Of a stretch of DNA of 64,000 bases, positions 1 through 64,000 are shown piece by piece. The notes beneath the pieces are model-generated. The model was not told the origin of the DNA. It worked only from the letters and a program-made list of their open reading frames with translations, and ran no database searches. A program made the translations under genes and the position numbers. The stretch comes from an uncultured Methylococcus sp. (GTDB lineage Bacteria; Pseudomonadota; Gammaproteobacteria; Methylococcales; Methylococcaceae), in assembly GCA_964344615.1 (NCBI GenBank), contig CAYFOC010000001.1, positions 802-64,801 of the forward strand. The letters are read 5' to 3'. How positions within the stretch are numbered: position 1 is the first letter of the stretch; each line of letters opens with the position of its first letter.

Positions 1-1025
1 ATAAGGCACGGGTCAGGCTTCAGGCTTTAGTGACTGAAATCATGGAACGCCGCTCCAAGGAGCGCTCCGAAAGTCCTAACGTTTTCCAGACTCTGATTGA
101 TGCCGCCTATGAAGATGGCACGAAACTCACCCCTCATGAAATTACGGGGATGCTGATAGCGACCATTTTTGCTGGACACCACACAAGTTCAGGAACGACG
201 GCGTGGGTCCTGATCGAACTTCTAAGGCATCCTGAATGGATGGCGAAGGTGGTAGAAGAACTGGATCAGTTGTTTGGGAAGGACGGGGACGTCACGTTTG
301 AGTCCTTGCGTCAGATTCCGAATCTAGAAAGTGTTCTTAAGGAAGTTCTTCGTCTACATCCGCCTCTGATTATTCTGATGCGCAAGGTATTGGAGGATTT
401 CACGATCGGGGATACCACCATCCCGGCGGGCAAGTTTGTTTGTGCTGCGCCTGCAATCACTCATCGAATTGCGTCTTTGTTCCCCAATCCGGAACAGTTT
501 GACCCTGATCGATATTCTACAGAGCGCCAGGAGGACAAGAACCTTTATGCCTGGCAAGCGTTTGGTGGTGGACGTCACAAGTGTTCGGGGAACGCGTTCG
601 CACTCTTCCAGATCAAGGCGATCTTCTGCATCCTGCTTCGCCGTTATGAGTTTGAACTGGTCTCAGAAGCTGACACCTATCGCGACGACTATACGAAGAT
701 GGTGGTAGAGCCAGCATCCCCTTGCAAAGTTCGCTACAGGAGAAGGAAGACGACCCAGGAGGCCCTTGGCCAGGAACCCACAAATGGTTCAAAGGAAATA
801 AAGGATGAAGCCTCGCAAGGTGCAAGGATTGTTGTGGACATGGACCTTTGCAAGGGCCATGCAACCTGCATGGGAGAAGCGCCTGAACTCTTCAGAGTGG
901 ATGCAGAAGGGCAGTTGACCGTTTTGAATGATCGTCCGGATTCTGACCTCTTACCCAAGGCCAGAGCTGCTCAGCGTTATTGTCCCACCCAAGCCATCCG
1001 TATCGAAGGTGACGAGGGGGAGTAA
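1..1025 (+). CDS. cyp51: Sterol 14-alpha-demethylase (CYP51-type cytochrome P450) fused in frame to a C-terminal ferredoxin domain; the 5' end lies outside the window
   Basis: The frame is open from nt 3 with no stop upstream of the listed GTG at 30, so the window edge truncates the gene. Motifs: I-helix 'FAGHHTSSGT' (CYP51-type AGxHTS signature), ExxR 'EVLR', heme-thiolate loop 'FGGGRHKCSGNAF'. A polar linker 'RRRKTTQEALGQEPTNGSKEIKDEASQG' is followed by a ferredoxin module. Confidence 0.9.
   Translation, partial: KARVRLQALVTEIMERRSKERSESPNVFQTLIDAAYEDGTKLTPHEITGMLIATIFAGHHTSSGTTAWVLIELLRHPEWMAKVVEELDQLFGKDGDVTFESLRQIPNLESVLKEVLRLHPPLIILMRKVLEDFTIGDTTIPAGKFVCAAPAITHRIASLFPNPEQFDPDRYSTERQEDKNLYAWQAFGGGRHKCSGNAFALFQIKAIFCILLRRYEFELVSEADTYRDDYTKMVVEPASPCKVRYRRRKTTQEALGQEPTNGSKEIKDEASQGARIVVDMDLCKGHATCMGEAPELFRVDAEGQLTVLNDRPDSDLLPKARAAQRYCPTQAIRIEGDEGE
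822..1022 (+). other. Ferredoxin domain of the CYP51 fusion (3Fe-4S-like cysteine spacing)
   Basis: The last 67 aa are 'ARIVVDMDLCKGHATCMGEAPELF...RYCPTQAIRIEG'. The CxxHxxC...CP pattern is the one found in small actinobacterial-type ferredoxins and in the Methylococcus capsulatus CYP51-ferredoxin fusion (recalled, not aligned). Confidence 0.8.
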
Positions 1026-1029
1026 TTGA

Positions 1030-2208
1030 TCAGCTCAGCCGAGAATTGAGGTTGAGGCGGTAACGGCGGCCACGCCAATTGACTTCGCGTCGGATCCAGA
1101 TCTGAAGATAGATCAATGGTGCCGCCAGCCAGATGATCATGGAGCTCCAGGAGTACAGCCAGGGAATAGGCTGACCCGACATTCGATAGTGAAGGCTGTT
1201 GATGGTGAGGGGAACAGACAGCGCCGTAAGCAGCCCCAGCAGCAATATCCCCGGATTTCCGATAATAGCGCCATAACCAAACGCAAGGATGCCTGACCAA
1301 AGCGCAATTCCCGTCAGGGCGTGGGGAAGTTTGGTTGTCCAGAAGGGAAGGCCGGTGATGGAGAAAGCGATCCATCGGATCAAGATCCCGACGAAATCAA
1401 CAAAGGTGCAATCCTGCTGAATGATGGATACGGGCTTCGGAGCCAATAGATTCCGATAACCTTCCTCAACCATACGCCGACCAAGGTACATGTCGTCGAC
1501 CAATTGGCCTTCAGCAGTTTCGAGCCCGCCAATCGCAACGATGGCCTCTCTTCGAAGGACCATCATGTGCCCCATGATGAAGGGTAACGTTCCGCCATTA
1601 CGCTGAGCGGTCGCAAGGGCAGAGGGTTCATATAGTCCATTGACCATGACGGCATAGCCCGTGTCGCCAAGGGTATGCAAAGGGGCATTTGAGACCACTG
1701 TGGGAAAGGATGCACCAGCGCCTTCATCGGAGAGGAGTGTTGCCGCCAGGCGTTCAAGGTCCCCAGGCGACTGGCGGATATCTGAGTCCACGAAAGCAAT
1801 CAAGCTATGGTTTGCCTTTTCCATGGCTTTGATCATGGCATTGAGTTTGCCGGTGCGGTTGCGAGGTGGTTGGCCTGAAAAAAGGATTTCAGCTTCAGCA
1901 GGTAATCCAAGCTCAAGGCGCTCACGGATGACCGCTCTCACAATCGAGACTGCAGGGTCGAGATCATCATCAAAGACAAAAATTGTTTGGACCGGGCCAG
2001 AATAAGCATCTTCAAATCCTGCGATCACGTTTTCCCGAAGTCCGCTATCGACGTCTTTGATAGGGCGAATCACGGTCATCGAGGGGTAATGATCTGGGGT
2101 TGGAGGAAGTATGATCTTGGAGATCGCCAACCGTTGCGACATATAGAAAAACCAGACCCATCCAAGGAGGAGTCCCAGAGTAGCCAGAATGATCAAATTG
2201 ACGCTCAT
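1030..2208 (-). CDS. Integral-membrane family-2 glycosyltransferase, lipid-directed type (ceramide glucosyltransferase / HpnI-like)
   Basis: I moved the start to ATG 2208 (MSVNLIILATLGLLLGWVWFF, N-terminal TM) because the longer ORF (to 2292) overruns the stop of the upstream gene at 2219. Acidic motifs 'FVFDDDLD', 'FVDSDI', 'LVDDMYLG' and then 'LIRW' are followed by several C-terminal TM helices ending 'NWRGRRY'. The gene is convergent with cyp51, with only 4 nt between the stops. Confidence 0.75.
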   Translation of the reverse strand: MSVNLIILATLGLLLGWVWFFYMSQRLAISKIILPPTPDHYPSMTVIRPIKDVDSGLRENVIAGFEDAYSGPVQTIFVFDDDLDPAVSIVRAVIRERLELGLPAEAEILFSGQPPRNRTGKLNAMIKAMEKANHSLIAFVDSDIRQSPGDLERLAATLLSDEGAGASFPTVVSNAPLHTLGDTGYAVMVNGLYEPSALATAQRNGGTLPFIMGHMMVLRREAIVAIGGLETAEGQLVDDMYLGRRMVEEGYRNLLAPKPVSIIQQDCTFVDFVGILIRWIAFSITGLPFWTTKLPHALTGIALWSGILAFGYGAIIGNPGILLLGLLTALSVPLTINSLHYRMSGQPIPWLYSWSSMIIWLAAPLIYLQIWIRREVNWRGRRYRLNLNSRLS

Positions 2209-2218
2209 GGGGAATGTT

Positions 2219-2977
2219 TTATTTGGTGATCGAGGTAAGGAACTGGTTGTAAAAACCTTGGGCCACCCCCTTGCCTCCACGGGCGTTGGCAAGGGATACC
2301 TTGAGTTCCTCTTTGAGTTTCAGGTCAGAAAGCCTTGAGTCCGGTCTTATCGCGGCAAGATCCGCTCTTTCTAGAAATGGGAGTGCTTCCCCGGGTTCGC
2401 CTTCGTCCAGAAGGAAGTCCCCGTAGAAATAGTTGCTGTCCAGCCCATTGGGGAAGAGCCTGACGGCAGTTTCCAGATAGCTTTTCGCAATCTCATTGTC
2501 ACCGAATGAAATGGGCCAGCCGGGCAGCCTGTAATAGAGATTGCCAAGGATCACGTAAGCACTTCCGTCCATGGCCAAAGGATCGATAGCCAGCGCTCTT
2601 TCAACGAAGGATCGCGCTTTTTTGACGTGGCCTAGCGCGCTGAATCCTCCCTCATTGGCAGCCAAGGAGCATTGGATCAGTGCGGCAACGATCAAAGGTT
2701 CGGCCCGCTGAGGGAATTGTTGAATCAAGCTTTCCGCCTGGAGGCTCAATGGCTTGAGCAGTGCCAGCTGTTGATCTTCCGGCGTGGCGTAGAACGTGGT
2801 TTCCCACTGGTTCTTGATGATTTGAATGCTGGTAGGGTTCGGAACGTCTTCTGCCTGCGCGGGATGAATGAGGCTGACAAGGACTCCGAGGATGATGGCT
2901 GCGCGATTCAACGGACGCAGGACTTCTGCACGCTGTGTAGTCGAACTTGGGTAGGTAGGGCGGCCGATCTTGTGCAT
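2219..2977 (-). CDS. Secreted all-helical (TPR/TatT-like) protein, a paralogue of the lipoprotein at 6604-7407
   Basis: The signal peptide is 'AAIILGVLVSLIHPAQA/ED'. The C-terminal block 'ILGNLYYRLPGWPISFGDNEIAKSYLETAVRLFPNGLDSNYFYGDFLL' aligns by eye with 'LLGMLYLKAPPWPTGIGDGDKALSYLKEAVDHYGQHPLNHLFYAEALF' of the 267-aa protein. It lies 10 nt upstream of the GT2 gene, so the two are probably co-transcribed. Confidence 0.65.
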   Translation of the reverse strand: MHKIGRPTYPSSTTQRAEVLRPLNRAAIILGVLVSLIHPAQAEDVPNPTSIQIIKNQWETTFYATPEDQQLALLKPLSLQAESLIQQFPQRAEPLIVAALIQCSLAANEGGFSALGHVKKARSFVERALAIDPLAMDGSAYVILGNLYYRLPGWPISFGDNEIAKSYLETAVRLFPNGLDSNYFYGDFLLDEGEPGEALPFLERADLAAIRPDSRLSDLKLKEELKVSLANARGGKGVAQGFYNQFLTSITK

Positions 2978-3037
2978 GATGTTGAATCCCTGCGGGGGAT
3001 AGCGGGTTACTTGACCGACGATGCCTCGTCGAGCTCA

Positions 3038-3067
3038 ATAAAAAAACCCATGCACAGCATGGGTTTT
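3038..3067 (-). terminator. Rho-independent terminator ending the five-gene sterol operon
   Basis: The minus strand reads aaacccatgc-tgt-gcatgggttt followed by ttttttatt. This is a 10-bp perfect stem plus a U-tract, about 20 nt after the epoxidase stop (3089). Confidence 0.8.
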
Positions 3068-3088
3068 ATCGAGGCTGAAACCTCTGGG

Positions 3089-4582
3089 TTATTTCGCGAG
3101 CGCGCTCTGTTCCCGAATCCAGTGCTGCAGAGCAGTCTGAGGAATGCTCAGGCTCTTCTGGGCCAGTTTCAAAATGGACCTGAACCATCCGTATCCGGCA
3201 CCACGGCGCAGTTCGCTGGGCAGGAGTCGGAACGCTTGGAATACCACGACCACGAACTGCATGCCCATGGAAACGATGCTGCTATCCATGGTTGAGAGCA
3301 ATGCGAGGGAATGGGAGCGTCCCTTTGGATTGCTCTTCCAGTATTCGAAGATACAGCGGTTGAGCAATACGGACTCAGGAGTATGAGACAGGAAAGCCTC
3401 GCGCAATTCCTCAGAAAGAGTTCTGCGGGTGAGCTGTACGCGACCTGCCGCAATGGCGTAATCACGCAACGCTTTCTCGACATTCAGGTCGTGCTTGATA
3501 AGGGCATCACGGAGGCTCAACGCGTCCTTGACGGCGGTTGTAATGCCGGAGGCGGTTAGCGGATGACAGCAACCACGTGCATCCCCCAAAAGGGCCACGT
3601 TCATCTTCACGCTGCTTTTCGGGACAATCCGATAATTTGCGGCTGCCAACGGCTTGTCTCGCGCCATGGCAGCTTCGATGTCTTCCCGGAATGCCTTAGG
3701 GAAAGATTTGAGGTGTTCACGCACGGACTCTTTCGAGTCATCGCCTCTCAGCACTTCAAGCATGACGCGTGCACGTCCCTTTGAAACGCTGTAGGCATAG
3801 GAAATGCCGAGCGGATTTAGGAAAATATTGCCATGCTCGCGGGTCGGCAGGTGTCGATCATCGACTTCCACGCCCAACATGCCAGAGTAGCGGTGAGTTT
3901 CGTGGGAAATCCCAGTCAACTTGCGAACCTGAGACATACCTCCATCTGCGCCAATAATTAGCTTGGCGTTTACGCGGACATCTCCGTTTTCCGTGGACAC
4001 CACGGCAAAAGCAGTCTTTCCATCGCCCTCAGCAGTAATGGCCGTGACTCTTGGCCCCATCCACACGTCAACGCCATCGACTTTCTTTACCTTGTCGAGG
4101 AGATGATCCTTCAAGGCTTGGTGTTCAATGGCCATGCCGCCATGATCGAGGCCTTCGACTTCGCCATACGGCAAGACAACGTTGTCTTCGTACTCTTTTC
4201 CCTCATTGAAGGGGAAGATAGAGAATCCACGGATGATGGAGCCCAGTTCAGGCTTATCATCCAGCAAACCCAAGTGCTTTAGGCCATCAATCCCAGGCGG
4301 GTGAATGAGTTCCCCGGCGAGGCGGCGTCCGTGTGAGGACTTTGGTTCGATGATCAGAATCTTGAGGCCGAGCGGCGCGAGTGCGGCCGCAGCAGCGGAA
4401 CCGGCAACACCACCACCAGCGATAAGGACGTCAACGTCCACGGGAATATTCGCGTTATTTTCCATCATCAATCTGGTTGGACCCATCAAAGATTGAAGTA
4501 GCGAAGGTTGAAGGGCTTCGGATGAGGGGAATCCCCTCGTTTCGAAGCTATTGTGCCACAAAAAAGCAACAATCGTTGCCAA
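3089..4582 (-). CDS. Squalene monooxygenase (squalene epoxidase), FAD-dependent
   Basis: The dinucleotide fold is 'VDVLIAGGGVAGSAAAAALAPLGLKILIIEP'. The motif 'LLGDARGCCHPLTASGITTAV' matches the eukaryotic squalene-epoxidase motif GDAxNMRHPLTGGGMTV. The gene lies 9 nt downstream of the cyclase. The true start may be an internal Met (4486, 4468 or 4465), which would give a shorter N-terminus. Confidence 0.85.
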   Translation of the reverse strand: MATIVAFLWHNSFETRGFPSSEALQPSLLQSLMGPTRLMMENNANIPVDVDVLIAGGGVAGSAAAAALAPLGLKILIIEPKSSHGRRLAGELIHPPGIDGLKHLGLLDDKPELGSIIRGFSIFPFNEGKEYEDNVVLPYGEVEGLDHGGMAIEHQALKDHLLDKVKKVDGVDVWMGPRVTAITAEGDGKTAFAVVSTENGDVRVNAKLIIGADGGMSQVRKLTGISHETHRYSGMLGVEVDDRHLPTREHGNIFLNPLGISYAYSVSKGRARVMLEVLRGDDSKESVREHLKSFPKAFREDIEAAMARDKPLAAANYRIVPKSSVKMNVALLGDARGCCHPLTASGITTAVKDALSLRDALIKHDLNVEKALRDYAIAAGRVQLTRRTLSEELREAFLSHTPESVLLNRCIFEYWKSNPKGRSHSLALLSTMDSSIVSMGMQFVVVVFQAFRLLPSELRRGAGYGWFRSILKLAQKSLSIPQTALQHWIREQSALAK

Positions 4583-4591
4583 GCAACAACA

Positions 4592-6583
4592 TTAAACCCT
4601 TTGAATGTTGTGATTATACCGCGTCAAAGCCCAGACGGGGAAATATGTATGGTACAGACGGTAGTCCAGCATGGCCGCACCAAAAAACACACCATTAACG
4701 GCTTGCATGGGCCAGCTGCCATCCGTTTGCTGTTGCTTCAGAAGCCACACCATTCCATTTGCGATGGCTGGATGATCTGAAGGCAGAATATCCATCAGCG
4801 CCAGTAACGCCCAACTCGTCATGACCACCTGTGTTTCAGGATGCTCGATGTAGCGCTCTTCCAGGCAGCTCGTGTAATGCTCGCTCCATCCACCATCGTC
4901 CCTCTGGTGAGCGAGAAGAAATGCCGCTGCCTTCTGCATCAAGGGGTCATCAGCGCTCGTTCCTGAGGATCGGAGAGCTCTTACGGCGTGGAAAGTTGCA
5001 TAGGTGTAATTGATGCCCCAGAAACCCTGCCAGGAGCCATCTGCCTGCTGTTGGCTCTTCAACAAGCGAATGGCGCGCTGGGATGCCTCTTCAAGCCGGA
5101 CAGGCTCAAAATCCGGATCCAAATGCCGAAAGTGGCAGATGGCATCCAATGCTGAAGCCGTACACTCAATATAGGAGAGTTCCGTCATGCATTGACCGAA
5201 CATTTCAGAGGGATTGATCAGTTCCAGCAGCTTGCCGGCACGGCGCTGCTCGTAGGTGCCAAAACCCCCATCCTTGTTTTGTCTGGAAAGAATGAAGAGG
5301 ATGCCCTCACGCAGTCGATTGGGGTCAAACTTCGGGAGGTTGTGGTACGAGGGGCCCGTCTGGATGGTAATGATTCCGCTGATCGCCTCGGCCGTACAGT
5401 CGCTTACCGGCCATCGATGTTCGCCATCGGAAAAGCACCATCCTCCGGTCGCGGGGTCGCGCCAGTAGTTTTCGTATCCAGGTGCCTCATCACAGAGCTG
5501 TGCTCTGGACAAAAATGCAATTGCTTTTCCCATGGCGTCAACGGTGGATTCATCCGGTGACCTGATATTCGATACTGCCTGCAGGACAAATCCCGTATCC
5601 CAAGTATTTGAACGCGCGCCAACATATCGGAGTCCCTCATTTTCGTCCTCCCATCGCCAAGCCTCAACGCCCTGGATGCTCGGTTCAAGTTCGGGATGCT
5701 TTGAGTCGGCGACAAAAATTGCCAGCGTATTGAGAAGCCCATTGACCGGTGAAATGCCCTGATAGCATGTGGTCTTCTGCTCAAAAAGGATGCGATCAAG
5801 ACACACAGAGAGCGCCTTCTCACGAGTCTTCTTGCTGTGCCAGCGTTCAAAAATAGCCAGCCCATCGTAGATCAGCCGCAGCACCGGAGTGATCGGGACA
5901 TATACATCAGACTTGGCCAGTGCATGTCGCAGCTTCGAGAAGGGGATCTGATTGTAAGGCGTCGTATACAGTTCAGAACGGAGTGCTGAAACTAAGGGCT
6001 CAGGGAGATTGGCTACGAAACGCTTTCCACAAATGTAGGCCAGTCCAAGATAAATCAGACGGGTGTGGCAATAGAAGCGCCTTGGATGGAATGGGAGCCA
6101 TTCGGGCAGCAGAAACAGTTCAGGAGGAATGGCATTCAGACCCTTGTACTCATAGAGGCCAAGTATCGCGAGCCAAAACTTTCCCCAGGTCGGGATGCCC
6201 TCTACTCCAGTAGGTTGCTGGTGTAACCAGTTTCGTGCCCTCGATGCGACCGGGTGATCCGGCGCAACATCGATGAGTCGGAGTGCAACATACGCAAGGG
6301 TCGTGAAAAAAACATAGCCAGGCGATTCCGGGTGCATGCCCCAAGATCCGTCTTTGGCCTGTGTGACCTCGAAATGTTTGATGATCTTCTCGCGATCCGC
6401 CTGCGAGTAGGGTTGGCCGACGATCGTTCGCACAATGACAGCCTGTGCGAGGATCATGGTGCACCAGACCATTTCCCCCTCGAAATCTCCTCCTGTCTTT
6501 TGTTGCGAGAGAAGGTAACGAAGGGCTGCGTCCTGCGCTTGGGTTAACCGATCGTCTGTCAAAGGGGATATGGTTTCGGGCAT
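4592..6583 (-). CDS. osc: Oxidosqualene cyclase (lanosterol/cycloartenol synthase family)
   Basis: The protein is a 663-aa triterpene cyclase with QW repeats (e.g. 'QQADGSWQGFWG', 'QRDDGGWSEHY'). The catalytic motif is 'HRWPVSDCTAEAISG', i.e. VSDCTAE as in eukaryotic OSCs. No DxDDTA motif (squalene-hopene cyclase) is present. The gene is directly followed by the squalene epoxidase. Confidence 0.9.
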   Translation of the reverse strand: MPETISPLTDDRLTQAQDAALRYLLSQQKTGGDFEGEMVWCTMILAQAVIVRTIVGQPYSQADREKIIKHFEVTQAKDGSWGMHPESPGYVFFTTLAYVALRLIDVAPDHPVASRARNWLHQQPTGVEGIPTWGKFWLAILGLYEYKGLNAIPPELFLLPEWLPFHPRRFYCHTRLIYLGLAYICGKRFVANLPEPLVSALRSELYTTPYNQIPFSKLRHALAKSDVYVPITPVLRLIYDGLAIFERWHSKKTREKALSVCLDRILFEQKTTCYQGISPVNGLLNTLAIFVADSKHPELEPSIQGVEAWRWEDENEGLRYVGARSNTWDTGFVLQAVSNIRSPDESTVDAMGKAIAFLSRAQLCDEAPGYENYWRDPATGGWCFSDGEHRWPVSDCTAEAISGIITIQTGPSYHNLPKFDPNRLREGILFILSRQNKDGGFGTYEQRRAGKLLELINPSEMFGQCMTELSYIECTASALDAICHFRHLDPDFEPVRLEEASQRAIRLLKSQQQADGSWQGFWGINYTYATFHAVRALRSSGTSADDPLMQKAAAFLLAHQRDDGGWSEHYTSCLEERYIEHPETQVVMTSWALLALMDILPSDHPAIANGMVWLLKQQQTDGSWPMQAVNGVFFGAAMLDYRLYHTYFPVWALTRYNHNIQRV

Positions 6584-6603
6584 GTTGTTGGTGTTCGGGA
6601 GAG

Positions 6604-7407
6604 TTAGTGCGCAGCTTTGGTGATTTCGAGGATGACTTCGGCGAATTCTTTGTCCCAGATCACCCGGTTATAGCCCCAGGGGCCCTTGGCCAGAATGGTT
6701 TGGCCTCTTTGTATTTCTGCCTGAGCCTCTGTGGTTTTCTCATCCACCTCGAATAAGGCTTCCGCATAAAACAAGTGATTAAGTGGATGCTGACCGTAGT
6801 GGTCAACGGCTTCCTTAAGGTAAGACAGAGCCTTGTCCCCGTCACCGATGCCGGTCGGCCAGGGAGGGGCTTTCAGGTACAGCATTCCGAGCAGACGCAA
6901 CGGCCCCCCTTGATCAACGGCTTTCGAGAGTCGGGCGGCTGTCGTCAATTCATCTTCCAGGCGATGTAGGTTCTCAGCCGCCTGCACAGGGTGGTTGTTG
7001 ATGGCGAGGCCCAAGTTGGCAGCCAGATAATAGTGAACAGCCGCATCCTCCTTGCCGCCATTTGACAGGGCTCGTTCGGCAAGTTTCACGCCTTCGGCGG
7101 CGAGAGCTTCCCGGTCAGGTCCTGTAGGAAGTCTTTCAGCCAGATGCAGGGCAATTTCCGAAGATCGTGAAGATCGGATGAAGGCAGGCGTCGTGGATTT
7201 CCGCGCCAAATTCATCGCACACTGGAGATCCTCCGTTGATGTAGATGGACCAAGCGATGAAGATTCGGACAGTAGCTTTTCTTCTGTGATGTCTGCGCAA
7301 TTCCCATGCCCTACAAGGGCAACGATGCGATTGGGAAGGGCACTACAGGCGGAGAGAAGGGTCAGGGTCAGAAGCAAGCTGACCCGGTAACTCATGTGCA
7401 TCATCAA
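6604..7407 (-). CDS. bstC: Helical-repeat (TatT/TPR-like) lipoprotein, a BstC-like putative sterol-binding envelope protein
   Basis: The lipoprotein signal has the lipobox 'LTLLSAC'. The helical C-terminal block is shared with the 2219-2977 protein. Its start overlaps the stop of the upstream binding-protein gene (TGATG/TTGA at 7402-7407). The BstC assignment comes from family and context only. Confidence 0.6.
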   Translation of the reverse strand: MMMHMSYRVSLLLTLTLLSACSALPNRIVALVGHGNCADITEEKLLSESSSLGPSTSTEDLQCAMNLARKSTTPAFIRSSRSSEIALHLAERLPTGPDREALAAEGVKLAERALSNGGKEDAAVHYYLAANLGLAINNHPVQAAENLHRLEDELTTAARLSKAVDQGGPLRLLGMLYLKAPPWPTGIGDGDKALSYLKEAVDHYGQHPLNHLFYAEALFEVDEKTTEAQAEIQRGQTILAKGPWGYNRVIWDKEFAEVILEITKAAH

Positions 7408-8246
7408 TGACTCTTGTTCCAGAGGCTAATCATGGGATTAATTGCGGCAGGCGAAGCGGGGACAAAGGCGTCTATGGCAAACAGACCGCACAATTTCATC
7501 CCATCAGGGTCCTTGCAGAGGTTTGCAAGGGACTTTGCAAACCGTGCGCGCTCGTCGCTGGTGCTGGACTCCTGATTGGCCACGAGCCCCATCAATGGCA
7601 AGGGCGCCGAGGTGAAGACCGAGTCCAGTTCATGAGTCAAAGGAAGCGACCCGAGTGCAGCGAATTGCTGTCCATTGAGCAGTACCGCATCCAGTTCACC
7701 CTTGTCCAGAGCGCGCAAAGCACGGATAGCTTGTTTGCTGGCTTTAAGCTGAAAGTCTTGTTCTGGATTGATTTTCCCGGCGAACACAATTTTGCGGATA
7801 AAGCCTGCTTCCTCGAAAACCGTCCCGCCGATCGTTTTGCCCTTGAGGTCATCGAGTGAAGCAAAGCGTCCCTTTATCGCCACAAGATGAAACTGCTCTG
7901 TCGTTTCTCCGCGCATCTTGGGTTGGACGACGGGTTCAAGGTGAAGGCTGTCACGCTGCTCCAAAAAGATGCCCAGTGAGGTAATCGCGAATGCGGGATT
8001 ATTTTCGTTCAGAAGTTTCTTGCAACCCTCGACATCCGAAGAGAAGCTGCTGCTGAAGGTATTGGCAGGCCATCCTCCAACCCGTTCCACCACACTGAGC
8101 ATTGCAGACATCGCCTTATTGGCATCGTCTTCGCTCACGGGGCCACCCGGGTAGCAGACGACAACCGTTGAGGAAGCCGCAATCGTTGCGCCTGAAAAGA
8201 CGATTCCGATGATCAGGAGGATATTTCGAACAGATTGAAAGCTCAT
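7404..8246 (-). CDS. bstB: Periplasmic substrate-binding protein (PhnD-like type-2 PBP fold), BstB-like
   Basis: The signal/anchor is 'ILLIIGIVFSGATIAASS'. A PBP-like 'LDDLKGKTIGGT' segment is present. The gene lies 6 nt after the RND gene and overlaps the start of the next gene. No ABC permease or ATPase is nearby, so it is not a classical ABC importer component. Confidence 0.6.
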   Translation of the reverse strand: MSFQSVRNILLIIGIVFSGATIAASSTVVVCYPGGPVSEDDANKAMSAMLSVVERVGGWPANTFSSSFSSDVEGCKKLLNENNPAFAITSLGIFLEQRDSLHLEPVVQPKMRGETTEQFHLVAIKGRFASLDDLKGKTIGGTVFEEAGFIRKIVFAGKINPEQDFQLKASKQAIRALRALDKGELDAVLLNGQQFAALGSLPLTHELDSVFTSAPLPLMGLVANQESSTSDERARFAKSLANLCKDPDGMKLCGLFAIDAFVPASPAAINPMISLWNKSH

Positions 8247-8252
8247 TGCGAT

Positions 8253-10937
8253 TTATTTTTTCCGACGGGTAACAAGGATCAGTCCGATAGCGGGTGCGAT
8301 GAACAGCGTGGATGCGAGACAACTCAGGAGACCTATGGTGATATCAATACCCAGTCCCGAAACGCCTCGGTAGCTTGCCAATGTGATGGCGCCAAGTCCC
8401 GCGAGTTCCGTTCCGGCTGCGAGCAGAATGACGCGGCCTGCATCCAGTGCAATGCCGACCGGATCCCGACCCTCAAGGGCCATCCAACGATGACTGAGCC
8501 AGACGCCATAATCGACCGCCAACGCAATCACGAGTGGCAAAGCGATGATATTGGCGTAATTGTAGTGCAGCCCAGCGACTTTCATCACGCCAAGCATCCA
8601 TCCTCCGCCAATTACAAGCGGCAGAGCTGCCATCAATATGCCTTTAGGGGACCGAATGACGAAGCATAGCCAAGCCAGACAGACGAGGATGGCGGCTTTG
8701 GTTCCATGGCTGAAACTACTGACTACGGCCTTGGAGAAGACCTGATGCGTTGAGGGGAAGCCGGTTGCATCGGGAGAAACGGAGTACACCTCCTTCATCA
8801 GATCATCGAGGTTGTTCGGGTCATAGACACTTTTTGCAGGGTAGGCGTAGGCAGCCAGGGTGCCATCGGGCGCAACAAACCGCTCTCTTATTCCATCGGG
8901 CAGATCCGAAGGTGACAGCGGGGTGGTTTTTTGCCATCTTGAAACGGTCTCGAGGCCATGAGTGGCTGAAGCGATAAGTGCTCTGAGGAAAGCCTCTGAG
9001 CGTGCGCGACCTGAATCTGGCTCTTCTTCCAGGCGAATGAGGATGTCATTCATGTCCTTGTGGAGCGCCTCTATGCGGCTGACCAGCTCCTTGTTGCCCG
9101 AACTAAACGCCTGTTCTTCGTAGTCCTCAAGTTTTTCAATGGCCAAACGAAGGCTCTGACGAATCTTGAAGAACGTGGGTTCATCAAGGCCCTGATTGCT
9201 CAGTGTCAGGAGATGCTGACGTAGGACAGGTCTTGCGGCGAGCGATCCCAGACGATGCGCCTGCTCGATGCGTTCAGATCCATCGGCTGGGAAGAAACTG
9301 CTGATGGACTGCACTTTGGCTATCGTGGGGAGCTGCTGAGCGCCTTCTGTGATTCTCCGAATATCTTCTAACGTCTTGGCCGTGAAGATGATGATTTCGG
9401 ACTGATAATCTGTCTCTGTGACCAGCTTTCGTTGATATTCGGCGGCTTTGGAGTCTTTGGGGAGCAAAGACAAGACGTCGTAATCAAATTCCATGTCCAG
9501 ACCGGCATGGATGCCGAAAATGGCTCCGCCGGACGCGATCAGCACCAGGGCAAGCGCGACACTCCTGGGGAGTGTCGGTGACGTGGCGTCAACCTTTTTT
9601 ACCTTCTTCGCCTTCATTTTAGGAGGGAAGAGGGCATAGACGGCGGGCTGAACGACCCATGTGCTGATGAGGATCAGAAGAACACCACCTGCAGCGATGA
9701 TGCCGAGTTCTGCAAATCCCGGGAATTCGACCGTTGCCAGCGTTCCAAAGATGAAGAGGGATGCGCCACCGGCGGTTATGACGGCTGGAAAGGAATCGCG
9801 TATCCCAGTGCCGATCGCGTCCAAAAGCGGTAATCCTGAACGCCTGGCTTCGGCAATTTGTGAGGTCGTGAAAATGCCATAGTCCGCGCCGAGGCCAAAA
9901 AGGATGGCGAGGAAGCTCGATGTGATGATGGTGAGATGGCCCACGGTCAAATAGGCGAAGCCAAGACTCCAAAGTGCACCCAGACCCATCGGGATGAAAA
10001 TCGCAAGCGCCCACGGAACACTTCTGACGACGAGGAAAATGAGTGCGCCGATCAATCCCGCAGCGGTCCAGATGACCATCTTGATATCCCGTTCGATATC
10101 GATGTACTCCTCGTAGGCGATCGCAGGCAATCCGGTCAGAACGACATTCGGGGCCTTCAGGCCTTTTGCTTCAAAGTCATGGGCAAGTTCTCCGGCTGCC
10201 TTCTGAACTTTTTCATTCAGAGGCGCCAGCGTCTCAAAGTCTTCCCCCTTGGCCTTGGCATGAACGAAAACCAAAAGCATTCGGCCATCGTGCGAGGTGA
10301 AATACCCTTTGCCCAGTTGCTCAGCGCCAATGGCTTTGAGGATTTCTTCGAAATTGATATCTGCGCTTGAGGGCGGGTTGTTCAGCCAGCGTTGCCATTC
10401 CTGAAGAAACGCATCCGCCGCTTTCATACCGGTCAATGCCGCTTGAATATCCGGGGTATCAGAATCGGCCCCCGCATTGCTTGATGAGGCCAGCGCCATC
10501 AAGGATTCAAGGGACGCTCCTTTGATCGTGGATCCGGCCTGAAGCGCTTTTTCGAGCTGATCAAGCTGATCTTCTGGCAGCAAGAGGTAAAGATGGTCGT
10601 GCAAGAAGCTCGTGTCGATGCGATCTGTGGCTTGCGCAATTTCAGGGAGACTTCTTAGCTTGACTGCCAGTTCATGGGCAAAGGATTCCAGATCTTCGCG
10701 CGGAGCATTCTCAAGGATCACCACCAGGTCCGAGGAAGCACCGAAGGTGTCGAGATACTGGTTCAGTCGGTGCGCAACCTCCGTGTTCTGTGGCAACAAG
10801 GCCTGCCTTGATGTGTAAACCGGCAGGTGTGTCGCAGCAAGGATGGCAGCGAGTGAAATCAATAAGGCTCCGGAGAGAACCCACCAGGGGTGACGGGCGG
10901 AACCAAGGCTCAGGCGATAAACGAGAGTTTTCAGCAT
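8253..10937 (-). CDS. bstA: RND-superfamily inner-membrane transporter of the HpnN/MmpL type, BstA-like putative sterol exporter
   Basis: The 894-aa protein has two 6-TM bundles ('...ILFGLGADYGIF...' and '...VIALAVDYGVWLSH...'), each preceded by a large periplasmic loop. This is the typical HpnN/MMPL architecture. It is the first gene of the operon that ends with the cyclase and epoxidase. Confidence 0.7.
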   Translation of the reverse strand: MLKTLVYRLSLGSARHPWWVLSGALLISLAAILAATHLPVYTSRQALLPQNTEVAHRLNQYLDTFGASSDLVVILENAPREDLESFAHELAVKLRSLPEIAQATDRIDTSFLHDHLYLLLPEDQLDQLEKALQAGSTIKGASLESLMALASSSNAGADSDTPDIQAALTGMKAADAFLQEWQRWLNNPPSSADINFEEILKAIGAEQLGKGYFTSHDGRMLLVFVHAKAKGEDFETLAPLNEKVQKAAGELAHDFEAKGLKAPNVVLTGLPAIAYEEYIDIERDIKMVIWTAAGLIGALIFLVVRSVPWALAIFIPMGLGALWSLGFAYLTVGHLTIITSSFLAILFGLGADYGIFTTSQIAEARRSGLPLLDAIGTGIRDSFPAVITAGGASLFIFGTLATVEFPGFAELGIIAAGGVLLILISTWVVQPAVYALFPPKMKAKKVKKVDATSPTLPRSVALALVLIASGGAIFGIHAGLDMEFDYDVLSLLPKDSKAAEYQRKLVTETDYQSEIIIFTAKTLEDIRRITEGAQQLPTIAKVQSISSFFPADGSERIEQAHRLGSLAARPVLRQHLLTLSNQGLDEPTFFKIRQSLRLAIEKLEDYEEQAFSSGNKELVSRIEALHKDMNDILIRLEEEPDSGRARSEAFLRALIASATHGLETVSRWQKTTPLSPSDLPDGIRERFVAPDGTLAAYAYPAKSVYDPNNLDDLMKEVYSVSPDATGFPSTHQVFSKAVVSSFSHGTKAAILVCLAWLCFVIRSPKGILMAALPLVIGGGWMLGVMKVAGLHYNYANIIALPLVIALAVDYGVWLSHRWMALEGRDPVGIALDAGRVILLAAGTELAGLGAITLASYRGVSGLGIDITIGLLSCLASTLFIAPAIGLILVTRRKK

Positions 10938-11065
10938 GAAAAGTGATGCACAGTCGCAAAAATGGAATGGAAACTATTCTGCAAGAGCAGGTGTCTCACC
11001 CGGAGTGAGTGTCACGGGGGGCCCTGTGGCTCGCACTCATATTAACGGCGATAGAGAGAATACTC

Positions 11066-11470
11066 ATGATTAACCTTTACGGGCCAGCCATTGTTAAGGG
11101 TATTGGGCTTTTTCTGACCCTCTACTTCATTCATGTGGTCCTTTTGCCCCAGTTGGTAGGTGAATCGGCAGCAACCGGGGATTATCAGGGCTTATTGTAT
11201 GGGATCAATCAGCTCCTTGGATTGGCTACCTGCATGATTCCTGGTTTTATGGCTGCAAGAATGGCCGGACATCACGGCTTTCTTCATGGATTGCTGGTCG
11301 GAGGGATCAGCACGGTCCTGACCGCGTTGATGGCGATGCTGTGGTCGATCATTACCGGTGCAAAGTTTTTTGGACTCGAGATGCTTCCCTTCTGGCTCGT
11401 GATGAATGGGTTCCTATCGGCATTCGCAGGTCTTCTTGCGACGAACATGACCGAATCTGAAGAGGAATAA
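11066..11470 (+). CDS. Small integral membrane protein (about 4 TM helices), function unknown
   Basis: This is a hydrophobic ORF, 'MINLYGPAIVKGIGLFLTLYFIHVVLLP...'. ATG 11066 is preferred over GTG 11009. It is divergent from the sterol operon. Confidence 0.5.
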   Translation: MINLYGPAIVKGIGLFLTLYFIHVVLLPQLVGESAATGDYQGLLYGINQLLGLATCMIPGFMAARMAGHHGFLHGLLVGGISTVLTALMAMLWSIITGAKFFGLEMLPFWLVMNGFLSAFAGLLATNMTESEEE

Positions 11471-11570
11471 TTCGATTACGCGACTCGCGAACTTCCATAG
11501 CTCGGAACGGTGGTGGAATTCCCACACGTACGTGGGGGATAATGATCCCAATTCCCACCCGAGGCGCGAA

Positions 11571-12788
11571 ATGAATCAGGAATACGATGTGCTCATAGTT
11601 GGCGGAGGCATGGTCGGTGCGACCTTGGCTTGTGCTCTAGGTGGCAGCCACCTTCGCGTGGGGCTTCTCGAGGAAAATCCCCCCCCGGCATTTGAAGCCG
11701 ATCAGCCTCATGATCTTCGGGTTTCTGCTGTGAGTGTGGCTTCTGCAAATATTCTCAAGACGGTGGGCGCTTGGTCTGGGATCGCCCAGCGCCGACTTTG
11801 TCCCTATCGTCGAATGCGCGTTTGGGAAGATGGAGGCGATGTCGAGTTTTGCAGTGATGAGATCAACGAACCCGTCCTCGGCCACATCGTTGAAAACCGG
11901 ATTATCCAACTTTCAGTTCTTGATCGGGCCAAAGAATTCAGCAACGTAGACCTCATTACTGGGGTCAAGACGCAGTCCGTGCGTTACAACGCTCAGGGGT
12001 CCACGGTCACGCTGGAAGATGGCCGAACCCTGAATGGCCGACTGCTGGTGGCAGCAGATGGCGGATTCTCTAAGGTCCGTCAGTCTGCAGGCATGGGGGT
12101 CAGTGGCTGGGATTATGAGCAGCATGCCTTGGTGCTGACCGTTGATACTGCCTCCGGGCAGCAGGACATCACTTGGCAACGGTTCACGCCGCAGGGCCCT
12201 CAGGCACTCCTGCCTCTTGATGGACCCCACGCCTCGCTGGTTTGGTACAACACGCCTGAAGAAGTGGCGAGGCTCAAGACGCTGTCCGACGACCAATTGC
12301 TCGCTGCGCTTGAAGCTACGTTCCCAGCTTGCCTTGGCGAAATTACCAAGATTACGGCGCGAGGGAGTTTTCCGCTGCGTCGACAGCATGCGCTCCGTTA
12401 TATCAAGACAGGAGTCGCCTTGATTGGGGATGCAGCCCACATGATTCATCCCCTGGCCGGGCAGGGCGTCAATATCGGGCTACTTGATGCGGCAGCACTT
12501 GCGGAAGTCCTCATCGGTGCCCACAAGGCCGGTGAAGATATTGGTTCTGAGTCGGTACTCGGTCGTTATGAGCGGATGCGACGCAAGAACAACCTTCTCA
12601 TGATGACGGTCATGGACGCTTTCTACAGGGCCTTCGGTAATTCCAGTGGCCCGGTGCGCGTTCTTAGGAATCTGGGGCTGGGACTTGCCGAGCGCCTCAA
12701 GCCTGCAAAAAAAATCGCGATGAGTTATGCCATGGGCATTAGCGGAACGCTCCCGCGTCTTGCTCAAGGTGAAGCCCTTCTGGGTTAG
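11571..12788 (+). CDS. UbiH/UbiF/VisC/COQ6-family FAD-dependent ubiquinone hydroxylase
   Basis: Motifs are 'YDVLIVGGGMVGATLA' (GxGxxG), 'LLVAADGGFSKVR' and 'ALIGDAAHMIHPLAGQGVNIG'. I moved the start to ATG 11571. Confidence 0.85.
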   Translation: MNQEYDVLIVGGGMVGATLACALGGSHLRVGLLEENPPPAFEADQPHDLRVSAVSVASANILKTVGAWSGIAQRRLCPYRRMRVWEDGGDVEFCSDEINEPVLGHIVENRIIQLSVLDRAKEFSNVDLITGVKTQSVRYNAQGSTVTLEDGRTLNGRLLVAADGGFSKVRQSAGMGVSGWDYEQHALVLTVDTASGQQDITWQRFTPQGPQALLPLDGPHASLVWYNTPEEVARLKTLSDDQLLAALEATFPACLGEITKITARGSFPLRRQHALRYIKTGVALIGDAAHMIHPLAGQGVNIGLLDAAALAEVLIGAHKAGEDIGSESVLGRYERMRRKNNLLMMTVMDAFYRAFGNSSGPVRVLRNLGLGLAERLKPAKKIAMSYAMGISGTLPRLAQGEALLG

Positions 12789-12808
12789 TGTCTGTTTGAT
12801 TTGGGAGA

Positions 12809-13198
12809 ATGCATATGCGTTTAGTGAAGCTGTTGATCCTCTTCCCCTTAGTTGCGGGCTGTGCGAGCTATTCAAACTGGCAGCCGGTGGCTGACCCCTC
12901 GAATGATCGAAATGCCGCCAATCTCGGGCGGGATACGGAGGAATGTCGCCAATTGGCCTCTCAGGCCGGACAGACAGGGACAGAAGCGGCCAAGGGTGTC
13001 GCCGTCGGCGGGCTTTTGGGCGCAGCTGCAGGCGCTGCCATTGGAGCCGTAGCGGGCAATCCCGGTGCAGGCGCCGCCGTGGGTGCGGCCGCGGGGGGCA
13101 TCGGTGGCGGAGCAACGACAGGTATTAGCGCTGATGATCAGTACAAGCGTGCTTACATCAACTGCATGCGTGGTCGTGGTCATAACATCATCAACTAA
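12809..13198 (+). CDS. Glycine-zipper outer-membrane lipoprotein (SlyB / 17-kDa antigen-like)
   Basis: The lipobox is 'PLVAGC'. The Gly/Ala zipper is 'GVAVGGLLGAAAGAAIGAVAGNPGAGAAVGAAAGGIGGGA'. Confidence 0.75.
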   Translation: MHMRLVKLLILFPLVAGCASYSNWQPVADPSNDRNAANLGRDTEECRQLASQAGQTGTEAAKGVAVGGLLGAAAGAAIGAVAGNPGAGAAVGAAAGGIGGGATTGISADDQYKRAYINCMRGRGHNIIN

Positions 13199-13218
13199 CG
13201 CTGGCTGAGGCATCTTCC

Positions 13219-14778
13219 GTGCGGGGCGAATCTACATCCCCATTGCTGGGGAAAATTGATCGTGCGAGCCGTGAATTCCACGATCATCCCGCGGTCATTA
13301 CGGACGATGCCTGTCTGACGCACGCGGATGTGGCGACCCTGTCTCGCCGTGTTGCTGCATCTCTCCGGGATAGGGGCGTGCGGAAGGGCGACCGGGTTGC
13401 ACTTTATGCCCAGAATGGGGCCGAATTCGCGGTTCTCTATCTTGGGATTGTCCGTGCGGGGGCGGTGGTTGTCCCTCTCAATCTCCTGATCCATACCCCC
13501 GAGATTCTCCACGTTCTCAAGGATGCCGGCGTGACGGGTATCCTTACTCAGGAAAGTCTTCGCGAACGCCTGCAAGACGCGCTGCCTCTGCTCCCGGTTC
13601 CCCCCTTTGTGATCGCCTTGCGCGAGACCGCAAGTCCGATTGAAAACCTCACTGAGCTTCTTTTATCTGAAGAAGGCGAATCGGATCTCTTCTTCAATCC
13701 CACAGAGGATCTGGTGGCCATCCTCTATACCTCCGGGACTACGGGGTTTCCGAAGGGTGCCATGCTGACGCATGCCAATCTCGCCGCCAATACTCAGAGC
13801 GTTCATGAGGCGATGTGTTGGCGGTCCGGTCTGGATCGGGTTCTGGTCGTCCTTCCGATGTTCCATGCCTTTGCAGCAACCGTGGGATTGTTGACCCCGC
13901 TGACCAATGGCTCTGCACTGATTCCCCTGCATCGATTTGAGCCGGATGCGGTGAGTCTGGCCGTAGAGAAGCATGCGGCAACCATCTTTTTGGGTGTGCC
14001 CAGCATGTATTCCGTTCTGTTGAGGTTGCCTGAGGCGAGAGTCACGCGGTTTGCAAGTGTTCGCTTTGCGGTATCAGGGGGAGCGGCAATGCCCGTTTCA
14101 GTGATGCGGGCTTTCGAAGACAAGTTCAATGTAAAAGTCTACGAAGGTGATGGACCTACCGAATGCTCGCCGGTGACCTGTGTCAACCCGATTGGGGGAT
14201 TGCAGAAATCAGGAACGGTTGGCCTCCCGGTACCGGGGGTCGAAATGAAGATCGTCGCATCCGATGGGCGTGAGTGCCCTGTTGGGGAGGTTGGTGAAAT
14301 TGCCGTTCGCGGAGCGAACGTGATGAAAGGCTACTGGGGTCAGCCCATGGCTACGGAGGAGGTCATCCGCGACGGTTGGCTCTATACCGGTGACCTTGGA
14401 ACCCGTGATGTGGATGGCTACTTCAGTATCGTTGATCGCAAGAAGGACCTGATCATCGTGAACGGGATGAATGTTTATCCGCGTATGGTCGAGGAGGTCC
14501 TTTACGGCATTGAGGGCATTCGGGAGGTGGCTGTGATCGGCGAGCCTGACAAGCTGCATGGTGAAGTACCGGTGGCTTATCTTGCGTTGGATGAGGGGGC
14601 GAGCCTTGATGAAAAAGGCCTGAGAGAAAGATCCCGAGCGCTTTTGGGAAGACATCAGGTCCCCAAGCGGTTCATTATTCTGCCCGCCTTGCCTCGCAAT
14701 GCGGCCGGGAAAATTCTAAAGCGCGAGTTGCGCCTCGATGGCGAACGTGAAAGAGGCATTGACCTGGTCCGGACCTAG
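13219..14778 (+). CDS. Long-chain fatty-acid--CoA ligase (AMP-binding family)
   Basis: The AMP-binding signature 'ILYTSGTTGFPKGAML' is present, together with 'YTGDLG' and a C-terminal '...GKILKREL'. Confidence 0.85.
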   Translation: MRGESTSPLLGKIDRASREFHDHPAVITDDACLTHADVATLSRRVAASLRDRGVRKGDRVALYAQNGAEFAVLYLGIVRAGAVVVPLNLLIHTPEILHVLKDAGVTGILTQESLRERLQDALPLLPVPPFVIALRETASPIENLTELLLSEEGESDLFFNPTEDLVAILYTSGTTGFPKGAMLTHANLAANTQSVHEAMCWRSGLDRVLVVLPMFHAFAATVGLLTPLTNGSALIPLHRFEPDAVSLAVEKHAATIFLGVPSMYSVLLRLPEARVTRFASVRFAVSGGAAMPVSVMRAFEDKFNVKVYEGDGPTECSPVTCVNPIGGLQKSGTVGLPVPGVEMKIVASDGRECPVGEVGEIAVRGANVMKGYWGQPMATEEVIRDGWLYTGDLGTRDVDGYFSIVDRKKDLIIVNGMNVYPRMVEEVLYGIEGIREVAVIGEPDKLHGEVPVAYLALDEGASLDEKGLRERSRALLGRHQVPKRFIILPALPRNAAGKILKRELRLDGERERGIDLVRT

Positions 14779-14784
14779 GACGCC

Positions 14785-16266
14785 TTAGAAGGGTGAATCC
14801 TTTTCCTTCTCTTTGTTTTCACGCTGTTCATTGCGGATCTTTTCCATCCGTTCATCAATGATCGAAGTGAGGTAGTAATTGCCTCCGGCGGTCTCCTTTG
14901 CAAGCTGGAGTTGAACCAAGGCCTCTTGAGTTTCTCCGAGGAGGTAATAGCCTTCTGCATAGTAGCGGTGATATTCCGCTTCATCCCCGAGTTTGCTGTA
15001 GGTTTCAGCCAAAAGCTCATACACATCCGGGTCCGGCGTGTGGTATTTGAGGTAGTCGTGAAGGATTTGACGGGTTTTTGCAAACTGCTGGGTGTTCAGT
15101 AACGCGCGTGCGTAATTCAGCGTCATTGCACTGTTTTCGGGAAAACGCTTGAGTCCCAATTCATAGGCTTGCGTGGCAGCCGCGAAATTCTTGGCATCCA
15201 TCTCGGTTTCAGCCAATGCATTCATGAATTGCGGCTGATTCGGATAACGCTGAACCAGTTTCTGGAGCGTTACCTTGGCTGCATGCGTCTCCTTGGTCCT
15301 GGATTGGACGAGAGCAATGCCGTATTCCGCAATGTCCTGCTGCACCTGAGTCCCCCGATTCTCGTGATTTCTGAAATATTCGAGGGCCGTCTTGGGATTC
15401 GGGGAATCGATGACACGAAGCTTGGCTTTCATGATCTGATAAGCCATGGAGTCCGGATATTGTCGATAGGGAAACCGTTCGGCGCGGTCGCGGGTATCGG
15501 CGATACGTGACGTGGTGACGGGGTGCGTGAGCAGGAATTCCGGAATCTTTGATCCTGCAAAGCGGGTGCTCTGTTGCATGCGTTCAAAAAACTCGGGCAT
15601 GCAGCGTGGGTCAAACTCTGATTTCGACATCACCTGCATCCCGACTCGATCGGCCTCGGCCTCGTTGTCTCGGGTGAAGTTGATCTGGTACTGGGTTCCC
15701 AAACCCTGACCGGCCATAATGCCTGCCATGGCGCCATTTCCCCCAGCCTTGGCGCCTAGCACGGCCAACAAAAGGGTTCCGATGGCCATAGGAATGGCCA
15801 TTTTGCTCATGGCCTGGAATGTCTGGAAGAGATGCCTTTGCGTCACGTGGGAGATTTCGTGAGCCATGACGGAGGCTAATTCGCTTTCTTGCTCCGTCAA
15901 AAGAATCAGGCCGGAATTCACGCCGATGTAGCCACCTGGACCGGCAAAGGCATTAATGACGCGCTCCATGACGACGAAGAAGGTATAAGGCTGAGAAGGG
16001 TTGTCGCTGTTGATGGTCAGCCGATTCCCCAGTGACTGGATGTATTCTCTGATCTCCGGGTCGGTCGAGATTTTTAGCTGCCCATGCAGGCTCCGGTAGA
16101 ATGCGGCTCCCAGTTCCTGCTCCTGGATATTGGTCATCAGCGTGCTCGTGGGATCGCCGATTTCGGGAAGCTCGATGTTTGGCATGGCCGCGCGCACCGA
16201 CCCCTGCAAGATGAATATCTCGAACAGGACAAGGATGACCGCAGTGAGAGTTCTGGATCGGAACAT
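14785..16266 (-). CDS. bepA: M48 zinc metalloprotease with C-terminal TPR domain (BepA/YfgC-like)
   Basis: The protein has a signal peptide, the HExxH motif 'MAHEISHVTQRH' and a TPR-rich C-terminal half. Confidence 0.8.
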   Translation of the reverse strand: MFRSRTLTAVILVLFEIFILQGSVRAAMPNIELPEIGDPTSTLMTNIQEQELGAAFYRSLHGQLKISTDPEIREYIQSLGNRLTINSDNPSQPYTFFVVMERVINAFAGPGGYIGVNSGLILLTEQESELASVMAHEISHVTQRHLFQTFQAMSKMAIPMAIGTLLLAVLGAKAGGNGAMAGIMAGQGLGTQYQINFTRDNEAEADRVGMQVMSKSEFDPRCMPEFFERMQQSTRFAGSKIPEFLLTHPVTTSRIADTRDRAERFPYRQYPDSMAYQIMKAKLRVIDSPNPKTALEYFRNHENRGTQVQQDIAEYGIALVQSRTKETHAAKVTLQKLVQRYPNQPQFMNALAETEMDAKNFAAATQAYELGLKRFPENSAMTLNYARALLNTQQFAKTRQILHDYLKYHTPDPDVYELLAETYSKLGDEAEYHRYYAEGYYLLGETQEALVQLQLAKETAGGNYYLTSIIDERMEKIRNEQRENKEKEKDSPF

Positions 16267-16335
16267 TCAGGTGAGACGCGGAAAAATCGTAATGACCACT
16301 ATATGGGGCCTCGCGCCCGAAGGTTCAAGCACGCC

Positions 16336-16680
16336 ATGAATTTCGCCATCAAGGTTTGCCAGTCTGGCGGATGCCCAAGGGTTCCGAATATGGCCTTGGA
16401 GTTTATCAGAGCGGTCAATGATCAGGGCCACCGGGTGCTTAGGGTCTTCTTCTATCATGAGGCGGTGGCACTCGGCTTTGGGGATTCGGCAGGCCGGTGG
16501 GCCGATGCGGCTCAGCAGGGTGGTTTTGATCTCGTGCTGTGCTCACAGGCGCTGGATCAGCGGATGCCTGATCAATCCCCTCATGAGGCGTTTACCATCG
16601 GTGGCTTGGCGCTCTGGGTTGATGCCTCTTTGAAGGCGGATCGGTGCCTGACATTTGGGGTCCCCAGCGATGAAGCCTGA
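16336..16680 (+). CDS. tusD: Sulfurtransferase TusD/DsrE
   Basis: 'MNFAIKVCQ...RVFFYHEAV...DLVLCSQAL' follows the DsrE fold pattern. I moved the start to ATG 16336; the listed ORF from 16084 overlaps the bepA start region. Confidence 0.75.
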   Translation: MNFAIKVCQSGGCPRVPNMALEFIRAVNDQGHRVLRVFFYHEAVALGFGDSAGRWADAAQQGGFDLVLCSQALDQRMPDQSPHEAFTIGGLALWVDASLKADRCLTFGVPSDEA

Positions 16681-17011
16681 GGTTCTTTTTGTCGTTCGTG
16701 CGGATCCATCCAGGGAGCAGGTTGCCACAGAAGTTCTCTCCGAAATTCTGACCTTCGCAGCCTTCGATGTCAGAGTAAGTCTGCTTTTCCTGGGGGAGGG
16801 GGTTCGATTCCTTGCGGCTGATATCGCGCCGGCACTTTCTGGCATGATGGCATCTCTCGATTTTTATGGGGTTGAGGAACTGTTTGCAGACCGAGAGTCC
16901 CTCGAAGCCTTCTCTGTGTCCGAAGAAAATATTCCGATGCCCGTCACCATATTGAAGCCATCGGATATTTCATCGTGTCTTCGTCGACATGCCTGGATTA
17001 TTGGGGATTAG
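16670..17011 (+). CDS. tusC: Sulfurtransferase TusC/DsrF
   Basis: 'MKPEVLFVVRADP...' has its ATG overlapping the tusD stop. It is the middle gene of a DsrE/F/H triplet. Confidence 0.7.
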   Translation: MKPEVLFVVRADPSREQVATEVLSEILTFAAFDVRVSLLFLGEGVRFLAADIAPALSGMMASLDFYGVEELFADRESLEAFSVSEENIPMPVTILKPSDISSCLRRHAWIIGD

Positions 17012-17018
17012 ATCTACG

Positions 17019-17258
17019 ATGTTGCATCTTGTTTTTTCACGTTCTGGACTGGAAAAGCTCAAGCCGTATGCCTATTCGGGGGACCGTGTTGTTCTCATGG
17101 AATTATTCCCGGAAGAGGAACTTTTGAACGGGTTGCCGGCGGGCGTAGAGGTTCTCTTCAGTCGGGGGTTGCATGACGAGATGCAAGGTGCCCGTTCTGT
17201 GAGCTATGCCGAGCTGGTTGCTTTGACCGTCGCCAATTCTCAGGTTCTGTCCTGGTAA
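17019..17258 (+). CDS. tusB: Sulfurtransferase TusB/DsrH
   Basis: 'MLHLVFSRSG...' is about 80 aa and is the third gene of the triplet. Confidence 0.65.
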   Translation: MLHLVFSRSGLEKLKPYAYSGDRVVLMELFPEEELLNGLPAGVEVLFSRGLHDEMQGARSVSYAELVALTVANSQVLSW

Positions 17259-17293
17259 ATAATCGGCAACGCGAATCGGGACAGGGGAGTGCG

Positions 17294-17608
17294 GTGATTT
17301 TTCCTCCAACGACGGATGACGGATTTCTCCTGGACTCACGATTGTGGTCCGAGGACATCGCCCAGGTTTTGGTCGGCCGAACATCGATCGTTCTTGATGA
17401 GCGACATTTTGAAATACTGCGTTTTATTCGGGGATACCATGCCCAGTATCATCATCTGCCGAATAATCGGATGTTCATCAAGGCCGTGCAGTTGGCTCTG
17501 GGCCCCGAGAAGGGTGCTTCTCAGTACCTGAATCTACTGTTTGAAGGGAGTCCTGTAAGGAATGCCTGTCTTGCAGCCGGACTTCCAAAGCCTCCCGGAT
17601 GCCTGTGA
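17294..17608 (+). CDS. tusE: TusE/DsrC-family sulfur relay protein carrying both C-terminal cysteines
   Basis: The C-terminus 'NACLAAGLPKPPGCL' has the Cys-x10-Cys arm that characterises DsrC proper. E. coli TusE has only the last Cys. Confidence 0.75.
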   Translation: MIFPPTTDDGFLLDSRLWSEDIAQVLVGRTSIVLDERHFEILRFIRGYHAQYHHLPNNRMFIKAVQLALGPEKGASQYLNLLFEGSPVRNACLAAGLPKPPGCL

Positions 17609-17724
17609 GCCGGTGGCTACTGGCTTGACGCTGAGGCTTATGGCGAGTAATTTAGTCAGTCTTTTTTTCTCCGGTTGGACTGCATCTTGTGGTCGACCCT
17701 TCCGGTACTTTTAGGTGAGAAAGC

Positions 17725-19455
17725 GTGGAGCTTAGCGGCGCTGAAATCGTTGTCCAGTGTCTGAAGGATGAGGGTGTAGAGTACATCTTCGGCTATCCTG
17801 GCGGATCGGTTCTTCATATTTACGACGCCCTGTTCAAGCAGGATGACGTCCGTCATATCTTGGTGCGCCACGAGCAGGGGGCGACCCATGCTGCAGACGG
17901 CTACGCGCGTTCGACGGGCAAGCCCGGCGTGGTACTAGTGACCTCGGGGCCCGGCGCGACTAATGCCGTGACCGGAATCGCCACGGCGTACATGGATTCC
18001 ATCCCCTTGGTTGTCCTGACCGGTCAGGTCCCTACGCCGGTAATCGGCAGTGATGCATTCCAGGAATGTGACACCATCGGCATTACCCGCCCATGCGTGA
18101 AACACAATTTCCTTGTCAGTGATCTGTCGCAACTGGCTGAGACCATCAAGAAGGCGTTCTACATTGCGACCACTGGCCGTCCGGGCCCGGTTGTGGTGGA
18201 CATCCCGAAGGATATTACCGACCCGAACATCAAAATTCCGTACCACTATCCTGAATCGGTATCGATCCGTAGCTACAACCCGCAAGTCAAGGGGCATCGC
18301 TGGCAGATCAAGAAGGCGGTAGACCTCCTTGCAACCGCTCGCAAGCCCATGATCTACAGCGGCGGCGGCGTAGTTCTCGGCAATGCGGCTGACGAGTTGG
18401 TGGCATTGACGCGGGCCCTTGGGTATCCCATTACTAATACCCTGATGGGGCTTGGAGCCTATCCGGCCACTGACCGCCAGTTTGTCGGCATGCTGGGCAT
18501 GCACGGAACCTATGAGGCCAATATGGCCATGCACGGATGTGACGTGCTGCTGGCCATTGGCGCCCGATTTGATGACCGGGTCACGGGCAAGCTCGCGCAG
18601 TTCTGTCCGGATGCAAAAATTATCCACATCGATGTTGATCCTGCCTCGATCTCCAAGACGGTACGGGTAGATGTTCCGATCGTAGGGGATGTTGGGCCCG
18701 TTCTTAAGGAAATGATGGAGCTCATTGGCCAGCCTGATTTCTCCATCGATCGCGAAGCCTTGAAGGATTGGTGGGTGCAGATCGAGAAATGGAGGCAAGT
18801 CGAATGTCTCTCATTTGATCGCACGAGCGACAGAATCAAGCCGCAGTATGTTGTGGAGCAGTTGTGGGAAGTCACGCGTGGCGATGCCTTTGTGACCTCC
18901 GATGTTGGCCAGCACCAAATGTGGGCGGCTCAGTTTTATCGGTTTGACAAGCCACGGCGCTGGATCAACTCCGGTGGGCTTGGAACCATGGGATTCGGTC
19001 TTCCGGCGGCCGTTGGCGTGAAGCTCGGTAATCCTGAGGCGGATGTGGCCTGTGTGACGGGTGAGGCCAGCATCCAGATGTGTATCCAGGAACTGGCCAC
19101 CGCACTGCAGTACCGTACCGGTATCAAGATCGTGAATCTGAATAATGGTTACATGGGCATGGTCCGCCAGTGGCAGGAGTTCCTCTATGAAAGCCGCTAT
19201 TCCCAATCCTATCTGGAAACGATCCCGGACTTTGTGAAGTTGGCGGAATCCTATGGTCATGTCGGCCTCAGAATTTCAAAGCCCGAAGATGTTCGTGGCG
19301 CTTTGGAAGAAGCCTTCAAGATGAAAGATCGGACGGTCTTCTTGGATTTCCTGACGGACCCATCCGAAAACGTCTACCCCATGATTGAGGCCGGCAAGGC
19401 GCATAACGAGATGCGGATGGCACCCGGAGTCAGCGTAGATCGGGAGCTCTCATGA
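17725..19455 (+). CDS. ilvI: Acetolactate synthase, large (catalytic) subunit
   Basis: 'IFGYPGGSVLHIYDAL' is present, along with the ThDP motif region 'GGLGTMGFGLPAA'. The stop overlaps the start of the small subunit. Confidence 0.95.
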   Translation: MELSGAEIVVQCLKDEGVEYIFGYPGGSVLHIYDALFKQDDVRHILVRHEQGATHAADGYARSTGKPGVVLVTSGPGATNAVTGIATAYMDSIPLVVLTGQVPTPVIGSDAFQECDTIGITRPCVKHNFLVSDLSQLAETIKKAFYIATTGRPGPVVVDIPKDITDPNIKIPYHYPESVSIRSYNPQVKGHRWQIKKAVDLLATARKPMIYSGGGVVLGNAADELVALTRALGYPITNTLMGLGAYPATDRQFVGMLGMHGTYEANMAMHGCDVLLAIGARFDDRVTGKLAQFCPDAKIIHIDVDPASISKTVRVDVPIVGDVGPVLKEMMELIGQPDFSIDREALKDWWVQIEKWRQVECLSFDRTSDRIKPQYVVEQLWEVTRGDAFVTSDVGQHQMWAAQFYRFDKPRRWINSGGLGTMGFGLPAAVGVKLGNPEADVACVTGEASIQMCIQELATALQYRTGIKIVNLNNGYMGMVRQWQEFLYESRYSQSYLETIPDFVKLAESYGHVGLRISKPEDVRGALEEAFKMKDRTVFLDFLTDPSENVYPMIEAGKAHNEMRMAPGVSVDRELS

Positions 19456-19946
19456 AGCGTCATATCATCTCGATTCTGATCGAAAATGAAGCCGGTGCGC
19501 TCTCTCGGGTTGCCGGGCTTTTTTCAGCACGCGGCTATAACATCGAAACGCTGACGGTTGCTCCGACCGAAGACGCATCCATATCGCGGATGACCATCGT
19601 AACGTGGGGCAGTGACGAAGTGGTCGAGCAAATCACGAAACAGCTAAACAAGCTGGTCGATGTTGTGCGGCTCATCGATATCTCGGAGTCCGAGCATATC
19701 GAGCGTGAACTGATGCTGGTCAAGGTGCGTACACACGGCAGCATGCGCGATGAAGTCGTGCGCCTATGCGATATTTTCAGAGGGCGCATTCTCGATGTGA
19801 CGCCCTCCAGCTACGTGATTGAAGTGACCGGGGAGAAGAGCAAGCTTGACGCCGTTCTTCGAGCACTCGGTGATGAACCCATCATCGAAGTCGTCCGTTC
19901 CGGAACCACCGGCATCCTTCGGGGTGACCGGGGTCTTTCAGCCTGA
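19452..19946 (+). CDS. ilvH: Acetolactate synthase, small (regulatory) subunit
   Basis: The ACT domain is 'ILIENEAGALSRVAGLFSARGYNIETL'. The start overlaps the ilvI stop by 4 nt. Confidence 0.95.
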   Translation: MKRHIISILIENEAGALSRVAGLFSARGYNIETLTVAPTEDASISRMTIVTWGSDEVVEQITKQLNKLVDVVRLIDISESEHIERELMLVKVRTHGSMRDEVVRLCDIFRGRILDVTPSSYVIEVTGEKSKLDAVLRALGDEPIIEVVRSGTTGILRGDRGLSA

Positions 19947-19981
19947 TCCCCTTAATTCAACCGAATATCCCTTTTAACTGA

Positions 19982-21007
<1,026 letters not shown>

Positions 21008-21027
21008 TCGGCATACAGCCTCTGCGT

Positions 21028-21062
21028 GCAAAGGGTGGGCTGGTCCCACCCTTTGCTTTTTG
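21028..21062 (+). terminator. Rho-independent terminator after ilvC
   Basis: The hairpin gcaaagggtggg-ctggt-cccaccctttgc (12-bp perfect stem) is followed by ttttt. Confidence 0.85.
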
Positions 21063-21154
21063 TAGACAGGGATTTCCAGTTGCCTTAAAGGTGGCTGGAT
21101 ATGTCGATTAGAATCCTTCAGGATAATGACTGGACTCGGCAGCGCGAATAAGAC

Positions 21155-21901
21155 GTGATGGAAACCAACGTACCCAAGAAGAACAGGCGCAGGGGTATTT
21201 ACCTGCTCCCGAATCTGTTCACCACAGCCGCCCTTTTTTCGGGCTTTTACGCCATCACAGCAGCCATGAACGAGCAGTTCGAGGTTGCCGCGATTGCAAT
21301 CTTTATTGCCATGGTTCTTGATGGGCTGGATGGTCGCGTGGCACGGCTCACCAATACGCAAAGCGCGTTTGGCGCCGAATATGACAGCATGGCCGATATG
21401 ATTTCCTTCGGGGCTGCGCCTGCGCTCGTCATGTATGCCTGGTCTTTATCCCTGCTTGGAAAGGCAGGATGGGTCGCCGCCTTTGTGCATGCAGCAGGCG
21501 CAGCACTCCGTCTGGCGCGCTTCAATACGCAGCTTGGAACGCAGGACAAACGCTATTTCCAGGGGCTGCCAAGTCCGGCCGCCGCTGCCATTCTTGCCGG
21601 ATTTATCTGGGTTACCGTTAAGTACGAAATCCCCTTGGAGCAAACCCACTATGTGGGTTTCGGACTTTCGATCGCTACAGGGCTGTTAATGGTCAGCAAT
21701 TTTCGCTTCTACAGTTTCAAGGATATTGACCTGCATGGCCGGGTATCCTTTCTGTGGGCCATTCTGGTCATGCTACTTTTCGCCCTTCTATACATCGACA
21801 CGCCGCTGGTGCTGTTCGGCATTTTTACCCTCTACGCGATTTCCGGCCCCCTGCTGACGCTGGTTCGCCGGAGACGCATGCGATCAGAGCGCAGATCCTA
21901 G
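21155..21901 (+). CDS. pssA: CDP-diacylglycerol--serine O-phosphatidyltransferase
   Basis: The CDP-alcohol phosphatidyltransferase motif is 'DGLDGRVARLTNTQSAFGAEYDSMAD'. The protein is polytopic. Confidence 0.9.
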   Translation: MMETNVPKKNRRRGIYLLPNLFTTAALFSGFYAITAAMNEQFEVAAIAIFIAMVLDGLDGRVARLTNTQSAFGAEYDSMADMISFGAAPALVMYAWSLSLLGKAGWVAAFVHAAGAALRLARFNTQLGTQDKRYFQGLPSPAAAAILAGFIWVTVKYEIPLEQTHYVGFGLSIATGLLMVSNFRFYSFKDIDLHGRVSFLWAILVMLLFALLYIDTPLVLFGIFTLYAISGPLLTLVRRRRMRSERRS

Positions 21902-22056
21902 GGCTCTGACTTGAAGCGGAGTGGAACGATACCTATAGTGAAGGTGAGGGGTAGGGCACACATTGTTCAAGTCATTTGAGTGACGGAATGGGTCCAAACA
22001 ATAGCGCTGCCAGAACCCATTAGGGCTGCAGTCGAAGCAACGACGAGAATTGATTC

Positions 22057-23604
22057 ATGAGCGACAAACTCATCATTTTTGATACCACTCTCCGTGACGG
22101 CGAACAAAGTCCGGGTGCCTCCATGACCCGCGATGAAAAAGTGCGGATCGCCAAGGCGCTGGAGCGCATGCGTGTCGATGTCATCGAAGCGGGCTTTCCT
22201 GCGGCAAGCCCGGGTGACTTTGAAGGGGTCCAGGCCGTTGCAAGGACCATCAAGGATAGCGTCGTGTGCGGTCTCGCTCGGGCCCTTGATCGTGACATTG
22301 ATCAGGCAGGTGAGGCTCTCAAGGATGCTGAACGGTCCCGTATCCACACCTTTATCGCCACCTCGCCGATTCATATGCAGCTCAAGCTCCGGATGTCGCC
22401 GGAGCAGGTCATCGAACATGCTGTGAAGGCCGTTAAGCGTGCCCGTCAGTACACGGATAGTGTTGAGTTTTCACCTGAGGATGCCGGTCGTTCCGAAGAG
22501 GACTTCCTGTGCCGTATTCTTGAAGCCGTCATTGATGCGGGAGCAACAACGCTCAATATTCCGGATACCGTCGGTTACAGCATGCCTGAAGTATTCGGCC
22601 GTACCATCCGACGTCTGAGGGAGCGCATCCCGAATGCCGACAAGGCCGTTTTTTCTGTTCATTGCCATAACGATCTAGGTCTGGCCGTCGCCAATTCCCT
22701 GTCTGCCGTCATTAACGGCGCACGACAGGTCGAGTGCACTATCAATGGTTTGGGCGAGCGAGCGGGCAACGCAGCGCTTGAAGAAGTGGTCATGGCGGTC
22801 AAGACCCGAAAGGACATCTTCCCGTGTCATGTCGACATCGATACTCGCGAGATCGTGGCGTGTTCGAAACTCGTCTCGAACATTACGGGTTTTCCTGTTC
22901 AACCCAACAAGGCGATTGTGGGTGCGAACGCCTTTGCCCATGAATCCGGGATCCATCAAGATGGCGTTCTCAAGCATCGTGAGACCTACGAGATCATGTG
23001 TGCGGAGGATGTGGGCTGGAGTGCTAATCGAATGGTTCTTGGCAAGCATTCGGGCCGTAATGCCTTTAAAACGCGGATGGCTGAATTGGGGATTGAATTC
23101 CCATCTGAAACCGAGTTGAACGAGGCGTTTGCACGCTTCAAAGATCTTGCTGACAAAAAGCACGAAATTTTTGACGAAGATCTTCAAGCCTTGATCACAG
23201 ATGCCGGAGATGCATCAGCAGAGGAAGGCATCAAGCTTTTGTCACTGAAGGCCTTGAGTGAAACCGGTGAACTCCCATCCGCGCAGGTGACAATTCGGGT
23301 CGATCAGGACGAATTGAAGGCTACGGCAACGGGTGGCGGAGTCGTTGATGCGACCTTCAAGGCCATCGAAGCGGTTCTCAACACCCAGGCACATTTGCAG
23401 CTGTATTCCGTCAATAACATTACGACCGGGACCGATGCCCAGGGCGAAGTGACGGTCCGTCTTGAAAAAGGCGGCCGGATTGTCAACGGACTGGGCGCTG
23501 ACACGGACATCGTTCTGGCTTCTGCAAAGGCATACCTCAATGCGGTGAATAAATTGAGGGTTCCTCAGGCCCGGATGCATCCACAAGCCGCATCCGACGT
23601 CTGA
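22057..23604 (+). CDS. leuA: 2-isopropylmalate synthase
   Basis: '[14 protein letters not shown]' and '[13 protein letters not shown]' are present, with a C-terminal LeuA dimerisation/regulatory domain. Confidence 0.95.
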
Positions 23605-23609
23605 GCGAT

Positions 23610-24281
23610 ATGAAGGGGCACGACTCGCAGGATCCCTATCTCTCCGTGATGGGCATTCAGGAGTACGTGCCCCGCGCTGAAGCCGTTGCATCAGGTGAAG
23701 TTCCAATGTCTGCGTCCTGTCCGGCCAGTGGGGATTGGGCCGCTCTTAGGCAGGCGGTGGCTACCTGTAGCCGCTGTGCCCTCCATGAAACGCGGACGCA
23801 AACGGTTTTCGGTGTGGGACGCGCTGATGCAGACTGGCTTTTCATTGGAGAAGCCCCTGGCGAACAGGAAGACCTCCGCGGCGAGCCTTTTGTTGGACGT
23901 GCCGGCCAGTTGCTCGATGAGATGATTCGGGCGCTGGGACTTGAAAGGGAGGAGGTCTTTATCGCCAACATTCTCAAGTGCCGCCCGCCTAAAAACCGTG
24001 ATCCGTCTCCTCAGGAGTCTGAGGCCTGCGAACCTTTTCTGGTCGAGCAGGTCAGAATGGTTGCGCCAAAAATCATTGTCGCAGTAGGACGAATCGCAGC
24101 GCAAAATCTTCTGAAGACACAGACACCCATCGGAAAACTCAGAGGGACCATCCACGACTATGAGGGGATTCCTGTGGTGGTGACCTATCATCCTGCCTAC
24201 CTCCTGAGGTCACAGACAGAAAAACGCAGGGCATGGGAAGATCTGAAGCTGGCGCGTCGTATCGCAGCGGAGACCGGGTAG
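23610..24281 (+). CDS. Uracil-DNA glycosylase, family 4 (Fe-S type)
   Basis: Motifs are 'CSRCALHETRTQTVFG', 'GEAPGEQED' and 'VVVTYHPAYLLR'. Confidence 0.85.
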   Translation: MKGHDSQDPYLSVMGIQEYVPRAEAVASGEVPMSASCPASGDWAALRQAVATCSRCALHETRTQTVFGVGRADADWLFIGEAPGEQEDLRGEPFVGRAGQLLDEMIRALGLEREEVFIANILKCRPPKNRDPSPQESEACEPFLVEQVRMVAPKIIVAVGRIAAQNLLKTQTPIGKLRGTIHDYEGIPVVVTYHPAYLLRSQTEKRRAWEDLKLARRIAAETG

Positions 24282-24282
24282 T

Positions 24283-24834
24283 ATGATGGACTTCTTTCTG
24301 GATTGTTTTGACCGGCTTCGCAAAGCCGTTGTGTACGACGCACAAGTCGATTTTTATTACAGACATTTCCCGAGTCTTGTGGAAAACGCAGAATGCAACG
24401 TGCGACCCATGGTCCGCACTGATATCCCTCTCATCCATGCGATTGAAACGAAGGCGTATGAGTTCCCATGGGAACTTGAGACCTTCCGCTCGTGCTTCAA
24501 GGTGGGTTATCACTGCTGGATTGCCGAAAGGGCTACGGAAGTTGTGGGCTATGGAATCATGACCATCGGAGCGGGGGAGAGCCATGTGCTTAACGTCTGC
24601 GTGTCCCCAGACTTTCAGGGGCGAGGGTATGGCCGAGTGATTTTTAATCGGATCATTGAGGAAGCCCGTCGGTACAAGGTCGAGACCATGTTTCTTGAGG
24701 TGCGCCCCTCTAATCCCAAGGCCATCAAGCTTTACCGCTCGTTGGGGTTCAATGAGATCGGGATACGGAAGGGTTACTATCCGGCCCTAAATGGTCAGGA
24801 AGATGCCATTGTGATGGCGTTGACCATTCTCTAA
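24283..24834 (+). CDS. rimI: Ribosomal-protein-alanine N-acetyltransferase (GNAT)
   Basis: The acetyl-CoA motif is 'VSPDFQGRGYGRVI', and 'FLEVRPSNPKAIKLYRSLGF' is present. The real start may be Met at 24409 ('MVRTDIPLIHAIE'). Confidence 0.75.
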   Translation: MMDFFLDCFDRLRKAVVYDAQVDFYYRHFPSLVENAECNVRPMVRTDIPLIHAIETKAYEFPWELETFRSCFKVGYHCWIAERATEVVGYGIMTIGAGESHVLNVCVSPDFQGRGYGRVIFNRIIEEARRYKVETMFLEVRPSNPKAIKLYRSLGFNEIGIRKGYYPALNGQEDAIVMALTIL

Positions 24835-24849
24835 CCCAAAACGTTAGGC

Positions 24850-25518
24850 TTATTCGTTGGCCGATTCCAGCAGGTGGAGTCCGACGAGACGTGCAATGAC
24901 GATTCCGAGATACATCTGACCGATCAGGGCCTCTATGGCGCACACCATGCCGGAGAGCGGCTGGACGGGCGTGATATCCCCGTACCCCACCGTAGCCAGG
25001 GTGATCAGGCTGAAATAGATATGCGTGCCGTCATGGAAGACCCCGGTCACATCCGAGCAAATGGATGTGCCGCAATGGAATGAACCGGGCATCAGATCAG
25101 AAATGATCATGTAAAGATCCGCAAAACTCACGGCCGTCAGCAGGTAAATACATATCGCGCCATAGAGGCGGTCCGTGATGTCGACCTTATCCGTGACAAA
25201 GACATCACGGCCCACTCGATAAATAAACCGAATGAAGAAGATCATGAGGATCAGCTTTCGTGCGGTTGCGTAGAAATGATCGTCTACGCTGACCATTTCC
25301 CCCCCCCACGCCGCAAAAAGCACGGGCAGTAACACCCAAAAAATAATAGGTGTCTTGTGAGGGCCTGGCGTTGCGCGAAGTCCGGCACGAAGGATGGCGA
25401 GACCGAAGACAGCCTCAATCGTCTTTCCCATGAGTCCAAAACTGACGAGGACGGGGTAACCCAGGAAGAAGACGCAGATGGCGATCAGAAGTTCGCTAAA
25501 GTGAATCGAACGGCGCAT
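24850..25518 (-). CDS. Potassium channel (pore-loop, TVGYG selectivity filter)
   Basis: 'FSLITLATVGYGDITP' is flanked by TM helices. Confidence 0.8.
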   Translation of the reverse strand: MRRSIHFSELLIAICVFFLGYPVLVSFGLMGKTIEAVFGLAILRAGLRATPGPHKTPIIFWVLLPVLFAAWGGEMVSVDDHFYATARKLILMIFFIRFIYRVGRDVFVTDKVDITDRLYGAICIYLLTAVSFADLYMIISDLMPGSFHCGTSICSDVTGVFHDGTHIYFSLITLATVGYGDITPVQPLSGMVCAIEALIGQMYLGIVIARLVGLHLLESANE

Positions 25519-25545
25519 ATTCCTTAAACAGGCGAGTAAACGGTC

Positions 25546-26799
25546 TCAGACATTCAGAAGGAGCCGCGAAGGATCTTCCAGAAGTTCTTTGATCGTAAAG
25601 AGGAAAGACACGGCTTCTCGGCCATCGATGATCCGATGATCGTATGAGAGCGCCAGGTAGATGATCGGGCGGATCACGATCTCGCCATCTTCTACAACGG
25701 GGCGTTCCTTGATCGCATGCATGCCGAGAATCGCGCTCTGGGGTGGGTTCAGAATAGGTGTTGAGAGCATTGATCCGAAGATGCCGCCATTCGTGATGGT
25801 GAATGTTCCACCCGTCAATTCCTCATAGCGCAGATGTCCATCCCGACCGCGCACCGAGAAATCGACAATCGCTTTTTCGATGTCGGCGAAGCCCAGCCGA
25901 TCGACATCCCTTAGCACCGGCACAACCAACCCACGCTCGGTGGTTACGGCTATCCCGATATCATGGTAGTCGTGATAGACAATATCGTCTCCATCAATGG
26001 AGGCGTTAAGAATCGGGAATCGCTTCAATGCCTCAACGGAGGCCTTGATGAAGAATGACATCAAACCGAGTTTCACGCCGTGCGCCTGTTCAAACCGTGA
26101 ACGGTGCTCATTGCGCAACTGAAAAATCTTGTCGAGGTTGACTTCGTTGAATGTGGTCAGGGTGGCCGTCGTCTGTTGTGCTTCGATCATCCTCTCAGCG
26201 ATGCGCGAGCGAATGCGGCTCATGGGTACGCGACGGTCTCCGGGCTTGCTCGGGGCAGATGAATGGGCAGGCGTTTGTGCGGGCCGTCCAGGGGGCTGGT
26301 CAATTGATGTTGCCTGCCCCCGCTGCTCGATCACGTTGAGGACGTCCTGCTTTGAAATACGGCCGGTTACCGGTATGTCAGCAACACTCAGTTGATGTTC
26401 GTTGAGAAGTCGCCTGACGGCAGGGCTGACGGGCTGGTGCGGGGTTGCTGTCGAGGTGAGCAATGGCGGTTTCACGGAAGCGACCGCGGTTTCAGTCGGA
26501 GTGGCTTTCAGACTGAAGTCTTGGTCCGAAGAAATCTGAGCGGGGTACACCTGTTCCTGTGCTTCAGTTTCGATTACGGCAAGAACATCACCCGGGAGTA
26601 CGATGTCCCCCTGATTTCTCCGCAGTTCGATCACGGTGCCACTTTCCGGAGCAGGGACCTCAAGCACGACCTTATCGGTTTCAAGATCCACCAAGGCGAC
26701 ATTCTTCCCCACGGACGTGCCAGCCGAGTGGTGCCAACGGGCCACCGTAGCATCGGAAACGGATTCAGGAAGGTTGGGGACCACGACCTCGATACGCAT
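25546..26799 (-). CDS. sucB: 2-oxoglutarate dehydrogenase E2, dihydrolipoyllysine-residue succinyltransferase
   Basis: The lipoyl site is '[14 protein letters not shown]' and the catalytic motif is '[14 protein letters not shown]'. Confidence 0.95.
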
Positions 26800-26893
26800 C
26801 TGTCTATTCCTCTCAGAAGAGCAATGGACAGTCTATCCCACCCGAAGAGATCCGTCCTCTTTCGACCGAAACTCAGAGTTTCAAGGAAAGGGT

Positions 26894-29668
26894 TCAGGCG
26901 AGAGCTTGAGTGACCACGCTATTTTGTTCATCCAGATGGCGGTGATATTGACCGACCGCCGGGGCGGCGGAAACAGGACGTGCGACAACACGGAGCGTTG
27001 CCCCCTTGGGCAAGCAGCGGCTGATGGCATCGCGAATGAGTTGCCAGGCTCCCTGGTTTTCAGGCTCTTCCTGACACCAGATGAATTCCCGGGCCTCACT
27101 GAACCGTTCGACCTCGGCTTTCAGTTCCTCTTCAGGGAAAGGGTAGAGTTGCTCGATTCGAACAAGTGCCCGATCCATGCGATAGTCCTTCTCACGCCGA
27201 TCCAAGAGGTCGTAGTAGACCTTGCCGGCACAGAGGATGACACGTGAGACGTTTTCTTTCTGAAGCGAATCGGTTTCACCTTTCACATTCTCAAAACGTC
27301 CATGCGAGAGATCCTCAAGGTTTGATACCGCACGTTTGTGTCGCAAGAGACTTTTCGGTGTCATCACAATCAGAGGCTTTCGATAGGGTCTGATGATTTG
27401 ACGTCGCAGCAGGTGAAAGATTTGAGCAGGGGTGCTGGGGACCGCGACCTGCATGTTGTCTTCGGCACATAGCTGAAGATAGCGTTCAATGCGGGCCGAT
27501 GAATGTTCTGGCCCTTGACCTTCGTAACCATGGGGCAAGAAGAGCGTTAACCCGCAGAGGCGCCCCCATTTGGACTCTCCGGAGGCTATGAATTGATCAA
27601 TGACGACCTGCGCATTGTTGGCGAAATCTCCGAACTGGGCTTCCCAGATGACTAAGGTGTCCGGGGCGGAGCTGCTGTAACCGTATTCAAATCCAAGGAC
27701 GCCTTCCTCCGATAGGATGGAGTCAAAGATTTGAAATTCCGCTGCATCTGGCCCTAGTTGCTGGAGCGGGGTGTAGGGGCGACCTGTCTTTTGGTCATGG
27801 AGAATGGCATGACGATGAAAGAAGGTTCCTCGTCCGACATCCTGGCCGCTGAGTCGAATCGGCGTCCCTCGAGCAAGCAGCGATGCATAAGCCAGCGTTT
27901 CGCAGTAACCCCAGTCCAAGGGTAGGGTCCCCTGCATCATCTCCTGGCGATGTTCGAGGATGGCTTTTGTTCGGGGGTGGAGAACCACCGAATCGGGGAC
28001 GCTCAGACATAGTTCTGCAAGCCGGCGTGCCTCGTCCTGATGGAGTGTCGAGTCATAAGGGCACGTCCAATGATTGCCGTGGAAAGGGGTCCATGACGGC
28101 TTTGGATAGTGGGTCGTTGTATCAATTAACGGGCGAGAGACGATGTCGTTTCGGGAAAGTGCATCCTGGTAGGTATTCACCAGACGTTCGGTTTCTGCGA
28201 TCTCGATCACGCCGGCAGCGACCAGTCGTTCGGCATAGATTTCACGAACCGTCGGGTGATTACGAATCAGTGCGTACATCATCGGTTGCGTCACCGCAGG
28301 TTCATCGGCTTCATTGTGCCCGTGACGGCGGTAGCACAACAGATCAATCACGACGTCCCGGTGGAAACGCATGCGGTAGTCGACGGCTAATCGGGTAACG
28401 AAGAGGACGGCTTCAGGATCATCGCCATTAACATGGAAGACGGGGGCCTGAATCATGTTCGCCACATCCGTGCAGTAAAGCGTTGAACGGGCATCAAAGG
28501 GGGCGCTGGTGGTGAACCCGATCTGATTGTTGATGACGATGTGGATGGTGCCGCCGGTAGTATAGGCGCGCGTTTCGGACATGTTCAGGGTTTCCATGAC
28601 CACCCCTTGTCCTGCGAACGCCGCATCCCCGTGAATCAGGACCGCTATCACTTCTTCTTCCCCGTTCCCTGGGCGGCGATCCTGTCGCGCTCTCACGGAT
28701 CCTTCGGCGACAGGATCGATGATCTCAAGATGAGAGGGGTTAAAGGCCAGCGCCGTATGGACCGGACCGTGTCGGGTTTCGATATTGGAAGAAAAGCCGC
28801 TGTGGTATTTGACATCACCCGCACTGGCGAGGGGCATCATCTTGGCGGTTCCCTCGAATTCTTCGAAGAGGGCGCCGGGGAGTTTTCCAAGGACATTGAC
28901 CAGTACATTGATCCGCCCCCGATGCGCCATGCCGATGACCAGTTCGCGAATTCCCTTTTCGCTCCCGGATTCGATCAATTCATCGAGAAGGGGGATCAGG
29001 CTTTCTGCGCCTTCCAGCGAGAAGCGCTTCTGCCCCACATATTTGTGATGAAGATAGCGCTCGATGCCTTCCGCAGCTGTAAGAGCTCTGAGAATGGTTT
29101 TTTGATGCTCAGGGTCACGGTGACCCCGGCTCCGGGTTTTTTCTAGCCGTGTCTGGATCCATTGACGTATGTCGCTGTCAATGATGTGCATGTACTCGGC
29201 GCCGACATGTTCACAATAAGTCTGACGGAGGATGCTCAGGATTTCCCGGAGGGTGAGCTGCCGGTCGGAATCCAGGATATCGATATAAAACAGCTGATCA
29301 AGATCTTGATCCCCAAGCCCATAGTAGGAGGGCTCAAGATCCTTGAGTCGCGGAGGGGTACCGAGCTTGAGGGGGTTGTTGTCGGCAACCTGGTGGCCGC
29401 GCATCCGGTATTGATGAATCAGTCGATCAACAGCCGTTTGCTTCTTGATGCGAAGGTCCGCATCCCCCATGGTCATCGTTGGGAGGCTGGGTCCCCCCAA
29501 AAGGGCAGCTGCATAGCCGGCGTCCGGGAATGCCTCAAATTTGGCGCGCCAACTGGGATCCACGGAATCAGGATCACGGAGAAAGCGCTGGTAAAGGTCT
29601 TCAAGAAAGCCGAGGTTATCCTCGGCGATCGCACCTGAATCCTCAAAGAGGTCGTTCTGATCGCTCAT
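26894..29668 (-). CDS. sucA: 2-oxoglutarate dehydrogenase E1 component
   Basis: 'RRHGHNEADEPAVTQPMMY' is present in a protein of about 925 aa. I moved the start to ATG 29668 (MSDQNDLF...). Confidence 0.95.
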   Translation of the reverse strand: MSDQNDLFEDSGAIAEDNLGFLEDLYQRFLRDPDSVDPSWRAKFEAFPDAGYAAALLGGPSLPTMTMGDADLRIKKQTAVDRLIHQYRMRGHQVADNNPLKLGTPPRLKDLEPSYYGLGDQDLDQLFYIDILDSDRQLTLREILSILRQTYCEHVGAEYMHIIDSDIRQWIQTRLEKTRSRGHRDPEHQKTILRALTAAEGIERYLHHKYVGQKRFSLEGAESLIPLLDELIESGSEKGIRELVIGMAHRGRINVLVNVLGKLPGALFEEFEGTAKMMPLASAGDVKYHSGFSSNIETRHGPVHTALAFNPSHLEIIDPVAEGSVRARQDRRPGNGEEEVIAVLIHGDAAFAGQGVVMETLNMSETRAYTTGGTIHIVINNQIGFTTSAPFDARSTLYCTDVANMIQAPVFHVNGDDPEAVLFVTRLAVDYRMRFHRDVVIDLLCYRRHGHNEADEPAVTQPMMYALIRNHPTVREIYAERLVAAGVIEIAETERLVNTYQDALSRNDIVSRPLIDTTTHYPKPSWTPFHGNHWTCPYDSTLHQDEARRLAELCLSVPDSVVLHPRTKAILEHRQEMMQGTLPLDWGYCETLAYASLLARGTPIRLSGQDVGRGTFFHRHAILHDQKTGRPYTPLQQLGPDAAEFQIFDSILSEEGVLGFEYGYSSSAPDTLVIWEAQFGDFANNAQVVIDQFIASGESKWGRLCGLTLFLPHGYEGQGPEHSSARIERYLQLCAEDNMQVAVPSTPAQIFHLLRRQIIRPYRKPLIVMTPKSLLRHKRAVSNLEDLSHGRFENVKGETDSLQKENVSRVILCAGKVYYDLLDRREKDYRMDRALVRIEQLYPFPEEELKAEVERFSEAREFIWCQEEPENQGAWQLIRDAISRCLPKGATLRVVARPVSAAPAVGQYHRHLDEQNSVVTQALA

Positions 29669-29768
29669 GGTGGCATTGTAGCGGTTGCCATGCCAAGCTG
29701 GCATGCGATTTAATTAATCTTAGTAATTTAGTGGGTTTTTCTTGGTGCTACGCCCATGGCATGGGAAA

Positions 29769-30806
29769 ATGAGTGTGATGACTAGACAAGAGGACACTCT
29801 GACACACCTCCCGGAAAATACCGGCTTGACTGATCGCTTCGGGCGCGCGGTGAGCTATCTGCGGCTCTCGATTACGGATCGCTGCGATTTTCGCTGCGTG
29901 TATTGCATGTCAGAGCAGATGACGTTCCTTCCGCGGAGCGAGATTCTGACGCTGGAAGAGTTGGGACTCGTCGCGCAGGCCTTTGTTGAACTGGGCGTGA
30001 AGAAAATACGCCTGACGGGGGGGGAACCCTTGGTTAGAAAAGGGGTGACCGATCTTGCTGCAACGATTGCCAGGCTCGAGGGTTTGGATGCTCTCGTCAT
30101 GACGACGAATGGTTCTCGGCTGGAAGAACAAGCGCTTGCCTTGCGCCAAGCTGGGGTCAGCCGCCTGAACATCAGTCTGGATAGTCTTCAGCCGGACCGA
30201 TTTCGCCGGCTGACCCGGGTTGGAGATTTGGACGGGGTCCTTAGAGGAATTGAGGCGGCCCGTGAGGTCGGCTTCTCATCCATCAAGCTCAATGTTGTTG
30301 CGTTGCGGAATCGAAACCACGACGAAGTTACGGATCTCGTCCGTTTTGCGCTGGATCGTGAACTCGATATCAGTTTCATCGAAGAGATGCCCCTCGGTCA
30401 CGTTGACGGACGCGAGCGGCGCGAAGAGTTCTATCCGAGTGATGCCATCCGCAGGGATCTTTCCCGCGAATTTGAGCTGATTCCGTCAACCTATGTGACG
30501 GCCGGTCCCTCGCGTTACTGGGCTATTCCGGGTTACCGAACCCAGATCGGGTTTATCTCCCCGCACAGCCAAAACTTCTGTGGAACATGCAATCGGGTCC
30601 GGGTGACTGCTGAAGGTCGTCTCCTTCTGTGTCTTGGAAATGAGCACTCGATGGACCTTCGGGGCGTCCTTCGTGAAACACCCGGTGAGATAGAAGGGCT
30701 GAAGCAAGCCATCAGGCGAGCCATGGACCTCAAGCCGGAACGGCATCATTTCGATCTCACGGAACAACCCGTGATACTCCGTCACATGAGCCGAACAGGC
30801 GGGTAG
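29769..30806 (+). CDS. moaA: GTP 3',8-cyclase (molybdenum cofactor biosynthesis, radical SAM)
   Basis: The radical-SAM motif is 'CDFRCVYC' and the C-terminal cluster is '[13 protein letters not shown]'. The start probably lies at ATG 29769. Confidence 0.9.
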
Positions 30807-30811
30807 TTCGA

Positions 30812-31330
30812 TCAGACCTCTCTGAGACGCGGGATAAGTTCCACCAGGTTGCAGGGTCGCGTCCTGAAATCGAGTTGCGGGCCTATCAATTGATCCCATC
30901 CCAGTCGGCAGGCGCCCGACGATCCTGGCAGGCAAAAAATATAGGTGCCATTGGCAACCCCCGCGAGCGCCCGGGATTGAATGGTTGAACTTCCGATCTC
31001 CTCAAAGGATCGTTGCCTGAACGTTTCGCCGAAGCCATCCAGTGTTTTATCAAAGAGGACACTCGCAGCTTCCGGGGTGCCGTCTCGGCCCGTGACCCCA
31101 GTTCCTCCCGTCGTGATGATGGCTTCAATATCCGAACGGGCGATCCATACGGACAGAATGGCTCTGATCTCGTAGATGTTATCCGGCACAATTTCACGTA
31201 CCGGCTTAAGGTGACCTGCAGCCAGAATCTTTTGCTCAAGCAACAACCCTGAGCCATCGGTTTCGAGGGTTCGCGTATCAGAAATCGTCAGGACGGCAAT
31301 TTGGAGTGGCCTAAAGGAACGCTCGGACAT
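30812..31330 (-). CDS. moaB: Molybdenum cofactor biosynthesis protein B
   Basis: 'IAVLTISDT...' and 'IITTGGTGVTGRD' are present. I moved the start to ATG 31330. Confidence 0.85.
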   Translation of the reverse strand: MSERSFRPLQIAVLTISDTRTLETDGSGLLLEQKILAAGHLKPVREIVPDNIYEIRAILSVWIARSDIEAIITTGGTGVTGRDGTPEAASVLFDKTLDGFGETFRQRSFEEIGSSTIQSRALAGVANGTYIFCLPGSSGACRLGWDQLIGPQLDFRTRPCNLVELIPRLREV

Positions 31331-31446
31331 GTTGTTCTCCGCGGATGCGATGTGCGCTTGGCCGCCCAAGGCGGGCAGGCATGGCTATAATGACCTCATT
31401 CTAACTAATCCCATGTGGGAGCCATGCACGGAATCCTCATAAGTCG

Positions 31447-33339
31447 ATGGCGACAGTAAGGCGTTCGGGTCAAGCCGAGGGCACCCTGAAGTGGTCCCTC
31501 ATCGTCGGCAGTATGGGGGTCGTATTCGGTGAAATAGCGACCAGCCCGCTCTATGCGCTTCGGATCGTCTTTGCCGGCAAAACAGGAATTACCCCGACCC
31601 CTGATCATGTCATGGGGATTCTTTCGCTGGTGTTCTGGATGCTGGCGATCGTGGTCGGGGTCAAATACGCACTGCTCATCATGCGGGCGGACAATAAGGG
31701 CGATGGCGGAATCATGGCGCTTTTGTCACTGGTCCAGCGTAGCGTTCACGATCGTCCGCGCATGAGGCGATTGGTGTTGGCCATGGGTCTTATGGGCGCC
31801 TCTCTTTTCTTTGGTGACGCGGTCATTGCGCCGGCTATCTCGGTCATGGGTGCGCTCGAAGGTCTCAAGGTCGGCGCTCCCGGTCTCAAAGTGCTGATTG
31901 TGCCCATCACGCTCGTGGTGCTTCTGTTCCTTTTCCTGTTGCAAAGGCGGGGTACGGCTTTTATCAGCGGACTGTTTAGTCCGGTGATGGTTTGCTGGCT
32001 GCTGGTTATCGCCATGTTGGGTCTTTCGAGCATCATCGATACGCCTGTCATTTTGAAGTCGCTGGATCCGAGCTACGGCATCCGTTTTCTGATGGAGGCC
32101 CGCATCCAATCCCTGCTAGTGCTCGGTGCCGTGATTCTGGTGGTCACGGGTGTTGAAGCGCTTTACGCCGACATGGGGCATTTCGGCATTCAGCCGATAC
32201 GGATCGCCTGGTTTACCTTTGTGTTTCCGATGTTGATGCTGAATTATCTGGGGCAGGGGGCGTTGCTGTTGAGGGAGCCTGCATCAGCAAGCAATCCTTT
32301 CTACCTGCTGGCTCCGTCATGGGCTTTCATCCCCTTGCTGGCTCTGGCGACGCTTGCGACCATCATTGCCTCTCAAGGTGTGATTTCCGGTGCTTTTTCG
32401 CTGGCGGCACAAGCGGTCCGGATGCGCTATCTCCCAAGGCTTGCCGTCAGGCATACCTCACTGGGTCATTCCGGTCAGATTTATGTCCCGGTGGTGAACT
32501 GGGTTCTTGCCTTTGCAACGTTCGCGCTGGTGATCGGGTTTGGTTCCAGCAGCAAATTGGCTACGGCCTACGGCATTTCCGTCACGGCCAGCATGGTGGT
32601 AACCACGTTACTCGGATTTGCCATCCTTCGGCGGATCTGGCGGGTGCCTGTGATTCTGACGGGGCTGCTGTTTACAGGATTCCTTGCCGTCGACCTGGGT
32701 TTTCTCACCGCCAACCTTCCAAAGCTCTGGCAGGGCGGTTGGGTATCGATCGTGGTCAGCGGAAGCATCTTTGTTTTGCTCACGACCTGGGTGAAGGGCA
32801 GGGATCTTCTGGTGCAGCGCCTCAATGCCCGGGCTATGCCGATCGAGGAGCTCGTGTCCAAGGTCGCCCATTCCGGCTTTCCTCGCGTGAAGGGGACCGC
32901 GGTCTATCTGACGGCCAGTCGCTTTGGTGCCCCACTCGCTTTGCTGCATAACATGGCGATGAATCAGGTCGTTCACGAGAAGGTAATCATCCTGACGGTG
33001 GTAACCCGAGATGAACCCTTCATCCCGCTGGAATCGCGCCTGAAGGTTCGCAACTACGGGGGGGAGATCTACCGGGTCCGAATCTACTACGGCTACAACC
33101 AGGAGCCAAACGTTCCGGAAGCCTTGTTGTTCTGCAAGAGCCAGGGACTGGATGTCGAGCCTGAAACAGCCTCCTTCTTCCTGACGCGGGAACACATGAT
33201 TTCCCAACACGCCAACGGAATGTCCACATGGCGTGAACGTTTATTCATCCGCATGGCCATGAATGCCGAGAATGCCATGCGTTTCTGGCATATTCCGCCG
33301 GAACGCGTCGTTGAACTCGGTCACATGGTCGCCCTTTAG
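31447..33339 (+). CDS. kup: KUP/HAK/KT potassium uptake transporter
   Basis: 'ADNKGDGGIMALLSL' is present. The protein has 12 TM helices plus a cytoplasmic C-domain and is 630 aa long. Confidence 0.9.
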   Translation: MATVRRSGQAEGTLKWSLIVGSMGVVFGEIATSPLYALRIVFAGKTGITPTPDHVMGILSLVFWMLAIVVGVKYALLIMRADNKGDGGIMALLSLVQRSVHDRPRMRRLVLAMGLMGASLFFGDAVIAPAISVMGALEGLKVGAPGLKVLIVPITLVVLLFLFLLQRRGTAFISGLFSPVMVCWLLVIAMLGLSSIIDTPVILKSLDPSYGIRFLMEARIQSLLVLGAVILVVTGVEALYADMGHFGIQPIRIAWFTFVFPMLMLNYLGQGALLLREPASASNPFYLLAPSWAFIPLLALATLATIIASQGVISGAFSLAAQAVRMRYLPRLAVRHTSLGHSGQIYVPVVNWVLAFATFALVIGFGSSSKLATAYGISVTASMVVTTLLGFAILRRIWRVPVILTGLLFTGFLAVDLGFLTANLPKLWQGGWVSIVVSGSIFVLLTTWVKGRDLLVQRLNARAMPIEELVSKVAHSGFPRVKGTAVYLTASRFGAPLALLHNMAMNQVVHEKVIILTVVTRDEPFIPLESRLKVRNYGGEIYRVRIYYGYNQEPNVPEALLFCKSQGLDVEPETASFFLTREHMISQHANGMSTWRERLFIRMAMNAENAMRFWHIPPERVVELGHMVAL

Positions 33340-33348
33340 CAGGGCAAA

Positions 33349-33783
33349 CTAGCCGAGTGGCGTGGGCTGTCCGGTGGCCCTGAATCGAAGGTAGTCCTCT
33401 AAAACCTTGGCGTGATCAAAGGCGAGGGGTGCCGGGAGATTTTGGACATCGACAACGACCGCCGCCTTGGCATCGTCCGCCGCCACAGGCGTTCCCTGTG
33501 CCTCACCAACATAAACAGCGGTCACGGTGTGGCCCCTGGCATCGCGTTTCGGGTCGGAATAAAGACCCAAGAGGGCGGTTAACTTAACCTTGAGCCCCAC
33601 TTCTTCTTCAGCCTCCCGTCGGGCGGCATGTTCAACCGTCTCGCCTACGTCGACGAAACCACCCGGAATGGCCCAACCGTGAGGTTCATAGAGTCTTTCG
33701 ATCAGAACAATCGGCCGATCCGGCAGATCAACCAGTTCGATGATGATGTCAGCGGCAATTTCGGGAGTGACGGGTCTGGCCAT
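33349..33783 (-). CDS. NUDIX hydrolase
   Basis: The Nudix box is 'GGFVDVGETVEHAARREAEEEVGL'. Confidence 0.85.
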   Translation of the reverse strand: MARPVTPEIAADIIIELVDLPDRPIVLIERLYEPHGWAIPGGFVDVGETVEHAARREAEEEVGLKVKLTALLGLYSDPKRDARGHTVTAVYVGEAQGTPVAADDAKAAVVVDVQNLPAPLAFDHAKVLEDYLRFRATGQPTPLG

Positions 33784-33941
33784 GGCTTTATTTCTATTGC
33801 GTCAAGGAGTAATCAACTAGGTGCGGCTTGGACGATCTGCTATTCTAGTCAGGCTAAACTTCTTGTAAATCACTCCGTTATCTTCATCTACGTCTTAGCG
33901 TTAGGATCGTTCAGCCGATCTTTATGAATGTGTATTGAGCC

Positions 33942-34667
33942 ATGAATCATCTCGACTCCGCCTTCAGCAGTTCTTACCTGGTTGCATTTCTCATGGGGCT
34001 TTTCAGCGCCATGCATTGTCTGGGCATGTGTGGATCGATTATCGGAACGCTGACGCTGAGCCTCAAGCGTGAAATTCGAGAGAACAAAGGACTCCTGCTG
34101 CCCTTTGTCGCGAGTTACAACGCGGGTCGTGTGTTGAGTTACACCCTCGCGGGTTTTATCGCCGGTATCCTCGAAAACGTGCTCACCCTGCCGTTTGGTG
34201 AAGGTCACGGTCACCGTGTGCTTCAGGTGTTGGGAGCCCTCGTGATGTTGGGGGCTGGTTTGCATGTTGCCGGCTGGTTTCCCCGTTTTGCATACATTGA
34301 GAAGTTGGGTGCCTTGGTTTGGCGTCATATCGAGCCCTATGGGCGGCGCCTGATTCCGGTTGAAACCCGCCAGACGGCTTTTGTATTCGGAATGGTCTGG
34401 GGCTGGTTACCCTGTGGTCTTGTCTATACCGCCCTCGCGTTGGCCGCGACCACGGGTGAAGTTTTTCGAAGTGGCATGACGATGTTCTTTTTCGGTTTGG
34501 GGACCATTCCTGCCGTGATGGGCGTCGGAGTGATGACCTCCTGGATGGTTCGGTTCAGCAGCATGACCCGCGCCCGTCAGGCCGCCGGCGTGACCTTTAT
34601 CATTTTGGCGTTGATGGCGGCGTTCCCTGATCTTAATCCCTTCACGCAACACGTCATGACGCACTGA
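33942..34667 (+). CDS. DsbD_2 / UreH-like (TauE-related) polytopic membrane protein with HCxxMCG motif
   Basis: 'FSAMHCLGMCGSIIG' lies in TM1, a second Cys pair region is 'GWLPCGLVY', and about 6 TM helices are predicted. Confidence 0.65.
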   Translation: MNHLDSAFSSSYLVAFLMGLFSAMHCLGMCGSIIGTLTLSLKREIRENKGLLLPFVASYNAGRVLSYTLAGFIAGILENVLTLPFGEGHGHRVLQVLGALVMLGAGLHVAGWFPRFAYIEKLGALVWRHIEPYGRRLIPVETRQTAFVFGMVWGWLPCGLVYTALALAATTGEVFRSGMTMFFFGLGTIPAVMGVGVMTSWMVRFSSMTRARQAAGVTFIILALMAAFPDLNPFTQHVMTH

Positions 34668-34680
34668 AGCTTCATCGAAT

Positions 34681-35634
34681 ATGTCCATCATTGAAGGCCT
34701 TATTGGCCAATCCCCGAACTTTGAAAGCCTCCTCCGGAGCGCGAGGATGGTTGCCGCCACGGATGTTCCTGTCCTGATCATCGGGGAAACCGGGACGGGT
34801 AAGGAAGTCTTGGCTAATGGGCTGCAGCAACAGAGCCCACGAGCCAACAAGCCTTTCATTACGATCAACTGTGCGGCCCTGCCTGAGTCGCTTGCCGAGT
34901 CGGAACTTTTCGGTCACAAGAAAGGGTCTTTCACGGGAGCCATTGCCAACCAGTTGGGACGTCTCCAGGCTGCAAATGGCGGCACCGTATTTCTCGATGA
35001 GGTCGACTCGCTGGCGATCGCCTTGCAGGCCAAGTTGCTTCGGTTCCTTGAATCGGGAGAAATCCAGCCGGTGGGGGAAACCCAGTTTCAGAAGGTCGAC
35101 GTCAGAATCATTGCGGCTACCAATGCGGATCTGCAAGAACGCATCAATCGGGGCGAATTCAGGCGTGACCTTTACTATCGGCTGAATGTCGTACCTCTTG
35201 AGATTCCTGCCCTGCGTGATCGTATGGGGGACATTCAGGTTCTTATCCATCATTTCATGCAGCAGTTTACCCGTAGTCACGGACTGCCAAATGCCACCAT
35301 CAGCAAGGCCGCGCTGCAAAAATTGCTGCATTACCCCTGGCCCGGAAATGTCCGGGAACTTCGAAACGTCTGTGAACGCCTTTGTATTTTGCTGGCAGGA
35401 AAGACAATTGAAGAACATAATCTCCCACCGGAGATTTTGACCGGGAAGGCGGCGTCTCCTGAGGCGCGTGAGATTGTGTTGCCTGAATCCGGGATTAACC
35501 TTGAGCAAGTTGAAATTGACCTGATTGTTCAGGCACTTGAGAGAACCAAGGGAAATCGCAGCCAGGCGGCGCGTCTCCTGGGTATCTCGCGGGATACCTT
35601 GCTCTACCGCATGCAAAAGCATCGCATCACCTGA
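34681..35634 (+). CDS. Sigma-54-dependent transcriptional activator consisting only of AAA+ and Fis-type HTH domains (no sensory/receiver domain)
   Basis: Walker A is 'GETGTGKE'. The 'ESELFGHKKGSFTGA' segment carries a GAFTGA-type loop. 'VRIIAATN' is present and the C-terminal HTH is 'GNRSQAARLLGISRDTLLYRMQK'. The AAA+ domain begins about 10 aa from the N-terminus. Confidence 0.85.
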   Translation: MSIIEGLIGQSPNFESLLRSARMVAATDVPVLIIGETGTGKEVLANGLQQQSPRANKPFITINCAALPESLAESELFGHKKGSFTGAIANQLGRLQAANGGTVFLDEVDSLAIALQAKLLRFLESGEIQPVGETQFQKVDVRIIAATNADLQERINRGEFRRDLYYRLNVVPLEIPALRDRMGDIQVLIHHFMQQFTRSHGLPNATISKAALQKLLHYPWPGNVRELRNVCERLCILLAGKTIEEHNLPPEILTGKAASPEAREIVLPESGINLEQVEIDLIVQALERTKGNRSQAARLLGISRDTLLYRMQKHRIT

Positions 35635-35838
35635 TTCCTGACCGGAACGATGCCCCTTGATCTTGCCGGGCAGAGAACGGCTGCAATCTGATGATGCCGA
35701 GGGCATCAAGCAAGAAGACTTCTCGGTGTTTTACACGCGTTAATTTCGTCTGAATCCTCAGATCGCTGAAGATTTGGATGGGATGAGGGCGTTCGATTTA
35801 AAGAAAGAACCCATAACAAAAAGAACGAGGTAACGATC

Positions 35839-36585
35839 GTGTGTTGGAGTGGTGAAGCATCAGCCGTATTGGCGACCGTGGGATTTGCAACCGCAGCCTA
35901 TGTGGCCTACAAGGGGGAATCGAAGGAACTCTGGATTCCACTGACCTATTTTGCCTGCATGGAGCTGCTTCAGGCGGCCACCTATGTCTATATCAATCTC
36001 TGCGACTCCCCCCCCAATCAGATACTGACGTATTTCGGCTACATCCATATTGCCTTTCAGCCCTTCTTTGTGAACATGGTGGCCATGTATTTCATACCTG
36101 AAGAGGTCAAGAAAAAAATTTCTACGGTTGTCTACGTCATCTGTGCGGCAGCAGCCGTTGCCATGCTGGTCAAGATGTATCCCTTTGCCTGGGCTGGCCA
36201 TTGCATCGTGGGTATTGAAGGCTTCTGTGGTAACCAGGTGTGTTCGGTTTCCGGTGACTGGCATATCGCGTGGCAGTTGCCCCTGAACGGAATCTTGTCT
36301 GATACCCCAGACAATCCGATTTCATTCCGCTGGGGCCTTCACGCGTTGGTGTACATCCTCGTTGGTTTCTGGTTGCCTATCATTTACGGTTCCTGGCGCT
36401 TTGTCGGTTTTCATTATCTGGTCGGACCGCTGATTTCCGATATTTTGACAACTGATCCCAACGAATATGCGGCAGTATGGTGTCTTTTCTCCATCGCCCT
36501 GTGTATCTCCGTTATCAAGACACCGATTCGCCACTACCTCCATGTAACCCGATGGTTTGGCTATCCAACGCCTGCCAAATCGTGA
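35839..36585 (+). CDS. Polytopic membrane protein, unknown function
   Basis: The 248-aa protein (GTG start) has about 6-7 hydrophobic segments and is rich in Trp, Tyr and Cys. I recognise no catalytic motif. Confidence 0.5.
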   Translation: MCWSGEASAVLATVGFATAAYVAYKGESKELWIPLTYFACMELLQAATYVYINLCDSPPNQILTYFGYIHIAFQPFFVNMVAMYFIPEEVKKKISTVVYVICAAAAVAMLVKMYPFAWAGHCIVGIEGFCGNQVCSVSGDWHIAWQLPLNGILSDTPDNPISFRWGLHALVYILVGFWLPIIYGSWRFVGFHYLVGPLISDILTTDPNEYAAVWCLFSIALCISVIKTPIRHYLHVTRWFGYPTPAKS

Positions 36586-37010
36586 GCCGTTTTCGCCTTT
36601 TATTGCTCCTTATCGCTGCCGTGCTTCAGGGCTGCGTACCCGTGGCTTCCGTTGACGGACGTCATCAGGTCGAACTGGTCGCAGCCGACCATGGACAGAA
36701 GGTCAATCTGAAGATGGGCGATACGCTCGTGCTTCGCCTGCCTGCGAATCGAAGTACGGGCTATAACTGGTTGTTGCCTCAAGGCGAAGCAACTGCAGGA
36801 GGAACATTGGGTCCCCTCCAGAATGAGCCTCGATATGACCGAAACATTGATGGAATCTATTCGGTCGGTGCGGGTGGCGTTGAGATCTGGGAGTTCCGGA
36901 CTCTGAAGTCTGGGGAAGGGATCTTGAAACTTGAATACAGACGGTCTTTTGAAAATGGCGTTGCGCCACTGAAGGTGGTTGCCTTTCCCATCCGGGTCTA
37001 TGGACCCTGA
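36552..37010 (+). CDS. Chagasin-family (I42) cysteine-peptidase inhibitor, lipoprotein
   Basis: The lipobox is 'AAVLQGC'. 'LRLPANRSTGYNW' matches the chagasin NPTTGY(x)W loop, and the body is beta-rich. The start is ATG 36552 or GTG 36582, and both overlap the end of the upstream ORF. Confidence 0.65.
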   Translation: MVWLSNACQIVSRFRLLLLLIAAVLQGCVPVASVDGRHQVELVAADHGQKVNLKMGDTLVLRLPANRSTGYNWLLPQGEATAGGTLGPLQNEPRYDRNIDGIYSVGAGGVEIWEFRTLKSGEGILKLEYRRSFENGVAPLKVVAFPIRVYGP

Positions 37011-37019
37011 GGATGGAAC

Positions 37020-37046
37020 GTCGGTTGCAGCTTAGCTGCAACCGAC
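37020..37046. terminator. Bidirectional terminator hairpin between the inhibitor gene and argG
   Basis: The hairpin gtcggttgcagc-tta-gctgcaaccgac is a 12-bp perfect stem. It sits between convergent stops at 37010 and 37057. The flanking T/A tracts are weak. Confidence 0.65.
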
Positions 37047-37056
37047 ATCTTTCCGA

Positions 37057-38286
37057 TCAGTTGCCGAACTTCTGGCCTTTGGTTGCAGCAATGCGCATCC
37101 GAAGCGCGTTCAGCTTGATGAAGCCTTCGGCGTCCTTCTGGTTGTAGGCGCCCTTGTCGTCTTCGAACGTTGCAATGTTCATGTCGAAAAGGCTGTTCTG
37201 TTCAGACTTGCGTCCGACGACCGTCACATTCCCCTTGTAGAGCTTGACGCGAACGTCCCCGTTCACGTTGGTCTGGCTGGAATCGATCAGTTCCTGCAAC
37301 AGAACCCGTTCCGGACTCCACCAATAGCCGTTGTAAATAAGGCTCGCATAGCGGGGCATCAATTCGTCCTTCAAATGCGCAACCTCGCGGTCCAGTGTCA
37401 ACGATTCGATCGCTCGATGGGCCTTGAGCATGATGGTGCCGCCCGGGGTTTCATAGCAGCCGCGCGACTTCATGCCGACGTAGCGGTTTTCAACGATATC
37501 GAGGCGGCCAATGCCATTGGCACCCCCGATTTCATTCAACCGTGCCAGAACCTTTGCCGGAGACATGGGGACGCCATCGATGGCGACGATGTCACCGCGT
37601 TCGTAGCGAAGTTCGATGAAGGTGGCCTGATCAGGTGCTGCCTCAGGCGATACGGACCAACGCCACATGTCTTCTTCAGGGCCCGACCATGGATCTTCAA
37701 GGACGCCGCCCTCATACGAGATATGAAGAAGATTGGCGTCCATAGAGTAGGGGGACGCTTTGCCGCGCTTCATTTCAATCGGGATGCTGTGCTTTTCAGC
37801 ATAAGCCAACAGGGTCTCACGCGAAGTCAGATCCCATTCCCGCCACGGCGCGATGACCTTGATGTCGGGCTTGAGTGCATAGGCGCCGAGTTCGAAGCGG
37901 ACCTGATCGTTGCCTTTTCCAGTTGCACCATGACAGATGGCATCGCACCCGGTTTCATTGACGATCTCGATGAGTCGCTTGGCAATGAGCGGCCGCGCAA
38001 TGGAGGTGCCCAGGAGGTATTCACCTTCATAGATGGTGTTCGCGCGGAACATTGGGAAAACGAAGTCGCGTGCAAACTCTTCGGTGAGATCATCGATATA
38101 GATCTCCTTGATTCCCATGGCCTGGGCCTTGCTGCGAGCCGGTTCGACTTCTTCCCCCTGTCCGATGTCAGCTGTGAAGGTCACTACTTCACAGTTGTAG
38201 GTCTCACGGAGCCATTGAAGGATGACAGAGGTATCGAGACCACCGGAGTAGGCCAGTGCGACTTTCTTGACAGTGGGTTGGGTCAT
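37057..38286 (-). CDS. argG: Argininosuccinate synthase
   Basis: '[15 protein letters not shown]' is present. I moved the start to ATG 38286. Confidence 0.95.
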
Positions 38287-38387
38287 GGGAGGTTCCCTGA
38301 AAGTGTAACTAAACCGACTATTATAATTGTCGAGGGGAGACCTGTCCCTATCGATCCGCAAGACTTTACTCTCAAAGGAACAAGGCT

Positions 38388-39512
38388 TTGAAATTTACCG
38401 AGATCAATACCCACAAGGGACTCATTTTGGGTTTTGCGATCGTTCTTGGTCTGCTGCTGTTGACGATGGTGAGCATGCGCTCACAACTGATCCAGCATCC
38501 GGCCATGAACTACGGGGAGATCGTGTCGGACCTTCCTATCCCTGTTCATCCAAATCAGACTGTGGAACTGGGCATCTTTGTCCAGAATATCTACCGCTTC
38601 GAGGCAGAGAACAATACGTTTGATAGTGACGGTTGGGTCTGGGTGAAATATTCCCCGTGGCTCCATGCTCAAATGGCCAAGCGCAAGATATCCGCCGTGG
38701 ATCTCATCAATTTCATCAATCTGGTGAATCGCTACGACTTTACCCTTTCACAGACCACCAACGGCCCTCTTCTGATGCCCGATGGGCGTTACTACGAGCG
38801 ATTCAGGTATTCGGGGCATTTCTACGTGGATGATCTTGATTTTCGGAAATTCCCTTTTCAAACGATCTCACTTCCTCTGATCGTTCAACTTCAGTCTCAG
38901 CAATTACGAGACGATGTGGCGCCGATTGAACTAACCATTGATCGCCGAGATTCGGCAATCGGTCCATTCATCGATATCAGTAGTTATGAGACGATAGGCT
39001 ATGAGCTCAAAGGGCTTCTGACGCACTGGATGAGTCGTATGGGCAATGATCTTCGTGACGGAACGGGGGTCGCGTCAGAATTGCGAATGGAAGTCCGTTA
39101 CAAAAAGGCGCTGAACTCTACGTTCCTGAAATTAATCCTGCCACTGTTGACGGTAATGTTGATCACGCTATTTGCACCGTCGATTGCCTCGCACGGTTGG
39201 GACGTCCGGATTGGGATTCCCCCAACCTGCATCCTGACGCTTATCTTTCTGCAGCAGAGCTATCATGAGCATCTTCCTGACTTTCAATATCTGACGTTCC
39301 TCGATAGCGTTTATAACCTTTGTTTCTTTATCAACATTACCCTGTTCGGATTATTCCTCTGGGGCGCGAACGTCTACCATTCGGCCTCCGGATCTCACAG
39401 GCACCAGGTGGCTGCACTCATCGATCGGGTGGATTTCAGGTTTCAGATCGGGCTGTCTGTTGTTTTGATTTTGGGCACTGGCTTTGATTGGCTGGTTCAC
39501 CGCTATATCTGA
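38388..39512 (+). CDS. Prokaryotic pentameric ligand-gated ion channel (GLIC/ELIC-type Cys-loop receptor homologue)
   Basis: After the N-terminal signal/anchor comes a beta-rich extracellular domain of about 200 aa ('[30 protein letters not shown]'). The loop equivalent to the Cys-loop is '[13 protein letters not shown]' (FPFD-like). M1 is '[28 protein letters not shown]', M2 is '[18 protein letters not shown]', M3 is '[19 protein letters not shown]', then a short loop and M4. Confidence 0.7.
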
Positions 39513-40153
39513 GGAAGTTGCTTGAGCAATCACACATCGTTTCCAGATCATGGGCTTTATGTCATTACCCGCGATCCCTCTGAAATGCGACTCAATATCC
39601 TCGATGAGGTGGATGCTGCCATCCAAGGGGGTGCGGCTGTCGTACAGTACAGAGCGAAGGGGGGCAGAGCCTCGGTTGAAGAAGCTAGGGTCCTGTTGGA
39701 TCGTTGCCGCAAGTCACGGGTGCCTCTCATCATCAATGATGATGTCGATCTGGCTCTCAAGGTGGGAGCCGATGGCGTTCATTTGGGCAGGGAAGATGCA
39801 AACCCCGTGGCCGTGAGGGCCATCCTAGGGTCTAACGCCATAATCGGGATTTCATGTTACGACGACGTTGCGAGAGCAACACAGGCTCAGGAGCTTGGTG
39901 CGACTTATGTGGCCTTTGGGCGATTCTTTCCCTCGCAGACCAAGCCTTATGCGCCCTGTGCACATCAAGCGACCTTGCGCGAAGCGAGGAAAATGCTAAG
40001 CGTTCCGATTGTCGCGATCGGGGGGATCACATTCGAGAATGGTCGATCTCTGGTGGAGGCCGGCGCGGGGCTACTCGCCGTGATTGAGGGGGTTTTTGGA
40101 GGAGGAGACCCGGAATCAGCAGCTCGCCGATTCCAGGCCTTCTGGACTGAAAA

Positions 40154-41371
<1,218 letters not shown>

Positions 41372-41445
41372 ATTCCGTGCTCCGTGAGGGAAGGGGCTGT
41401 TAAAACGTGCGCCATTGGCGCGATGGGATGATTATACAACAGGAA

Positions 41446-41492
41446 TAACTATATGTAGTGTTAACTTATCCGTTTGTCACAATATCTGGTGT
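41446..41492 (-). promoter_or_regulatory. Two tandem NrdR-box-like operators upstream of nrdB
   Basis: The 16-mers TAACTATATGTAGTGT (41446-41461) and TCACAATATCTGGTGT (41477-41492) each match the remembered NrdR-box consensus acaCwAtATaTwGtgt at 12-13 of 16 positions. Their centres are 31 bp apart, and they lie about 75-120 nt upstream of the nrdB ATG. Confidence 0.5.
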
Positions 41493-41512
41493 AGGCGGAG
41501 TGTCGTCAGATA

Positions 41513-41538
41513 TAAAAAAGCCCGGCGGGGCCGGGCTC
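41513..41538 (-). terminator. Rho-independent terminator after gltD
   Basis: The minus strand reads agcccgg-cccc-ccgggct followed by ttttttata, about 20 nt downstream of the gltD stop. Confidence 0.8.
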
Positions 41539-41557
41539 TTGTGGAGTTAAGATGAAT

Positions 41558-42997
41558 CTATCGCGGAAGTTCGCTAGATCCCATCAAGAACTCATCAACG
41601 GATCGTGCACACTGACGACCTTCGCGGATGGCCCAGACCACCAGGGACTGACCGCGGCGCATATCGCCTGCGGTAAAGACCTTATCGACAGATGTCCTGT
41701 AGTCATCCGTCGTTGCGCGAACATTATTGCGCTCATCGAGGGCGACACCGAGATCGGCGAGCATGCCATCCCGAACCGGATGGACAAAACCCATGGCCAG
41801 AAATACGAGATCAGCCTTCAGGCTGAACTCAGAGCCTGGAACACGGTTCATGACCCAACGACCATTGTCCTGGGTCCATTCAACCTTTACGCAATTGATC
41901 TGGGTCAGCTTGCCGTCTTTGCCTTCGAAAGAGACGGTATCGACGCTCCACATGCGATCGCAGCCCTCTTCATGAGAGCTGGATGTACGGAGCTTGTTCG
42001 GCCAGTTTGGCCAGGTCAGGGCTTTGTTTTCCTTTTCAGGCGGCTTCGGCATGATTTCGAGCTGCGTGATGCTCGTGGCACCATGGCGACGGGACGTCCC
42101 AATACAGTCAGAACCGGTATCGCCGCCACCGATGACAACGACATGCTTGTCAGTCGCGAGAATGCTATCTGACTCAGGAAGTACGTCCCCCGCATTGCGC
42201 TTGTTTTGTTGCGGCAGGAAAGTCATGGCGTAATGCACTCCATCCAGTTCCCGGCCGGGTACGGGCAGGTCACGAGGATGTTCTGAACCCCCCGCAAGAA
42301 TTACGGCGTCAAATTCCTTGACCAGCTGACTGGCTGGGATGTCCTTGCCAATATGCCAGTTGGGACGGAACAGCACGCCTTCAGCCTGCATCTGAGCGAT
42401 ACGGCGATCAATGATGTGCTTCTCCATCTTGAAGTCAGGGATGCCATAACGGAGGAGACCACCGATACGGTCATTCTTTTCAAAGACCGTCACGTCATGA
42501 CCGGCACGTGCAAGCTGCTGAGCGGCAGCCAAACCTGCAGGTCCCGAGCCAACCACGGCAACGCGCTTGCCTGTCTTATGGGCTGCGATCTGGGGTTGAA
42601 TCCAGCCGTTTTCCCATGCCTTATCAACGATAGCGCATTCGATGGACTTGATGGTGACAGGCTCATCCGTCAAGTTCAGCGTGCATGCAGCTTCGCAGGG
42701 CGCCGGGCAGATGCGGCCTGTGAATTCGGGGAAATTATTGGTGCTATGGAGAACCTCGATCGCTTGCTGCCAGCCCTGCTGATAAACGAGATCATTCCAG
42801 TCAGGAATGATGTTGTTGACGGGGCATCCATTGTGACAATACGGGATGCCACAATCCATGCAACGCGATCCCTGGCGGACCAGTTCTTCTTCAGATAGAG
42901 GAACGACGAATTCCTTGAAGTTCTGAACGCGGTCGTCGACCATCGTGTAGCGACGGTCCTGACGCGAAACTTCCATGAAACCTGTGGGCTTACCCAT
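41558..42997 (-). CDS. gltD: Glutamate synthase (NADPH) small subunit
   Basis: '[16 protein letters not shown]' is present, with two dinucleotide folds ('[14 protein letters not shown]', '[13 protein letters not shown]'). Confidence 0.95.
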
Positions 42998-43099
42998 GTT
43001 TGCTCAACCTCTTATGGATGCCGGTAGGGCATCGGTACAACGGCTATTCTTTATCGGATCAAATCGGCCAATCCGGGCATCTAGAAGATGCCCGTTTTC

Positions 43100-46000
43100 T
43101 TAGTGACTGGCTCCAGTGCGTTCCTGGGCGGCCTGCATTTTCTCCAGCGCCAGACGGTAATCGACCGGCATCACCTTCACGAACTTCGGCAGATAGCTCG
43201 ACCAGTCGTCGAGGATTCTCTTGGCCTTCGCGCTACCGGTATATCGGGCGTGGCGATTGATCAATGTCCATAGACGCTTTTCATCGTCACGAGTCATGTT
43301 ATGGAGGATGTCGACCAGTCCATGTGCCTCAAGGTCATTGCCCTGATGGTCACGACGTTCAAGGGTGTTTGATTCCGCCGGGATGGGCTGGAGTTCGACC
43401 ATTGACAGGTTGCAACGGTTGCCAAAATCACCGGCTTCATCAAGGACGTAGGCCACACCACCGGACATCCCGGCTGCGAAGTTGCGACCCGACTCGCCGA
43501 GTACAACAACAACACCGCCGGTCATGTATTCGCAACCGTGATCGCCAACGCCTTCGACAACCGCTATGGCGCCTGAGTTGCGAACAGCAAAGCGCTCCCC
43601 AGCGACACCACGGAAATAGCATTCACCTTCGATGGCACCGTAAAGAACGGTATTGCCGACAATGATGTTTTCATCGGCAACGAGCGGTGATTCGCTCGGT
43701 GGATAAATCGCAATACGACCGCCGGACAAACCCTTGCCCACGTAATCGTTGCCTTCGCCTGAGAGTTCAAGCGTAACGCCACGGGCAAGGAACGCACCAA
43801 AACTCTGTCCGGCAGTACCGTGCAGTTTGATATGAATGGTGTCCTCGGCCAGACCTTCATGGCCATGGTGTTTCGCAACCTGACCAGAGAGCATCGCGCC
43901 TACACTGCGATTGAAGTTGCGGATCGGGCTTTCAAACTGAACGGGCTTCTTGGATTCGATCGCAGACTTGGATTGTGCGATCAACTGATGATCAAGCGCC
44001 TTTTCAAGTTCGTGATCCTGCGTTTCCGTGTTGAAAATGGATACGCCTACGCCCGGAACTGGCTTGTAGAGAAGGCGTGAAAGATCAATTTTGGATGCCT
44101 TCCAGTGCGCAACAGCTTTGCGCATGTCGAGGCGATCCGTCTGCCCAATCATTTCATTAAAGTTCCGGTAGCCCAGCTTCGCCATGATCTGACGTACTTC
44201 TTCAGCAATGAAGAAGAAGAAGTTGACTACGTGCTCGGGCTGTCCCGTGAAGCGCTTGCGCAGTTCTGGATCCTGAGTGGCGACACCGACCGGGCAGGTG
44301 TTCAGATGGCACTTGCGCATCATGATGCAGCCTTCGACGATCAATGGCGCGGTTGCAAACCCAAATTCGTCTGCCCCCAGAAGTGCTGCCATGACGACGT
44401 CACGGCCAGTTCTGATTCCGCCATCCGCCTGAACGCAGACGCGTCCACGGAGCTTGTTTAGAACCAGGGTCTGATGGGTCTCGGCAAGACCAATTTCCCA
44501 CGGGAGTCCTGCGTGCTTGATCGAGGTGACCGGGCTCGCGCCAGTACCACCGTCATATCCGGCGATGGTGATGTGGTCAGCATGTGCCTTGGCAACACCT
44601 GCCGCAACCGTACCTACGCCGACTTCAGAAACCAGTTTGACGCTGATGCGAGATTCGGGATTCACGTTCTTGAGGTCGTGGATCAACTGTCCGAGATCCT
44701 CAATCGAGTAAATGTCGTGATGGGGAGGCGGTGAAATCAGACCGACGCCAGGCGTAGAGTGACGAACGCGTGCAATCGTCGCATCCACCTTGTGACCCGG
44801 CAACTGACCGCCTTCACCGGGCTTCGCACCCTGACTGATCTTGATCTGGATGTCGTCTGCATTCACTAGGTATTCAGTCGTGACCCCGAAACGGCCGGAG
44901 GCGACCTGCTTGATGGCCGAGCGGAGAGAATCACCATTCTCCAGGGGCTTGAAGCGCTCAGCCAGTTCGCCGCCTTCACCCGTATTGGACTTTCCGCCGA
45001 TACGGTTCATCGCAACAGCCAGGGTGGTGTGCGCTTCATAAGAAATGGAGCCGAAGCTCATCGCGCCGGTTGCAAAACGCTTCACGATGTCCTTGACGGA
45101 CTCGACCTCATCCAGTGGGACTTCCTTGCGGCTATAGTCGAAGTCAAGGAGGCCACGCAGAGTCAGCAGGCGTTCGTTTTGTTCGTTAATTGACCGGGTG
45201 TACTCAAGGTAGGTGTTCCAGTTGTTGGTTCGGGTGGCGTGCTGGAGCTTTGAAATGGTTTCCGGTGTCCACACGTGATCTTCACCGCGGACACGATAGG
45301 CATACTCACCGCCAACATCGAGTGCATTCCGGTAAAGCGGGGCATCACCGTAAGCGATGCGGTGGCGACGCACCGTTTCCTGGGCAATCTCAAGAAGTCC
45401 TGCACCATCCGTGGTGGCGCTGGTTCCCGGGAAATACCCGGCGAGGAATGCATCGCTTAATCCGATGGCATTGAAGATCTGTGCTCCGCAGTAGGACTGA
45501 TAGGTCGAGATACCCATCTTGGACATGATCTTCAGCAAAGCCTTGCCGATCGCCTTGATATAGCGCTTGTGCGCCTCGTCTGCGGTGATCTTTTCCTTGG
45601 CCTCAAGAATCAGTGAGGACAGCGAATCGAATGCGAGATAAGGATTGATGGCTTCTGCGCCGTAACCTGCGAGCAGCGCAAAGTGATGGACCTCACGTGC
45701 TTCGCCCGTTTCAACGACAAGGCCGACTTCGGTGCGAAGTCCTGCCTTGATAAGATGGAAATGAACGGAAGCGGTCGCCAAAAGCGCCGGGATGGCGATG
45801 TGCTCGGCATCCATTTTCCGATCCGAAATGATCAGGATGTTGTTACCTTCTGTGACCGCGGCTTCAGCAGCCTGACAGAGCTGGGCGATGGCGTTTTCCA
45901 TGCCGGTAGCACCTGCGTCTGCTGGATAGCAGAAGCTGAGTGTCTTGGTCTTGAAAATACCGTTGGTCTTCGCTTCGATCCGACGGATCTTTTCAAGATC

Positions 46001-47728
46001 CTTGTTGCTCAGGATCGGCTGGTGGGCTTCCAGTCGCTTGTGGTTTCCTGCGCTCTTGAGATCCAGAAGGTTAGGGCGTGGTCCAATGTGTGTCACGAGG
46101 GACATGACCAGTTCTTCCCGGATTGGGTCGATGGCCGGATTGGTGACCTGAGCAAACGCCTGCTTGAAGTAGTCGTAAAGCATTCGGGGCTTGGACGACA
46201 GCACGGCAAGAGCAGCATCGGTCCCCATGGAGCCAATCGGTTCCTGTCCTGTCAGTGCCATTGGCGTCAGGGAGAACTTGATATCTTCCTGGCTGTAGCC
46301 AAAGGCCTGCTGGCGGTCCAGCAGCGTCTTGTCATCGGGCGGCATCGCTGAAACTTCTGCGGGCAGATTTTCCAGTTGGATCTGGGTTTCGCTCAGCCAT
46401 TGCTGATAAGGGGCCTTGGCAGCGAGTTCAGCCTTGATCTCGGCGTCATCAATGATTCGGCCCTGCTCCATGTCGATCAGGAACATCTTTCCGGGCTGAA
46501 GACGCCACTTCTTGATGATCTTGTCTTCAGGAATGGTCAGAACGCCCATTTCTGAAGCCATGACGACATGGTCATCATCGGTGATGAGGTAACGTGCAGG
46601 ACGCAGACCATTTCGATCCAGCGTCGCACCAATTTGCCGTCCGTCGGTAAATGCCACTGCCGCAGGTCCGTCCCACGGTTCCATGAGCGCAGAGTGATAT
46701 TCATAGAATGCGCGACGCTTTTCATCCATCAGCGGGTTACCTGCCCATGCTTCAGGAATCAGCAACATCATGGCATGGACCAGCGAGTAGCCGCCCATGA
46801 CCAGAAGTTCCAGGGCGTTGTCGAAACTTGCAGAGTCGGACTTGCCTTCGCCGATGAGAGGCCAGATCTTGTCGAGATCTTCGCCAAGAATTTCTGAAGA
46901 CATGGAATGGCGGCGGGCAGCCATCCAGTTGATATTGCCCCGGACGGTATTGATCTCGCCATTGTGCGCGATCATCCGGAATGGATGTGCAAGATCCCAT
47001 GTCGGGAAGGTATTCGTGGAGAACCGCTGGTGAACCAGTGCGAGCGCTGAAACAACGCGGGCATCTTCAAGATCCTTGTAATAAACGCCGACCTGATCGG
47101 CCAGCAACATTCCCTTGTACACGATAGTGCGTGAGGAGAAGGAGGGGATGTAGAACATCTTCCCTTCATCCAGTTTCAGGTCCCGAATGCGGTTGTCGAT
47201 CTGCTTGCGGATCACAAAGAGCTTGCGTTCAAAGGCATTTTGATCCGCGCAGTTCTTGCCACGGCCGACGAAGACCTGGCGAATTCGAGGCTCAATCTGT
47301 TTAACGGATTCTCCAAGACCGGTGTTGTCCACGGGGACCTCACGCCAGCCGATGAGGGTCTGTCCTTCAGACTGGATGAACTGTTCGATGATCTCGATAC
47401 AGGTTTTCTGGTGTTCGGCCTTCTGCGGCATGAATACGACGCCAACGCCATATTCGCCTTCGGCAGGAAGGGAAATCCCAATGGTCTTGCACTCCTCGCG
47501 GAGGAAGATGTCAGGGATCTGCAGGAGGATGCCAGCGCCATCTCCGGCCAGGGGGTCCGCGCCTACAGCGCCACGGTGCGTGATATTGCGGAGGATCTCG
47601 AGACCTCGGCTGACGATCTCGTGGCTTTTCTTGCCCTTGATATGGGCGATAAAGCCGACACCACAGGCATCGTGTTCGTTGCGGGGATCATAAAGACCCT
47701 GTTTTTCCGGGATGGCGTTAAAACTCAT
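43100..47728 (-). CDS. gltB: Glutamate synthase (NADPH) large subunit
   Basis: The protein is 1542 aa. It has the N-terminal amidotransferase motif '[14 protein letters not shown]', followed by FMN/3Fe-4S and GXGXG domains. Confidence 0.95.
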
Positions 47729-47898
47729 TAATTACCTCGGTCATTAATCTGTGGTCTCTGACCCCGATTAGGTCAGGCGCCACCTGGGCCGAACTTGCAA
47801 GTCAGGCCTTCACGAAGGCACGGCTGTGCAATCATGGGTTGAACTCGAAATGGGCGGCCGTCGTTCGGCATTACGAAATGCCGAGCAAATGGCTTAAA

Positions 47899-47927
47899 AA
47901 TATACTGTTTTACCCCCTTTCTTTCAA
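47899..47927 (-). promoter_or_regulatory. Candidate sigma-70 promoter for gltBD
   Basis: The minus strand reads TTGAAA-(17 nt)-TATATT, 5 of 6 matches in each hexamer. It implies a leader of about 160 nt before the gltB ATG. This is sequence prediction only. Confidence 0.4.
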
Positions 47928-48079
47928 GGGGATCCGCGCTGAATTCGCCCTAAATTGCTGAAAGTAGCTATGGGACAGCGCCATGAGCCACCTTAAGTCT
48001 GAGGGCGGCGCTACGTGGAAAGGGTATATCATCAGCGAGGCTTTGGCCCACCGAGACTGTTTCAGATGAGGAATGATTG

Positions 48080-49864
48080 ATGCAACTGCTGAGCGACATT
48101 GTTCGTGATACCGATGAGAATCTTGGACTTGAAAGTAAGACGCCCGTGCTTGTCGGTGAAGCCGTTCGCTTTCTCTTCGATGCCCAGCATGGCGGCTTGG
48201 AGGGCTTTCTTGAACGCCTTGAGAAAGAGGGGCTCGGCGCTGATCTATCCAACTGGCGTAATCCTTTAGAAGAAATTCGGTTTTCAGAAGGTCATCGGCT
48301 TGAAGTGTTGCTTGGTGCGGACACGATCAGTCGCATGGGACGAGATCTGGGCATGGCGAATGCCAGGGTGCGGACGGCGTTGGCGTATGTCATTCCGCGC
48401 CTGATTCGGTACTTCACTGCTGGCGGAAATATTCCGGAGCAGGTGCCTCATGCTGTCACCGACTATCTGTCAACGCATGTCCACGGGCTGATCGCACCCC
48501 GCAGTCGTGCCATTCGTTCGAACGCAAAGGCCAAGCGCAAGAAAGCATCCACTTCACCTGCATGGACCGTGCGTGTTGCTTGGGGCTCGGGTGTGGGTGT
48601 TTTGCTTCTCAGTAGTTTCTTTTTAGGACGGGATATTTACGAGCGGACGCCTCACGGTCAGCCGGAAGGCAGCACACCCGAACCGGTCGCCTCGAGTTCG
48701 GGGCCGGTGGTCTCTCAGGATGCTGGTGCCAAGCAGCCAGAAGCGCAGGGCGCAGGATCGAAGTTGGTGATCCGCAACAATGGGGGTCATTTTGAATTTC
48801 TTGGATTTGTTAATACGGCTCAATCCCGGCAGACCATTCTTGAGAAATTGCAGAAATCTTTTGGCGCCGGAAAGATTGCCGGGGATATCCTGGTCGATCC
48901 CTCGCGCAGTGATCCGCTGTGGATCAATCAACTTGACCGCCTTTTCCCCTTGCTGAACGTGCCTGGACTGGATGTTCGACTGGAAGGTAATACCTTGCGG
49001 GTGGGCGGTTGGCTTTCGGAGGAGGATCGTAACGGTATCCTTAATAGTCTGATGAGCACGCTCGGTGCGAATTATCGCTACGGATATCTGCGTGATGAGG
49101 GTATTGAGCGTGCTCAGGACTCAAAGCAATACATGGCAGCGGTCCTCGCCCACATCGGGTCGGATGCCAAGCCTGCTGAAGTTGTGAGCATCCTCAATCG
49201 ATGGATCATCAATTTTGCCGATGGCGCAGCCGTGTTTCCGGAGGATTCCCGCGAAATCGCAACGAAGGTCGCTAGCGTGATTCAAAATCTTCGTACCTCC
49301 GCGCTCTATGAAATTCAGGGGCACGTAGATTCCGAGCCCAACCGCCCTCAGGCCATCAAGCTCTCGACAGCGAGAGCGAATGCTGTCCGTGATGCCCTGA
49401 TTCAGGGGGGCGTGGCCGAAGGCAAGCTCAGAACCAAGGGGTTTGGTGGTGACAAGCGCCTCCCAGGTGGCGAACCCCAGACAGATCAGGCTCGCAATGA
49501 AAGGATCGAGTTCAGGGTCATTCAGATCTGCGATCCCTATTTCCCCTGTGACTATTCATCCGCTCCAAAGCGGCCGTCCCTGCCAGACCCCAATGTGCCA
49601 GAGCCTGAAATCGTTAATGGGGGTGGAGTCGATAAGTCGGAGCCTAAAGCAGCAGCCCCGTCGCAGCCTGTACCGCCTTCGGTTGAAAAGCCGGTCGAAC
49701 ATCCGGCCTCGGGTCAACCTGAAGCAGGGCCTTCCACGTCGCGCTTGCGCTCGCTATCTGAAGAGTTGCCTCCACAGGTCAAGCCTAAGACCAAGCCGCC
49801 CGAGGCGCCCAAGCCTGCGGATCCAAAGCAGCCTGAATGGTATGACCCACTCGGAATTTTCTAG
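48080..49864 (+). CDS. Multidomain OmpA/MotB-family peptidoglycan-binding protein: N-terminal YidB/DUF937-like segment, one TM, central region, OmpA_C domain and Pro-rich tail
   Basis: GAGGA lies 7-8 nt before ATG 48080. The TM is 'VAWGSGVGVLLLSSFFLG'. The OmpA-like core is 'IQGHVDSEPNRPQAIKLSTARANAVRDALIQGG'. The tail is 'PKTKPPEAPKPADPKQPEW'. Confidence 0.7.
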   Translation: MQLLSDIVRDTDENLGLESKTPVLVGEAVRFLFDAQHGGLEGFLERLEKEGLGADLSNWRNPLEEIRFSEGHRLEVLLGADTISRMGRDLGMANARVRTALAYVIPRLIRYFTAGGNIPEQVPHAVTDYLSTHVHGLIAPRSRAIRSNAKAKRKKASTSPAWTVRVAWGSGVGVLLLSSFFLGRDIYERTPHGQPEGSTPEPVASSSGPVVSQDAGAKQPEAQGAGSKLVIRNNGGHFEFLGFVNTAQSRQTILEKLQKSFGAGKIAGDILVDPSRSDPLWINQLDRLFPLLNVPGLDVRLEGNTLRVGGWLSEEDRNGILNSLMSTLGANYRYGYLRDEGIERAQDSKQYMAAVLAHIGSDAKPAEVVSILNRWIINFADGAAVFPEDSREIATKVASVIQNLRTSALYEIQGHVDSEPNRPQAIKLSTARANAVRDALIQGGVAEGKLRTKGFGGDKRLPGGEPQTDQARNERIEFRVIQICDPYFPCDYSSAPKRPSLPDPNVPEPEIVNGGGVDKSEPKAAAPSQPVPPSVEKPVEHPASGQPEAGPSTSRLRSLSEELPPQVKPKTKPPEAPKPADPKQPEWYDPLGIF

Positions 49865-49894
49865 TCGGTGGGGGTGGGGTCTAGCTCCAGAGAT

Positions 49895-49926
49895 TCATGG
49901 CTTGCGTTCAAAGACGCAAGCCATGA
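49895..49926. terminator. Strong hairpin between convergent genes (terminator-like, no clear U-tract)
   Basis: The hairpin tcatggcttgcgt-tcaaag-acgcaagccatga is a 13-bp perfect stem. It lies between the stops at 49864 (+) and 49957 (-). Confidence 0.55.
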
Positions 49927-49956
49927 GGGTCTTGAAAGCGCCGATGGATCTGACGC

Positions 49957-51567
49957 CTAGTCTTTGCTGAAATCCACGTTCGCATCTTCCCCTGCCTTGA
50001 GTTTCCTCATTTCGACAGGTGAGATGCGGCCTCTGGACGAGACCTTGTCGTAGATCTCTCCAAAAGCCTGTCGGCAGAAAGGAAGACGGTCGCGCAGGCG
50101 ATCATAGGCTGAATGATCAAACATCTTTCGGAAGTCCTCTTCCGTAAGGAGCGTCTTGGCATAAAGCGCCTGATAACCCTGATTCTCGATCACGAACTTT
50201 TCCAGCGAGGGCAGAGCTTTGCGACCGTCAAAGCCGGTCTTCTTGGGCGTGCCGTAAGCCCCAATATCCACATACATCGGATCGCGCTCACCGTTTGGTG
50301 CCTCATAGGGATGAATTAGGCCGAGATGCTGTGGGTTGTCGAACACCGCCATCGGTGAGAGCCACAGCGGATATAAGTCGAAGTGGTCGTCAAAGTACTC
50401 CAGGGACTTTTTCAGCAAAGCCATCGGCATCAGCATATCCTGCACGACATGATGCTTTTCCCGAAGGCGTCGGGTTGTCTCGGTCTCGGTGTACTTCAGC
50501 AGTTCAATGCGTGGGGGCAGGGCCCAACCCAAAAGAAACCTGAACAAGGGGTTGTTGCCGAAAGTGATGATTTCCTCCATGGCCCAGAAGTAGCTCCGGG
50601 TATGACGGTGGAGGTAGTCACGGAGCGGAATGTATTCCACAACCTCTTTGCCGGCGGCAAGAATTTCCTCAACGTGTTTGTAGAACCAAGGCTTATACCA
50701 GCGACCAATCGGATTGATTGGGCCATCCTGACCGGCTTCATCGGTCAGATTTCCAATCATGACCACGCCCCGATCGCGGCTGTAGGTCAATGCTTCAACA
50801 TATTCATTCTCGACCGTGTTCCGGCAGGCCTGATCAAATGATTCTGTCAGGGCGTCAAGGCGTGTCTTCGGATGGTAGGACACTCGAACATATTTCTTGG
50901 CGGGGATGATCTTGAGTTCGGCCGCAACCAGAAATCCGAGCGTACCGTGACTCCAGGGGATGAGATGGAATAGTTCCGAGTTTTCATCGGCGGAGCAGTG
51001 CAAGAGCTTTCCTTCGGCCGTCACGATGTCGAAGGATTCGCAGATGAATTGGAATAACCCATATTTGTGGCTGCTGGTTTCAACGCCAAATCCCATGATC
51101 AGGCCGCCGACGGTGAGATCATCAAGTTCAGGGACAACGGGCAAAATCCAGCCCCGACTGATCAAGGTTCTTGAGATTTGTCCCATGCTTGCCATGGGTT
51201 CGACACGAACCGTTTGTCGCTCCTCGTCGATCGATAACAGGTCATACATCCCGATGTAGATGTTTCGGCGCGAGAGTTTGTATTTTGGAACCATCTCACT
51301 CATGGATTGCCATCCAGAGCGGGCCGTACAGAGTTGTTCCTTGGCGCCGTCCTTTTGCCATGCCTCGATTTGAGCGATGACCGATTCAACCCGCTGCTGG
51401 TGTCTTTGCGGCGCGGTTCGCATGCGGAAGAGGATGTGGTTGCGAATGAAGACGTAAGCGCTGTAGACCGTTGAAATCGGTAGTAGGCACACGGTTGCGA
51501 ACAGACCCCGATGGTGGGTCAGGATATATTCGAAGAGTTGCCCTGAGGCTTTCGTTTCTTGGGTCAT
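49957..51567 (-). CDS. Delta(24)-sterol reductase (DHCR24 / DWF1-DIMINUTO family FAD-linked oxidoreductase)
   Basis: Against my recollection of human DHCR24, long runs are identical or near-identical: 'VRVEP..(S/T)MGQ', 'PELDDLTVGGLIMG', 'SSHKYGLFQ', 'GTLGFLVAAE', 'IIPAKKYV', 'YKPWF.KHVE', 'EYIPLR.Y.HRHTRS.FW', 'FGNNP.FR.L.GW..PP.I.LLK', 'HHVVQDML.PM', 'YP.WL.P' and 'DIGAYG.P'. There is also an N-terminal TM helix and a 'AP..H..RV' segment. Confidence 0.85.
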   Translation of the reverse strand: MTQETKASGQLFEYILTHHRGLFATVCLLPISTVYSAYVFIRNHILFRMRTAPQRHQQRVESVIAQIEAWQKDGAKEQLCTARSGWQSMSEMVPKYKLSRRNIYIGMYDLLSIDEERQTVRVEPMASMGQISRTLISRGWILPVVPELDDLTVGGLIMGFGVETSSHKYGLFQFICESFDIVTAEGKLLHCSADENSELFHLIPWSHGTLGFLVAAELKIIPAKKYVRVSYHPKTRLDALTESFDQACRNTVENEYVEALTYSRDRGVVMIGNLTDEAGQDGPINPIGRWYKPWFYKHVEEILAAGKEVVEYIPLRDYLHRHTRSYFWAMEEIITFGNNPLFRFLLGWALPPRIELLKYTETETTRRLREKHHVVQDMLMPMALLKKSLEYFDDHFDLYPLWLSPMAVFDNPQHLGLIHPYEAPNGERDPMYVDIGAYGTPKKTGFDGRKALPSLEKFVIENQGYQALYAKTLLTEEDFRKMFDHSAYDRLRDRLPFCRQAFGEIYDKVSSRGRISPVEMRKLKAGEDANVDFSKD

Positions 51568-51615
51568 GGATCTTTTGCTACGTGCTTTTGCGCTAATGGG
51601 ATCGTCATATCAGAA

Positions 51616-51637
51616 AGCCCCTACGAGGGTAGGGGCT
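51616..51637. repeat. Perfect 9-bp-arm inverted repeat in the divergent DHCR24/sdmB-like control region
   Basis: The repeat agcccctac-gagg-gtaggggct lies 49 nt upstream of the DHCR24-like ATG (51567, minus) and 54 nt upstream of ATG 51691 (plus). Confidence 0.6.
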
Positions 51638-51690
51638 TCCTCTGTTGTGCCATGTTACCATTAGAGAAATTGCGCGAATATTCAGGAACC

Positions 51691-52701
51691 ATGACCTCGA
51701 CTCCGATTCTTGTCACAGGTGGCACGGGCCATCTTGGCGCCAATCTCATTCGCCGCCTCTTGCGTGACGGCCACGCCGTAAGGGCGCTGGTTCGCCCCGG
51801 CCGAGACAATGGGGCGTTCGATGGCCTTGATCTTGAAGTGATTGAGGGCGATCTCAGGGATCGCGCGGCCGTTGAAAATGCGGTGCGCGGTTGTCGTAAG
51901 ATCTACCATTGCGCGGCTCATGTTTCGACGATCGAAGGGGATGCCGCGCACAAGCGTGAAATCTTTGAGTCCAATGTTCTTGGAACAATGAATCTCCTGG
52001 ATGCTGCAAAATCATTGGGCGTTGAGAAGGTGGTTGTTTCAGGCTCTCTGAGTGCAACCGGCTATGAAAAAGGGGTACCGAGCGTTGAGTCGGATCCTTT
52101 CTATCCCTTTGACCGGCATCTGCCTTACGGCTTCACCAAGCATTTGGTGGAACATCATTGTCTCAGAGCGCATGCCGATGGGCTGGATGTCGTTGTCGCT
52201 GTTTCCTGCGCGATCATAGGACCTAACGATTTTGTTCCCTCGCGGTTCGGGCAGGTGCTGATTGATTTTGCCCATGGCAAACTGAATGCCTACATTCCGG
52301 GCGGATTCGAATTTGTCTCGACCGAAGATATTGTCGAGGGACACGTGTTGGCGATGGATAAAGGTCGTTCTGGCCAGAAGTATCTGATCAGTACCACGTA
52401 TTCGACCGTAGATGATCTTCTAGACCTCTTTTCAGAGGTCACCGGGAAGCCAAAGCCACGGCTTCGCCTCCCGATTCCGGTGATGGCAGCCATCGCCGGA
52501 GTGATGGATACGCTTTGGTTCAGATTCTTCCCGAATCAGCCAAGACGTTTTACACCCGCAGCTGTTCGACTGCTGAGCATGCATCGTAAGGTCGATAATT
52601 CGAAGGCCAAGAACGAGCTCGGCTACCAGCCAACGTCTCTGCGCGATGCTGTGCAATCCGCCTATGATGACTTTGTCAGACGAGGTCTGATTCGGCGGTG
52701 A
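51691..52701 (+). CDS. sdmB: NAD(P)-dependent extended-SDR (3-beta-HSD / epimerase-dehydratase family), SdmB-like sterol C-4 demethylation reductase/decarboxylase candidate
   Basis: I moved the start to ATG 51691, which has AGGA upstream. The Rossmann motif is 'ILVTGGTGHLGANLIRRLL' and 'LPYGFTKHL' carries the YxxxK catalytic pair. The gene sits immediately upstream of a Rieske oxygenase and divergent from DHCR24. The symbol is assigned by context. Confidence 0.6.
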   Translation: MTSTPILVTGGTGHLGANLIRRLLRDGHAVRALVRPGRDNGAFDGLDLEVIEGDLRDRAAVENAVRGCRKIYHCAAHVSTIEGDAAHKREIFESNVLGTMNLLDAAKSLGVEKVVVSGSLSATGYEKGVPSVESDPFYPFDRHLPYGFTKHLVEHHCLRAHADGLDVVVAVSCAIIGPNDFVPSRFGQVLIDFAHGKLNAYIPGGFEFVSTEDIVEGHVLAMDKGRSGQKYLISTTYSTVDDLLDLFSEVTGKPKPRLRLPIPVMAAIAGVMDTLWFRFFPNQPRRFTPAAVRLLSMHRKVDNSKAKNELGYQPTSLRDAVQSAYDDFVRRGLIRR

Positions 52702-52767
52702 CGCCCTTATTCCCGAGACGGACTTTTTTGTTTTCCTGTCCCCTATTCAGATGATACGGAGTGCCCC

Positions 52768-53925
52768 ATGAGGGATCCCCTTGATGACCGTGAATTAACC
52801 CCGCCCCCCTCGTTCCAGGAATCGCGCAGTACAAGACAGAAAGTACGCGCCGCCGGGTTGGATCCCGATCGTTGGTATGCGGTTGAGTATGACCGTGAAA
52901 TCAAGAAAGGCGAAATCAAGGAAGTTCAGTTCTGGAATCTGTCGATTGCTCTGTTTAGAGGAGAAGATGGGACCTTGTCTGCTCTCCAGAACCGGTGCCC
53001 GCATCGTCATCTGAAGCTCACGCATGGTGTTGTCGACAAATGCCAGGTTCGCTGCGCCTATCACGGCTGGTCTTTTAATCGGGATGGCTGGCTCACCGAC
53101 TATTCGCATGACAGCTTCGGTAAGCCACTGATCAAGAGCAAGCTGAGAACGTTTCCTGTAGAAGTCCGCTATGGCCTCGTCTGGCTGTTCCCGGGCGACC
53201 CTGATCTTGCCTCTGTTCGGAAAATCCCTGAAATTCCTGAACTCATGACGGACGATCCTTGGGCCGGGTTTACGGTCGACTATACGTGGAAGACCCATCA
53301 TTCCATGGTGATCGACAATATCTGCGACTTTGCGCATGCCTTCCTGCATCGGAAGTATCAGCCGTTTGTTGATGCAAAGTTGACCCACTATGAGGCGGAT
53401 GAGGACAAGGTTTATCTGACTTATGACACCTACATGGCCGAAGGTAAATTCTCCAAGTATTTCGTCAACCGCAAGCGGGTTAACACCCGATCGATTGAGA
53501 TCTGCTACGAATATCCTTACCAATGGTCAAATACAGGGAACAGCATCAAGCACTGGTGCTTCCTCCTTCCGATCGACGAACGGACAACGCGCGTATTCTT
53601 TATCTTCTACTTTGATAGCGTGAAGATTCCGATGATTCCGTTCAATGCACCGAAATGGCTGACACAACAGGTGCTTAATGCGTCCGTGCCGCTTCTATTC
53701 AAGCCCTTGCTGGCGGAAGATGGTGTCGCCCTCGAGGCCGAGCAGATCGGCTATGAGGAGCATTGGAATGCGCCACCCATTGAGCTGAACCCGATTGTGC
53801 CCTTGCTTCAGAAGTTGACGGTTGAGCAGTGGCAGAACTTCCTTGATCGAACAGCCGCTGCGGCGTCAAAGCCGAAGAGCCGGTCTGAAGAAGAGAAGCC
53901 TTCCGAAGTGGCCGAAGCCGTATAA
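52768..53925 (+). CDS. sdmA: Rieske [2Fe-2S] non-heme-iron oxygenase, SdmA-like sterol C-4 methyl oxidase candidate
   Basis: The Rieske motif is 'CPHRHLKLTHG...CAYHGW'. The mononuclear iron site is 'DNICDFAHAFLH'. The gene lies 66 nt downstream of the SDR gene. The symbol is assigned by context. Confidence 0.6.
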   Translation: MRDPLDDRELTPPPSFQESRSTRQKVRAAGLDPDRWYAVEYDREIKKGEIKEVQFWNLSIALFRGEDGTLSALQNRCPHRHLKLTHGVVDKCQVRCAYHGWSFNRDGWLTDYSHDSFGKPLIKSKLRTFPVEVRYGLVWLFPGDPDLASVRKIPEIPELMTDDPWAGFTVDYTWKTHHSMVIDNICDFAHAFLHRKYQPFVDAKLTHYEADEDKVYLTYDTYMAEGKFSKYFVNRKRVNTRSIEICYEYPYQWSNTGNSIKHWCFLLPIDERTTRVFFIFYFDSVKIPMIPFNAPKWLTQQVLNASVPLLFKPLLAEDGVALEAEQIGYEEHWNAPPIELNPIVPLLQKLTVEQWQNFLDRTAAAASKPKSRSEEEKPSEVAEAV

Positions 53926-53947
53926 ACGCCGGCTTCTAGGTCTCAGC

Positions 53948-53984
53948 AAAAGGCGCGATCATGTCCGGCATGATCGCGCCTTTT
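53948..53984. terminator. Bidirectional rho-independent terminator
   Basis: The hairpin aaaaggcgcgatcatg-tccgg-catgatcgcgcctttt is a 16-bp perfect stem with A/T tracts on both sides. It lies between the stops at 53925 (+) and 54013 (-). Confidence 0.9.
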
Positions 53985-54012
53985 GCATATTGGGATGCAG
54001 AGGAAAAATCGT

Positions 54013-54576
54013 TTAGGGATTCCCGAGGGCGAGAATTTCCGGGAGGTATCCGGGAAAGCTTTGAAGGCTGTGATTCCCCCCCTCGACGATGGAAAAACGA
54101 GCGCCATGGTAGGCCTCCACGGCATCACGATAATCAAGGACTTCGTCACCGGTCTCAAGCAGAACCCAGAATCGGGATGGTTTTGAGAGGGAAGGAACGT
54201 CCAACGATTCAAGCTCTCGGATATGCCGGGCCTCCAACGTGAATGTCTCACCCGTATAGATATTTTCATGGGGTCCAAGCCACGGCTCAAGAAGTCTCGC
54301 GGCATGGCAGGCGGGATTGATCAAGACCGCATCCAGATCGTGTTTTTCCGCGAGATAGGTGGCGTAGTAACCGCCGAGTGAACTTCCAACGAGCAAAGGC
54401 CGCGAATTGGACGCCGCCATCACGTCTTCCACTTTCATGATGGCTTCAAGCGGGGAAACGGGCAGATCTTCGCACCAGAAGCCGTGGTCGTAGCCTTTGC
54501 GATGAAGGAACTCCTTGAGTTCGATGGCTTTCTGAGAACGAGATGATGACTTGAAACCGTGGAGATAAATGATCAT
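54013..54576 (-). CDS. yqiA: YqiA-family esterase (alpha/beta hydrolase, UPF0227)
   Basis: 'MIIYLHGFKSSSRS' and the nucleophile elbow 'LVGSSLGGYYA' are present. I moved the start to ATG 54576. Confidence 0.75.
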   Translation of the reverse strand: MIIYLHGFKSSSRSQKAIELKEFLHRKGYDHGFWCEDLPVSPLEAIMKVEDVMAASNSRPLLVGSSLGGYYATYLAEKHDLDAVLINPACHAARLLEPWLGPHENIYTGETFTLEARHIRELESLDVPSLSKPSRFWVLLETGDEVLDYRDAVEAYHGARFSIVEGGNHSLQSFPGYLPEILALGNP

Positions 54577-54718
54577 GTAAGCAAGACCGGGGCGAGGTGG
54601 ACGAATGAAATCCACGACAAGGTATTAAAGAGAGCCGTAACTCCGGCGTATACTAGCGAATTCGCGTTGGGACCCCATGGGTTCTTTGCCATCCACCTGA
54701 CAGCCATAACACATCAAA

Positions 54719-55240
54719 ATGACTGAGATTCAGTATACCCTTCGACTTCAGGACCTCATTTTTTTCAATGACCATCAGTTCTGCAAGAAGGAAGAAACAA
54801 AAAAATCGCTGCGCCGTCATCAGACAACCGTTCCTGCGACATTGTCACTGATCGTCCTATTCGTTTGGTTTTATTACCAGGACACCCTGACCGCCATGTG
54901 GTTGGGTGTAGCCGCTGTCAGTTGGGCCTTTGTTGCACCCTGGATGATTCGTTGGAATGCGAAGAAGCGGGCCATGGCGCTTTATACAGCCGATGTGCTT
55001 GAACGTGTTCTGGGCACCTATACCCTGAAAGTCGAAGAGAAAGATCTTGTCGAGATCAGCAATGCCGGTGAATCGCGTATTGCCTGGAAGGACGTGCTTC
55101 GAATCGAGCCTGCAAAAAACTACGCGTTCATCTTCGTATCTTTGGATTCGGCCATCATTATTCCCCGCAAAACCGTCACTCAGGGCGATATTCTGACGTT
55201 CTTCAAGGACGTTGAAGCCCACATCGAAAAAGCTTCCTGA
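54719..55240 (+). CDS. YcxB-like membrane protein (two TM helices plus a C-terminal beta domain)
   Basis: Two central TM helices are present ('ATLSLIVLFVWFYY', 'WLGVAAVSWAFVAPWMI'). The 'YAFIFVSLDSAIIIPRK' segment is typical of YcxB-like proteins. Confidence 0.55.
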   Translation: MTEIQYTLRLQDLIFFNDHQFCKKEETKKSLRRHQTTVPATLSLIVLFVWFYYQDTLTAMWLGVAAVSWAFVAPWMIRWNAKKRAMALYTADVLERVLGTYTLKVEEKDLVEISNAGESRIAWKDVLRIEPAKNYAFIFVSLDSAIIIPRKTVTQGDILTFFKDVEAHIEKAS

Positions 55241-55253
55241 GTCCTGGCTAGGA

Positions 55254-57149
55254 ATGATTAGTGCGCGCAATCTCGCCCTTCGTCGAGGCCCTAGGGTTCT
55301 CTTCGAAGGGGCCTCGTTCACCCTCAATCGAGGTGAACGCGTAGGCATTACCGGAGCCAATGGGGCCGGAAAATCCAGTTTCTTTGAGCTCATTCTTGGG
55401 ACGCTTCACCCGGATCAGGGAGAGCTTGATGTGGCTCTGGGCCTTGAAATTGCCCATGTTGCCCAGGAAACACCGGCTTTGGCCACGACGGCGATCGACT
55501 ACGTGCTCGATGGGGACCGTGAACTCCGCAAGATTGAATCGGACATCGAGGCCGCAGATGCGCTCGGTGATGGAATGGCTCTGGCCCATCTCCACGAAGC
55601 CTATTTGCATGTGGGAGGCTATGAGGCAAGGGCAAAGGCCGCTCGACTTCTCAACGGCCTTGGCTTTGCCCCAGGTTCTGAGTCGCGTTCGGTCTGCGAG
55701 TTCTCTGGTGGTTGGCGGGTCAGGCTGAATGTGGCCCAGGCCCTCATGTGCCGCTCAGATGTTCTTCTGCTTGACGAACCGACCAATCACCTTGATCTCG
55801 ATGCCGTGATCTGGCTTCAGGACTGGTTATCGTCTTACCCGGGAACCTTGCTGCTGGTCTCGCATGACCGCGATTTTCTGGATGATCTGGCTACGCATGT
55901 TCTTCATATCGAACATGGCAAGGTCCAGCTTCATACCGGCAATTATTCTGCCTTTGAAACGCGTCGGGCTGAAATGCTGGCGCAACAAAATGCCTCGTAC
56001 CAGCGGCAGCAGCGCGAACTGCAGCGAATCCAGGGCTTTGTCGACCGATTCAGGGCGCAGGCGACCAAAGCCAGGCAGGTCCAAAGCCGTCTGAAGGCAC
56101 TTGATCGCATGACCTTGATTGCCATGGCTCAGGCGGATAGCGATGTAGCCTTCAGCTTCGAGGCGCCGGAAAAATATCCTACACCGCTGTTGCGACTGGA
56201 TGGCATCAGTGCGGGATATTCCGATGTTCCGATTCTGTCGGGCATCGATATGACCATCAGCCCTGGTGATCGTATTGGATTGCTCGGACCCAACGGAGCT
56301 GGTAAATCGACGCTGATTAAGGCTCTGGCCGGTGTCGTGAATACGACGGCGGGAGAGAGGATTCCTGCACAGGATCTCAAGATCGGATACTTTGCACAGC
56401 ATCAGCTTGAACAGCTGAATCCTGAGCAGAGCGCCTTGTGGCATCTTCAGAAACTCGACCCTAGAGCGCAAGAACGTGACCTCAGGAATTATCTAGGTGG
56501 CTTCGGATTCAAGGGTGAACGCGCCCTTGAGCCCATCGGACCTTTTTCAGGGGGGGAGAAGTCACGGCTGGTTCTAGCCATGCTGATTCGCCAGCGCCCG
56601 AATCTTTTGTTGCTGGATGAACCTACCAATCATCTGGACCTTCCGACCCGTGATGCTCTGACGCTCGCCCTGCAGGAATATGAGGGTGCACTTGTCCTCG
56701 TGTCCCATGATCGTTATCTCCTCAGGACAGTAGCTAATGAATTCCATCTGGTCGCAGATGGTGGAACCGTGTCTTACCAAGGCGATCTGGATGAATATCG
56801 ACGTTGGCTCGCGGAGCGTAGGCAACGTCAGAAGGATTCAACGGTCACGACTGCACCTGCGCCGGAGCCCCAAAGTCGACAGCTATCGAAGCAGGAAGAG
56901 GCCGAGAAACGCAAGCAGCAGAAAACCTTGACCACGGCCCTTGAACGGGCTGAACGGCGGATGAATCAGGCCAGTGAGCACTTAGAGATCCTTGAGCAAA
57001 AGCTGGCGCAGGAGGATCTTTACCGGCCTGAGTCGGTTGAGACCCTGAATCAATTGATCAAGGAACGTGATCTGCATGCCGCCGAGCTCAAGGAATCGGA
57101 GAATGCGTGGCTTGAGGCCAGTGATGCCCTGGAGTTGCTAGCGCAATGA
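55254..57149 (+). CDS. yheS: ABC-F family ATPase (YheS-like translation factor)
   Basis: There are two ABC cassettes ('GANGAGKSS'/'LLLDEPTNHLD' and 'GPNGAGKST'/'LLLDEPTNHLD'), no TM domain and a C-terminal coiled-coil. I moved the start to ATG 55254. Confidence 0.85.
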   Translation: MISARNLALRRGPRVLFEGASFTLNRGERVGITGANGAGKSSFFELILGTLHPDQGELDVALGLEIAHVAQETPALATTAIDYVLDGDRELRKIESDIEAADALGDGMALAHLHEAYLHVGGYEARAKAARLLNGLGFAPGSESRSVCEFSGGWRVRLNVAQALMCRSDVLLLDEPTNHLDLDAVIWLQDWLSSYPGTLLLVSHDRDFLDDLATHVLHIEHGKVQLHTGNYSAFETRRAEMLAQQNASYQRQQRELQRIQGFVDRFRAQATKARQVQSRLKALDRMTLIAMAQADSDVAFSFEAPEKYPTPLLRLDGISAGYSDVPILSGIDMTISPGDRIGLLGPNGAGKSTLIKALAGVVNTTAGERIPAQDLKIGYFAQHQLEQLNPEQSALWHLQKLDPRAQERDLRNYLGGFGFKGERALEPIGPFSGGEKSRLVLAMLIRQRPNLLLLDEPTNHLDLPTRDALTLALQEYEGALVLVSHDRYLLRTVANEFHLVADGGTVSYQGDLDEYRRWLAERRQRQKDSTVTTAPAPEPQSRQLSKQEEAEKRKQQKTLTTALERAERRMNQASEHLEILEQKLAQEDLYRPESVETLNQLIKERDLHAAELKESENAWLEASDALELLAQ

Positions 57150-57634
57150 GTGCGCTGCTAAGGCTGTTCTTCGACATCACTTGCCTTCGAAAGGGTCCTC
57201 AGGACATCCCCGATTCCGGGTTGCTTCTAGCTTTGGCGTTGGTTGCGGATCTGATCCTCTCTGCACTCGTCGGGCTAACTGGCGGAGAGGTCATCGATGC
57301 CTTTCTTCAGTCCTTGGTCGCTACGGTGCTTCTTTTGGCCTTCCTGGCCGTCGTCCTATTCAGCACATCCCATTGGCAACGATTTAAGAGAACGGTAACG
57401 GCGGCCTTGGGTTGTGATGCCCTCATGACCCTTGTGGCCCTTCCTGTCACTCTCCTTGGCGAGATGGTGCCGGGGACAGGCCTTCTCGTTCTGGTGGTAG
57501 TGTTCTGGAATCTGGTGGTTTTTGCTCACATACTTCGACACGCCCTCGGTATAGGATATGCCTTGGCCGGAGCCTTGGCTTTCATATACATGGTGGCTAG
57601 TATGGATCTCATGGCACAGATCTTCGGTGCCTAG
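57146..57634 (+). CDS. Integral membrane protein, unknown function
   Basis: The 162-aa protein has 4-5 hydrophobic helices. Its start overlaps the yheS stop by 4 nt. Confidence 0.5.
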   Translation: MSALLRLFFDITCLRKGPQDIPDSGLLLALALVADLILSALVGLTGGEVIDAFLQSLVATVLLLAFLAVVLFSTSHWQRFKRTVTAALGCDALMTLVALPVTLLGEMVPGTGLLVLVVVFWNLVVFAHILRHALGIGYALAGALAFIYMVASMDLMAQIFGA

Positions 57635-57693
57635 CGGCAACGCAGGCACGCGTTCAGGTTCCCGTTCTGCAGTGAATATAGTGAGGAAGCACA

Positions 57694-58134
57694 TTGTTCT
57701 ACAAGAATATTCTCGTTGCACACGACTTCTCGGATTCAGGAGCTAAGGCTTTTCATCGGGCCATGGCTTTGGCGCAGCCGTTTGAGGCCAAAATCTATCT
57801 TCTGCACGTTGTGGAATACATCACTCCGGTGGATACCACCTTCGGTGCAGTTTCTCCGTTCGATGGAGATCTGACAGAGCAGTTGATGGAAATTGCTCGA
57901 GCGCGTTTGATTCAAATCGGCAAGAAACACGACATTCCCGAAGACCGTTGTCGAGTCGAGCTTGGGAGCCCCAAGAACGAGATCATTCGGATTGCCGAAG
58001 ACATTCGATCAGACTTGATCATCATGGGTAGCCACGGACAACACGGTCTGGGGCTCTTGCTAGGATCGACGACGACGAGCGTTGTCGGTCACGCCGCTTG
58101 CGATGTGCTTTCGGTCTATCACCAAAGCGCCTGA
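57694..58134 (+). CDS. Universal stress protein (UspA family)
   Basis: 'ILVAHDFSD...', 'DLIIMGSHG' and 'GSTTTSVVGHAACDVL' are present. Confidence 0.85.
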   Translation: MFYKNILVAHDFSDSGAKAFHRAMALAQPFEAKIYLLHVVEYITPVDTTFGAVSPFDGDLTEQLMEIARARLIQIGKKHDIPEDRCRVELGSPKNEIIRIAEDIRSDLIIMGSHGQHGLGLLLGSTTTSVVGHAACDVLSVYHQSA

Positions 58135-58189
58135 GGCTAAAAACGGTCGGTGAACCGTTCCAGGGAGCTGGCGCGTGGTTGGCCAAGAA

Positions 58190-59569
58190 TTAGCGTTTGT
58201 CTCTGAATTTGATGCCGAGCGAATTCAGCTTGCGATACAGATGGGTCCGTTCGAGACCAATCGCCGTGGACAGGCGGGCAACGCTTCCTGCGTATTTGTC
58301 GAGATGGTATTCCAGATAGGCCTTTTCGAAATGCTCCCGAGCTTCCTTCAAGGGTAAATCATAGAAGTCGGGTAATTGAACCGTGCTGACTGGAGATTCG
58401 ATCACCACCTCCCCGACGGCGGTCTTTACTTCCTCTAGTTCAACGTCTTCGCCATTGTTTCCGAGAATCAGAATGCGTTGGACCAGATTCTTCAGTTCCC
58501 GGATATTTCCGAACCATGGATAGTTTCTGAGGAAATTCTGGACAGCAACTGGAAAGCGTCGGAACGGAAGCTTTTCCCTGCTGACGAAAAACTCGACGTA
58601 GTAATTGAGCAGGTCAGGAATATCTTCACTGTGTTCCCGAAGGGCTGGCACCTTGAGTGAAACGACATTCAGGAGATAATAAAGCTCCGCACGAAAGCGG
58701 CCGGATCGAACCTCATCTTCCAGTGACCGGCATGTCGAAGCAATGATGCGAACATCGACGTGGACGAGTTCACTGCCACCGATTCTCGAGAAGGAGTTGG
58801 ATTCAAGGGCACTCATCAGGCGTACCTGAGTTTCGGGCTCCATGTGAGCGACTTCATCGAGGAAAAGGGTTCCGCCATCGGCCTGTTCCAAAAGGCCATG
58901 CTGGATCTGATCACCTTCCACCCGACCGAAAAACTCAACAGCCGAATTGCTACTGGCGATGGTTCCGACGCCCACATCAATAAACGGTCCCTCACGCCGA
59001 GTGCTGTTCTGGTGCAGGTAGCGTGCTAGTGTTTCTTTACCTGAGCCAGGCTCGCCGATCAGCAGGACGCGGGTATCGTGTTGAGCCAGACGTTTGACCT
59101 GATCGCGGAGTTTCTCCATCACCAGGCTTTTGCCGATCGGTTCCGCCGGGCTGTCTATGCGCCGCTTGAAGACGATGTTTTCCTTTCGGAGTTGGGCAGC
59201 TTCCAGAGCGCGCTCGACAGTCACATTGAGCTTTGCCATCGAGAGGGGTTTTTCCAGGAAATCGTAGGCCCCCAGACGAGTTGCTTCCACCGCTGTTTCG
59301 ACGGTTCCATGTCCCGACATCATGATGACCGGGCAGAGTCCGTCTTCTCTGAGCCAATCTTTCAACAGGCTGATGCCATCTTCGTCAGGCATCCAAATGT
59401 CGAGCAAAATGAGATCAATACGATGAGAAAGTCTGGCCTCACGGGCAGTTGCAGCATTTTCAGCCACTAGAACGTCAAATCCCTCATCGACGAGAATCTC
59501 ACGAAGAAGTTCGCGAATGTCCGGCTCGTCATCAACGACTAAAATAGATTTCTTACTCAGATTGCTCAT
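58190..59569 (-). CDS. ntrX: NtrX-type response regulator (receiver, AAA+, Fis HTH)
   Basis: The receiver is 'ILVVDDEPDIRELL...DIWMPD', Walker A is 'GEPGSGKE' and the HTH is C-terminal. The expected GAFTGA loop is replaced by 'AVEFFGRVEGDQIQHG'. I moved the start to ATG 59569, which overlaps the kinase stop. Confidence 0.8.
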   Translation of the reverse strand: MSNLSKKSILVVDDEPDIRELLREILVDEGFDVLVAENAATAREARLSHRIDLILLDIWMPDEDGISLLKDWLREDGLCPVIMMSGHGTVETAVEATRLGAYDFLEKPLSMAKLNVTVERALEAAQLRKENIVFKRRIDSPAEPIGKSLVMEKLRDQVKRLAQHDTRVLLIGEPGSGKETLARYLHQNSTRREGPFIDVGVGTIASSNSAVEFFGRVEGDQIQHGLLEQADGGTLFLDEVAHMEPETQVRLMSALESNSFSRIGGSELVHVDVRIIASTCRSLEDEVRSGRFRAELYYLLNVVSLKVPALREHSEDIPDLLNYYVEFFVSREKLPFRRFPVAVQNFLRNYPWFGNIRELKNLVQRILILGNNGEDVELEEVKTAVGEVVIESPVSTVQLPDFYDLPLKEAREHFEKAYLEYHLDKYAGSVARLSTAIGLERTHLYRKLNSLGIKFRDKR

Positions 59570-61757
59570 GGACTGCTTTGGGGCCGGTTGCGATGGGAAG
59601 CGTAAGAAGGAAGCTTGCGCCATTATCATAATGGCTGTCCAGCCTGATTTCTCCGCCAAATTCTTCAATGATGCGTCTGACGATGGCAAGGCCGAGGCCC
59701 GTGCCCTTGGACTTGTTTGTCACATAAGGTTCGAAAATGCGAGTCGACTGATCCTCAGGGATCCCAGGACCATTGTCGCTGATTCTGATTTCTACAAACT
59801 CTTCCCCGGACTTTTGGATCGGACGAGTTGAGAAGGCGATTTTTCCCTGAACCCCCTGGGGAATCGCTTCCTGGGCGTTTTTTATCAAATTGTGAAGGAC
59901 CTGCCGGAGCTTCACGGGGTCTGCCATGACCGTGGGCGCTTTGCCTTCATGAGAGAACTCGAAGGCAAGCCCGCATGAAGGTGGATAGAGTCCGACCACT
60001 TCCTCGATCAGAGGACGAATGGGGGTTGGACAGAGCTGGATGATGCTTGGCTTTGCATATTCGCCAAAAGCATTCACCATGGTTTTCATCGCTTCCACCT
60101 GTTGGACGATGGTCCGCGTCGACTTCTCGAGCATTTCGAGATCGGGGCCCTCGAGGGTCTTGGCCAGCTTGTAGCGTAGGCGTTCCGCTGAGAGTTGGAT
60201 CGGTGTCAGGGGATTCTTGATTTCATGCGCGAGACGGCGAGCGACCTCGCTCCAGGCCGAGTTGCGCTGTGCCTGGATCAGTGCGGTGACATCATCAATG
60301 ACGAGGACATGGCCATTTCCATCGCCGGTCTGACCTTCGATGCTGGTGCCACGGCAAAATAATTCCTGTCGCCCGCCAGGGCCCTTGAGGCCTACCTCCA
60401 AGGTCCAAGTTTGCTTGTCTCCTTGGATCAAGGGCTTGAGCTCATTCATGAGCTCTGCAATATGCGGGTAGGCCCCGGTGAGTACGGCCAAGGGCCACCC
60501 TAAATATTGCGAGAGGTCGGCATGCAGAATCGTATTGGCAGCGGCATTGGCGGTCAGCACCGTGCCTTTTGAATCCAGGCTGAGAACGGCGGAGGAAAGG
60601 CTCGACAACAGGGTTTCGAGATAGGCGTGCTGAGATTGAAGCTCTCGTCTGGATCGTTCTGCATCATCGCGTGACTGGGCAATCTTGCTGGTCATCGTAT
60701 TGAAAGATTCCACCAGGAATCCTAATTCCCCCCGGTCTTTGACGGGAAGACGTTTCTCGAAATCACCCTCGGCCAGAGCGCGAGTCCCAAGCGCCAACAG
60801 GCGCACAGGTTCAACGATGCGTCGTATGCTCAAAAACGCCGACCACACCGCCGCGAGCAGGCTGAGCAGAAGTATCAGTGAGAGTGTGAGGGCGAAGGTG
60901 AACTTGAGTGAACCTCGCAGAAACGTCATCTCCTTGTAATGGAGATAGGCCGATTCCACGGTATCAGTCAGTTCGGCAAGATGTTTTGGAATGGGGTGTA
61001 TGGCCTGCAGATAGAGCGAATCTTCCCCCATGATGGGTGCAACAGCCCTGATTTGAAGGCCGCCGGCTCCAATGCCTTCGAGGCCCACATGGGGCTTACC
61101 GCCCCGGAGCTGGATCATGACATTGATGTCAGGAAGCGTCGGGACAATCGAATCGGTGTGGGCACCACTATAGGCAATGATGTGTCCCTGGCGAGTGAAC
61201 AGGGTCAGATCCGCATCTTCAAGTTCATTCAGTTCGTTTAACCGTACCCCCATGAGTGATACGGGGGAGGTGGCGAGTTTGCCGGCAATTTGCTCTAACT
61301 CCTTGCTTACATTGCGCATGCGCTCATCCAGCGCCGTCTGTCCAAGCGCTAGCGCATCCTCCATTCCGTGATCGATCTTTACATCGAACCAGCTGTCGAT
61401 GCTTCGATCGAGAAACTGCATGGAATAATAAAAAACGATGGCAGCCGGTGCGAGCGTCAGAAAGCTGAATAGGAAGATCATTCTGGAGGTCAGGTTTGAC
61501 CCTGCCGCCTTTTTCTTCAGTTCCTTGATGACCCAGTAGACGTTGGCGCCCACGAGCCCCAGCAACAAAAGGCCTGCCAACACGTTGGTGACGACCAGCG
61601 TGGAGTAGAGTTTCCCTAAAGCTGAAGCATCTTGTGTGGCTGAGCTCATCAATTGAAGCGACCCGAGGATCGCCATGAACATCAGCACAATGCTGAGCGT
61701 AAGAGGGGGTTTTATTGATCGAGTGGCCATCGGTATGGGGGATTGTCCATCTTCCAA
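59553..61757 (-). CDS. ntrY: NtrY-type sensor histidine kinase (multi-TM, HAMP, PAS, HisKA, HATPase)
   Basis: The H-box is 'LAHEIKNPLTPIQLSAERL', the N/G boxes are 'LHNLIKNAQEA' and 'DNGPGI...GTGLGLAIV', and there are 4 N-terminal TM helices. The start may instead be Met at 61730. Confidence 0.8.
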   Translation of the reverse strand: MEDGQSPIPMATRSIKPPLTLSIVLMFMAILGSLQLMSSATQDASALGKLYSTLVVTNVLAGLLLLGLVGANVYWVIKELKKKAAGSNLTSRMIFLFSFLTLAPAAIVFYYSMQFLDRSIDSWFDVKIDHGMEDALALGQTALDERMRNVSKELEQIAGKLATSPVSLMGVRLNELNELEDADLTLFTRQGHIIAYSGAHTDSIVPTLPDINVMIQLRGGKPHVGLEGIGAGGLQIRAVAPIMGEDSLYLQAIHPIPKHLAELTDTVESAYLHYKEMTFLRGSLKFTFALTLSLILLLSLLAAVWSAFLSIRRIVEPVRLLALGTRALAEGDFEKRLPVKDRGELGFLVESFNTMTSKIAQSRDDAERSRRELQSQHAYLETLLSSLSSAVLSLDSKGTVLTANAAANTILHADLSQYLGWPLAVLTGAYPHIAELMNELKPLIQGDKQTWTLEVGLKGPGGRQELFCRGTSIEGQTGDGNGHVLVIDDVTALIQAQRNSAWSEVARRLAHEIKNPLTPIQLSAERLRYKLAKTLEGPDLEMLEKSTRTIVQQVEAMKTMVNAFGEYAKPSIIQLCPTPIRPLIEEVVGLYPPSCGLAFEFSHEGKAPTVMADPVKLRQVLHNLIKNAQEAIPQGVQGKIAFSTRPIQKSGEEFVEIRISDNGPGIPEDQSTRIFEPYVTNKSKGTGLGLAIVRRIIEEFGGEIRLDSHYDNGASFLLTLPIATGPKAVHEQSE

Positions 61758-62293
61758 TGCGGTGACATGTAGGCTACCAGTCTTAAAGGCAGTGGGAGCG
61801 CCTCGACATCGAAGTAAAGTCGAAGGCTCGCTTCACGTTTTTCACCTGGCAGTCGTGAGGCGAGACTTGGAATCGCCCAGCCGCGGAGATGACTCAACGT
61901 GTCCAGGGCGGTTGCAAGGCTTGCATAATGAACCACGGCACCAGAGCCAAGGTCAGATACTTGATAGGACTTGGCGAGCGGCTGGTATCGAAGCTGAATC
62001 GTTCGGTCTTCTTCTACTAGCGTCTTGGTTCTGATAAAGGCCTTCAGCCGGTAAGCTCGAAATTCGATGCGAAAGGTCAGGGGAATGCCCTCCTCCAGAG
62101 CCCGAAGCGCAACTTCGGGGAATTGGTAACGAATATCGGCGGATACGATGCTATCTCCATCCCTTTCGATTAACTGCGCGCGCTGAATCGTCATTCCCTG
62201 CGTAGCCGCCAGGGCACCGAATGCCGGAGCGGCGAGAGAGATAACGGCCGCCAGACAAAGCCCCCTAGTTTGCAGCTTTCTTGAGCTTGGCAT
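61712..62293 (-). CDS. DUF4390-family periplasmic protein
   Basis: The protein has a signal peptide, 'LCLAAVISLAAPAFGALAA'. It occupies the conserved position between rsmB and ntrY. Confidence 0.6.
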   Translation of the reverse strand: MPSSRKLQTRGLCLAAVISLAAPAFGALAATQGMTIQRAQLIERDGDSIVSADIRYQFPEVALRALEEGIPLTFRIEFRAYRLKAFIRTKTLVEEDRTIQLRYQPLAKSYQVSDLGSGAVVHYASLATALDTLSHLRGWAIPSLASRLPGEKREASLRLYFDVEALPLPLRLVAYMSPHWKMDNPPYRWPLDQ

Positions 62294-63557
62294 AGTAGAA
62301 GCCGTCCATTCCGCTCATCCCGGGGAGGATTTGCCGGCCATGGGGTTCTCCCACCCCGAAATGCTCAGGAAGAAGTTCCTCTATGGCATCACTGTGAGAT
62401 CTGAGAAAGTGACCAATGACATCGCTGTTCTCCTGTCTCAGAATTGAGCATGTAGCGTACAGAAGAATGCCTCCCTCCTTGAGCATGCTCCAGGCGCTCT
62501 CAAGAATGTTTTTTTGGACTTCGGCCAGCCGGGCGATGTCCTGCGGTTTCCTCAAGATCTTGATGTCAGGATGCCTACGGATGACGCCGGTAGCAGAGCA
62601 GGGGGCATCCACCAGGATGCGGTCAAATAACTCCCCGTTCCACCACGCCTCGGGTTGTGATGCGTCACCGGCAACCAGCTCAGCCGAAATGCCTATTCGC
62701 GTGAGACTGTCAGAGACACGCTGCAGACGGGATGCATCAACATCAACCGCCACGACAACCTTTAGATCCGGGTTGGATTCCAGTATGTGGCATGTTTTTC
62801 CGCCGGGAGCTGCGCAAAGGTCGAGGACTCTGTGACCAGGCTCCGGATCAAGGAGGAATGCTGCAAGCTGTGCGGCCGCATCCTGCACGGAAACATCGCC
62901 GGCCGCAAAGCCTGGAACACCCTCGATCGGAATCGGTTCCTCCAGTACGACAGCACTTTTGACCGGATCGCAAGTCTTCGCCGCAATGCCCGCATCGCGG
63001 AGCGTAGCGAGATAGGCTTCGGTGCTGATGCGGGATTGATTGACCCTGAGGGTCATGGGTGGGTGGTCGTTATTGGCCGCGAAAATTTCAAGAACGTGTG
63101 CAGGCCAGTCCCGTTTGATCTTGTCGAACAACCACTGAGGATGGGCAAGTGCGACATGGGATACGCTGTCGATACGTTGTTCAAGACTTTCCCGGTTTCG
63201 CTGGTAGTTGCGAATCAAGGCATTGATCAGGGGTTTTGCCCAGACATCAGGCTCCACGGCTTCGACGGTTTCAGAAACCGCGGCATGCGGGGCAACCCGC
63301 ATGAATCCAATCTGATAAAAGCCGATCAGGGCGAGCATTCGGATCCGCTCGTCCTTGATCGGCTTTTGGGTTAAGGCCTGCAGCAAGGACTGTAACCTCC
63401 AATACCAACGGACGACGCCGTAGCAAAGGGCCTGAATGAAGGTTCTGTCCTTGGGTGATATATCCTCGGTCAGCCCTTGTTCAAGTGCTGCCGTCAGAGA
63501 CCTTCCATTGCGAACAACCTCCAAGAGTATATCGGCCGCTATGGCGCGAGTATTCAC
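62265..63557 (-). CDS. rsmB: 16S rRNA (cytosine967-C5)-methyltransferase
   Basis: An N-terminal NusB-like domain is present. 'LDLCAAPGGKT', 'DAPCSATGVIRRHPD' and 'LYATCS' are present. Confidence 0.9.
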   Translation of the reverse strand: MNTRAIAADILLEVVRNGRSLTAALEQGLTEDISPKDRTFIQALCYGVVRWYWRLQSLLQALTQKPIKDERIRMLALIGFYQIGFMRVAPHAAVSETVEAVEPDVWAKPLINALIRNYQRNRESLEQRIDSVSHVALAHPQWLFDKIKRDWPAHVLEIFAANNDHPPMTLRVNQSRISTEAYLATLRDAGIAAKTCDPVKSAVVLEEPIPIEGVPGFAAGDVSVQDAAAQLAAFLLDPEPGHRVLDLCAAPGGKTCHILESNPDLKVVVAVDVDASRLQRVSDSLTRIGISAELVAGDASQPEAWWNGELFDRILVDAPCSATGVIRRHPDIKILRKPQDIARLAEVQKNILESAWSMLKEGGILLYATCSILRQENSDVIGHFLRSHSDAIEELLPEHFGVGEPHGRQILPGMSGMDGFYYAKLKKAAN

Positions 63558-64000
63558 TGGGCCTCCAGACTCACCGGCAATTCAGGCCGGGAATTAAGAA
63601 AATCTCTTGATGTGATTTTGCGCCCGCCGGGCAGTTGTAGTTCAAGAATGCGCAAGTGCCCATCGGCCGTGGTAATCAAAAGTTCAGCCCCTCTCGACCA
63701 CAGGGTGCCGGGTGTTCCTATCGGAGCTTCCTGAAGAGGTTCCGCCTGCCAGATTCTCAAGGGCTCTCCACGATACCGCGTTTCAGCGACAGGCCACGGA
63801 TTGAAGGCGCGAACCTTGCGGGCAAGGGCGTCGGAAGGTTGGGTGAAATCGAGCAGCGCTTCTTCCTTGCTGATCTTGGCCGCATAAGTGACCTGAGACT
63901 CATCTTGAATCGTTGCATCAGTCTGACCTGATTCGATTTTTGGAAGGGCTGCGATCAGCGTTGTGGCCCCGAGATCGGACAGACGGTCATGTAGATCACC
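63554..64000 (-). CDS. fmt: Methionyl-tRNA formyltransferase, C-terminal part (5' end outside the window)
   Basis: The frame is open to the window edge. The C-terminal domain reads '...LRILELQLPGGRKITSRDFLNSRP', and the stop overlaps the rsmB start by 4 nt. Confidence 0.75.
   Translation of the reverse strand, partial: GDLHDRLSDLGATTLIAALPKIESGQTDATIQDESQVTYAAKISKEEALLDFTQPSDALARKVRAFNPWPVAETRYRGEPLRIWQAEPLQEAPIGTPGTLWSRGAELLITTADGHLRILELQLPGGRKITSRDFLNSRPELPVSLEAQ

Follow-up and report, generated by a model that had tools for sequence, protein, structure and literature searches.

The stretch of DNA examined here (64,000 nt, hereafter the window) very probably carries the genes with which an uncultured member of the Methylococcaceae makes and traffics sterols, a cluster orthologous to the system of Methylococcus capsulatus. 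We establish which genes it contains and in what order (Table 1), and we show that their catalytic and proposed ligand-pocket residues are conserved and that the gene order recurs in other species. BstABC were named by Zhai et al. 2024 (eLife), who showed binding of 4-methylsterols and proposed trafficking from the inner to the outer membrane; in some methanotrophs, bstABC lie adjacent to osc and smo (PMC10942540). For M. capsulatus BstABC, Kd values of 2.4-4.4 uM were obtained for 4-methylsterols; the experiments cover binding only, transport and its direction remain a proposal, and deletions failed (PMC10942540, PMC11713862). As the same system, with bstABC beside osc and smo, was published in 2024 for Methylococcus-type methanotrophs, the present cluster is a further example of it and no discovery. 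Indeed, the "integrated make-and-export system" of the initial annotation is the hypothesis already published for BstABC (PMC10942540, PMC11713862), and the locus, with bstABC and osc-smo in one row, fits it.

Table 1. Features of the two sterol-related loci in the window
Feature	Position	Strand	Description
cyp51-ferredoxin fusion	1..1025	+	sterol 14-alpha-demethylase; C-terminal ~340 codons only
GT21-family glycosyltransferase gene	1030..2211	-	integral-membrane; ceramide-glucosyltransferase/HpnI-like
TPR protein gene	2219..2977	-	secreted; distant TatT/BstC-like paralog
terminator-like hairpin	3043..3067	-	11-bp stem plus T-run
smo	3089..4468	-	FAD-dependent squalene monooxygenase; maximal ORF to 4582
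osc	4592..6583	-	2,3-oxidosqualene cyclase, 663 aa
bstC	6604..7407	-	TatT-superfamily lipoprotein, 267 aa, lipobox LLSAC (from translation)
bstB	7404..8246	-	periplasmic substrate-binding protein, PhnD-like fold, 280 aa, N-terminal signal peptide
bstA	8253..10937	-	inner-membrane RND (MMPL/HAE3-type) putative sterol transporter, 894 aa
DHCR24-like FAD oxidoreductase gene	49957..51567	-	putative sterol delta-24 reductase; Pfam FAD_binding_4
sdmB-like gene	51559..52701	+	NAD(P)-dependent reductase (C-4 sterol demethylation); Pfam Epimerase, 3Beta_HSD
sdmA-like gene	52768..53925	+	Rieske oxygenase (4-methylsterol monooxygenase); Pfam Rieske and VanA_C

Organization of the locus

The functions initially assigned to the cyclase, epoxidase, P450, RND pump, binding protein and lipoprotein all hold according to Pfam, NCBIfam and PDB matches, and the junction coordinates were correct for the ORFs of bstA, bstB, bstC and osc. 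The single transcription unit that had been proposed for these genes is supported for bstA, bstB, bstC, osc and smo, which form a row on the minus strand; the cyp51-ferredoxin gene falls outside it, as it lies on the plus strand and converges on that row, with two genes in between. bstA and bstB lie 6 nt apart, bstB and bstC overlap by 4 nt, bstC is followed by osc after 20 nt, and the gap between osc and smo measures at most 123 nt; a terminator-like hairpin follows 22 nt past the smo stop. This strong hairpin supports the five-gene unit and probably marks its end. A similar hairpin is present 3' of smo in one relative (L008), and a hairpin scan behind smo found none in another (L004). In a promoter scan, four sigma-70-like sites were detected (6.0 expected by chance), none of which stands out. 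Spacing and hairpin thus point to co-transcription of bstA, bstB, bstC, osc and smo, although the gap of ~123 nt between osc and smo could leave room for an internal promoter. Since the row is co-directional, tightly spaced and ends in a hairpin, the genes for synthesis of the sterol scaffold and those for its trafficking are probably co-expressed. The G+C content of 0.53-0.54 at 1-12 kb is the same as that of the window as a whole and thus gives no hint that the region was recently acquired from elsewhere.

The size of the osc-smo gap depends on the start of smo. The epoxidase had been placed 9 nt downstream of the cyclase, which is true for the longest ORF (3089-4582, TTG start) but not for the probable start: the ortholog in L004, a close relative, is called at 459 aa, corresponding to Met39 of the maximal ORF here and to a start at about 4468, and we therefore regard Met39 as the probable first residue.

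The gene order ubiF<, small<, bstA, bstB, bstC, osc, smo ... <cyp51fx was found in one metagenome contig and in ~15 GTDB species representatives of the Methylococcaceae. Across the relatives sharing it, OSC identity is 65-82%.

Between smo and cyp51 lies a pair of genes absent from the initial annotation, encoding an uncharacterised TatT/BstC-like TPR protein and a GT21 glycosyltransferase, which probably form a unit separate from bstABC-osc-smo. The TPR protein matches the BstC of the window (BLASTP, E 4e-8) over the segment corresponding to BstC LGMLYLKAPPWP, which holds the equivalents of Lys174-Ala175-Pro176 and in which the 175-184 loop begins (loop from PMC10942540), and it also matches the NCBIfam BstC model (E 2e-8). 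Its AF2 model (pLDDT 83) has the TatT/TPAT structure 8G52 and BstC 7T1S as top Foldseek matches in the PDB, both weak (E 3e-4, TM 0.52-0.57). The glycosyltransferase contains a Glyco_transf_21 domain (Pfam, 74.5 bits); its best NCBIfam match, HpnI (99 bits), is far below the cutoff of 310. Homologs of the glycosyltransferase occur in Methylococcaceae and Myxococcota-type MAGs, and relatives likewise have its gene paired with that of the TPR protein.

Enzymes of sterol synthesis

The oxidosqualene-type motif reported for the cyclase can be read in the osc translation as WPVSDCTAEAI, with the Asp of VSDCTAE at residue 395. Profile searches likewise confirm an oxidosqualene cyclase and not one of the hopene type: osc scores 925.9 bits with TIGR03463, the curated model for 2,3-oxidosqualene cyclases, and so clears its cutoff of 851. 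An assignment as squalene-hopene cyclase was rejected (274.9 bits with the hopene cyclase model; cutoff 431). Human lanosterol synthase 1W6K is matched with E 8e-131 over 630 aligned residues, compared to 4e-51 for squalene-hopene cyclase, and the equivalents of human H232, C456, Y503 and C533 are kept. Human positions 381/449/453, which we take to be product-discriminating sites in OSC, are occupied by A/H/V as in the M. capsulatus enzyme, the product of which is lanosterol. osc is probably a lanosterol synthase.

The motif described for the epoxidase is present in the smo translation (GDARGCCHPLTASG, pattern GDAxxxxHPLTxxG). Pfam identifies the domains FAD_binding_3 and SE (SE 79.4 bits; cutoff 20.1), and the best PDB match is human squalene monooxygenase 6C6N (E 3e-23 over ~410 residues), ahead of other flavin monooxygenases. 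On the plus strand, the predicted fusion of a CYP51-type P450 to a ferredoxin was recovered as well, with a 4Fe-4S ferredoxin domain behind the P450 motifs AGHHTSS and FGGGRHKCSG (Pfam p450, Fer4_15 and Fer4_13). As the reading frame stays open up to base 3, the gene extends beyond the edge of the window. The part encoded here matches 6MCW, the M. capsulatus protein of 551 aa, over residues 211-532 (E 2e-145), spanning both the P450 and the ferredoxin parts. In E. coli, the fused M. capsulatus Cyp51-ferredoxin converted lanosterol to 4,4-dimethylcholesta-8,14,24-trienol (PMC13277303).

In the second locus, the best NCBIfam matches of the two C-4 demethylation candidates are SdmB (NF052578, 305.4 bits; cutoff 600), with HpnA second at 235.5 bits, and SdmA (NF052579, 385.4 bits; cutoff 600), with a runner-up at E 1e-7; both are far below their cutoffs. 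Homologs of the DHCR24-like protein (66-89% identity) are annotated in their sources as 'delta24-sterol reductase' (JGI) and as 'related to human 24-dehydrocholesterol reductase' (NCBI, Methylocaldum). No 8,14-sterol reductase (8,14-Bsr, NTF2 family), which is needed in the methanotroph pathway, was seen in the 64-kb window.

Transport proteins and their probable cargo

BstA contains an MMPL domain (Pfam) and matches the NCBIfam BstA model NF045600 end to end with 1272.9 bits, just below the curated cutoff of 1400. BstB exceeds the cutoff of its model (NF045601, 386.7 bits; cutoff 350) and is 57% identical to M. capsulatus MCA1014 (PDB 7T1M, E 9.5e-93). BstC stays below (NF045602, 306.7 bits; cutoff 350), yet this model is its sole match, and it shares 52% identity with PDB 7T1S (E 8e-72). 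In both proteins the pocket residues proposed from docking/MD (PMC10942540) are kept above the protein-wide identity: 19 of 22 are identical in BstB, including Glu118 and Asn192 (Phe replaces Tyr120, which is among the three residues proposed to contact the head group), and 12 of 16 in BstC, including Glu86, the importance of which in sterol binding was shown by mutagenesis. BstA, BstB and BstC are thus likely orthologs of the M. capsulatus proteins, judging from sequence. Because BstA, BstC and the SdmA/SdmB-like proteins score below the NCBIfam equivalog cutoffs, orthology of the Bst and Sdm proteins is likely without being certified by curated thresholds.

It might be argued that the cargo of BstABC is a hopanoid, or some other lipid of polycyclic or apolar nature, instead of a sterol, with BstA as an HpnN-like exporter that merely lies beside sterol genes. 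Methanotrophs are hopanoid-rich, and the solved structures closest to BstA are those of the hopanoid transporter HpnN (5KHN, E 1e-27; 6WU0, E 7e-25), which also provides its second-best NCBIfam models. Other members of the TatT family, the family of BstC, bind fatty acids (PMC11713862). However, the two HpnN models, which represent a separate family, reach 348.5 and 215.2 bits against 1272.9 bits for BstA; BstB and BstC are 52-57% identical, with the proposed pocket residues kept, to proteins that prefer 4-methylsterols (PMC10942540); and the tight spacing with osc and smo recurs in ~15 species. We therefore consider a non-sterol cargo extremely unlikely and retain sterols as the probable substrate.

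Proposed pathway

Squalene would be epoxidised by squalene monooxygenase (smo), and osc would protonate the epoxide through the VSDCTAE Asp and cyclise it, most likely to lanosterol. The 14-alpha methyl group could then be removed by the convergently transcribed CYP51-ferredoxin fusion, and the SdmA/SdmB-like and DHCR24-like enzymes, encoded ~39 kb away, may take off one of the C-4 methyl groups and saturate the double bond of the side chain, so that 4-methylsterols are the expected products in this organism. BstA, an RND protein driven by the proton motive force, would take these from the inner membrane and pass them to the periplasmic carrier BstB and on to the outer-membrane lipoprotein BstC.

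The direction of transport by BstABC is one that we infer, since systems that depend on a binding protein, or that are of the TatT type, mostly serve import. BstABC might also run in reverse or both ways, serving retrieval or redistribution from the outer to the inner membrane, or uptake of exogenous sterol, in place of export of new sterol. The families of BstB (periplasmic binding proteins) and BstC (TatT) are classically tied to uptake systems, and the published BstABC experiments are binding assays. On the other hand, HpnN and MmpL3 exemplify RND/MMPL proteins that export envelope lipids, and the transporter genes head the row shared with the first two biosynthetic genes, for which supply is a better fit than salvage. 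Furthermore, PMC10942540 places the synthesis of M. capsulatus sterols in the cytosol and the sterols themselves in the outer membrane. Taken together, retrieval or uptake appears very unlikely, and export of newly made sterol remains the preferred reading.

Comparison with known systems

Like human lanosterol synthase 1W6K, osc has the catalytic Asp-Cys pair together with the three further equivalents H232, Y503 and C533, whereas A/H/V stand here at the positions of human T381/C449/V453. The motif GDAxxxxHPLTxxG of smo is also that of human squalene monooxygenase 6C6N, with modest similarity to human SQLE (85.7 bits); both osc and smo have a shorter N-terminus than the human enzymes. The CYP51-ferredoxin shares the fused architecture and identical AGHHTSS and FGGGRHKCSG motifs with 6MCW, of which the window holds the C-terminal ~60% only, the N-terminal half with the B' helix signature lying outside.

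BstA and HpnN of Burkholderia multivorans (5KHN/5KHS) are both RND proteins of the HAE3/MMPL branch, and for each of them a role in carrying a polycyclic triterpenoid lipid toward the outer membrane has been proposed. HpnN goes together with hopanoid (hpn) genes, whereas BstA is found here with sterol genes and has both a BstB and a BstC partner, the like of which are not described for HpnN in the literature surveyed.

The M. capsulatus operon is sdmA-sdmB-bstA-bstB-bstC (PMC10942540, PMC11713862), while here bstABC lead the osc-smo row and the sdmB/sdmA-like genes are remote from it; in M. capsulatus (L034), unlike here, bst genes are absent within 10 kb of osc-smo. The two systems are nevertheless alike in protein families and their order (MMPL-type RND protein, PhnD-like binding protein, TatT-like lipoprotein) and in the co-localisation of bstABC with sterol biosynthesis genes.

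Gene layout and probable transcription unit

In the left part of the window, we found the putative sterol transport genes bstA, bstB and bstC in one row with the oxidosqualene cyclase gene osc and the squalene monooxygenase gene smo (see table). The initial annotation had read these genes, together with the gene for a CYP51-ferredoxin fusion (cyp51), as one transcription unit. Its functional reading of the cluster stands and the junction coordinates it quoted are exact, but the placement of cyp51 in the operon does not hold, as this gene lies on the opposite strand, is incomplete at the window edge and is convergent with the minus-strand row. Two genes between smo and cyp51, encoding a TPR protein and a membrane glycosyltransferase of family 21 (GT21), were absent from that annotation. 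A T-tailed, terminator-like hairpin lies 22 nt past the smo stop and argues for a five-gene unit, bstA-bstB-bstC-osc-smo, with cyp51 outside; one relative (locus L008) also has a similar hairpin after smo. The spacing of 9 nt between osc and smo reported initially is true of the longest possible ORF: in a close relative the smo ortholog is annotated with 459 aa, which puts the start of the window gene near 4468 and the probable osc-smo gap near 123 nt. A scan of 1-12 kb for sigma-70-like promoters was uninformative (4 sites found, 6.0 expected by chance).

Coordinates of the sterol-related genes and neighboring features in the window
Feature	Position (nt)	Strand	Basis or remark
cyp51, C-terminal part of the P450 fused to ferredoxin	frame open from base 3 to 1025	plus	ORF map
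Family-21 glycosyltransferase gene	1030-2211	minus	ORF map
TPR-protein gene	2219-2977	minus	ORF map
Terminator-like hairpin, 11-bp stem, T-tail	3043-3067	minus	past the smo stop
smo, FAD monooxygenase gene, maximal ORF	3089-4582	minus	ORF map
osc, triterpene cyclase gene	4592-6583	minus	ORF map
bstC, lipoprotein gene	6604-7407	minus	ORF map
bstB, binding-protein gene	7404-8246	minus	ORF map
bstA-like RND gene	8253-10937	minus	ORF map
Gene for a 153-aa predicted membrane protein	11009-11470	plus	divergent from bstA, 71 nt apart
374-aa ORF between argG and thiE	38388-39512	plus	
Second sterol locus	49957-53925	DHCR24-like gene minus; SdmB-like and SdmA-like genes plus	about 39 kb from the first

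Enzymes of sterol synthesis

All motifs that the initial annotation had listed (VSDCTAE, GDAxxxxHPLTxxG, AGHHTSS and FGGGRHKCSG) were confirmed in the translations, and so were the enzyme assignments made from them. In profile searches the cyclase, called as oxidosqualene and not squalene-hopene type, scores 925.9 bits with the oxidosqualene cyclase (OSC) model TIGR03463, above its cutoff of 851, and 274.9 bits with the squalene-hopene cyclase (SHC) model TIGR01507, below its cutoff of 431, and it matches human lanosterol synthase with an E-value of 8e-131 versus 4e-51 for the SHC of A. acidocaldarius. Taken together, these curated model scores and PDB E-values set the OSC and SHC classes apart decisively. 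VSDCTAE, not DxDDTA, occupies residues 393-399 of the cyclase, and in the printed alignment it has residues identical to the catalytic acid D455 of the human enzyme, its Cys partners C456 and C533, and H232 and Y503. At human positions 381/449/453, which we take to be product-discriminating, it carries A/H/V, identical to the M. capsulatus enzyme (from locus L034), and from this we infer lanosterol as the probable product.

The epoxidase is a squalene monooxygenase, with an SE domain above the Pfam threshold (PF08491, 79.4 bits, cutoff 20.1; also PF01494, 93.8 bits) and human squalene monooxygenase (6C6N, E-value 3e-23) as its best PDB match; NCBIfam is without an equivalog model for this enzyme, and its matches there are generic flavin hydroxylases, all below their cutoffs. 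The P450 combines the helix-I motif AGHHTSS, the heme-Cys loop FGGGRHKCSG and a C-terminal Fer4_15 ferredoxin domain, it aligns over both domains with 6MCW, the CYP51-ferredoxin fusion of M. capsulatus (E-value 2e-145), and its closest PDB matches, down to an E-value of about 1e-36, are all CYP51. Its assignment as a CYP51 fused to ferredoxin refers to the C-terminal part; the N-terminal half, where the B'-helix substrate-recognition signature is expected, lies beyond the left window edge. For the fused M. capsulatus enzyme, activity has been shown in E. coli (PMC13277303). A recently described 8,14-sterol reductase of the NTF2 family (PMC13277303) was not found beside cyp51 in the relative L008, nor among the scanned unassigned ORFs of the window, the very small ones of which were scanned non-exhaustively.

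Putative sterol transport proteins

The NCBIfam models BstA, BstB and BstC are the top matches of their respective window proteins. BstB passes its model (NF045601, 386.7 bits, cutoff 350), while BstC scores below the cutoff of NF045602 (306.7 bits, cutoff 350), which is its sole NCBIfam match. BstA also remains below its equivalog cutoff (NF045600, 1272.9 bits, cutoff 1400); its alignment is full-length (residues 8-893 versus model positions 7-902), the score is 3.6 times that of the next family, HpnN, and by gene context we treat the protein as a divergent ortholog. Its nearest solved relative is the hopanoid transporter HpnN, as Zhai et al. likewise report for BstA (PMC10942540).

Compared with the solved M. 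capsulatus proteins, BstB shows 57% identity overall to 7T1M (MCA1014, E-value 9.5e-93) and BstC 52% to 7T1S (E-value 8e-72). We mapped the pocket residues that Zhai et al. proposed from docking and MD onto the printed alignments with these two structures. In BstB, 19 of the 22 residues of the proposed sterol pocket, which rests on docking and is thus predicted (PMC10942540), are identical, Glu118 and Asn192 being kept and Tyr120 replaced by Phe. The proposed hydrophobic cavity CA1 of BstC has 12 of 16 residues identical; Glu86, which matters for sterol binding according to mutagenesis (PMC10942540), is kept and aligned to Glu91. The translations further show a lipobox (LLSAC) in BstC and a signal peptide in BstB. 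By analogy, the window proteins would putatively bind 4-methylsterols and move them between membranes.

The three genes were named by Zhai et al. in 2024 (eLife, PMC10942540), who solved the structures of BstB and BstC and proposed a conduit from the inner membrane through the periplasm to the outer membrane; a 2024 review restates the model and lists dissociation constants (PMC11713862). Binding of 4-methylsterols has been shown for the M. capsulatus proteins alone, and deletions of the bst genes were unsuccessful; the transport step and its direction are hypotheses even in that organism (PMC10942540).

Distribution among relatives

A scan with the window OSC, in which a single genome stood for each GTDB species, yielded 80 loci, and ten window proteins were searched by tblastn against all fetched loci. 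The order ubiF and a small membrane protein gene on one side, then bstA, bstB, bstC, osc and smo, and finally a converging cyp51 fusion gene, is found in a metagenome contig of a close relative (L004) and in about 15 species representatives (full order in L007-L010, L013-L021, L042 and L059; partial in L011 and L012). The species representatives with the bstABC-osc-smo order are labelled Methylococcaceae or uncultured Methylococcus; across all these loci OSC identity is 65-82%, the best values being 76% among species representatives and 82% in the metagenome contig. By these values the window itself would belong to an uncultured, probably freshwater lineage of Methylococcaceae. Among the fetched loci, osc-smo occurs without adjoining bst genes in Methylocaldum, Methylotetracoccus, Methylolobus, Methylumidiphilus and M. 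capsulatus. That transporter genes head the osc-smo row throughout one clade of uncultured freshwater Methylococcaceae lends modest extra support to a functional link. A recent horizontal acquisition of the cluster is ruled out by its G+C content, which equals that of the remaining window, together with the flanking ubiF and small membrane protein genes, which are syntenic across species.

The membrane protein beside bstA has a weak DUF3792/TIGR04086 match, and all relatives with the bstABC-osc arrangement keep it at this position, followed by ubiF. OSC homologs also turned up in a contig labelled Pseudomonas fluorescens ISL-62 (L079; 43% identity, 10001-11941), which has a CYP51-like gene at 15289-15999, some 3 kb off, and in MAGs assigned by their labels to Dehalococcoidia (L086), Rhodothermales and Arenicellales; either these hosts are unexpected or the records are artefacts of binning or contamination. 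One further record carrying osc, smo and cyp51 (L029, NZ_CP194902.1) is titled 'Methylocaldum sp. GT1BB plasmid unnamed'; given its size of 5.3 Mb, it is presumably a chromosome mislabelled as a plasmid.

A TPR protein paired with a glycosyltransferase

The sole unexplained part of the locus, and its only open lead, is the conserved pair of a secreted, TatT-like TPR protein and the GT21 glycosyltransferase, which lies between smo and cyp51 in the closest subclade only. The TPR protein is locally similar to BstC (E-value 4e-8), its similar segment aligning with the BstC stretch LGMLYLKAPPWP; this stretch holds the equivalents of Lys174-Ala175-Pro176 and the first part of the loop that Zhai et al. 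describe at 175-184 (PMC10942540). Its AlphaFold model is confident (pLDDT 83), and a Foldseek search places TatT/TPAT and BstC structures on top (E-value 3e-4, TM 0.52-0.57) with generic TPR proteins marginally behind. A true BstC is ruled out by the score (33.9 bits, cutoff 350). In the same way, the glycosyltransferase is HpnI-like only, the hopanoid enzyme HpnI itself being ruled out by a score of 99 bits (cutoff 310).

Named homologs of the GT21 protein come from Methylococcaceae and Myxococcota-type MAGs, and both are among the main sterol-producing bacterial groups. The gene next to GT21 varies by lineage and is lipid-themed wherever one was found: a BstC-like TPR protein in Methylococcaceae, a START-domain protein preceding GT21 in three Myxococcota-type loci (L001, L088, L089), and a protein of the fatty-acid-hydroxylase/sterol-desaturase superfamily preceding it in Ca. 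Methylocalor (L090). From this variation, GT21 would seem to be a lipid glycosyltransferase whose lipid-handling partners can be exchanged. One could go further and regard the pair as a sterol- or triterpenoid-conjugating module, with GT21 adding a sugar to a sterol or similar lipid and the BstC-like partner delivering or accepting that lipid. The sterol-producing host groups, the lipid-themed neighbors and reports of conjugated bacterial sterols are hints in its favor. We nevertheless consider such a module improbable: the terminator-like hairpin parts smo from the pair, two loci (L002 and L087) have GT21 without a lipid-handling partner, and in locus L006 the pair is found far from any sterol gene. 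The sterol link as such is speculative. Moreover, the classic acceptor of GT21 enzymes is ceramide and their relative HpnI acts on hopanoids, which counts against a sterol acceptor. If sterol-linked, the pair may have to do with the conjugated sterols of undefined structure, still without an assigned enzyme, that have been reported in sterol-producing bacteria (PMC10202945).

Second sterol locus and comparison with known systems

A second sterol locus comprises a DHCR24-like FAD oxidoreductase, whose homologs carry the annotation delta-24 sterol reductase, and adjacent genes for an SdmA-like Rieske oxygenase and an SdmB-like NAD(P)-dependent reductase. The latter two have the domains expected of the pair and SdmA (NF052579, 385.4 bits) and SdmB (NF052578, 305.4 bits) as their best matches, both scores being below the cutoffs of 600. 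The remaining window is mostly housekeeping (ubiF, acyl-CoA ligase, ilvBHC, leuA, sucAB, moaA, kup, argG, nrdB, gltBD); neither Pfam nor NCBIfam gave a match to the ORF between argG and thiE under the thresholds applied.

Sterol synthesis in bacteria matters for the origin of sterols in evolution and for the interpretation of sterane biomarkers, and to our knowledge no bacterial machinery other than BstABC has been proposed for moving self-made sterols. The compact five-gene unit could be transferred to a heterologous host. The cluster is real; both the system and its gene arrangement have been published before, NCBI annotation models already use the names, and conceptually the locus adds nothing new. 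The known system differs in its layout: in M. capsulatus bstABC sit with the C-4 demethylase genes sdmAB, which lie directly upstream of them, whereas in the window bstABC head the osc-smo row and the sdmAB-like genes are found at a separate locus.

What the first reader, a model, noticed from the sequence alone, without database searches (positions are those of the whole stretch)
1030..2977. Uncharacterised two-gene module inside the sterol cluster: a secreted paralogue of the sterol-operon lipoprotein plus a lipid-type GT2 glycosyltransferase
A separate bicistron sits between cyp51 and the epoxidase terminator (genes 10 nt apart).

Gene 1 (252 aa) has a cleavable Sec signal (AQA/ED) but no lipobox. 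It shares a long C-terminal block with the 267-aa lipoprotein of the sterol operon:
- 252-aa protein: LGNLYYRLPGWPISFGDNEIAKSYLETAV...NYFYGDFLL
- 267-aa lipoprotein: LGMLYLKAPPWPTGIGDGDKALSYLKEAV...NHLFYAEALF

So it is a soluble periplasmic paralogue of the putative outer-membrane sterol receptor.

Gene 2 is a polytopic GT2 with the D/DxD/D/xxRW layout of ceramide glucosyltransferases and hopanoid HpnI. No hpnJ/hpnK-type partners are present.

The placement suggests a sterol head-group modification, such as a steryl glycoside, coupled to a dedicated periplasmic carrier. I am not aware of any described bacterial de novo sterol producer with such a system. The GT2 stop lies only 4 nt from the convergent cyp51 stop, with no terminator between them.
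Basis: partly seen in the sequence, partly recalled or inferred. Interest (0 to 1): 0.8.

Follow-up and report, generated by a model that had tools for sequence, protein, structure and literature searches.

The report
Lipid glycosyltransferase–carrier pair in sterol cluster
Between the sterol-making genes of an uncultured methane-oxidising bacterium sits a conserved two-gene unit, a membrane enzyme that attaches sugar to a lipid and a secreted relative of bacterial lipid-carrier proteins; it is a good but unproven candidate for making and exporting sugar-tagged sterols.

Summary
Window 2977-2219 (-) encodes a 252-aa Sec-secreted, non-lipidated all-helical protein. Ten nt downstream, 2208-1030 (-) encodes a 392-aa polytopic GT2/GT21 enzyme with intact D / DSD / VDD / RW motifs. 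It ends 4 nt from the convergent cyp51 stop, and a conserved terminator follows the epoxidase gene.

- **The 252-aa protein** is a remote homologue of BstC, not a close paralogue. Sequence homology covers one 73-residue block (hhalign 95%, E 4e-8). The whole predicted fold is nearest BstC and the fatty-acid-binding TatT proteins.
- **The GT2** aligns over its full length with ceramide glucosyltransferase and scores far below the HpnI cut-off.
- **The pair is conserved only in Methylococcaceae.** It lies inside the sterol cluster in some lineages, once with no terminator after the epoxidase gene. In others it sits next to housekeeping genes, and one equally related sterol cluster lacks it.
- **Across phyla**, 39 of 81 GT2 loci have an adjacent secreted START protein, TatT-like protein or MMPL/RND exporter.
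- **Three Myxococcaceae MAGs** independently place the GT2 between HMG-CoA reductase/MMPL and epoxidase/squalene synthase/cyclase genes.

My best reading is an accessory module that glycosylates a lipid and carries it across the periplasm. The sterol acceptor is plausible but unproven; hopanoid or glycerolipid acceptors remain open.

The parts
2219..2977 (-). Gene 1: 252-aa secreted all-alpha TPR-like protein of the TatT/BstC lipid-binding superfamily
   Evidence: ORF. Pfam finds only TPR families. AF2 pLDDT 85; Foldseek top hits are BstC 7T1S, Es_TatT 8G52/8G53 and TatT 3U64. There are 372 homologues.
2852..2977 (-). Sec signal peptide (aa 1-42, cleavage AQA/ED), no lipobox. A possible alternative TTG start lies at codon 23.
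   Evidence: Read directly from the sequence. Family-wide, 103 of 120 members have an N-terminal hydrophobic region and 4 of 120 a lipobox-like motif.
2396..2614 (-). The block homologous to BstC (aa 122-194), including the invariant LGNLYYRLPGWPISFGD loop
   Evidence: hhalign 95%, E 3.6e-8; BLASTP E 4e-8. The BstC residues lining the docked-sterol cavity (L167, M170, L171, K174, A175, P176) fall in this block (PMC10942540).
2209..2218 (-). 10-nt spacer between the two genes (operon junction)
   Evidence: In relatives the junction is 0-55 nt between stop-to-stop ORFs, with a 4-nt overlap of the called genes in L166.
1030..2208 (-). Gene 2: 392-aa polytopic GT2/GT21 lipid-type glycosyltransferase. 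N-terminal TM at aa 3-23, catalytic domain at about aa 40-265, C-terminal hydrophobic segments at aa 268-372.
   Evidence: Pfam Glyco_transf_21, 74.7 bits. HpnI 99 bits against a cut-off of 310. PDB ceramide glucosyltransferase E 3e-21 over the full length. Hydropathy.
1780..1788 (-). DSD (DxD) nucleotide-sugar/metal-binding motif, aa 141-143
   Evidence: Invariant in 17 homologues. Aligns with the CDS motif of ceramide glucosyltransferase.
1492..1500 (-). VDD motif (third catalytic Asp), aa 237-239
1372..1377 (-). RW of the (Q/R)xxRW motif, aa 278-279
3043..3067 (-). Intrinsic terminator after the squalene epoxidase gene. It separates the pair from the bstABC-osc-sqmo operon in this lineage.
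   Evidence: 11-bp stem followed by a T-run. The stem is conserved and the loop varies in L001-4, L013, L086 and L087. It is absent in L166.
3089..10937 (-). Context: bstA (8253-10937), bstB (7404-8246), bstC (6604-7407), osc (4592-6583), squalene epoxidase (3089-4582)
30..1025 (+). Context: 3' part of the cyp51-ferredoxin fusion, convergent with the GT2 gene, with stops 4 nt apart

Best explanation
The pair is an accessory 'glycosylate and carry' module for a membrane lipid. In this lineage it has been recruited to the sterol cluster.

Step 1 (inferred from family membership): the inner-membrane GT21-type enzyme uses a nucleotide sugar on the cytoplasmic face to put a hexose on the hydroxyl of a membrane lipid. 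Here the acceptor is most probably the 3-OH of the C-4-methylated sterols made by the flanking osc/sqmo/cyp51 genes.

Step 2 (inferred): after flipping, the glycolipid, or its sterol precursor, is bound in the periplasm by the soluble TatT/BstC-like protein. That protein shuttles it towards the outer membrane, in parallel with BstB/BstC for free sterols.

Shown: gene structure, secretion signal, fold family, catalytic motifs, operon conservation and genomic associations. Not shown: the acceptor, the sugar, and any ligand of the 252-aa protein.
For: 1. The GT2 is a full-length homologue of ceramide glucosyltransferase with all catalytic motifs. Its nearest prokaryotic named family is HpnI, which acts on a cyclic triterpenoid.

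2. A GT21 enzyme can accept sterols: cotton glucosylceramide synthase made sterol glucoside in yeast (Hillig 2003, as cited in PMC3355633).

3. The 252-aa protein's fold is nearest BstC, which binds sterols, and Es_TatT, which binds palmitate. The shared block contains the BstC cavity residues.

4. The pair is kept as an operon in 11 species-level Methylococcaceae genomes and 8 metagenome loci.

5. It is embedded between sqmo and cyp51 in the window, L001-4, L013, L087 and L166. L086 shows the same cluster but ends just after the TPR gene. Divergence of the pair (GT2 68-79%) parallels that of the sterol genes (OSC 65-76%). In L166 there are 53 nt and no terminator after sqmo.

6. Independent linkage: in the Myxococcaceae MAG L029 the order is HMG-CoA reductase, MMPL, GT2, then sqmo (opposite strand), SQS and OSC. 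L063 and L066 show MMPL, GT2, sqmo and OSC in the same order. In an NJ tree these GT2s fall far from the methanotroph clade.

7. In L122 the TPR homologue is directly upstream of cyp51-fdx.

8. Of 81 GT2 loci, 39 have an adjacent same-strand partner: a secreted START protein (18), a TatT-like protein (11) or an MMPL/RND exporter (10, including a bona fide HpnN).

9. Acid-labile sterol conjugates with no known enzyme exist in Enhygromyxa salina (PMC10202945).
Against: - The pair also occurs away from any sterol gene within 10 kb, in L005-9, L015 and L088-95.
- L167 has the same cluster without the pair.
- Methylococcus sp. ANG/Mc7 and Ca. Methylocalor carry the GT2 without the TPR gene, next to an MBL-fold or OlsE-like hydroxylase gene.
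- The TPR family is mostly stand-alone, for example in Methylocaldum szegediense and a Methylomonas MAG.
- Neither gene is in the published sterol-producer-specific gene list, and no M. capsulatus homologue appears among the top 120 hits.
- In this window a conserved terminator separates the pair from the sterol operon.
- Characterised bacterial GT21 enzymes (Pgt) use diacylglycerol (PMC8231724).
- TM-scores to BstC are only 0.54-0.59.
- The E. salina conjugates run with free sterols on silica, which argues against simple glycosides there.
Confidence: 0.42

Rival explanations
1. Hopanoid head-group glycosylation. The GT2 is an HpnI-like enzyme acting on bacteriohopanepolyols, which Methylococcaceae also make. 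The periplasmic protein would carry hopanoids. The position in the sterol cluster would reflect shared triterpenoid regulation rather than the substrate.
For: HpnI is the best NCBIfam match for every GT2 tested, at 99-132 bits. In Gemmatimonadota loci the GT2 is immediately followed by an RND gene that passes the HpnN cut-off, 778 against 752 bits. The pair occurs outside sterol clusters in several methanotroph lineages.
Against: All scores are far below the HpnI cut-off of 310. No hpnJ, hpnK, hpnH or shc was found next to the pair or among the window ORFs tested. No shc/osc-like gene lies within 10 kb in the non-sterol loci. Where a triterpenoid gene is adjacent in methanotrophs and Myxococcaceae, it is a sterol gene (sqmo, osc, cyp51), not a hopanoid gene.
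Confidence: 0.2
2. A general membrane glycolipid synthase, such as a Pgt-like diacylglycerol enzyme, or one acting on ceramide or another polar lipid, perhaps for phosphate-sparing remodelling. Its partner would be a lipid or fatty-acid carrier. Insertion into the sterol cluster would be incidental gene-order drift.
For: The only biochemically characterised bacterial GT21 enzymes use DAG (PMC8231724). TatT proteins bind long-chain fatty acids (PMC11713862). The pair sits among housekeeping genes in many lineages. In Methylocalor the GT2 follows an OlsE-like lipid hydroxylase gene with a 2-nt gap. Many Myxococcota GT2s sit with START and GH38 genes and no sterol genes.
Against: Sterol-cluster embedding occurred twice in distant GT2 clades. 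It has persisted while the cluster diverged to about 65% identity. It lacks a terminator in L166. There is also a TPR-cyp51 adjacency in L122.
Confidence: 0.22
3. A processive oligo- or polysaccharide synthase with a periplasmic TPR scaffold, analogous to PgaC/PgaA, BcsA/BcsC or Alg8/AlgK. In this reading it is not a lipid system at all.
For: The (Q/R)xxRW motif is shared with processive beta-glycosyltransferases. There are weak hits to cellulose synthase (E about 1e-3) and NodC/PgaC. TPR proteins are common partners of such synthases (my own background knowledge).
Against: The full-length match is to ceramide glucosyltransferase (E 3e-21), against E 1e-3 for BcsA. There is no porin, PilZ or export partner nearby. 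The TPR protein's nearest structures are lipid-binding TatT/BstC, and none of AlgK, PgaA or BcsC appears in the top 50. In other phyla the partners are START or MMPL proteins, which are lipid-related.
Confidence: 0.06

Closest known systems
BstC (Methylococcus capsulatus sterol-binding outer-membrane lipoprotein, PDB 7T1S; NCBIfam NF045602)
   Same: All-alpha TPR-like fold, and the top Foldseek hit. Shares the LGxLYxxxPxWPxxxGD block that lines the docked-sterol cavity. Periplasmic location. Encoded in the same sterol cluster.
   Different: No lipobox, so it is soluble. Only 73 alignable columns, and 33.9 bits against a cut-off of 350. Not part of bstABC. Paired with a glycosyltransferase. Its family is mostly found outside sterol clusters.
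TatT / TRAP-T component proteins (Tp0956 3U64; Enhygromyxa Es_TatT 8G52/8G53), which bind long-chain fatty acids
   Same: Foldseek ranks 3-5. Shares the superfamily loop signature LGxLY...GD. About a quarter of TatTs lack TRAP partners (PMC11713862).
   Different: No Pfam TAtT hit and no TRAP P/Q/M genes nearby. The PxWP form of the loop is shared with BstC rather than with the TatTs.
Eukaryotic ceramide glucosyltransferase (UGCG/GCS, CAZy GT21)
   Same: Full-length alignment including the N-terminal anchor, the D1/D2/D3/(R)xxRW motifs and the C-terminal membrane region. Cotton GCS also makes sterol glucoside.
   Different: A bacterial enzyme with remote full-length similarity (78.7 bits to the PDB ceramide glucosyltransferase). 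No evidence of sphingolipid synthesis genes nearby. Operon-coupled to a periplasmic protein.
HpnI (TIGR03472), bacteriohopanetetrol N-acetylglucosaminyltransferase
   Same: The best-scoring prokaryotic named family, with the same architecture. Its acceptor is a cyclic triterpenoid lipid.
   Different: 99 bits against a cut-off of 310. No hpnJ/hpnK partners. Flanked by sterol genes, not hopanoid genes.
Pgt processive GT21 glycosyltransferases of Agrobacterium and Mesorhizobium
   Same: Bacterial GT21 lipid glycosyltransferases.
   Different: Their acceptor is diacylglycerol. No dedicated periplasmic partner has been reported, and they are not linked to triterpenoid genes.
Helicobacter pylori cholesteryl glucosides (cited in PMC10202945) and, from my own knowledge, the GT4 cholesterol alpha-glucosyltransferase that makes them
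   Same: A bacterial steryl glycoside.
   Different: GT-B fold, GT4 family (from my own knowledge). Uses host cholesterol, not a de novo sterol. No carrier partner.
Triterpenoid export systems BstABC and HpnN with the proposed periplasmic shuttles HpnM/HpnS/HpnT (bioRxiv 10.1101/2025.07.29.667474)
   Same: The logic of an inner-membrane component plus a soluble periplasmic lipid shuttle. Relatives of this GT2 sit next to HpnN or MMPL genes.
   Different: Here the inner-membrane partner is a glycosyltransferase, not a transporter.

Membership tests
BstC (NCBIfam NF045602 equivalog) | Profile score at or above the curated cut-off (350 bits) | tested here: not met
   33.9 bits, E 2.3e-8, aa 113-194 only. 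The window's own BstC scores 306.7.
BstC (NCBIfam NF045602 equivalog) | Lipoprotein signal peptide (lipobox Cys) | tested here: not met
   No Cys in the N-terminal 60 aa. Only 4 of 120 family members have a lipobox-like motif.
BstC (NCBIfam NF045602 equivalog) | Encoded within the bstA-bstB-bstC operon | tested here: not met
   It lies downstream of osc-sqmo and, in the window, after a terminator.
BstC (NCBIfam NF045602 equivalog) | Binds C-4 methyl sterols | not testable with these tools
   Needs pull-down or MST assays as in PMC10942540.
TatT-like superfamily (Pfam PF16811 / structures 3U64, 8G52, 8G53, 7T1S) | Sequence match to the Pfam TAtT model | tested here: not met
   No TAtT hit at E<=0.1; only TPR families match.
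TatT-like superfamily (Pfam PF16811 / structures 3U64, 8G52, 8G53, 7T1S) | All-alpha TPR-like fold closest to the solved members | tested here: met
   Foldseek ranks 1-5 are 7T1S, 8G52, 8G53 and 3U64, with E 5e-4 to 1e-3 and TM 0.48-0.74. Model pLDDT is 85.
TatT-like superfamily (Pfam PF16811 / structures 3U64, 8G52, 8G53, 7T1S) | Signature loop LGxLY..P...GD between two helical hairpins | tested here: met
   Invariant L144, G145, Y148, P152, W154, P155 and G159. Aligned to BstC and to 8G52/8G53.
TatT-like superfamily (Pfam PF16811 / structures 3U64, 8G52, 8G53, 7T1S) | Neighbouring TRAP P/Q/M genes | tested here: not met
   None in the first 16 kb of the window or in related loci. About 25% of TatTs also lack them.
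CAZy GT21 / Pfam Glyco_transf_21 (ceramide glucosyltransferase-like) | Pfam score above the gathering threshold | tested here: met
   74.7 bits against 21.7.
CAZy GT21 / Pfam Glyco_transf_21 (ceramide glucosyltransferase-like) | D1, D2 (DxD), D3 and (Q/R)xxRW catalytic motifs | tested here: met
   D80/81, D141-S-D143, D238/D239 and R278-W279 are invariant. They align with the ceramide glucosyltransferase structure sequence.
CAZy GT21 / Pfam Glyco_transf_21 (ceramide glucosyltransferase-like) | N-terminal anchor plus C-terminal membrane segments | tested here: met
   Hydropathy segments at aa 1-24, 266-290, 297-340 and 354-372. The alignment to 26qf spans profile positions 13-386.
CAZy GT21 / Pfam Glyco_transf_21 (ceramide glucosyltransferase-like) | Ceramide as acceptor | not testable with these tools
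   An enzyme assay is needed.
HpnI (TIGR03472 equivalog) | Profile score at or above 310 bits | tested here: not met
   99.4 bits. Relatives score 102-132 bits.
HpnI (TIGR03472 equivalog) | Genomic association with hpnJ/hpnK/hpnH/shc | tested here: not met
   None next to the pair or among the 20 window ORFs tested beyond 16 kb. None in the flanks of related loci by tblastn with OSC.
Steryl glycoside synthase (functional class) | Transfers sugar to the sterol 3-OH | not testable with these tools
   Only genomic linkage is available.
Processive GT2 exopolysaccharide synthase with TPR scaffold (BcsA/BcsC, PgaC/PgaA) | Match to a synthase family, plus a porin or export partner | tested here: not met
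   NodC 14.7 bits. BcsA E about 1e-3. No porin gene. None of AlgK, PgaA or BcsC is in the Foldseek top 50.

The most novel reading that the evidence does not exclude
A GT21-type enzyme encoded inside bacterial sterol clusters glycosylates de novo bacterial sterols. This arrangement evolved independently in Methylococcaceae and Myxococcaceae. A dedicated soluble TatT/BstC-like or START-domain periplasmic protein, or an MMPL pump, then carries the steryl glycoside to the outer membrane. This would be the first biosynthetic and trafficking route for conjugated sterols in bacteria that make their own sterols.
Probability: 0.3. Interest if true: 0.8.

Novelty: new variant of a known kind. Interest (0 to 1): 0.6.

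Why it matters
The function of bacterial sterols is still unknown, and no enzyme that conjugates de novo bacterial sterols has been identified, although acid-labile conjugates have been reported (PMC10202945).

This GT21-type family is the first concrete, cloneable candidate. It lies inside sterol clusters in two phyla, and it is habitually paired with periplasmic lipid-binding proteins or MMPL/RND exporters. It could be tested directly in the existing E. coli sterol-production system.

Even if the acceptor turns out to be another lipid, two things stand. First, coupling of a GT21 glycosyltransferase to a secreted START protein, TatT-like protein or MMPL exporter is frequent: 39 of 81 loci across Pseudomonadota, Myxococcota, Gemmatimonadota and other phyla. 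I found no description of this outer-membrane glycolipid pathway. Second, it extends the TatT/BstC lipid-carrier superfamily to a large new soluble subfamily.

Glycosylated sterols would also affect how extractable and bound sterol pools are interpreted in biomarker work.

Tried and rejected
1. **Recent duplication of bstC.** Rejected. Only a 73-column block aligns, and the TPR252 family HMM hits BstC at only E 1e-5 to 1e-6.

2. **The similarity is generic TPR noise.** Considered because consensus-TPR designs outscore BstC in sequence searches. Rejected because those alignments gap out the PGWPISF loop that BstC shares, and because structure search puts BstC and the TatTs first.

3. **HpnI orthology.** Rejected on score and synteny.

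4. **The TPR-GT2 pairing is universal for this GT2 family.** Rejected. The TPR partner is confined to Methylococcaceae. Elsewhere the partner is START or MMPL/RND.

5. **The pair always travels with sterol genes.** Rejected.

6. **Identifying the organism and context by exact-protein look-up of P0001 and P0229.** Neither is on record. The listing of cluster members gave no name for the window's proteins.

7. **A sigma-70 promoter upstream of gene 1.** None was found in the window. A conserved TATAAAAT-containing box exists only in relatives.

8. **Whole-genome co-occurrence of the GT2 with osc.** Tetranucleotide similarity between L167 and L006/L015/L095 (r 0.945-0.956) is only suggestive that genomes with a pair-less sterol cluster carry the pair elsewhere.

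9. **Crude ORF clustering in high-GC Myxococcota loci.** It produced spurious antisense ORF clusters (cluster 1), which I ignored.


Full report
**1. What is in the sequence**

On the minus strand the first 11 kb of the window reads as follows:
- bstA (10937-8253), bstB (8246-7404), bstC (7407-6604), oxidosqualene cyclase (6583-4592) and squalene epoxidase (4582-3089).
- An intrinsic terminator at 3067-3043, with an 11-bp stem and a T-run.
- A 252-aa ORF (2977-2219), a 10-nt spacer, and a 392-aa ORF starting at ATG 2208 and ending at 1030.
- Four nt beyond that is the stop of a convergent cyp51-ferredoxin fusion.

NCBIfam recognises BstA, BstB and BstC, although BstA and BstC fall somewhat below their equivalog cut-offs. 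The one exception is the terminator, whose stem-loop is at 3043-3067.

Its nearest relatives are freshwater Methylococcaceae / 'Pseudomonadota' MAGs.

**2. Gene 1**

The product starts with a long n-region, an h-region (AAIILGVLVSLI) and AQA/ED, with no cysteine. In the family, 103 of 120 homologues have an N-terminal hydrophobic segment and only 4 have a lipobox-like motif. The window's BstC, in contrast, has LLSAC. So gene 1 encodes a soluble periplasmic protein.

Pfam sees only TPR families.

The relationship to BstC is statistically real but local:
- BLASTP gives E 4e-8 over 52 residues.
- The BstC equivalog profile gives E 2e-8 but 33.9 bits against a cut-off of 350.
- PDB BstC 7T1S gives E 7e-6.
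- Comparing a 56-sequence family alignment with a 32-sequence BstC alignment gives 95% probability and E 3.6e-8, over 73 columns only (aa 122-194 against BstC 151-223).

Consensus-TPR designer proteins score higher in sequence searches. However, their alignments delete the loop LPGWPISFG, which is invariant in the family and matches BstC's APPWPTGIG.

The BstC profile shows that the surrounding LGxLY...GD signature is shared with the TatT proteins 8G52 and 8G53.

An AlphaFold2 model (pLDDT 85, ten helices after the signal peptide) finds its best PDB neighbours in this order: BstC 7T1S, Es_TatT 8G52/8G53, and T. pallidum TatT 3U64 (TM 0.48-0.74).

According to PMC10942540 and PMC11713862, BstC binds C-4 methyl sterols and the TatTs bind long-chain fatty acids. 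Both use a hydrophobic cavity whose BstC residues (L167, M170, L171, K174, A175, P176) fall in the shared block.

Conclusion: gene 1 is a member of a new, soluble subfamily of the TatT/BstC lipid-binding superfamily. It is not a close BstC paralogue.

**3. Gene 2**

Family matches:
- Pfam Glyco_transf_21 scores 74.7 bits.
- The best NCBIfam hit is HpnI at 99 bits, against a cut-off of 310.
- A family profile aligns over its full length with ceramide glucosyltransferase structures at E 3e-21. Cellulose synthases reach only about 1e-3.

D80/81, D141-S-D143, D238/239 and R278-W279 are invariant. Hydropathy gives an N-terminal anchor and C-terminal membrane segments. The enzyme is therefore an intact GT21-type lipid glycosyltransferase and not an HpnI orthologue.

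Among the 20 longest non-overlapping ORFs tested in window 16-64 kb there are no hopanoid side-chain genes. Those ORFs are housekeeping genes, plus a diverged sdmB/sdmA pair at 51.6-53.9 kb.

**4. Comparative genomics of the GT2**

A scan of species-representative genomes returned 79 loci. Searches with the window's proteins and with family HMMs, an NJ tree and Pfam/NCBIfam annotation of neighbours show the following.

- (a) The Methylococcaceae GT2s form one clade, and the TPR partner occurs only there (11 loci).
- (b) In L001-4 and L013 (GT2 77-79% identity) the whole arrangement bstABC-osc-sqmo-TPR-GT2-convergent-cyp51 is conserved.
- (c) In L005-9 and L015 (56-61%) the pair is intact but no sterol gene lies within 10 kb. 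In L006, L007 and L015 the neighbours are citrate synthase and malic enzyme.
- (d) Methylococcus sp. ANG/Mc7 and Ca. Methylocalor have the GT2 without the TPR gene.
- (e) Outside the methanotrophs, 18 loci have a secreted START/SRPBCC protein immediately adjacent. About 20 loci have a GH38 neighbour. Ten have an adjacent same-strand MMPL/RND gene, which in Gemmatimonadota passes the HpnN cut-off.
- (f) Three Myxococcaceae MAGs place a distant GT2 of this family inside a sterol cluster. L029, annotated by Pfam, reads HMG-CoA reductase, MMPL, GT2, squalene epoxidase (opposite strand), squalene synthase, cyclase. L063 and L066 match by tblastn and clustering.

In total, 39 of 81 loci couple the GT2 to a periplasmic lipid-binding-type protein or a lipid exporter.

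**5. Comparative genomics of the TPR protein**

A metagenome scan gave 80 loci.
- Relatives at 69% identity or more are in the sterol cluster.
- Those at 46-60% are paired with the GT2 but lack sterol genes. Six of these loci have an OEP gene upstream.
- Most at 48% or less are stand-alone. Methylocaldum szegediense and a Methylomonas MAG are examples.
- One locus (L122) has the homologue directly upstream of cyp51-ferredoxin on the same strand.
- A marine group has it in tandem with a BstC-like gene and HMG-CoA reductase. It follows genes for a T_hemolysin-family protein, an AMP-binding enzyme, a heme-oxygenase-like protein and an SDR.

**6. Is the pair part of the sterol cluster?**

Two further clusters, about equally diverged from the window (OSC 65-68%, BstA 60%), settle this.
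- L166 has the pair embedded (GT2 68%, TPR 66%). Only 53 nt, with no terminator-like site, separate it from the epoxidase gene. The 3' ends of the GT2 and cyp51 genes overlap by 26 nt.
- L167 has the identical cluster without the pair, and a bidirectional terminator between the epoxidase gene and cyp51.

L167 comes from the same lake metagenome as L006. By tetranucleotide composition it is closest to L006, L015 and L095, which carry the pair elsewhere. This hints at relocation rather than loss, but it is not proof.

In the window's own sub-lineage the terminator after the epoxidase gene is conserved: the stem is kept and the loop varies. Relatives carry a conserved TATAAAAT-containing box before the TPR gene that the window lacks. 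In the window no sigma-70-like promoter was detected. The pair is thus an accessory module. It is long associated with the sterol cluster in one methanotroph clade, transcriptionally fused to it in at least one lineage, and separable from it in others.

**7. Literature**

- I found no paper describing a glycosyltransferase or this TPR protein in bacterial sterol clusters.
- The BstABC papers do not mention it.
- A 2026 comparative list of genes specific to sterol-producing methanotrophs contains neither gene.
- Enhygromyxa salina has acid-labile sterol conjugates of unknown origin, although they co-elute with free sterols.
- Characterised bacterial GT21 enzymes (Pgt) glycosylate diacylglycerol.
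- A plant GT21 glucosylceramide synthase also makes sterol glucoside.
- Periplasmic shuttles have been proposed for hopanoids.

**8. Mechanism and verdict**

The best-supported model is a two-step module.
- A cytoplasm-facing GT21 enzyme glycosylates a membrane lipid.
- A soluble TatT/BstC-like periplasmic protein binds the lipid for delivery to the outer membrane.

I rate the general model, lipid glycosyltransferase plus lipid carrier, at roughly 0.7. This rests on fold and family assignments and on the recurrent START/TatT-like/MMPL coupling.

I rate sterol as the acceptor in this lineage at about 0.4. It is favoured by two independent embeddings in sterol clusters, co-divergence with the cluster, the terminator-less junction in L166, and the TPR-cyp51 adjacency in L122. 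It is weakened by the many sterol-unlinked occurrences and by the pair-less cluster L167. Hopanoid and glycerolipid acceptors are the main rivals. A polysaccharide synthase is unlikely.

The finding is real. It is a new variant built from known parts, and it gives a directly testable candidate for bacterial sterol conjugation.

Noticed in passing
window 51559-53925 (+), with 49957-51567 (-) upstream: A diverged SdmB-like gene (305 bits, cut-off 600) and SdmA-like gene (385 bits, cut-off 600) lie about 48 kb from the bst-osc-sqmo cluster, next to a gene for an FAD lactone-oxidase-like protein. The C-4 demethylase genes are therefore unlinked from the main sterol cluster here.
   Followed up: partly
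window 6604-10937 (-): The window's BstA (1273 bits against 1400) and BstC (307 against 350) fall below the NCBIfam equivalog cut-offs, while BstB passes. Automatic annotation would probably not name them.
   Followed up: no
L135-L165 (marine metagenome loci), e.g. L158 4047-10879: Marine relatives of the 252-aa protein (35-37% identity) sit in a conserved gene string: T_hemolysin family, AMP-binding enzyme, heme-oxygenase-like protein, SDR, the TPR252-like gene, a BstC-like gene, then HMG-CoA reductase. This looks like an uncharacterised lipid or isoprenoid cluster with two TatT-like proteins.
   Followed up: partly
L122 1738-4186: A 239-aa homologue of the 252-aa protein lies about 145 nt upstream of a cyp51-ferredoxin fusion on the same strand, with no GT2.
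   Followed up: yes
L011, L014, L016-18, L021-24, L026, L032, L035, L036, L041, L044, L045, L057, L077 (around position 9200-11200 in most): In Myxococcota and other phyla the GT21-type gene is immediately adjacent to a gene for a roughly 220-aa secreted START/SRPBCC protein, usually just upstream. In about 20 loci it is also flanked by a GH38 alpha-mannosidase-like gene.
   Followed up: partly
L029 6076-15631; also L063 and L066: Myxococcaceae MAGs have a sterol cluster in the order HMG-CoA reductase, MMPL, GT21-type GT2, squalene epoxidase (opposite strand), squalene synthase, oxidosqualene cyclase. A GT1-type glycosyltransferase gene and a CAAX-protease gene lie upstream.
   Followed up: yes
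L071-L073, L079 (Gemmatimonadota): A GT2 homologue is followed directly by an RND gene. The L072 copy, the only one tested, passes the HpnN hypothetical-equivalog cut-off (778 against 752 bits). In most of these loci a conserved ORF with no Pfam match precedes the GT2.
   Followed up: partly
L001-4, L013, L086, L087: intergenic region between sqmo and the TPR gene; window 2978-3088: Relatives share the terminator stem and a conserved promoter-like box...TTCCC..N..GA(T/C)TATA(A/G)AATG.... The window lacks the box. Its intergenic region is shorter and its TPR protein has a longer N-terminus.
   Followed up: partly
L166 16277-16302; window 1026-1029: The convergent GT2 and cyp51 genes are 4 nt apart in the window and overlap by 26 nt in L166, with no terminator between them. 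L167, which lacks the pair, has a clear bidirectional terminator at the equivalent place.
   Followed up: partly
L082 9171-11218 (Ca. Methylocalor cossyra): The GT2 homologue is preceded, with a 2-nt gap, by a gene for an FA_hydroxylase / OlsE-like lipid hydroxylase, inside an exosortase-type polysaccharide gene region. The TPR homologue of that genome is elsewhere.
   Followed up: no

Follow-up and report, generated by a model that had tools for sequence, protein, structure and literature searches.

Orthologues of the BstABC sterol-binding proteins are encoded directly upstream of oxidosqualene cyclase in an uncultured Methylococcaceae methanotroph

Three minus-strand genes that lie directly upstream of the oxidosqualene cyclase gene in the window, the whole 64-kb stretch of DNA analysed, are orthologues of bstA, bstB and bstC in an uncultured methanotroph of the Methylococcaceae, and their products very likely form a sterol conveyor of the kind proposed below. 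The first-pass annotation had recognised a BstA/BstB/BstC-type system from its composition, and full-length homology to the Methylococcus capsulatus proteins, found for all three, bears this out decisively. Orthology, conservation of the pocket and energy-coupling residues, the compartment signals and the gene linkage are established for this locus. With the position of bst genes beside sterol-making genes already described, the identification is correct but ordinary, and its significance beyond annotation is small: BstABC is added in one more uncultured freshwater lineage of the family.

The bst genes and their transcript

In the list of open reading frames, bstA occupies positions 8253–10937, bstB 7404–8246 and bstC 6604–7407. 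The stop codon of bstA (TAA) is followed after 6 nt by the ATG of bstB, and 20 nt separate bstC from the cyclase gene osc (4592–6583, minus strand). Between them, bstB and bstC overlap by 4 nt if bstC starts at the TTG at 7407 or by 1 nt (TGATG) if it starts at the ATG at 7404, the latter being the start in the gene call on an identical public contig; the reading frames and gaps are thus as first described. We infer that bstABC and osc are co-transcribed, and the squalene monooxygenase gene smo (3089–4582, minus strand) is probably part of the same transcript. A strict operon fusion with both biosynthetic enzymes had been proposed. For smo, the second committed enzyme, lying outside the interval 6604–10937 that the first-pass annotation covered, the fusion is not strict, since the osc–smo gap is 9 nt from the TTG that opens the smo frame at 4582 or 105 nt from its likely ATG start at 4486.

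Directly 3' of smo, the minus strand is predicted to fold into a terminator-like hairpin (3043–3067), its 11-bp stem leading into a U run. Its folding energy is −22.9 kcal/mol (z = −4.0), and none of 200 shuffled sequences was equally stable; the corresponding positions of loci L003 and L014 gave no such hairpin. In this genome, the bstABC–osc–smo transcript probably ends at the hairpin. At the other end, the divergent intergenic region upstream of bstA (10938–11065) holds the presumed promoter and contains a gtTAGAC motif conserved in an alignment across seven genomes. The region gave no significant match to the sigma-70 consensus, and promoter-like and terminator-like matches showed no enrichment over shuffled sequence.

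Conservation of BstA, BstB and BstC

BstA (894 aa) is, as first annotated, an MmpL/HpnN-type RND transporter of the inner membrane, matching PF03176 (MMPL; E = 1e-29) and aligning at full length with M. capsulatus BstA (51% identity across 895 aa). The best NCBIfam model is BstA itself (NF045600), with 1,272.9 bits over model positions 7–902 of 903, a score below the strict equivalog cutoff of 1,400 bits but 3.6 times that of the next family (HpnN, 348 bits). Hydropathy predicts 12 transmembrane (TM) helices in a 1+5/1+5 pattern with two periplasmic domains (residues ~41–284 and ~483–742), the TM bundles being 65–68% and the periplasmic domains 44–48% identical to those of M. capsulatus. Asp–Tyr dyads are found in TM4 (D352–Y353) and TM10 (D809–Y810), as in M. 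capsulatus BstA, and we found no mention of them in the accessible text of two Bst papers. In MmpL3, the dyads of TM4 and TM10 form the proton relay (PMC7458404); judged from sequence, their presence here supports transport driven by protons in the manner of MmpL3 and not of HpnN. The PDB relatives of BstA at E ≤ 1e-3 are HpnN and MmpL4/MmpL5 only, and none of the 11 matching sequences is an NPC1, Patched or Dispatched chain. The kinship with NPC1/Patched sterol transporters that had been suggested therefore holds at the general level of the RND superfamily, a link already mentioned by Zhai et al. (eLife 2024, PMC10942540), and not as a clade-specific one.

BstB (280 aa, with a Sec-type signal peptide) is a periplasmic substrate-binding protein that matches the crystal structure of M. 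capsulatus BstB (7T1M) with E = 9.5e-93 and is 53–56% identical to that protein over its full length. Its best model is NCBIfam BstB (NF045601), with 386.7 bits over the equivalog cutoff of 350, and PF12974 (Phosphonate-bd) also scores above threshold (45 vs. 27 bits). The description as an orphan PhnD-like binding protein is sound: the 64-kb window holds no transporter-type ABC gene that could supply a cognate permease or ATPase, the sole reading frame with a Walker-A motif and an ABC signature encodes a soluble ABC-F protein (55212–57149), and the neighbours of the bst genes as far as ~16 kb all carry unrelated domains. We rejected a PhnD-type binding protein of a phosphonate ABC system as an identity for BstB; the PF12974 match is genuine, but the ABC partners are missing from the window.

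In the predicted sterol pocket of BstB, defined by docking and listed by Zhai et al. (PMC10942540), 19 of 22 residues are identical to M. capsulatus, a proportion above the 53% of the whole protein. Of the polar pocket residues, E118 and N192 are kept, and Tyr120, a docked hydrogen-bond partner in M. capsulatus, is replaced by Phe, so the specificity could differ. Point mutants of M. capsulatus BstB shifted the affinity less than twofold according to the accessible text of Zhai et al. (PMC10942540), and single pocket substitutions therefore predict little.

BstC is a helical lipoprotein with the TatT fold, 266 or 267 aa long depending on its start, that matches the crystal structure of M. capsulatus BstC (7T1S; E = 8e-72) and shares 48–49% identity with it over the full length. 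NCBIfam BstC (NF045602) gives 306.7 bits, under its equivalog cutoff of 350, and no other family scores. The TatT/TPR-like lipoprotein that had been described is thus recovered, with domain matches that stay sub-threshold (PF16811, 21 bits against a gathering score of 26.5) and the LLSAC lipobox in place; a Ser at position +2 is consistent with sorting to the outer membrane. Of the 42 cavity residues, 32 are identical to M. capsulatus BstC, compared with 48% overall, the substitutions including R132 to Asn, M135 to Pro and L139 to Ala. E91 is the counterpart of M. capsulatus Glu86, which hydrogen-bonds the sterol hydroxyl and was found critical by mutagenesis (Zhai et al., PMC10942540, accessible text); E91 and the lipobox Cys are invariant in nine homologues. 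The 12 TM helices of BstA, the signal peptide of BstB and the lipobox of BstC agree with the earlier assignment of one component to each envelope compartment. The BstC glutamate, the BstB cavity and the two BstA dyads, fixed at ~50% identity, can usefully direct mutagenesis of the M. capsulatus proteins.

Sterol genes and gene order around bstABC

The cyclase (663 aa; Pfam SQHop_cyclase_N and SQHop_cyclase_C) scores 926 bits with the 2,3-oxidosqualene cyclase model TIGR03463 (cutoff 851), compared with 275 bits for the squalene–hopene cyclase alternative. Smo matches PF08491 (SE) and FAD_binding_3, and its relatives align only from residues 27–34 of the reading frame onward. The remainder of the sterol pathway is encoded in the same window. 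The 3' part of a CYP51–ferredoxin fusion gene (sterol 14-alpha-demethylase; p450 and Fer4_15; 30–1025, plus strand) converges on the cluster and is truncated where the window begins. Its best PDB match is 6MCW (Cytochrome P450 51, 551-aa chain; E = 2e-145, residues 211–532), which we take to be the M. capsulatus CYP51–ferredoxin fusion. Genes resembling sdmB (sterol C-4 demethylation reductase; 51559–52701, plus strand) and sdmA (Rieske 4-methylsterol monooxygenase with Rieske and VanA_C domains; 52768–53925, plus strand) are found further away, that for SdmB 41 kb from the bst genes. Their products score 305 bits with NF052578 and 385 bits with NF052579, respectively, below the cutoff of 600 in both cases, and each is 42% identical to its M. 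capsulatus counterpart.

Downstream of smo lie two further minus-strand genes. One encodes a secreted TPR protein of 252 aa (2219–2977) and the other, starting 10 nt after it, a membrane glycosyltransferase of the GT21 family (1030–2208; 392 aa from M29 of the reading frame 1030–2292; PF13506, E = 1e-20) to which an identical public protein exists and which reaches only 99 bits with HpnI (TIGR03472, cutoff 310). The TPR protein is a distant paralogue of BstC: BLASTP aligns the two with E = 4e-8 and hhalign with 95% probability (E = 3.5e-8, 83 columns), and the top four PDB matches of its AF2 model (pLDDT 85) found with Foldseek are 8G52, 8G53 and 7T1S. It is without a lipobox, and the low-identity alignment (26%) contains no equivalent of BstC E86. 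The pair is a conserved and unexplained side lead. It may extend the sterol module: the soluble TPR protein would pass a triterpenoid, either sterol or hopanoid, to the glycosyltransferase or accept one from it, and the outcome would be a glycosylated sterol lipid, a product not yet described in sterol-synthesising bacteria; we consider this doubtful. In a MAG of the Myxococcales, a 44%-identical GT21 gene is immediately preceded by one for a START-domain protein, which fits a partnership between a lipid-binding protein and GT21.

Each of the 12 related loci examined keeps the order bstABC, the most diverged triad being that of a deltaproteobacterial MAG (35–42% identity), and the full row bstABC–osc–smo–TPR–GT21 is found in six of them, each in another genome; the arrangement is therefore not due to chance. 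On the other hand, the linkage of bstABC to osc and smo, which had been put forward as new, is already reported for some methanotrophs in the accessible text of Zhai et al. (eLife 2024, PMC10942540) and recurs in the same order in those six genomes. Nor are transport genes first as a rule: a Methylovulum genome has the order CYP51–osc–smo–sdmB–sdmA–bstABC, and the partners of the bst block vary among the loci from osc–smo to sdmAB, all of them or none. The bst loci of Methylolobus and Methylotetracoccus have no sterol gene within 10 kb, slightly qualifying the statement in the same paper that bst genes are always located with genes of sterol synthesis.

The proposed sterol route and its relation to known systems

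In the mechanism that we favour, Smo, Osc, CYP51 and SdmAB would make the sterol at the cytoplasmic membrane, and BstA, powered by the proton gradient through the Asp–Tyr dyads of TM4 and TM10, would draw 4-methylsterol from that membrane up into its periplasmic domains. Soluble, bilobed BstB would then take the sterol into the hydrophobic cavity of its lobe A and carry it across the periplasm to BstC, anchored in the outer membrane, whose helical tunnel would receive it, Glu91 forming a hydrogen bond with the 3-OH; BstC would then deliver it to that membrane. Sterol binding by the three proteins is predicted from M. capsulatus, in which the periplasmic domain of BstA, BstB and BstC bind with micromolar affinity and select 4-monomethylsterol (Zhai et al., PMC10942540, accessible text), the binding constants being 2.4–4.4 µM for 4-monomethylsterol and 80 to >200 µM for dimethylsterol. 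The direction of transport and the hand-over between components are presumed; inner-to-outer-membrane export is likewise presumed in M. capsulatus, where binding alone has been demonstrated and attempts to delete bst genes failed.

The same conveyor could carry an earlier or different sterol, such as a 4,4-dimethyl or lanosterol-like one, instead of a 4-monomethylsterol, because bstABC is here coupled to osc–smo rather than to the C-4 demethylase genes sdmAB. The Tyr120 replacement in BstB, the three cavity substitutions in BstC and the modest identity of the BstA periplasmic domains agree with this, as do the distance and divergence of sdmB and sdmA. Still, most pocket residues and the key acidic residues (BstB E118 and the counterpart of BstC E86) are conserved, the BstB point mutants moved affinity little, and 4-monomethylsterols are probably made, since sdmAB are present in the genome; we regard such a shift as unlikely. 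Another reading retains the proteins and has the flow reversed or running both ways, sterol being retrieved from the outer membrane or outside to the inner membrane, e.g., for further demethylation by SdmAB or homeostasis, with BstC as receptor and BstB as shuttle. The families of BstB (PhnD-type binding proteins) and BstC (TatT) are normally tied to import, and fatty acids are bound by TatT relatives in bacteria that are presumed lipid importers. However, the sole membrane component is an RND protein of the MmpL/HpnN type, whose characterised members export lipids outward, and there is no ABC permease in the window and no TRAP permease among the annotated neighbours to ~16 kb. Furthermore, M. 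capsulatus sterols accumulate in the outer membrane and the bst genes appear to share a transcript with those for the first committed enzymes of sterol synthesis, making reversed or two-way flow very improbable. That the pump is an HpnN-like hopanoid exporter, its adjacency to the cyclase reflecting shared triterpenoid metabolism only, is scarcely credible: no solved structure is closer than that of HpnN (5KHN, E = 1e-27), and methanotrophs also make hopanoids, which are present in the M. capsulatus lipid extract, but the HpnN models stay far under their cutoffs (TIGR03480, 348.5 vs. 751.85 bits; NF052374, 215.2 vs. 1,100) where the BstA model gives 1,273 bits, HpnN lacks the second Asp–Tyr dyad, the M. 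capsulatus Bst proteins pulled 4-methylsterols and not hopanoids from total lipid, and the neighbouring gene encodes an oxidosqualene and not a squalene–hopene cyclase.

Compared with known systems, the BstABC-type conveyor shares RND-superfamily membership of its pump and a sterol substrate with NPC1/Patched. BstA belongs to a different RND family with no pairwise similarity detectable in the PDB at E ≤ 1e-3, and the NPC1/Patched partner proteins have folds unrelated to the Bst partners; an NPC1/Patched-type identity was rejected for BstA. PhnD of ABC importers has the bilobed type-II binding-protein fold (PF12974) of BstB, but BstB has no PhnC/PhnE partners, a hydrophobic cavity replaces the anion site by homology to 7T1M, and BstB forms a separate cluster from PhnD in the published sequence similarity network (Zhai et al., PMC10942540, accessible text). 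TatT (Treponema pallidum Tp0956, 3U64; also 8G52/8G53) resembles BstC in its helical TPR-like ring and central hydrophobic tunnel, a ring fold also predicted by the model of the 252-aa protein. In contrast to BstC, TatT proteins have TRAP transporter partners and bind long-chain fatty acids; no TRAP (DctP/Q/M) genes were found among the annotated bst neighbours out to ~16 kb, and with the PF16811 score also under threshold BstC was rejected as the T-component of such a TPAT system.

MmpL3 and the mycobacterial MmpL exporters share PF03176 and the paired dyads in TM4/TM10 with BstA but are very distant (MmpL4/MmpL5, E = 1e-6 to 4e-4), and they act on other substrates in the mycobacterial (mycomembrane) envelope. 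HpnN of Burkholderia multivorans (5KHN/5KHS) likewise has 12 TM helices and two periplasmic domains, its TM4 Asp aligns with that of BstA, and its presumed role is alike, namely to carry a polycyclic triterpenoid outward from the inner membrane to the outer one. The similarity is only ~E = 1e-27 (99 bits), HpnN has Asp–Phe in TM4 and Ala–Phe in TM10 where BstA has Asp–Tyr at both, and BstA was rejected as an HpnN hopanoid transporter on the scores given above; no BstB- or BstC-like partners of HpnN were reported in the literature searched. The closest system is BstABC of M. capsulatus (Zhai et al., eLife 2024; 7T1M, 7T1S; NF045600–NF045602), with the same families in the same order at 49–56% identity. 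BstA and BstC of the window fall slightly under the equivalog cutoffs, BstB has Phe for Tyr120, and bstABC is followed by osc–smo, an adjacency already published, where Methylococcus has sdmA–sdmB. The pocket residues, the BstC glutamate, the lipobox and the Asp–Tyr dyads are common to both systems, and both are embedded among sterol biosynthesis genes.

Identity and gene order of the triad

Seven minus-strand genes, from bstA through a GT21 glycosyltransferase gene, form an unbroken row in the window sequence. All were read as ORFs: bstA (8253–10937, 894 aa), bstB (7404–8246, 280 aa), bstC (6604–7407, 267 aa), the oxidosqualene cyclase gene osc (4592–6583, 663 aa), the squalene monooxygenase gene smo (3089–4582, up to 497 aa), a TPR protein gene (2219–2977, 252 aa) and, starting 10 nt beyond the latter, the GT21 gene (1030–2292, 420 aa as ORF; 1030–2208, 392 aa from Met29). 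The stop codon TAA of bstA is followed after 6 bases by the ATG of bstB, and the end of bstB (...CAT TGA) overlaps the start of bstC by 4 nt if that start is TTG or by 1 nt (TGATG) if it is ATG, as on an identical public contig. The TAA of bstC and the ATG of the cyclase gene are 20 nt apart. The junctions from bstA through osc are translationally coupled, and the order and spacings given by the first-pass annotation for the three genes directly upstream of the cyclase agree with our reading. The regional GC content is uniform (0.53–0.54) and thus gives no sign of recent foreign origin; both a public NCBI contig and a Logan contig (ERR2345104) encode proteins identical to those of the window.

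In Pfam, the 894-aa protein matched MMPL (PF03176, E = 1e-29), the 280-aa protein matched Phosphonate-bd (PF12974, E = 1e-11), and the 267-aa protein gave TatT/TPR matches only, all sub-threshold. Among solved structures, the 280-aa protein hit 7T1M (E = 9.5e-93), the crystal structure of M. capsulatus BstB deposited under "MCA1014", and the 267-aa protein hit 7T1S, that of BstC (E = 8.2e-72); the nearest solved relative of the 894-aa protein was HpnN (5KHN, E = 1e-27), followed by MmpL4/MmpL5. The best NCBIfam model for each of the three was its own Bst equivalog. BstB exceeded the cutoff (386.7 bits vs. 350), and both BstA (1272.9 bits vs. 1400, the runner-up HpnN scoring 348) and BstC (306.7 bits vs. 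350, no second family reported) were below theirs. As references we used the proteins of the binding experiments listed in Table 2 of Zhai et al. (eLife 2024, PMC10942540), to which the identities were 51% over 895 aa for BstA, 56% over 260 aa for BstB and 49% over 252 aa for BstC. The first-pass annotation had named the M. capsulatus BstABC proteins as the counterparts; with 49–56% identity, an absence of detectable homology is decisively excluded and the naming was correct. The triad consists of orthologues of BstA, BstB and BstC.

Facing the cluster in convergent orientation, and truncated by the start of the window, is the C-terminal part of a CYP51–ferredoxin fusion (sterol 14-alpha-demethylase; 30–1025, plus strand), whose top PDB match is 6MCW (Cytochrome P450 51 chain, 551 aa, E = 2e-145), the entry for the M. 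capsulatus CYP51–ferredoxin fusion. The divergent genes upstream of bstA are non-sterol genes, encoding a small hypothetical protein, a UbiF-like hydroxylase, an acyl-CoA ligase and BepA. The C-4 demethylation genes have homologues at a distance of 41 kb from bstABC, with sdmB preceding sdmA (sdmB-like, 51559–52701, plus strand, 305 bits; sdmA-like, 52768–53925, plus strand, 385 bits), each 42% identical to its M. capsulatus counterpart and short of the NCBIfam cutoff of 600 bits. A FAD_binding_4 VAO-type flavoprotein of 536 aa (49957–51567, minus strand), encoded divergently from these two, could conceivably be a sterol side-chain (C-24) reductase; its matches are generic to the VAO family, none being specific for that enzyme. 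No ABC permease or transporter-type ATPase was found in the window, and the sole match to Walker-A plus signature belongs to an ABC-F protein (55212–57149).

Ligand cavities and the proposed sterol route

We transferred the residues named by Zhai et al. (PMC10942540) onto the window proteins. The docked pocket of BstB retains 19 of its 22 residues, Glu118 and Asn192 among them, at 53% identity over the whole protein; the replacements are Tyr120 to Phe, Ile112 to Met and Val222 to Leu. In BstC, the identical cavity and loop residues number 32 of 42, against 48% overall, and Glu86 of the M. capsulatus protein is conserved as Glu91. All nine aligned BstC homologues, one of which is deltaproteobacterial and 31% identical, share this glutamate as well as the lipobox cysteine and two more cysteines. 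According to the same source, mutation of Glu86 lowers the affinity for 4-monomethylsterol approximately 4.5-fold (Gly) or 100-fold (Trp), and 4,4-dimethylsterol, cholesterol and lanosterol are then no longer bound (PMC10942540). The ligand-cavity residues are conserved, and a shifted sterol specificity of the Bst system is not favoured by the data.

The 280-aa BstB has a Sec-type signal peptide, and in the 267-aa BstC the LLSA-C motif is followed by Ser. Under the +2 rule of E. coli, a Ser after the lipobox Cys predicts sorting to the outer membrane, and this is the location predicted for BstC. The set of BstA, BstB and BstC carries inner-membrane, periplasmic and lipoprotein signals. In the route that we propose, BstA would extract sterol from the inner membrane by means of the proton gradient, BstB would ferry it through the periplasm and BstC would take it over at the outer membrane. 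For M. capsulatus, it is reported that the BstA periplasmic domain, BstB and BstC pull 4-methylsterols from total lipid, with Kd values of 4.4, 2.4 and 2.5 uM, respectively, for monomethylsterol and >200, >200 and 80 uM for dimethylsterol (PMC10942540). As bst deletions in that species were unsuccessful (PMC10942540), both the transport and the direction in which it runs still have the status of a model; the data do not favour retrograde sterol transport by the same proteins, nor a hopanoid as the substrate of the pump.

Transcription signals and the genes after smo

The cyclase belongs with the oxidosqualene cyclases (TIGR03463, 926 bits, cutoff 851; squalene-hopene cyclase model, 275 bits), and the gene after it encodes a squalene epoxidase (PF08491). 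Translation of smo could start at a TTG 9 nt past the cyclase stop or at an ATG at 4486, the latter leaving a 105-nt spacer; relatives of the protein align from residue 27–34 onward only. Within this possible spacer (4487–4591, minus strand) lies a GC-rich hairpin, GAGGGG-ATT-CCCCTC, which lacks a U tract. The matching spacer of L003, a related MAG locus, has two sigma-70-like matches (10/12 and 9/12), and smo may thus have a promoter of its own.

Directly 3' of smo (3067–3043, minus strand), an 11-bp stem followed by a U run forms a hairpin with a folding energy of -22.9 kcal/mol (z = -4.0); an equivalent was sought at the same place in L003 and in the metagenome contig L014, and none was found. 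Consensus scans of positions 1–12000 gave 4 promoter-like sites vs. 6.0 expected in shuffles and 18 terminator-like sites vs. 12.2, neither an enrichment, and therefore provide no independent proof of an operon. Among the scan matches, the hairpin after smo alone stands out, and bstABC–osc–smo may form one five-gene transcript ending there. Rfam gave no match anywhere in the window, indicating no known riboswitch or leader in it. No consensus sigma-70 promoter was detected in the region upstream of bstA. In an alignment of this divergent intergenic region (10938–11065), the motif gtTAGAC is kept in all seven genomes with this gene order; it may represent the -35 element of a promoter or a site for a regulator.

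The 252-aa TPR protein and BstC are distantly related. The BLASTP alignment between them spans 52 residues and takes in the PxWPxxxGD loop (E = 4e-8), and the profile–profile comparison with the BstC family (hhalign) gave a probability of 95% over 83 columns (E = 3.5e-8). The four best PDB matches found by Foldseek for its AlphaFold (AF2) model (pLDDT 85) are TatT (8G52, 8G53) and BstC (7T1S), with E values of 3.5e-4 to 1.2e-3 and TM-scores of 0.5–0.75, outranking generic TPR proteins. The TPR protein has a Sec signal peptide without a lipobox, and no counterpart of BstC Glu86 is apparent in the low-identity (26%) alignment. The gene is kept after smo in L002–L006 and L014. Members of its family are widespread in Methylococcales (371 matches), and the homologue of Candidatus Methylocalor adjoins glnE; given this breadth, this context and the lack of a Glu86 match, we downgraded the protein as a candidate for a sterol-specific fourth Bst component.

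The GT21 enzyme (1030–2208, minus strand) has homologues among Methylococcaceae as well as in MAGs of myxobacteria and deltaproteobacteria, with related loci at 8324–10227 of L016 and 9001–10206 of L015; JGI names these homologues "ceramide glucosyltransferase". The resemblance of the enzyme to the HpnI model is weak (99 bits, cutoff 310), on which ground membership in HpnI was rejected; the homologue in Methylococcus sp. ANG has unrelated neighbours and no sterol genes. One Myxococcales MAG has a START lipid-transfer-domain protein immediately ahead of a 44%-identical homologue, a hint that GT21 may repeatedly be paired with a lipid-binding protein. As a speculative reading, the enzyme might glycosylate a sterol or some other membrane lipid.

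Related loci and known systems

A contig scan with BstB as the sole query required exact peptide words and reached 6 loci only; M. capsulatus and other genera were reached through protein homology search and the encoding contigs, and gene order was compared across a sample of 12 related loci. Five MAGs with 72–76% protein identity (L002–L006) have exactly the order of the window: BepA, acyl-CoA ligase, UbiF-like, small ORF, then bstA-bstB-bstC-osc-smo-TPR-GT21 and the convergent CYP51–ferredoxin gene. The same order is found in L014 (60% BstB identity). In two Methylococcus loci (L008, L009), FA_hydroxylase is followed by bstA-bstB-bstC-sdmA-sdmB and osc is absent within 10 kb; in a Methylovulum genome (L013) biosynthesis comes first, one strand carrying CYP51–ferredoxin, a hypothetical gene and osc-smo-sdmB-sdmA-bstA-bstB-bstC. 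A Deltaproteobacteria MAG (L007, 7191–13426) has a distant bstABC with 35–42% identity and the BstC glutamate kept, after which comes a gene for a polytopic membrane protein of 609 aa in place of sterol enzymes. The differing neighbour blocks indicate that the triad is a fixed module recombined with various sterol gene blocks. In Methylolobus aquaticus and Methylotetracoccus oryzae (L010, L011; 7314–11642) bstABC stands alone, osc, smo, sdmA/B and CYP51 being absent within 10 kb on either side, which qualifies the claim of constant co-localisation with sterol synthesis genes made by Zhai et al. (PMC10942540).

In that paper, bstABC was picked out because it shares a putative operon of five genes with sdmAB, and the link of the RND protein to NPC1 has already been remarked on (PMC10942540). 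The system and its gene arrangement are thus known: the fusion of transport with biosynthesis genes, which the first-pass annotation had put forward as new, is already published and the window's arrangement is common to at least six other genomes. The locus is the known system, correctly identified, and the Methylococcaceae lineage that carries it is new and uncultured.

The hydropathy of BstA follows the RND pattern, with TM helices arranged 1+5 and 1+5 around two periplasmic domains; compared with M. capsulatus BstA, the TM bundles are 65–68% and the periplasmic domains 44–48% identical. Asp–Tyr pairs are found in TM4 (D352–Y353, GLGADYGIF) and TM10 (D809–Y810, ALAVDYGVW), both motifs being identical in M. 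capsulatus BstA; no mention of the dyads was found in the sections covered of the two Bst papers. In MmpL3, the proton relay is established to consist of paired Asp–Tyr dyads in TM4 and TM10 (PMC7458404). Whereas HpnN, the structurally closest protein, has Asp–Phe and Ala–Phe aligned at the two places, BstA resembles MmpL3 in having the dyad in both helices, and an MmpL3-like proton relay is conserved in it.

What the first reader, a model, noticed from the sequence alone, without database searches (positions are those of the whole stretch)
49957..51567. Animal-like DHCR24 (delta-24 sterol reductase) homologue in a bacterium
The 536-aa protein matches my recollection of human DHCR24 over essentially its whole length. 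It has many identical 6-14-residue runs: PELDDLTVGGLIMG, SSHKYGLFQ, GTLGFLVAAE, IIPAKKYV, HHVVQDML and FGNNP.FR. The N-terminal membrane helix is also present.

Conservation at this level with a metazoan/plant sterol side-chain reductase is unusual for a bacterial protein. It suggests either inter-domain gene transfer or a shared ancestry of late sterol steps.

Functionally it predicts that this organism saturates the C24(25) double bond. That would give cholest-8-enol-type 4-methyl sterols alongside the dienols.
Basis: partly seen in the sequence, partly recalled or inferred. Interest (0 to 1): 0.7.

Follow-up and report, generated by a model that had tools for sequence, protein, structure and literature searches.

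The report
Methanotroph DHCR24-type sterol side-chain reductase
This gene in a methane-oxidising bacterium is a true full-length relative of the animal cholesterol enzyme DHCR24 and almost certainly saturates the sterol side chain, but the gene and its likely eukaryotic origin have been described in methanotrophs since 2009.

Summary
The ORF at 49957..51567 (-) encodes 536 aa that align with mammalian DHCR24 over 503 residues at 49% identity (530 bits). All six quoted identical runs are present, and so is an N-terminal hydrophobic helix.

- The gene lies head to head with sdmB-sdmA (bacterial sterol C-4 demethylase).
- About 40 kb away in the same window are CYP51-ferredoxin, squalene epoxidase, oxidosqualene cyclase and bstABC.
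- In 36 of 80 related bacterial loci the homologue sits beside sterol genes.
- In my NJ tree the bacterial sequences (Methylococcales, Bacteroidota, Competibacteraceae) form one clade. It groups with Metazoa, excluding other labelled eukaryotes, in 83% of bootstraps.
- GC and codon usage match the host genome, so any transfer is ancient.

None of this is new. Desmond & Gribaldo (2009) reported the M. capsulatus DHCR24 homologue branching with Metazoa and choanoflagellates. Wei et al. (2016) linked its presence or absence to C-24 saturation in methanotrophs.

One correction: the expected products are delta8(14)-enols, not delta8.

Still open are direct enzymology of a methanotroph enzyme and the exact donor lineage. 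Verdict: real, ordinary for this clade, already known.

The parts
49957..51567 (-). DHCR24-type delta24(25)-sterol reductase gene, 536 aa
   Evidence: ORF. 49% identity over 503 aa to mammalian DHCR24. More than 1600 homologues; JGI names them delta24-sterol reductase. AF2 model pLDDT 85.3, pTM 0.86.
51445..51507 (-). Codons 21-41: N-terminal hydrophobic helix, probable membrane anchor
   Evidence: Highest Kyte-Doolittle 19-residue window in the protein, 1.77. AF2 helix 20-50. Aligns with the hydrophobic N-terminal segment of animal DHCR24.
50992..51249 (-). Codons 107-192: core of the PCMH/VAO-type FAD-binding domain
   Evidence: Pfam PF01565 FAD_binding_4, E 3.5e-13, 49.9 bits against cutoff 26.4. 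Fold matches to DprE1 and cytokinin oxidase.
51568..51651 (.). 84-bp divergent intergenic region between the reductase and sdmB. Holds a 10-bp-stem inverted repeat at 51615-51638.
   Evidence: Sequence. Inverted repeat found by the terminator-like scan. The repeat is absent from the same region of related loci. No sigma-70 consensus found.
51652..52701 (+). sdmB-like NAD(P)-dependent sterol C-4 demethylation reductase/decarboxylase; start placed at ATG 51652
   Evidence: Pfam Epimerase/3Beta_HSD. Best NCBIfam hit NF052578 SdmB, 306 bits, below the equivalog cutoff of 600. Start codon context ATG TTA CCA is invariant in 8 related loci. 63-84% identical neighbours in other methanotroph loci.
52768..53925 (+). 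sdmA-like Rieske 4beta-methylsterol monooxygenase
   Evidence: Pfam Rieske + VanA_C. Best NCBIfam hit NF052579 SdmA, 385 bits, below cutoff 600. Syntenic in related loci.
1..1025 (+). 3' part of CYP51-ferredoxin fusion (sterol 14-demethylase), cut by the window start
   Evidence: Pfam p450 (profile positions 226-460) plus Fer4_15/Fer4_13 at the C terminus. Fused CYP51fx is described for M. capsulatus (PMC7947880).
3089..6583 (-). Squalene epoxidase (3089-4582) and oxidosqualene cyclase (4592-6583)
   Evidence: Pfam SE and SQHop_cyclase_N/C. NCBIfam TIGR03463 2,3-oxidosqualene cyclase, 925.9 bits, above cutoff 851.
6604..10937 (-). bstC (6604-7407), bstB (7404-8246), bstA (8253-10937): sterol transporter genes
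   Evidence: NCBIfam BstC 306.7 bits (cutoff 350), BstB 386.7 (cutoff 350, passes), BstA 1272.9 (cutoff 1400). The system is described in PMC10942540.

Best explanation
The gene encodes a membrane-anchored, FAD-dependent delta24(25)-sterol reductase that is an orthologue of animal DHCR24.

Proposed mechanism. This step is inferred from the characterised eukaryotic enzyme (EC 1.3.1.72), not tested here. NADPH reduces the bound FAD, and the reduced flavin saturates the C24=C25 double bond of the sterol side chain.

In this methanotroph the substrates would be the lanosterol-derived dienols made by the OSC, CYP51-ferredoxin, 8,14-Bsr and SdmAB pathway. The products would be 4,4-dimethyl- and 4alpha-methyl-cholest-8(14)-en-3beta-ol.

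The gene is part of the organism's sterol regulon or neighbourhood. It is divergently arranged with sdmB-sdmA.

Evolution. It belongs to one bacterial clade (Methylococcales, some Bacteroidota, Competibacteraceae) whose closest relatives are eukaryotic, animal-like DHCR24. That fits a single ancient eukaryote-to-bacterium transfer, followed by vertical inheritance within Methylococcales and some bacterium-to-bacterium spread.
For: Shown here:
- Full-length 49% identity to mammalian DHCR24, and 48-52% to 12 metazoan sequences.
- FAD_binding_4 domain.
- A confident two-domain VAO/PCMH fold with an N-terminal helix.
- Four residues mutated in human desmosterolosis are identical: R94, N294, K306 and Y471 (human numbering). 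E191 and E480 are replaced conservatively by D. The list of disease residues is from my own knowledge.
- sdmB and sdmA are adjacent. OSC, SE, CYP51fx and bstABC are in the same window.
- 36 of 80 related loci carry a sterol gene within 8 kb of the homologue, including OSC next to it in two Bacteroidota loci.
- Complete synteny with 85-88% identical homologues in five Methylococcaceae MAGs.
- The bacterial clade is monophyletic in 100% of bootstraps, and groups with Metazoa in 83%.
- The unlabelled sequences near the bacterial clade lie on contigs with eukaryotic-type neighbours: actin and EMP24.
- GC, GC3 and codon usage are typical of the window (z -0.68 and +0.97; codon distance rank 4 of 42).

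From the literature:
- The M. capsulatus DHCR24 homologue branches with Metazoa and choanoflagellates and fits its 24,25-saturated sterols (PMC2817430).
- Methylosarcina lacus lacks the homologue and does not saturate C-24. Methylobacter luteus has it and makes only saturated side chains (PMC4919349).
Against: - I found no direct enzyme assay or knockout of any methanotroph DHCR24 homologue in the searchable library.
- M. capsulatus itself has no sterol gene within 8 kb of its copy (L058), so clustering is frequent but not universal.
- R103 (human numbering) is M or L in the bacterial clade. It is also not conserved in the non-metazoan eukaryotes sampled.
- The tree is neighbour-joining on Kimura-corrected distances, not maximum likelihood, and the deep backbone is weak. 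The node joining the bacterial clade to the metazoan group has only 30% support once unlabelled sequences are counted strictly.
- No choanoflagellate, filasterean or labelled plant sequence could be included.
Confidence: 0.85

Rival explanations
1. It is a true DHCR24 homologue with a shifted activity. It could be a DWF1-like delta24(28) isomerase-reductase, or a reductase acting on another isoprenoid tail such as hopanoid or quinone side chains, rather than a delta24(25)-sterol reductase.
For: No activity data exist for the bacterial clade. Plant DWF1 shows that the family can vary in reaction (own knowledge). Many loci, including M. capsulatus L058, show no sterol gene nearby.
Against: - Identity to animal DHCR24 (49-52%) is much higher than to the plant-like sequence: 38% to my recalled DWF1.
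- Methanotrophs make no 24-alkyl sterols, so a delta24(28) substrate is absent (PMC4919349).
- Presence or absence of the gene tracks C-24 saturation (PMC4919349).
- There is tight linkage to sdmAB, bstABC, CYP51 and OSC.
Confidence: 0.06
2. The direction of transfer is reversed. The DHCR24 lineage now in animals and their relatives came from bacteria of this clade, or both inherited it from a pre-LECA bacterial sterol pathway.
For: - More distant homologues sit in clearly bacterial contexts (P0260 clade).
- The bacterial clade is broad: 195 GTDB species, three higher taxa.
- The chytrid sequence groups with stramenopile and other protist sequences rather than with Metazoa, so eukaryote relationships in the tree are not organismal.
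- Recent work argues that several bacterial sterol enzymes are of bacterial origin (PMC12004948).
Against: - The bacterial clade is a single tight clade (100% bootstrap) inside a set of diverse eukaryotic sequences.
- Published ML analyses infer an origin within eukaryotes and transfer to M. capsulatus (PMC2817430, PMC8237579).
- The bacterial hosts are phylogenetically scattered, which fits acquisition.
Confidence: 0.1
3. It is a generic FAD-linked (VAO/PCMH) oxidase with only domain-level resemblance to DHCR24, or a eukaryotic contaminant or chimeric assembly.
For: Pfam and NCBIfam return only generic FAD-domain families. NCBI names the homologues 'FAD-binding oxidoreductase'.
Against: - The alignment to DHCR24 spans 94% of the protein at 49% identity. 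The generic families reach only 16-54 bits against cutoffs of 290-850.
- Composition and codon usage are native.
- The same gene order recurs in five independent MAGs.
- The flanking genes are bacterial: gltBD, OmpA and ABC-F.
Confidence: 0.01

Closest known systems
Animal DHCR24 (seladin-1; delta(24)-sterol reductase, EC 1.3.1.72)
   Same: - Collinear over the whole length at 49-52% identity.
- Same N-terminal hydrophobic helix and the same FAD_binding_4 core.
- Four desmosterolosis residues are conserved.
- The predicted reaction is the same: NADPH/FAD-dependent saturation of C24=C25.
   Different: - The host is bacterial.
- It lacks the first ~11 residues of the animal N terminus and has a ~20-residue C-terminal extension.
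- R103 is not conserved.
- The likely substrates are 4-methylated delta8(14) sterols rather than desmosterol or lanosterol in the Bloch and Kandutsch-Russell routes.
- Activity is untested.
DHCR24 homologue of Methylococcus capsulatus and other Methylococcales (Desmond & Gribaldo 2009; Wei et al. 2016)
   Same: It belongs to the same orthologous clade. It is 63% identical to the M. capsulatus Texas copy and 67-70% to Methylobacter, Methylotuvimicrobium and Methylomonas copies. Methylococcales are monophyletic in 99.5% of bootstraps. The inferred role and evolutionary story are the same.
   Different: - It comes from a different, apparently uncultured freshwater Methylococcaceae lineage; the nearest GTDB species are 85-88% identical.
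- Here the gene is divergently paired with sdmB-sdmA. In M. capsulatus no sterol gene lies within 8 kb, and in Methylobacter it follows sdmBA-bstABC.
Plant DWF1/DIM (delta24 isomerase-reductase)
   Same: Same protein family and fold, with a membrane anchor and a sterol side-chain reductase role.
   Different: Only about 38% identity (to a DWF1 sequence recalled from memory). The plant-like representative P0269 falls in a different part of the tree. The plant enzyme also isomerises delta24(28).
Bsr, the geranylgeranyl-reductase-family bacterial C-24 sterol reductase of Myxococcota and Cyanobacteria (PMC12004948)
   Same: Same proposed reaction (C-24 saturation) in a sterol-producing bacterium, and often clustered with sterol genes.
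   Different: The fold and family are unrelated: GGR/FAD_binding_3 type against VAO/PCMH type. The window protein gives no GGR-family hit. It is the 'canonical' type, not the bacterial invention.
ERG4/ERG24-family sterol reductases, including the eukaryote-like ERG4 homologue of Coxiella (mentioned in PMC2817430)
   Same: Sterol side-chain and ring reductases, also found sporadically in bacteria through transfer from eukaryotes.
   Different: They are non-homologous polytopic membrane proteins without FAD. There is no ERG4_ERG24 Pfam hit here.

Membership tests
DHCR24/DWF1 delta24-sterol reductase family (KEGG K09828) | Collinear, near full-length sequence similarity to a characterised member | tested here: met
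   49% identity over 503 of 536 residues, 530 bits, against mammalian DHCR24 P0123.
DHCR24/DWF1 delta24-sterol reductase family (KEGG K09828) | PCMH/VAO-type FAD-binding domain followed by a substrate (cap) domain | tested here: met
   PF01565, 49.9 bits. AF2 model pLDDT 85.3. Foldseek matches DprE1, CKX and GalDH over ~470-500 columns at E 1e-17 to 1e-19.
DHCR24/DWF1 delta24-sterol reductase family (KEGG K09828) | N-terminal hydrophobic membrane anchor | tested here: met
   Residues 21-41 have a Kyte-Doolittle mean of 1.77. AF2 helix 20-50.
DHCR24/DWF1 delta24-sterol reductase family (KEGG K09828) | Conservation of residues whose substitution inactivates human DHCR24 (R94, R103, E191, N294, K306, Y471, E480; list from my own knowledge of the desmosterolosis literature) | tested here: met
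   R83, N285, K297 and Y469 are identical. D180 and D478 are conservative replacements. M92 replaces R103, which also varies in non-metazoan eukaryotes.
DHCR24/DWF1 delta24-sterol reductase family (KEGG K09828) | Phylogenetic placement with eukaryotic DHCR24, not with the distant bacterial FAD-oxidase clades | tested here: met
   Bacterial clade + Metazoa + other eukaryotes exclude the distant bacterial clade in 100% of bootstraps. Bacterial clade + Metazoa group in 83%.
DHCR24/DWF1 delta24-sterol reductase family (KEGG K09828) | Occurrence in a sterol-producing organism or genetic linkage to sterol synthesis | tested here: met
   sdmB and sdmA are adjacent. OSC, SE, CYP51fx and bstABC are in the window. 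36 of 80 related loci are linked to sterol genes.
DHCR24/DWF1 delta24-sterol reductase family (KEGG K09828) | NADPH- and FAD-dependent reduction of the sterol C24=C25 bond | not testable with these tools
Only a correlation with lipid profiles is available (PMC4919349).
Other VAO/PCMH flavoenzymes (DprE1, cytokinin dehydrogenase, sugar-1,4-lactone oxidases, GlcD) | Score above the family's curated cutoff, or similarity beyond the FAD domain | tested here: not met
   NCBIfam scores are 16-54 bits against cutoffs of 292-850. PDB sequence hits are limited to residues ~107-262 at E >= 1.5e-7.
ERG4/ERG24 sterol reductases and GGR-type Bsr | Homology to the respective family domains | tested here: not met
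   No Pfam or NCBIfam hit to ERG4_ERG24 or geranylgeranyl-reductase models for this protein.

The most novel reading that the evidence does not exclude
The canonical, eukaryote-type C-24 reductase forms one bacterial clade that spans Methylococcales, several Bacteroidota orders (Flavobacteriales, Chitinophagales, Saprospirales, Crocinitomicaceae) and Competibacteraceae, 195 GTDB species in all. Methylococcales appear nested among the Bacteroidota and Competibacteraceae sequences.

If that holds, a single ancient capture from an animal-lineage (holozoan-like) eukaryote was followed by spread between bacterial phyla. The methanotrophs may then have received the gene second-hand. That would give a relative time link between early holozoans and these bacterial radiations, and would point to many unrecognised bacterial producers of side-chain-saturated sterols.
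Probability: 0.3. Interest if true: 0.45.

Novelty: already known. Interest (0 to 1): 0.22.

Why it matters
Bacterial sterol synthesis bears on two questions: how sterane biomarkers in old rocks are read, and where the eukaryotic sterol pathway came from.

This gene is one of the clearest cases of a late, eukaryote-type sterol enzyme sitting in a bacterial pathway. The rest of that pathway uses bacterial inventions (SdmAB, 8,14-Bsr, BstABC). That picture is already in the literature, so this window adds only another member.

It does add three smaller things:
- a tidy example of the reductase physically paired with sdmBA;
- a wider count of bacterial carriers than the papers I read report;
- a reminder that Pfam and NCBIfam have no specific model, so genome annotation pipelines still call it 'FAD-binding oxidoreductase'.

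The main gap is that no one appears to have assayed a methanotroph enzyme directly.

Tried and rejected
- The listing of cluster members on ten 50%-identity representatives was meant to give taxon labels. It returned almost none; only one MMETSP label, the red alga Erythrolobus. I labelled eukaryotes and bacteria instead. For four unlabelled sequences I inferred origin from contig neighbours.
- PDB sequence search found no solved DHCR24, only generic VAO-family hits.
- The sigma-70 promoter scan of the divergent intergenic region found nothing. The terminator-like count was no higher than in shuffles.
- The 10-bp inverted repeat at 51615-51638 looked like a possible operator, but it is absent from the same region of seven related loci. 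I dropped it as a conserved regulatory element.
- I checked ORF 11009-11470, next to bstA, as a possible NTF2-type 8,14-Bsr. It is a small hydrophobic membrane protein with only a weak DUF3792 hit, so I rejected it.
- Recent horizontal acquisition was tested by GC, GC3 and codon usage and rejected.
- Contamination or chimera was rejected by synteny in five MAGs.
- My recalled Arabidopsis DWF1 was used only to flag P0269 as plant-like (66% identity). No conclusion rests on it.
Full report
**The feature**

The window has one long ORF at 49957..51567 on the minus strand, with an ATG start, encoding 536 aa. Pfam sees only a partial FAD_binding_4 domain at residues 107-192, at 49.9 bits. NCBIfam returns only generic FAD-linked oxidase families far below their cutoffs. 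The PDB holds no close relative: the best sequence hits are cytokinin dehydrogenase and DprE1, at E about 1e-7, confined to the FAD domain. From profile libraries alone the protein would be called a generic flavoenzyme, and NCBI does name its homologues that way.

**Check of the observation**

I used my recollection of human DHCR24 only as a search query. It returned named delta(24)-sterol reductases from mammals at 95-97% identity, and from other animals down to cnidarians at 64%.

Against one of those database sequences (P0123, sea lion, 516 aa) the window protein gives 530 bits and 248/503 identities (49%) with only 10 gap positions, covering residues 12-514.

The N-terminal hydrophobic segment (residues 21-41) has the highest hydropathy in the protein. 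AlphaFold2 models it as part of a long helix.

**Structure**

An AlphaFold2 model built on a 42-sequence alignment is confident (mean pLDDT 85.3, pTM 0.86). It shows N-terminal helices followed by a two-domain alpha/beta body.

Foldseek against the PDB returns DprE1, cytokinin oxidases and galactonolactone dehydrogenase over about 470-500 columns. E-values are 1e-17 to 1e-19 and identity is 13-16%. This is the VAO/PCMH flavoenzyme fold.

Four residues that I know as sites of human desmosterolosis mutations are identical in the window protein and almost invariant across the alignment: R94, N294, K306 and Y471. E191 and E480 are replaced by D. R103 is M or L in the bacterial clade and also varies in non-metazoan eukaryotes.

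**Genomic context**

- The gene is divergently arranged with two genes whose best NCBIfam matches are SdmB and SdmA (4beta-methylsterol monooxygenase), the bacterial sterol C-4 demethylase pair. Both score below the strict equivalog cutoffs.
- An ATG TTA CCA motif that is invariant in eight related loci places the sdmB start at 51652. That leaves an 84-bp intergenic region.
- On the other side lie an OmpA/YidB protein and gltB-gltD.
- The first 11 kb of the window carry the rest of a methanotroph sterol toolkit: the 3' part of a CYP51-ferredoxin fusion, squalene epoxidase, oxidosqualene cyclase (TIGR03463, above cutoff) and bstC-bstB-bstA. These match published descriptions (PMC10942540, PMC7947880).

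**Distribution and synteny**

A scan of one genome per GTDB species found relatives in 195 species. The best 80 fall into three groups:
- Methylococcales, 62-88% identical;
- Bacteroidota (Flavobacteriales, Chitinophagales, Saprospirales, Crocinitomicaceae), 54-62%;
- Competibacteraceae, 55-60%.

The closest are freshwater Methylococcaceae MAGs at 85-88%. They share the whole gene order gltD-gltB-OmpA-reductase-sdmB-sdmA-UPF0227-YcxB-ABCF. The window therefore comes from an undescribed relative of these.

In 36 of the 80 loci at least one sterol gene (sdmA/B, bstABC, CYP51fx, OSC or SE) lies within the 8-kb flanks, in several different arrangements. OSC sits next to the reductase in two Bacteroidota loci. 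M. capsulatus shows no such linkage.

**Phylogeny**

I aligned 100 sequences: 17 Methylococcales, 16 Bacteroidota/Competibacteraceae, 12 Metazoa, 17 other eukaryotes or eukaryotic transcriptome sequences, and 38 unlabelled 50%-cluster representatives. After trimming, 502 columns remained. I built NJ trees on Kimura-corrected distances with 200 bootstraps.

| Grouping | Bootstrap support |
|---|---|
| Bacterial clade monophyletic | 100% |
| Methylococcales monophyletic | 99.5% |
| Bacteria + Metazoa, excluding all other labelled eukaryotes and a distant bacterial clade | 83% |
| Eukaryote monophyly excluding the bacteria | 3.5% |

Mean identity of the bacterial clade to Metazoa (50.8%) exceeds that of Metazoa to other eukaryotes (46.9%).

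Two unlabelled sequences that cluster near Metazoa sit on contigs next to split actin genes or an EMP24/GP25L gene, so they are eukaryotic. The unlabelled sequence closest to the bacterial clade (P0241) sits next to a DDX60-like helicase, and its origin is unclear. The distant clade (P0260) has a clearly bacterial context.

Deep nodes are weak and the method is simple. Even so, the result reproduces the published ML finding.

**Composition**

GC is 0.529 and GC3 is 0.639. The codon-usage distance from the other 41 genes is 0.100. All are typical of the window (z = -0.68, +0.97 and -1.19; codon-distance rank 4 of 42). The gene is fully adapted to its host, so any transfer is old. That fits its order-wide distribution.

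**Comparison with the literature**

[quoted passage not shown] They noted that it fits the bacterium's 4-methyl- and 4,4-dimethyl-cholest-8(14)-enols.
- Wei, Yin & Welander (2016, PMC4919349) listed the homologues in Methylococcales and myxobacteria. They showed that a methanotroph lacking it does not saturate C-24, while Methylobacter luteus, which has it, makes only saturated side chains.
- Hoshino & Gaucher (2021, PMC8237579) infer that DHCR24 evolved within eukaryotes.
- Methanotroph genome papers routinely annotate it as DHCR24 (PMC8788690).
- Lee et al. [quoted passage not shown]

I found no direct enzyme assay or mutant for a methanotroph copy.

**Verdict**

One chemical detail needs correcting. 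The ring double bond in methanotroph sterols is delta8(14), made by 8,14-Bsr (PMC13277303), not delta8.

The finding is a rediscovery of a known case. The parts that go a little beyond the papers I read are the divergent pairing with sdmBA in this lineage, the count of 195 carrier species, and the Bacteroidota/Competibacteraceae members of the same clade. I rate the interest as low.

Noticed in passing
window 1-10937: A second sterol gene block about 40 kb from the reductase. It holds the 3' part of a CYP51-ferredoxin fusion (cut by the window start), a family-21/2 glycosyltransferase (1030-2292) and a TPR protein (2219-2977) wedged between CYP51 and squalene epoxidase, then OSC and bstC-bstB-bstA. 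The glycosyltransferase inside a sterol cluster might point to sterol glycosylation.
   Followed up: partly
loci L056, L059, L061-L069, L072, L073, L075, L076, L078 (Bacteroidota); L065, L079 (Competibacteraceae): DHCR24-type reductases 54-62% identical to the window protein occur in many Bacteroidota and in Competibacteraceae MAGs, and form one clade with the methanotroph genes. In L056 and L059 an OSC homologue is adjacent. L056 (Chitinophagaceae) is sister to Methylococcales in 89% of bootstraps. MAG binning errors are not excluded.
   Followed up: partly
window 51615-51638: A perfect 10-bp-stem inverted repeat (AAGCCCCTAC GAGG GTAGGGGCTT) lies in the 84-bp divergent region between the reductase and sdmB. 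It is missing from the same region of seven related loci, so it looks like a lineage-specific insertion rather than a conserved operator.
   Followed up: yes
window 11009-11470 (+) and 11532-12788 (+): Next to bstA lie a 153-aa hydrophobic ORF with only a weak DUF3792 hit and a UbiH/UbiF-family ubiquinone hydroxylase (TIGR01988, 430 bits). The latter also gives a weak squalene-epoxidase Pfam hit but is a quinone enzyme, not a second sterol epoxidase.
   Followed up: yes
locus L081 (contig of P0241): The unlabelled homologue closest to the bacterial clade (69% bootstrap) is encoded on a 7.5-kb metagenomic contig. It is convergent with an intronless 1897-aa DDX60-like helicase gene, 128 bp away. 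Whether the contig is from a protist, a giant virus or a bacterium is unknown. It could be close to the donor lineage.
   Followed up: no
window 49957-51567; Neither Pfam nor NCBIfam has a model specific for DHCR24-type reductases. RefSeq/GenBank therefore name the bacterial homologues 'FAD-binding protein' or 'FAD-binding oxidoreductase', while JGI/KEGG-based pipelines call them delta24-sterol reductase. This is an annotation gap rather than a biological one.
   Followed up: yes
window 38388-39512 (+), 34672-35709 (-), 57146-57634 (+): Three sizeable ORFs (374, 345 and 162 aa) have no Pfam match at the thresholds used. 34672-35709 overlaps an opposite-strand ORF (34681-35634), so one of the two is probably spurious.
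   Followed up: no
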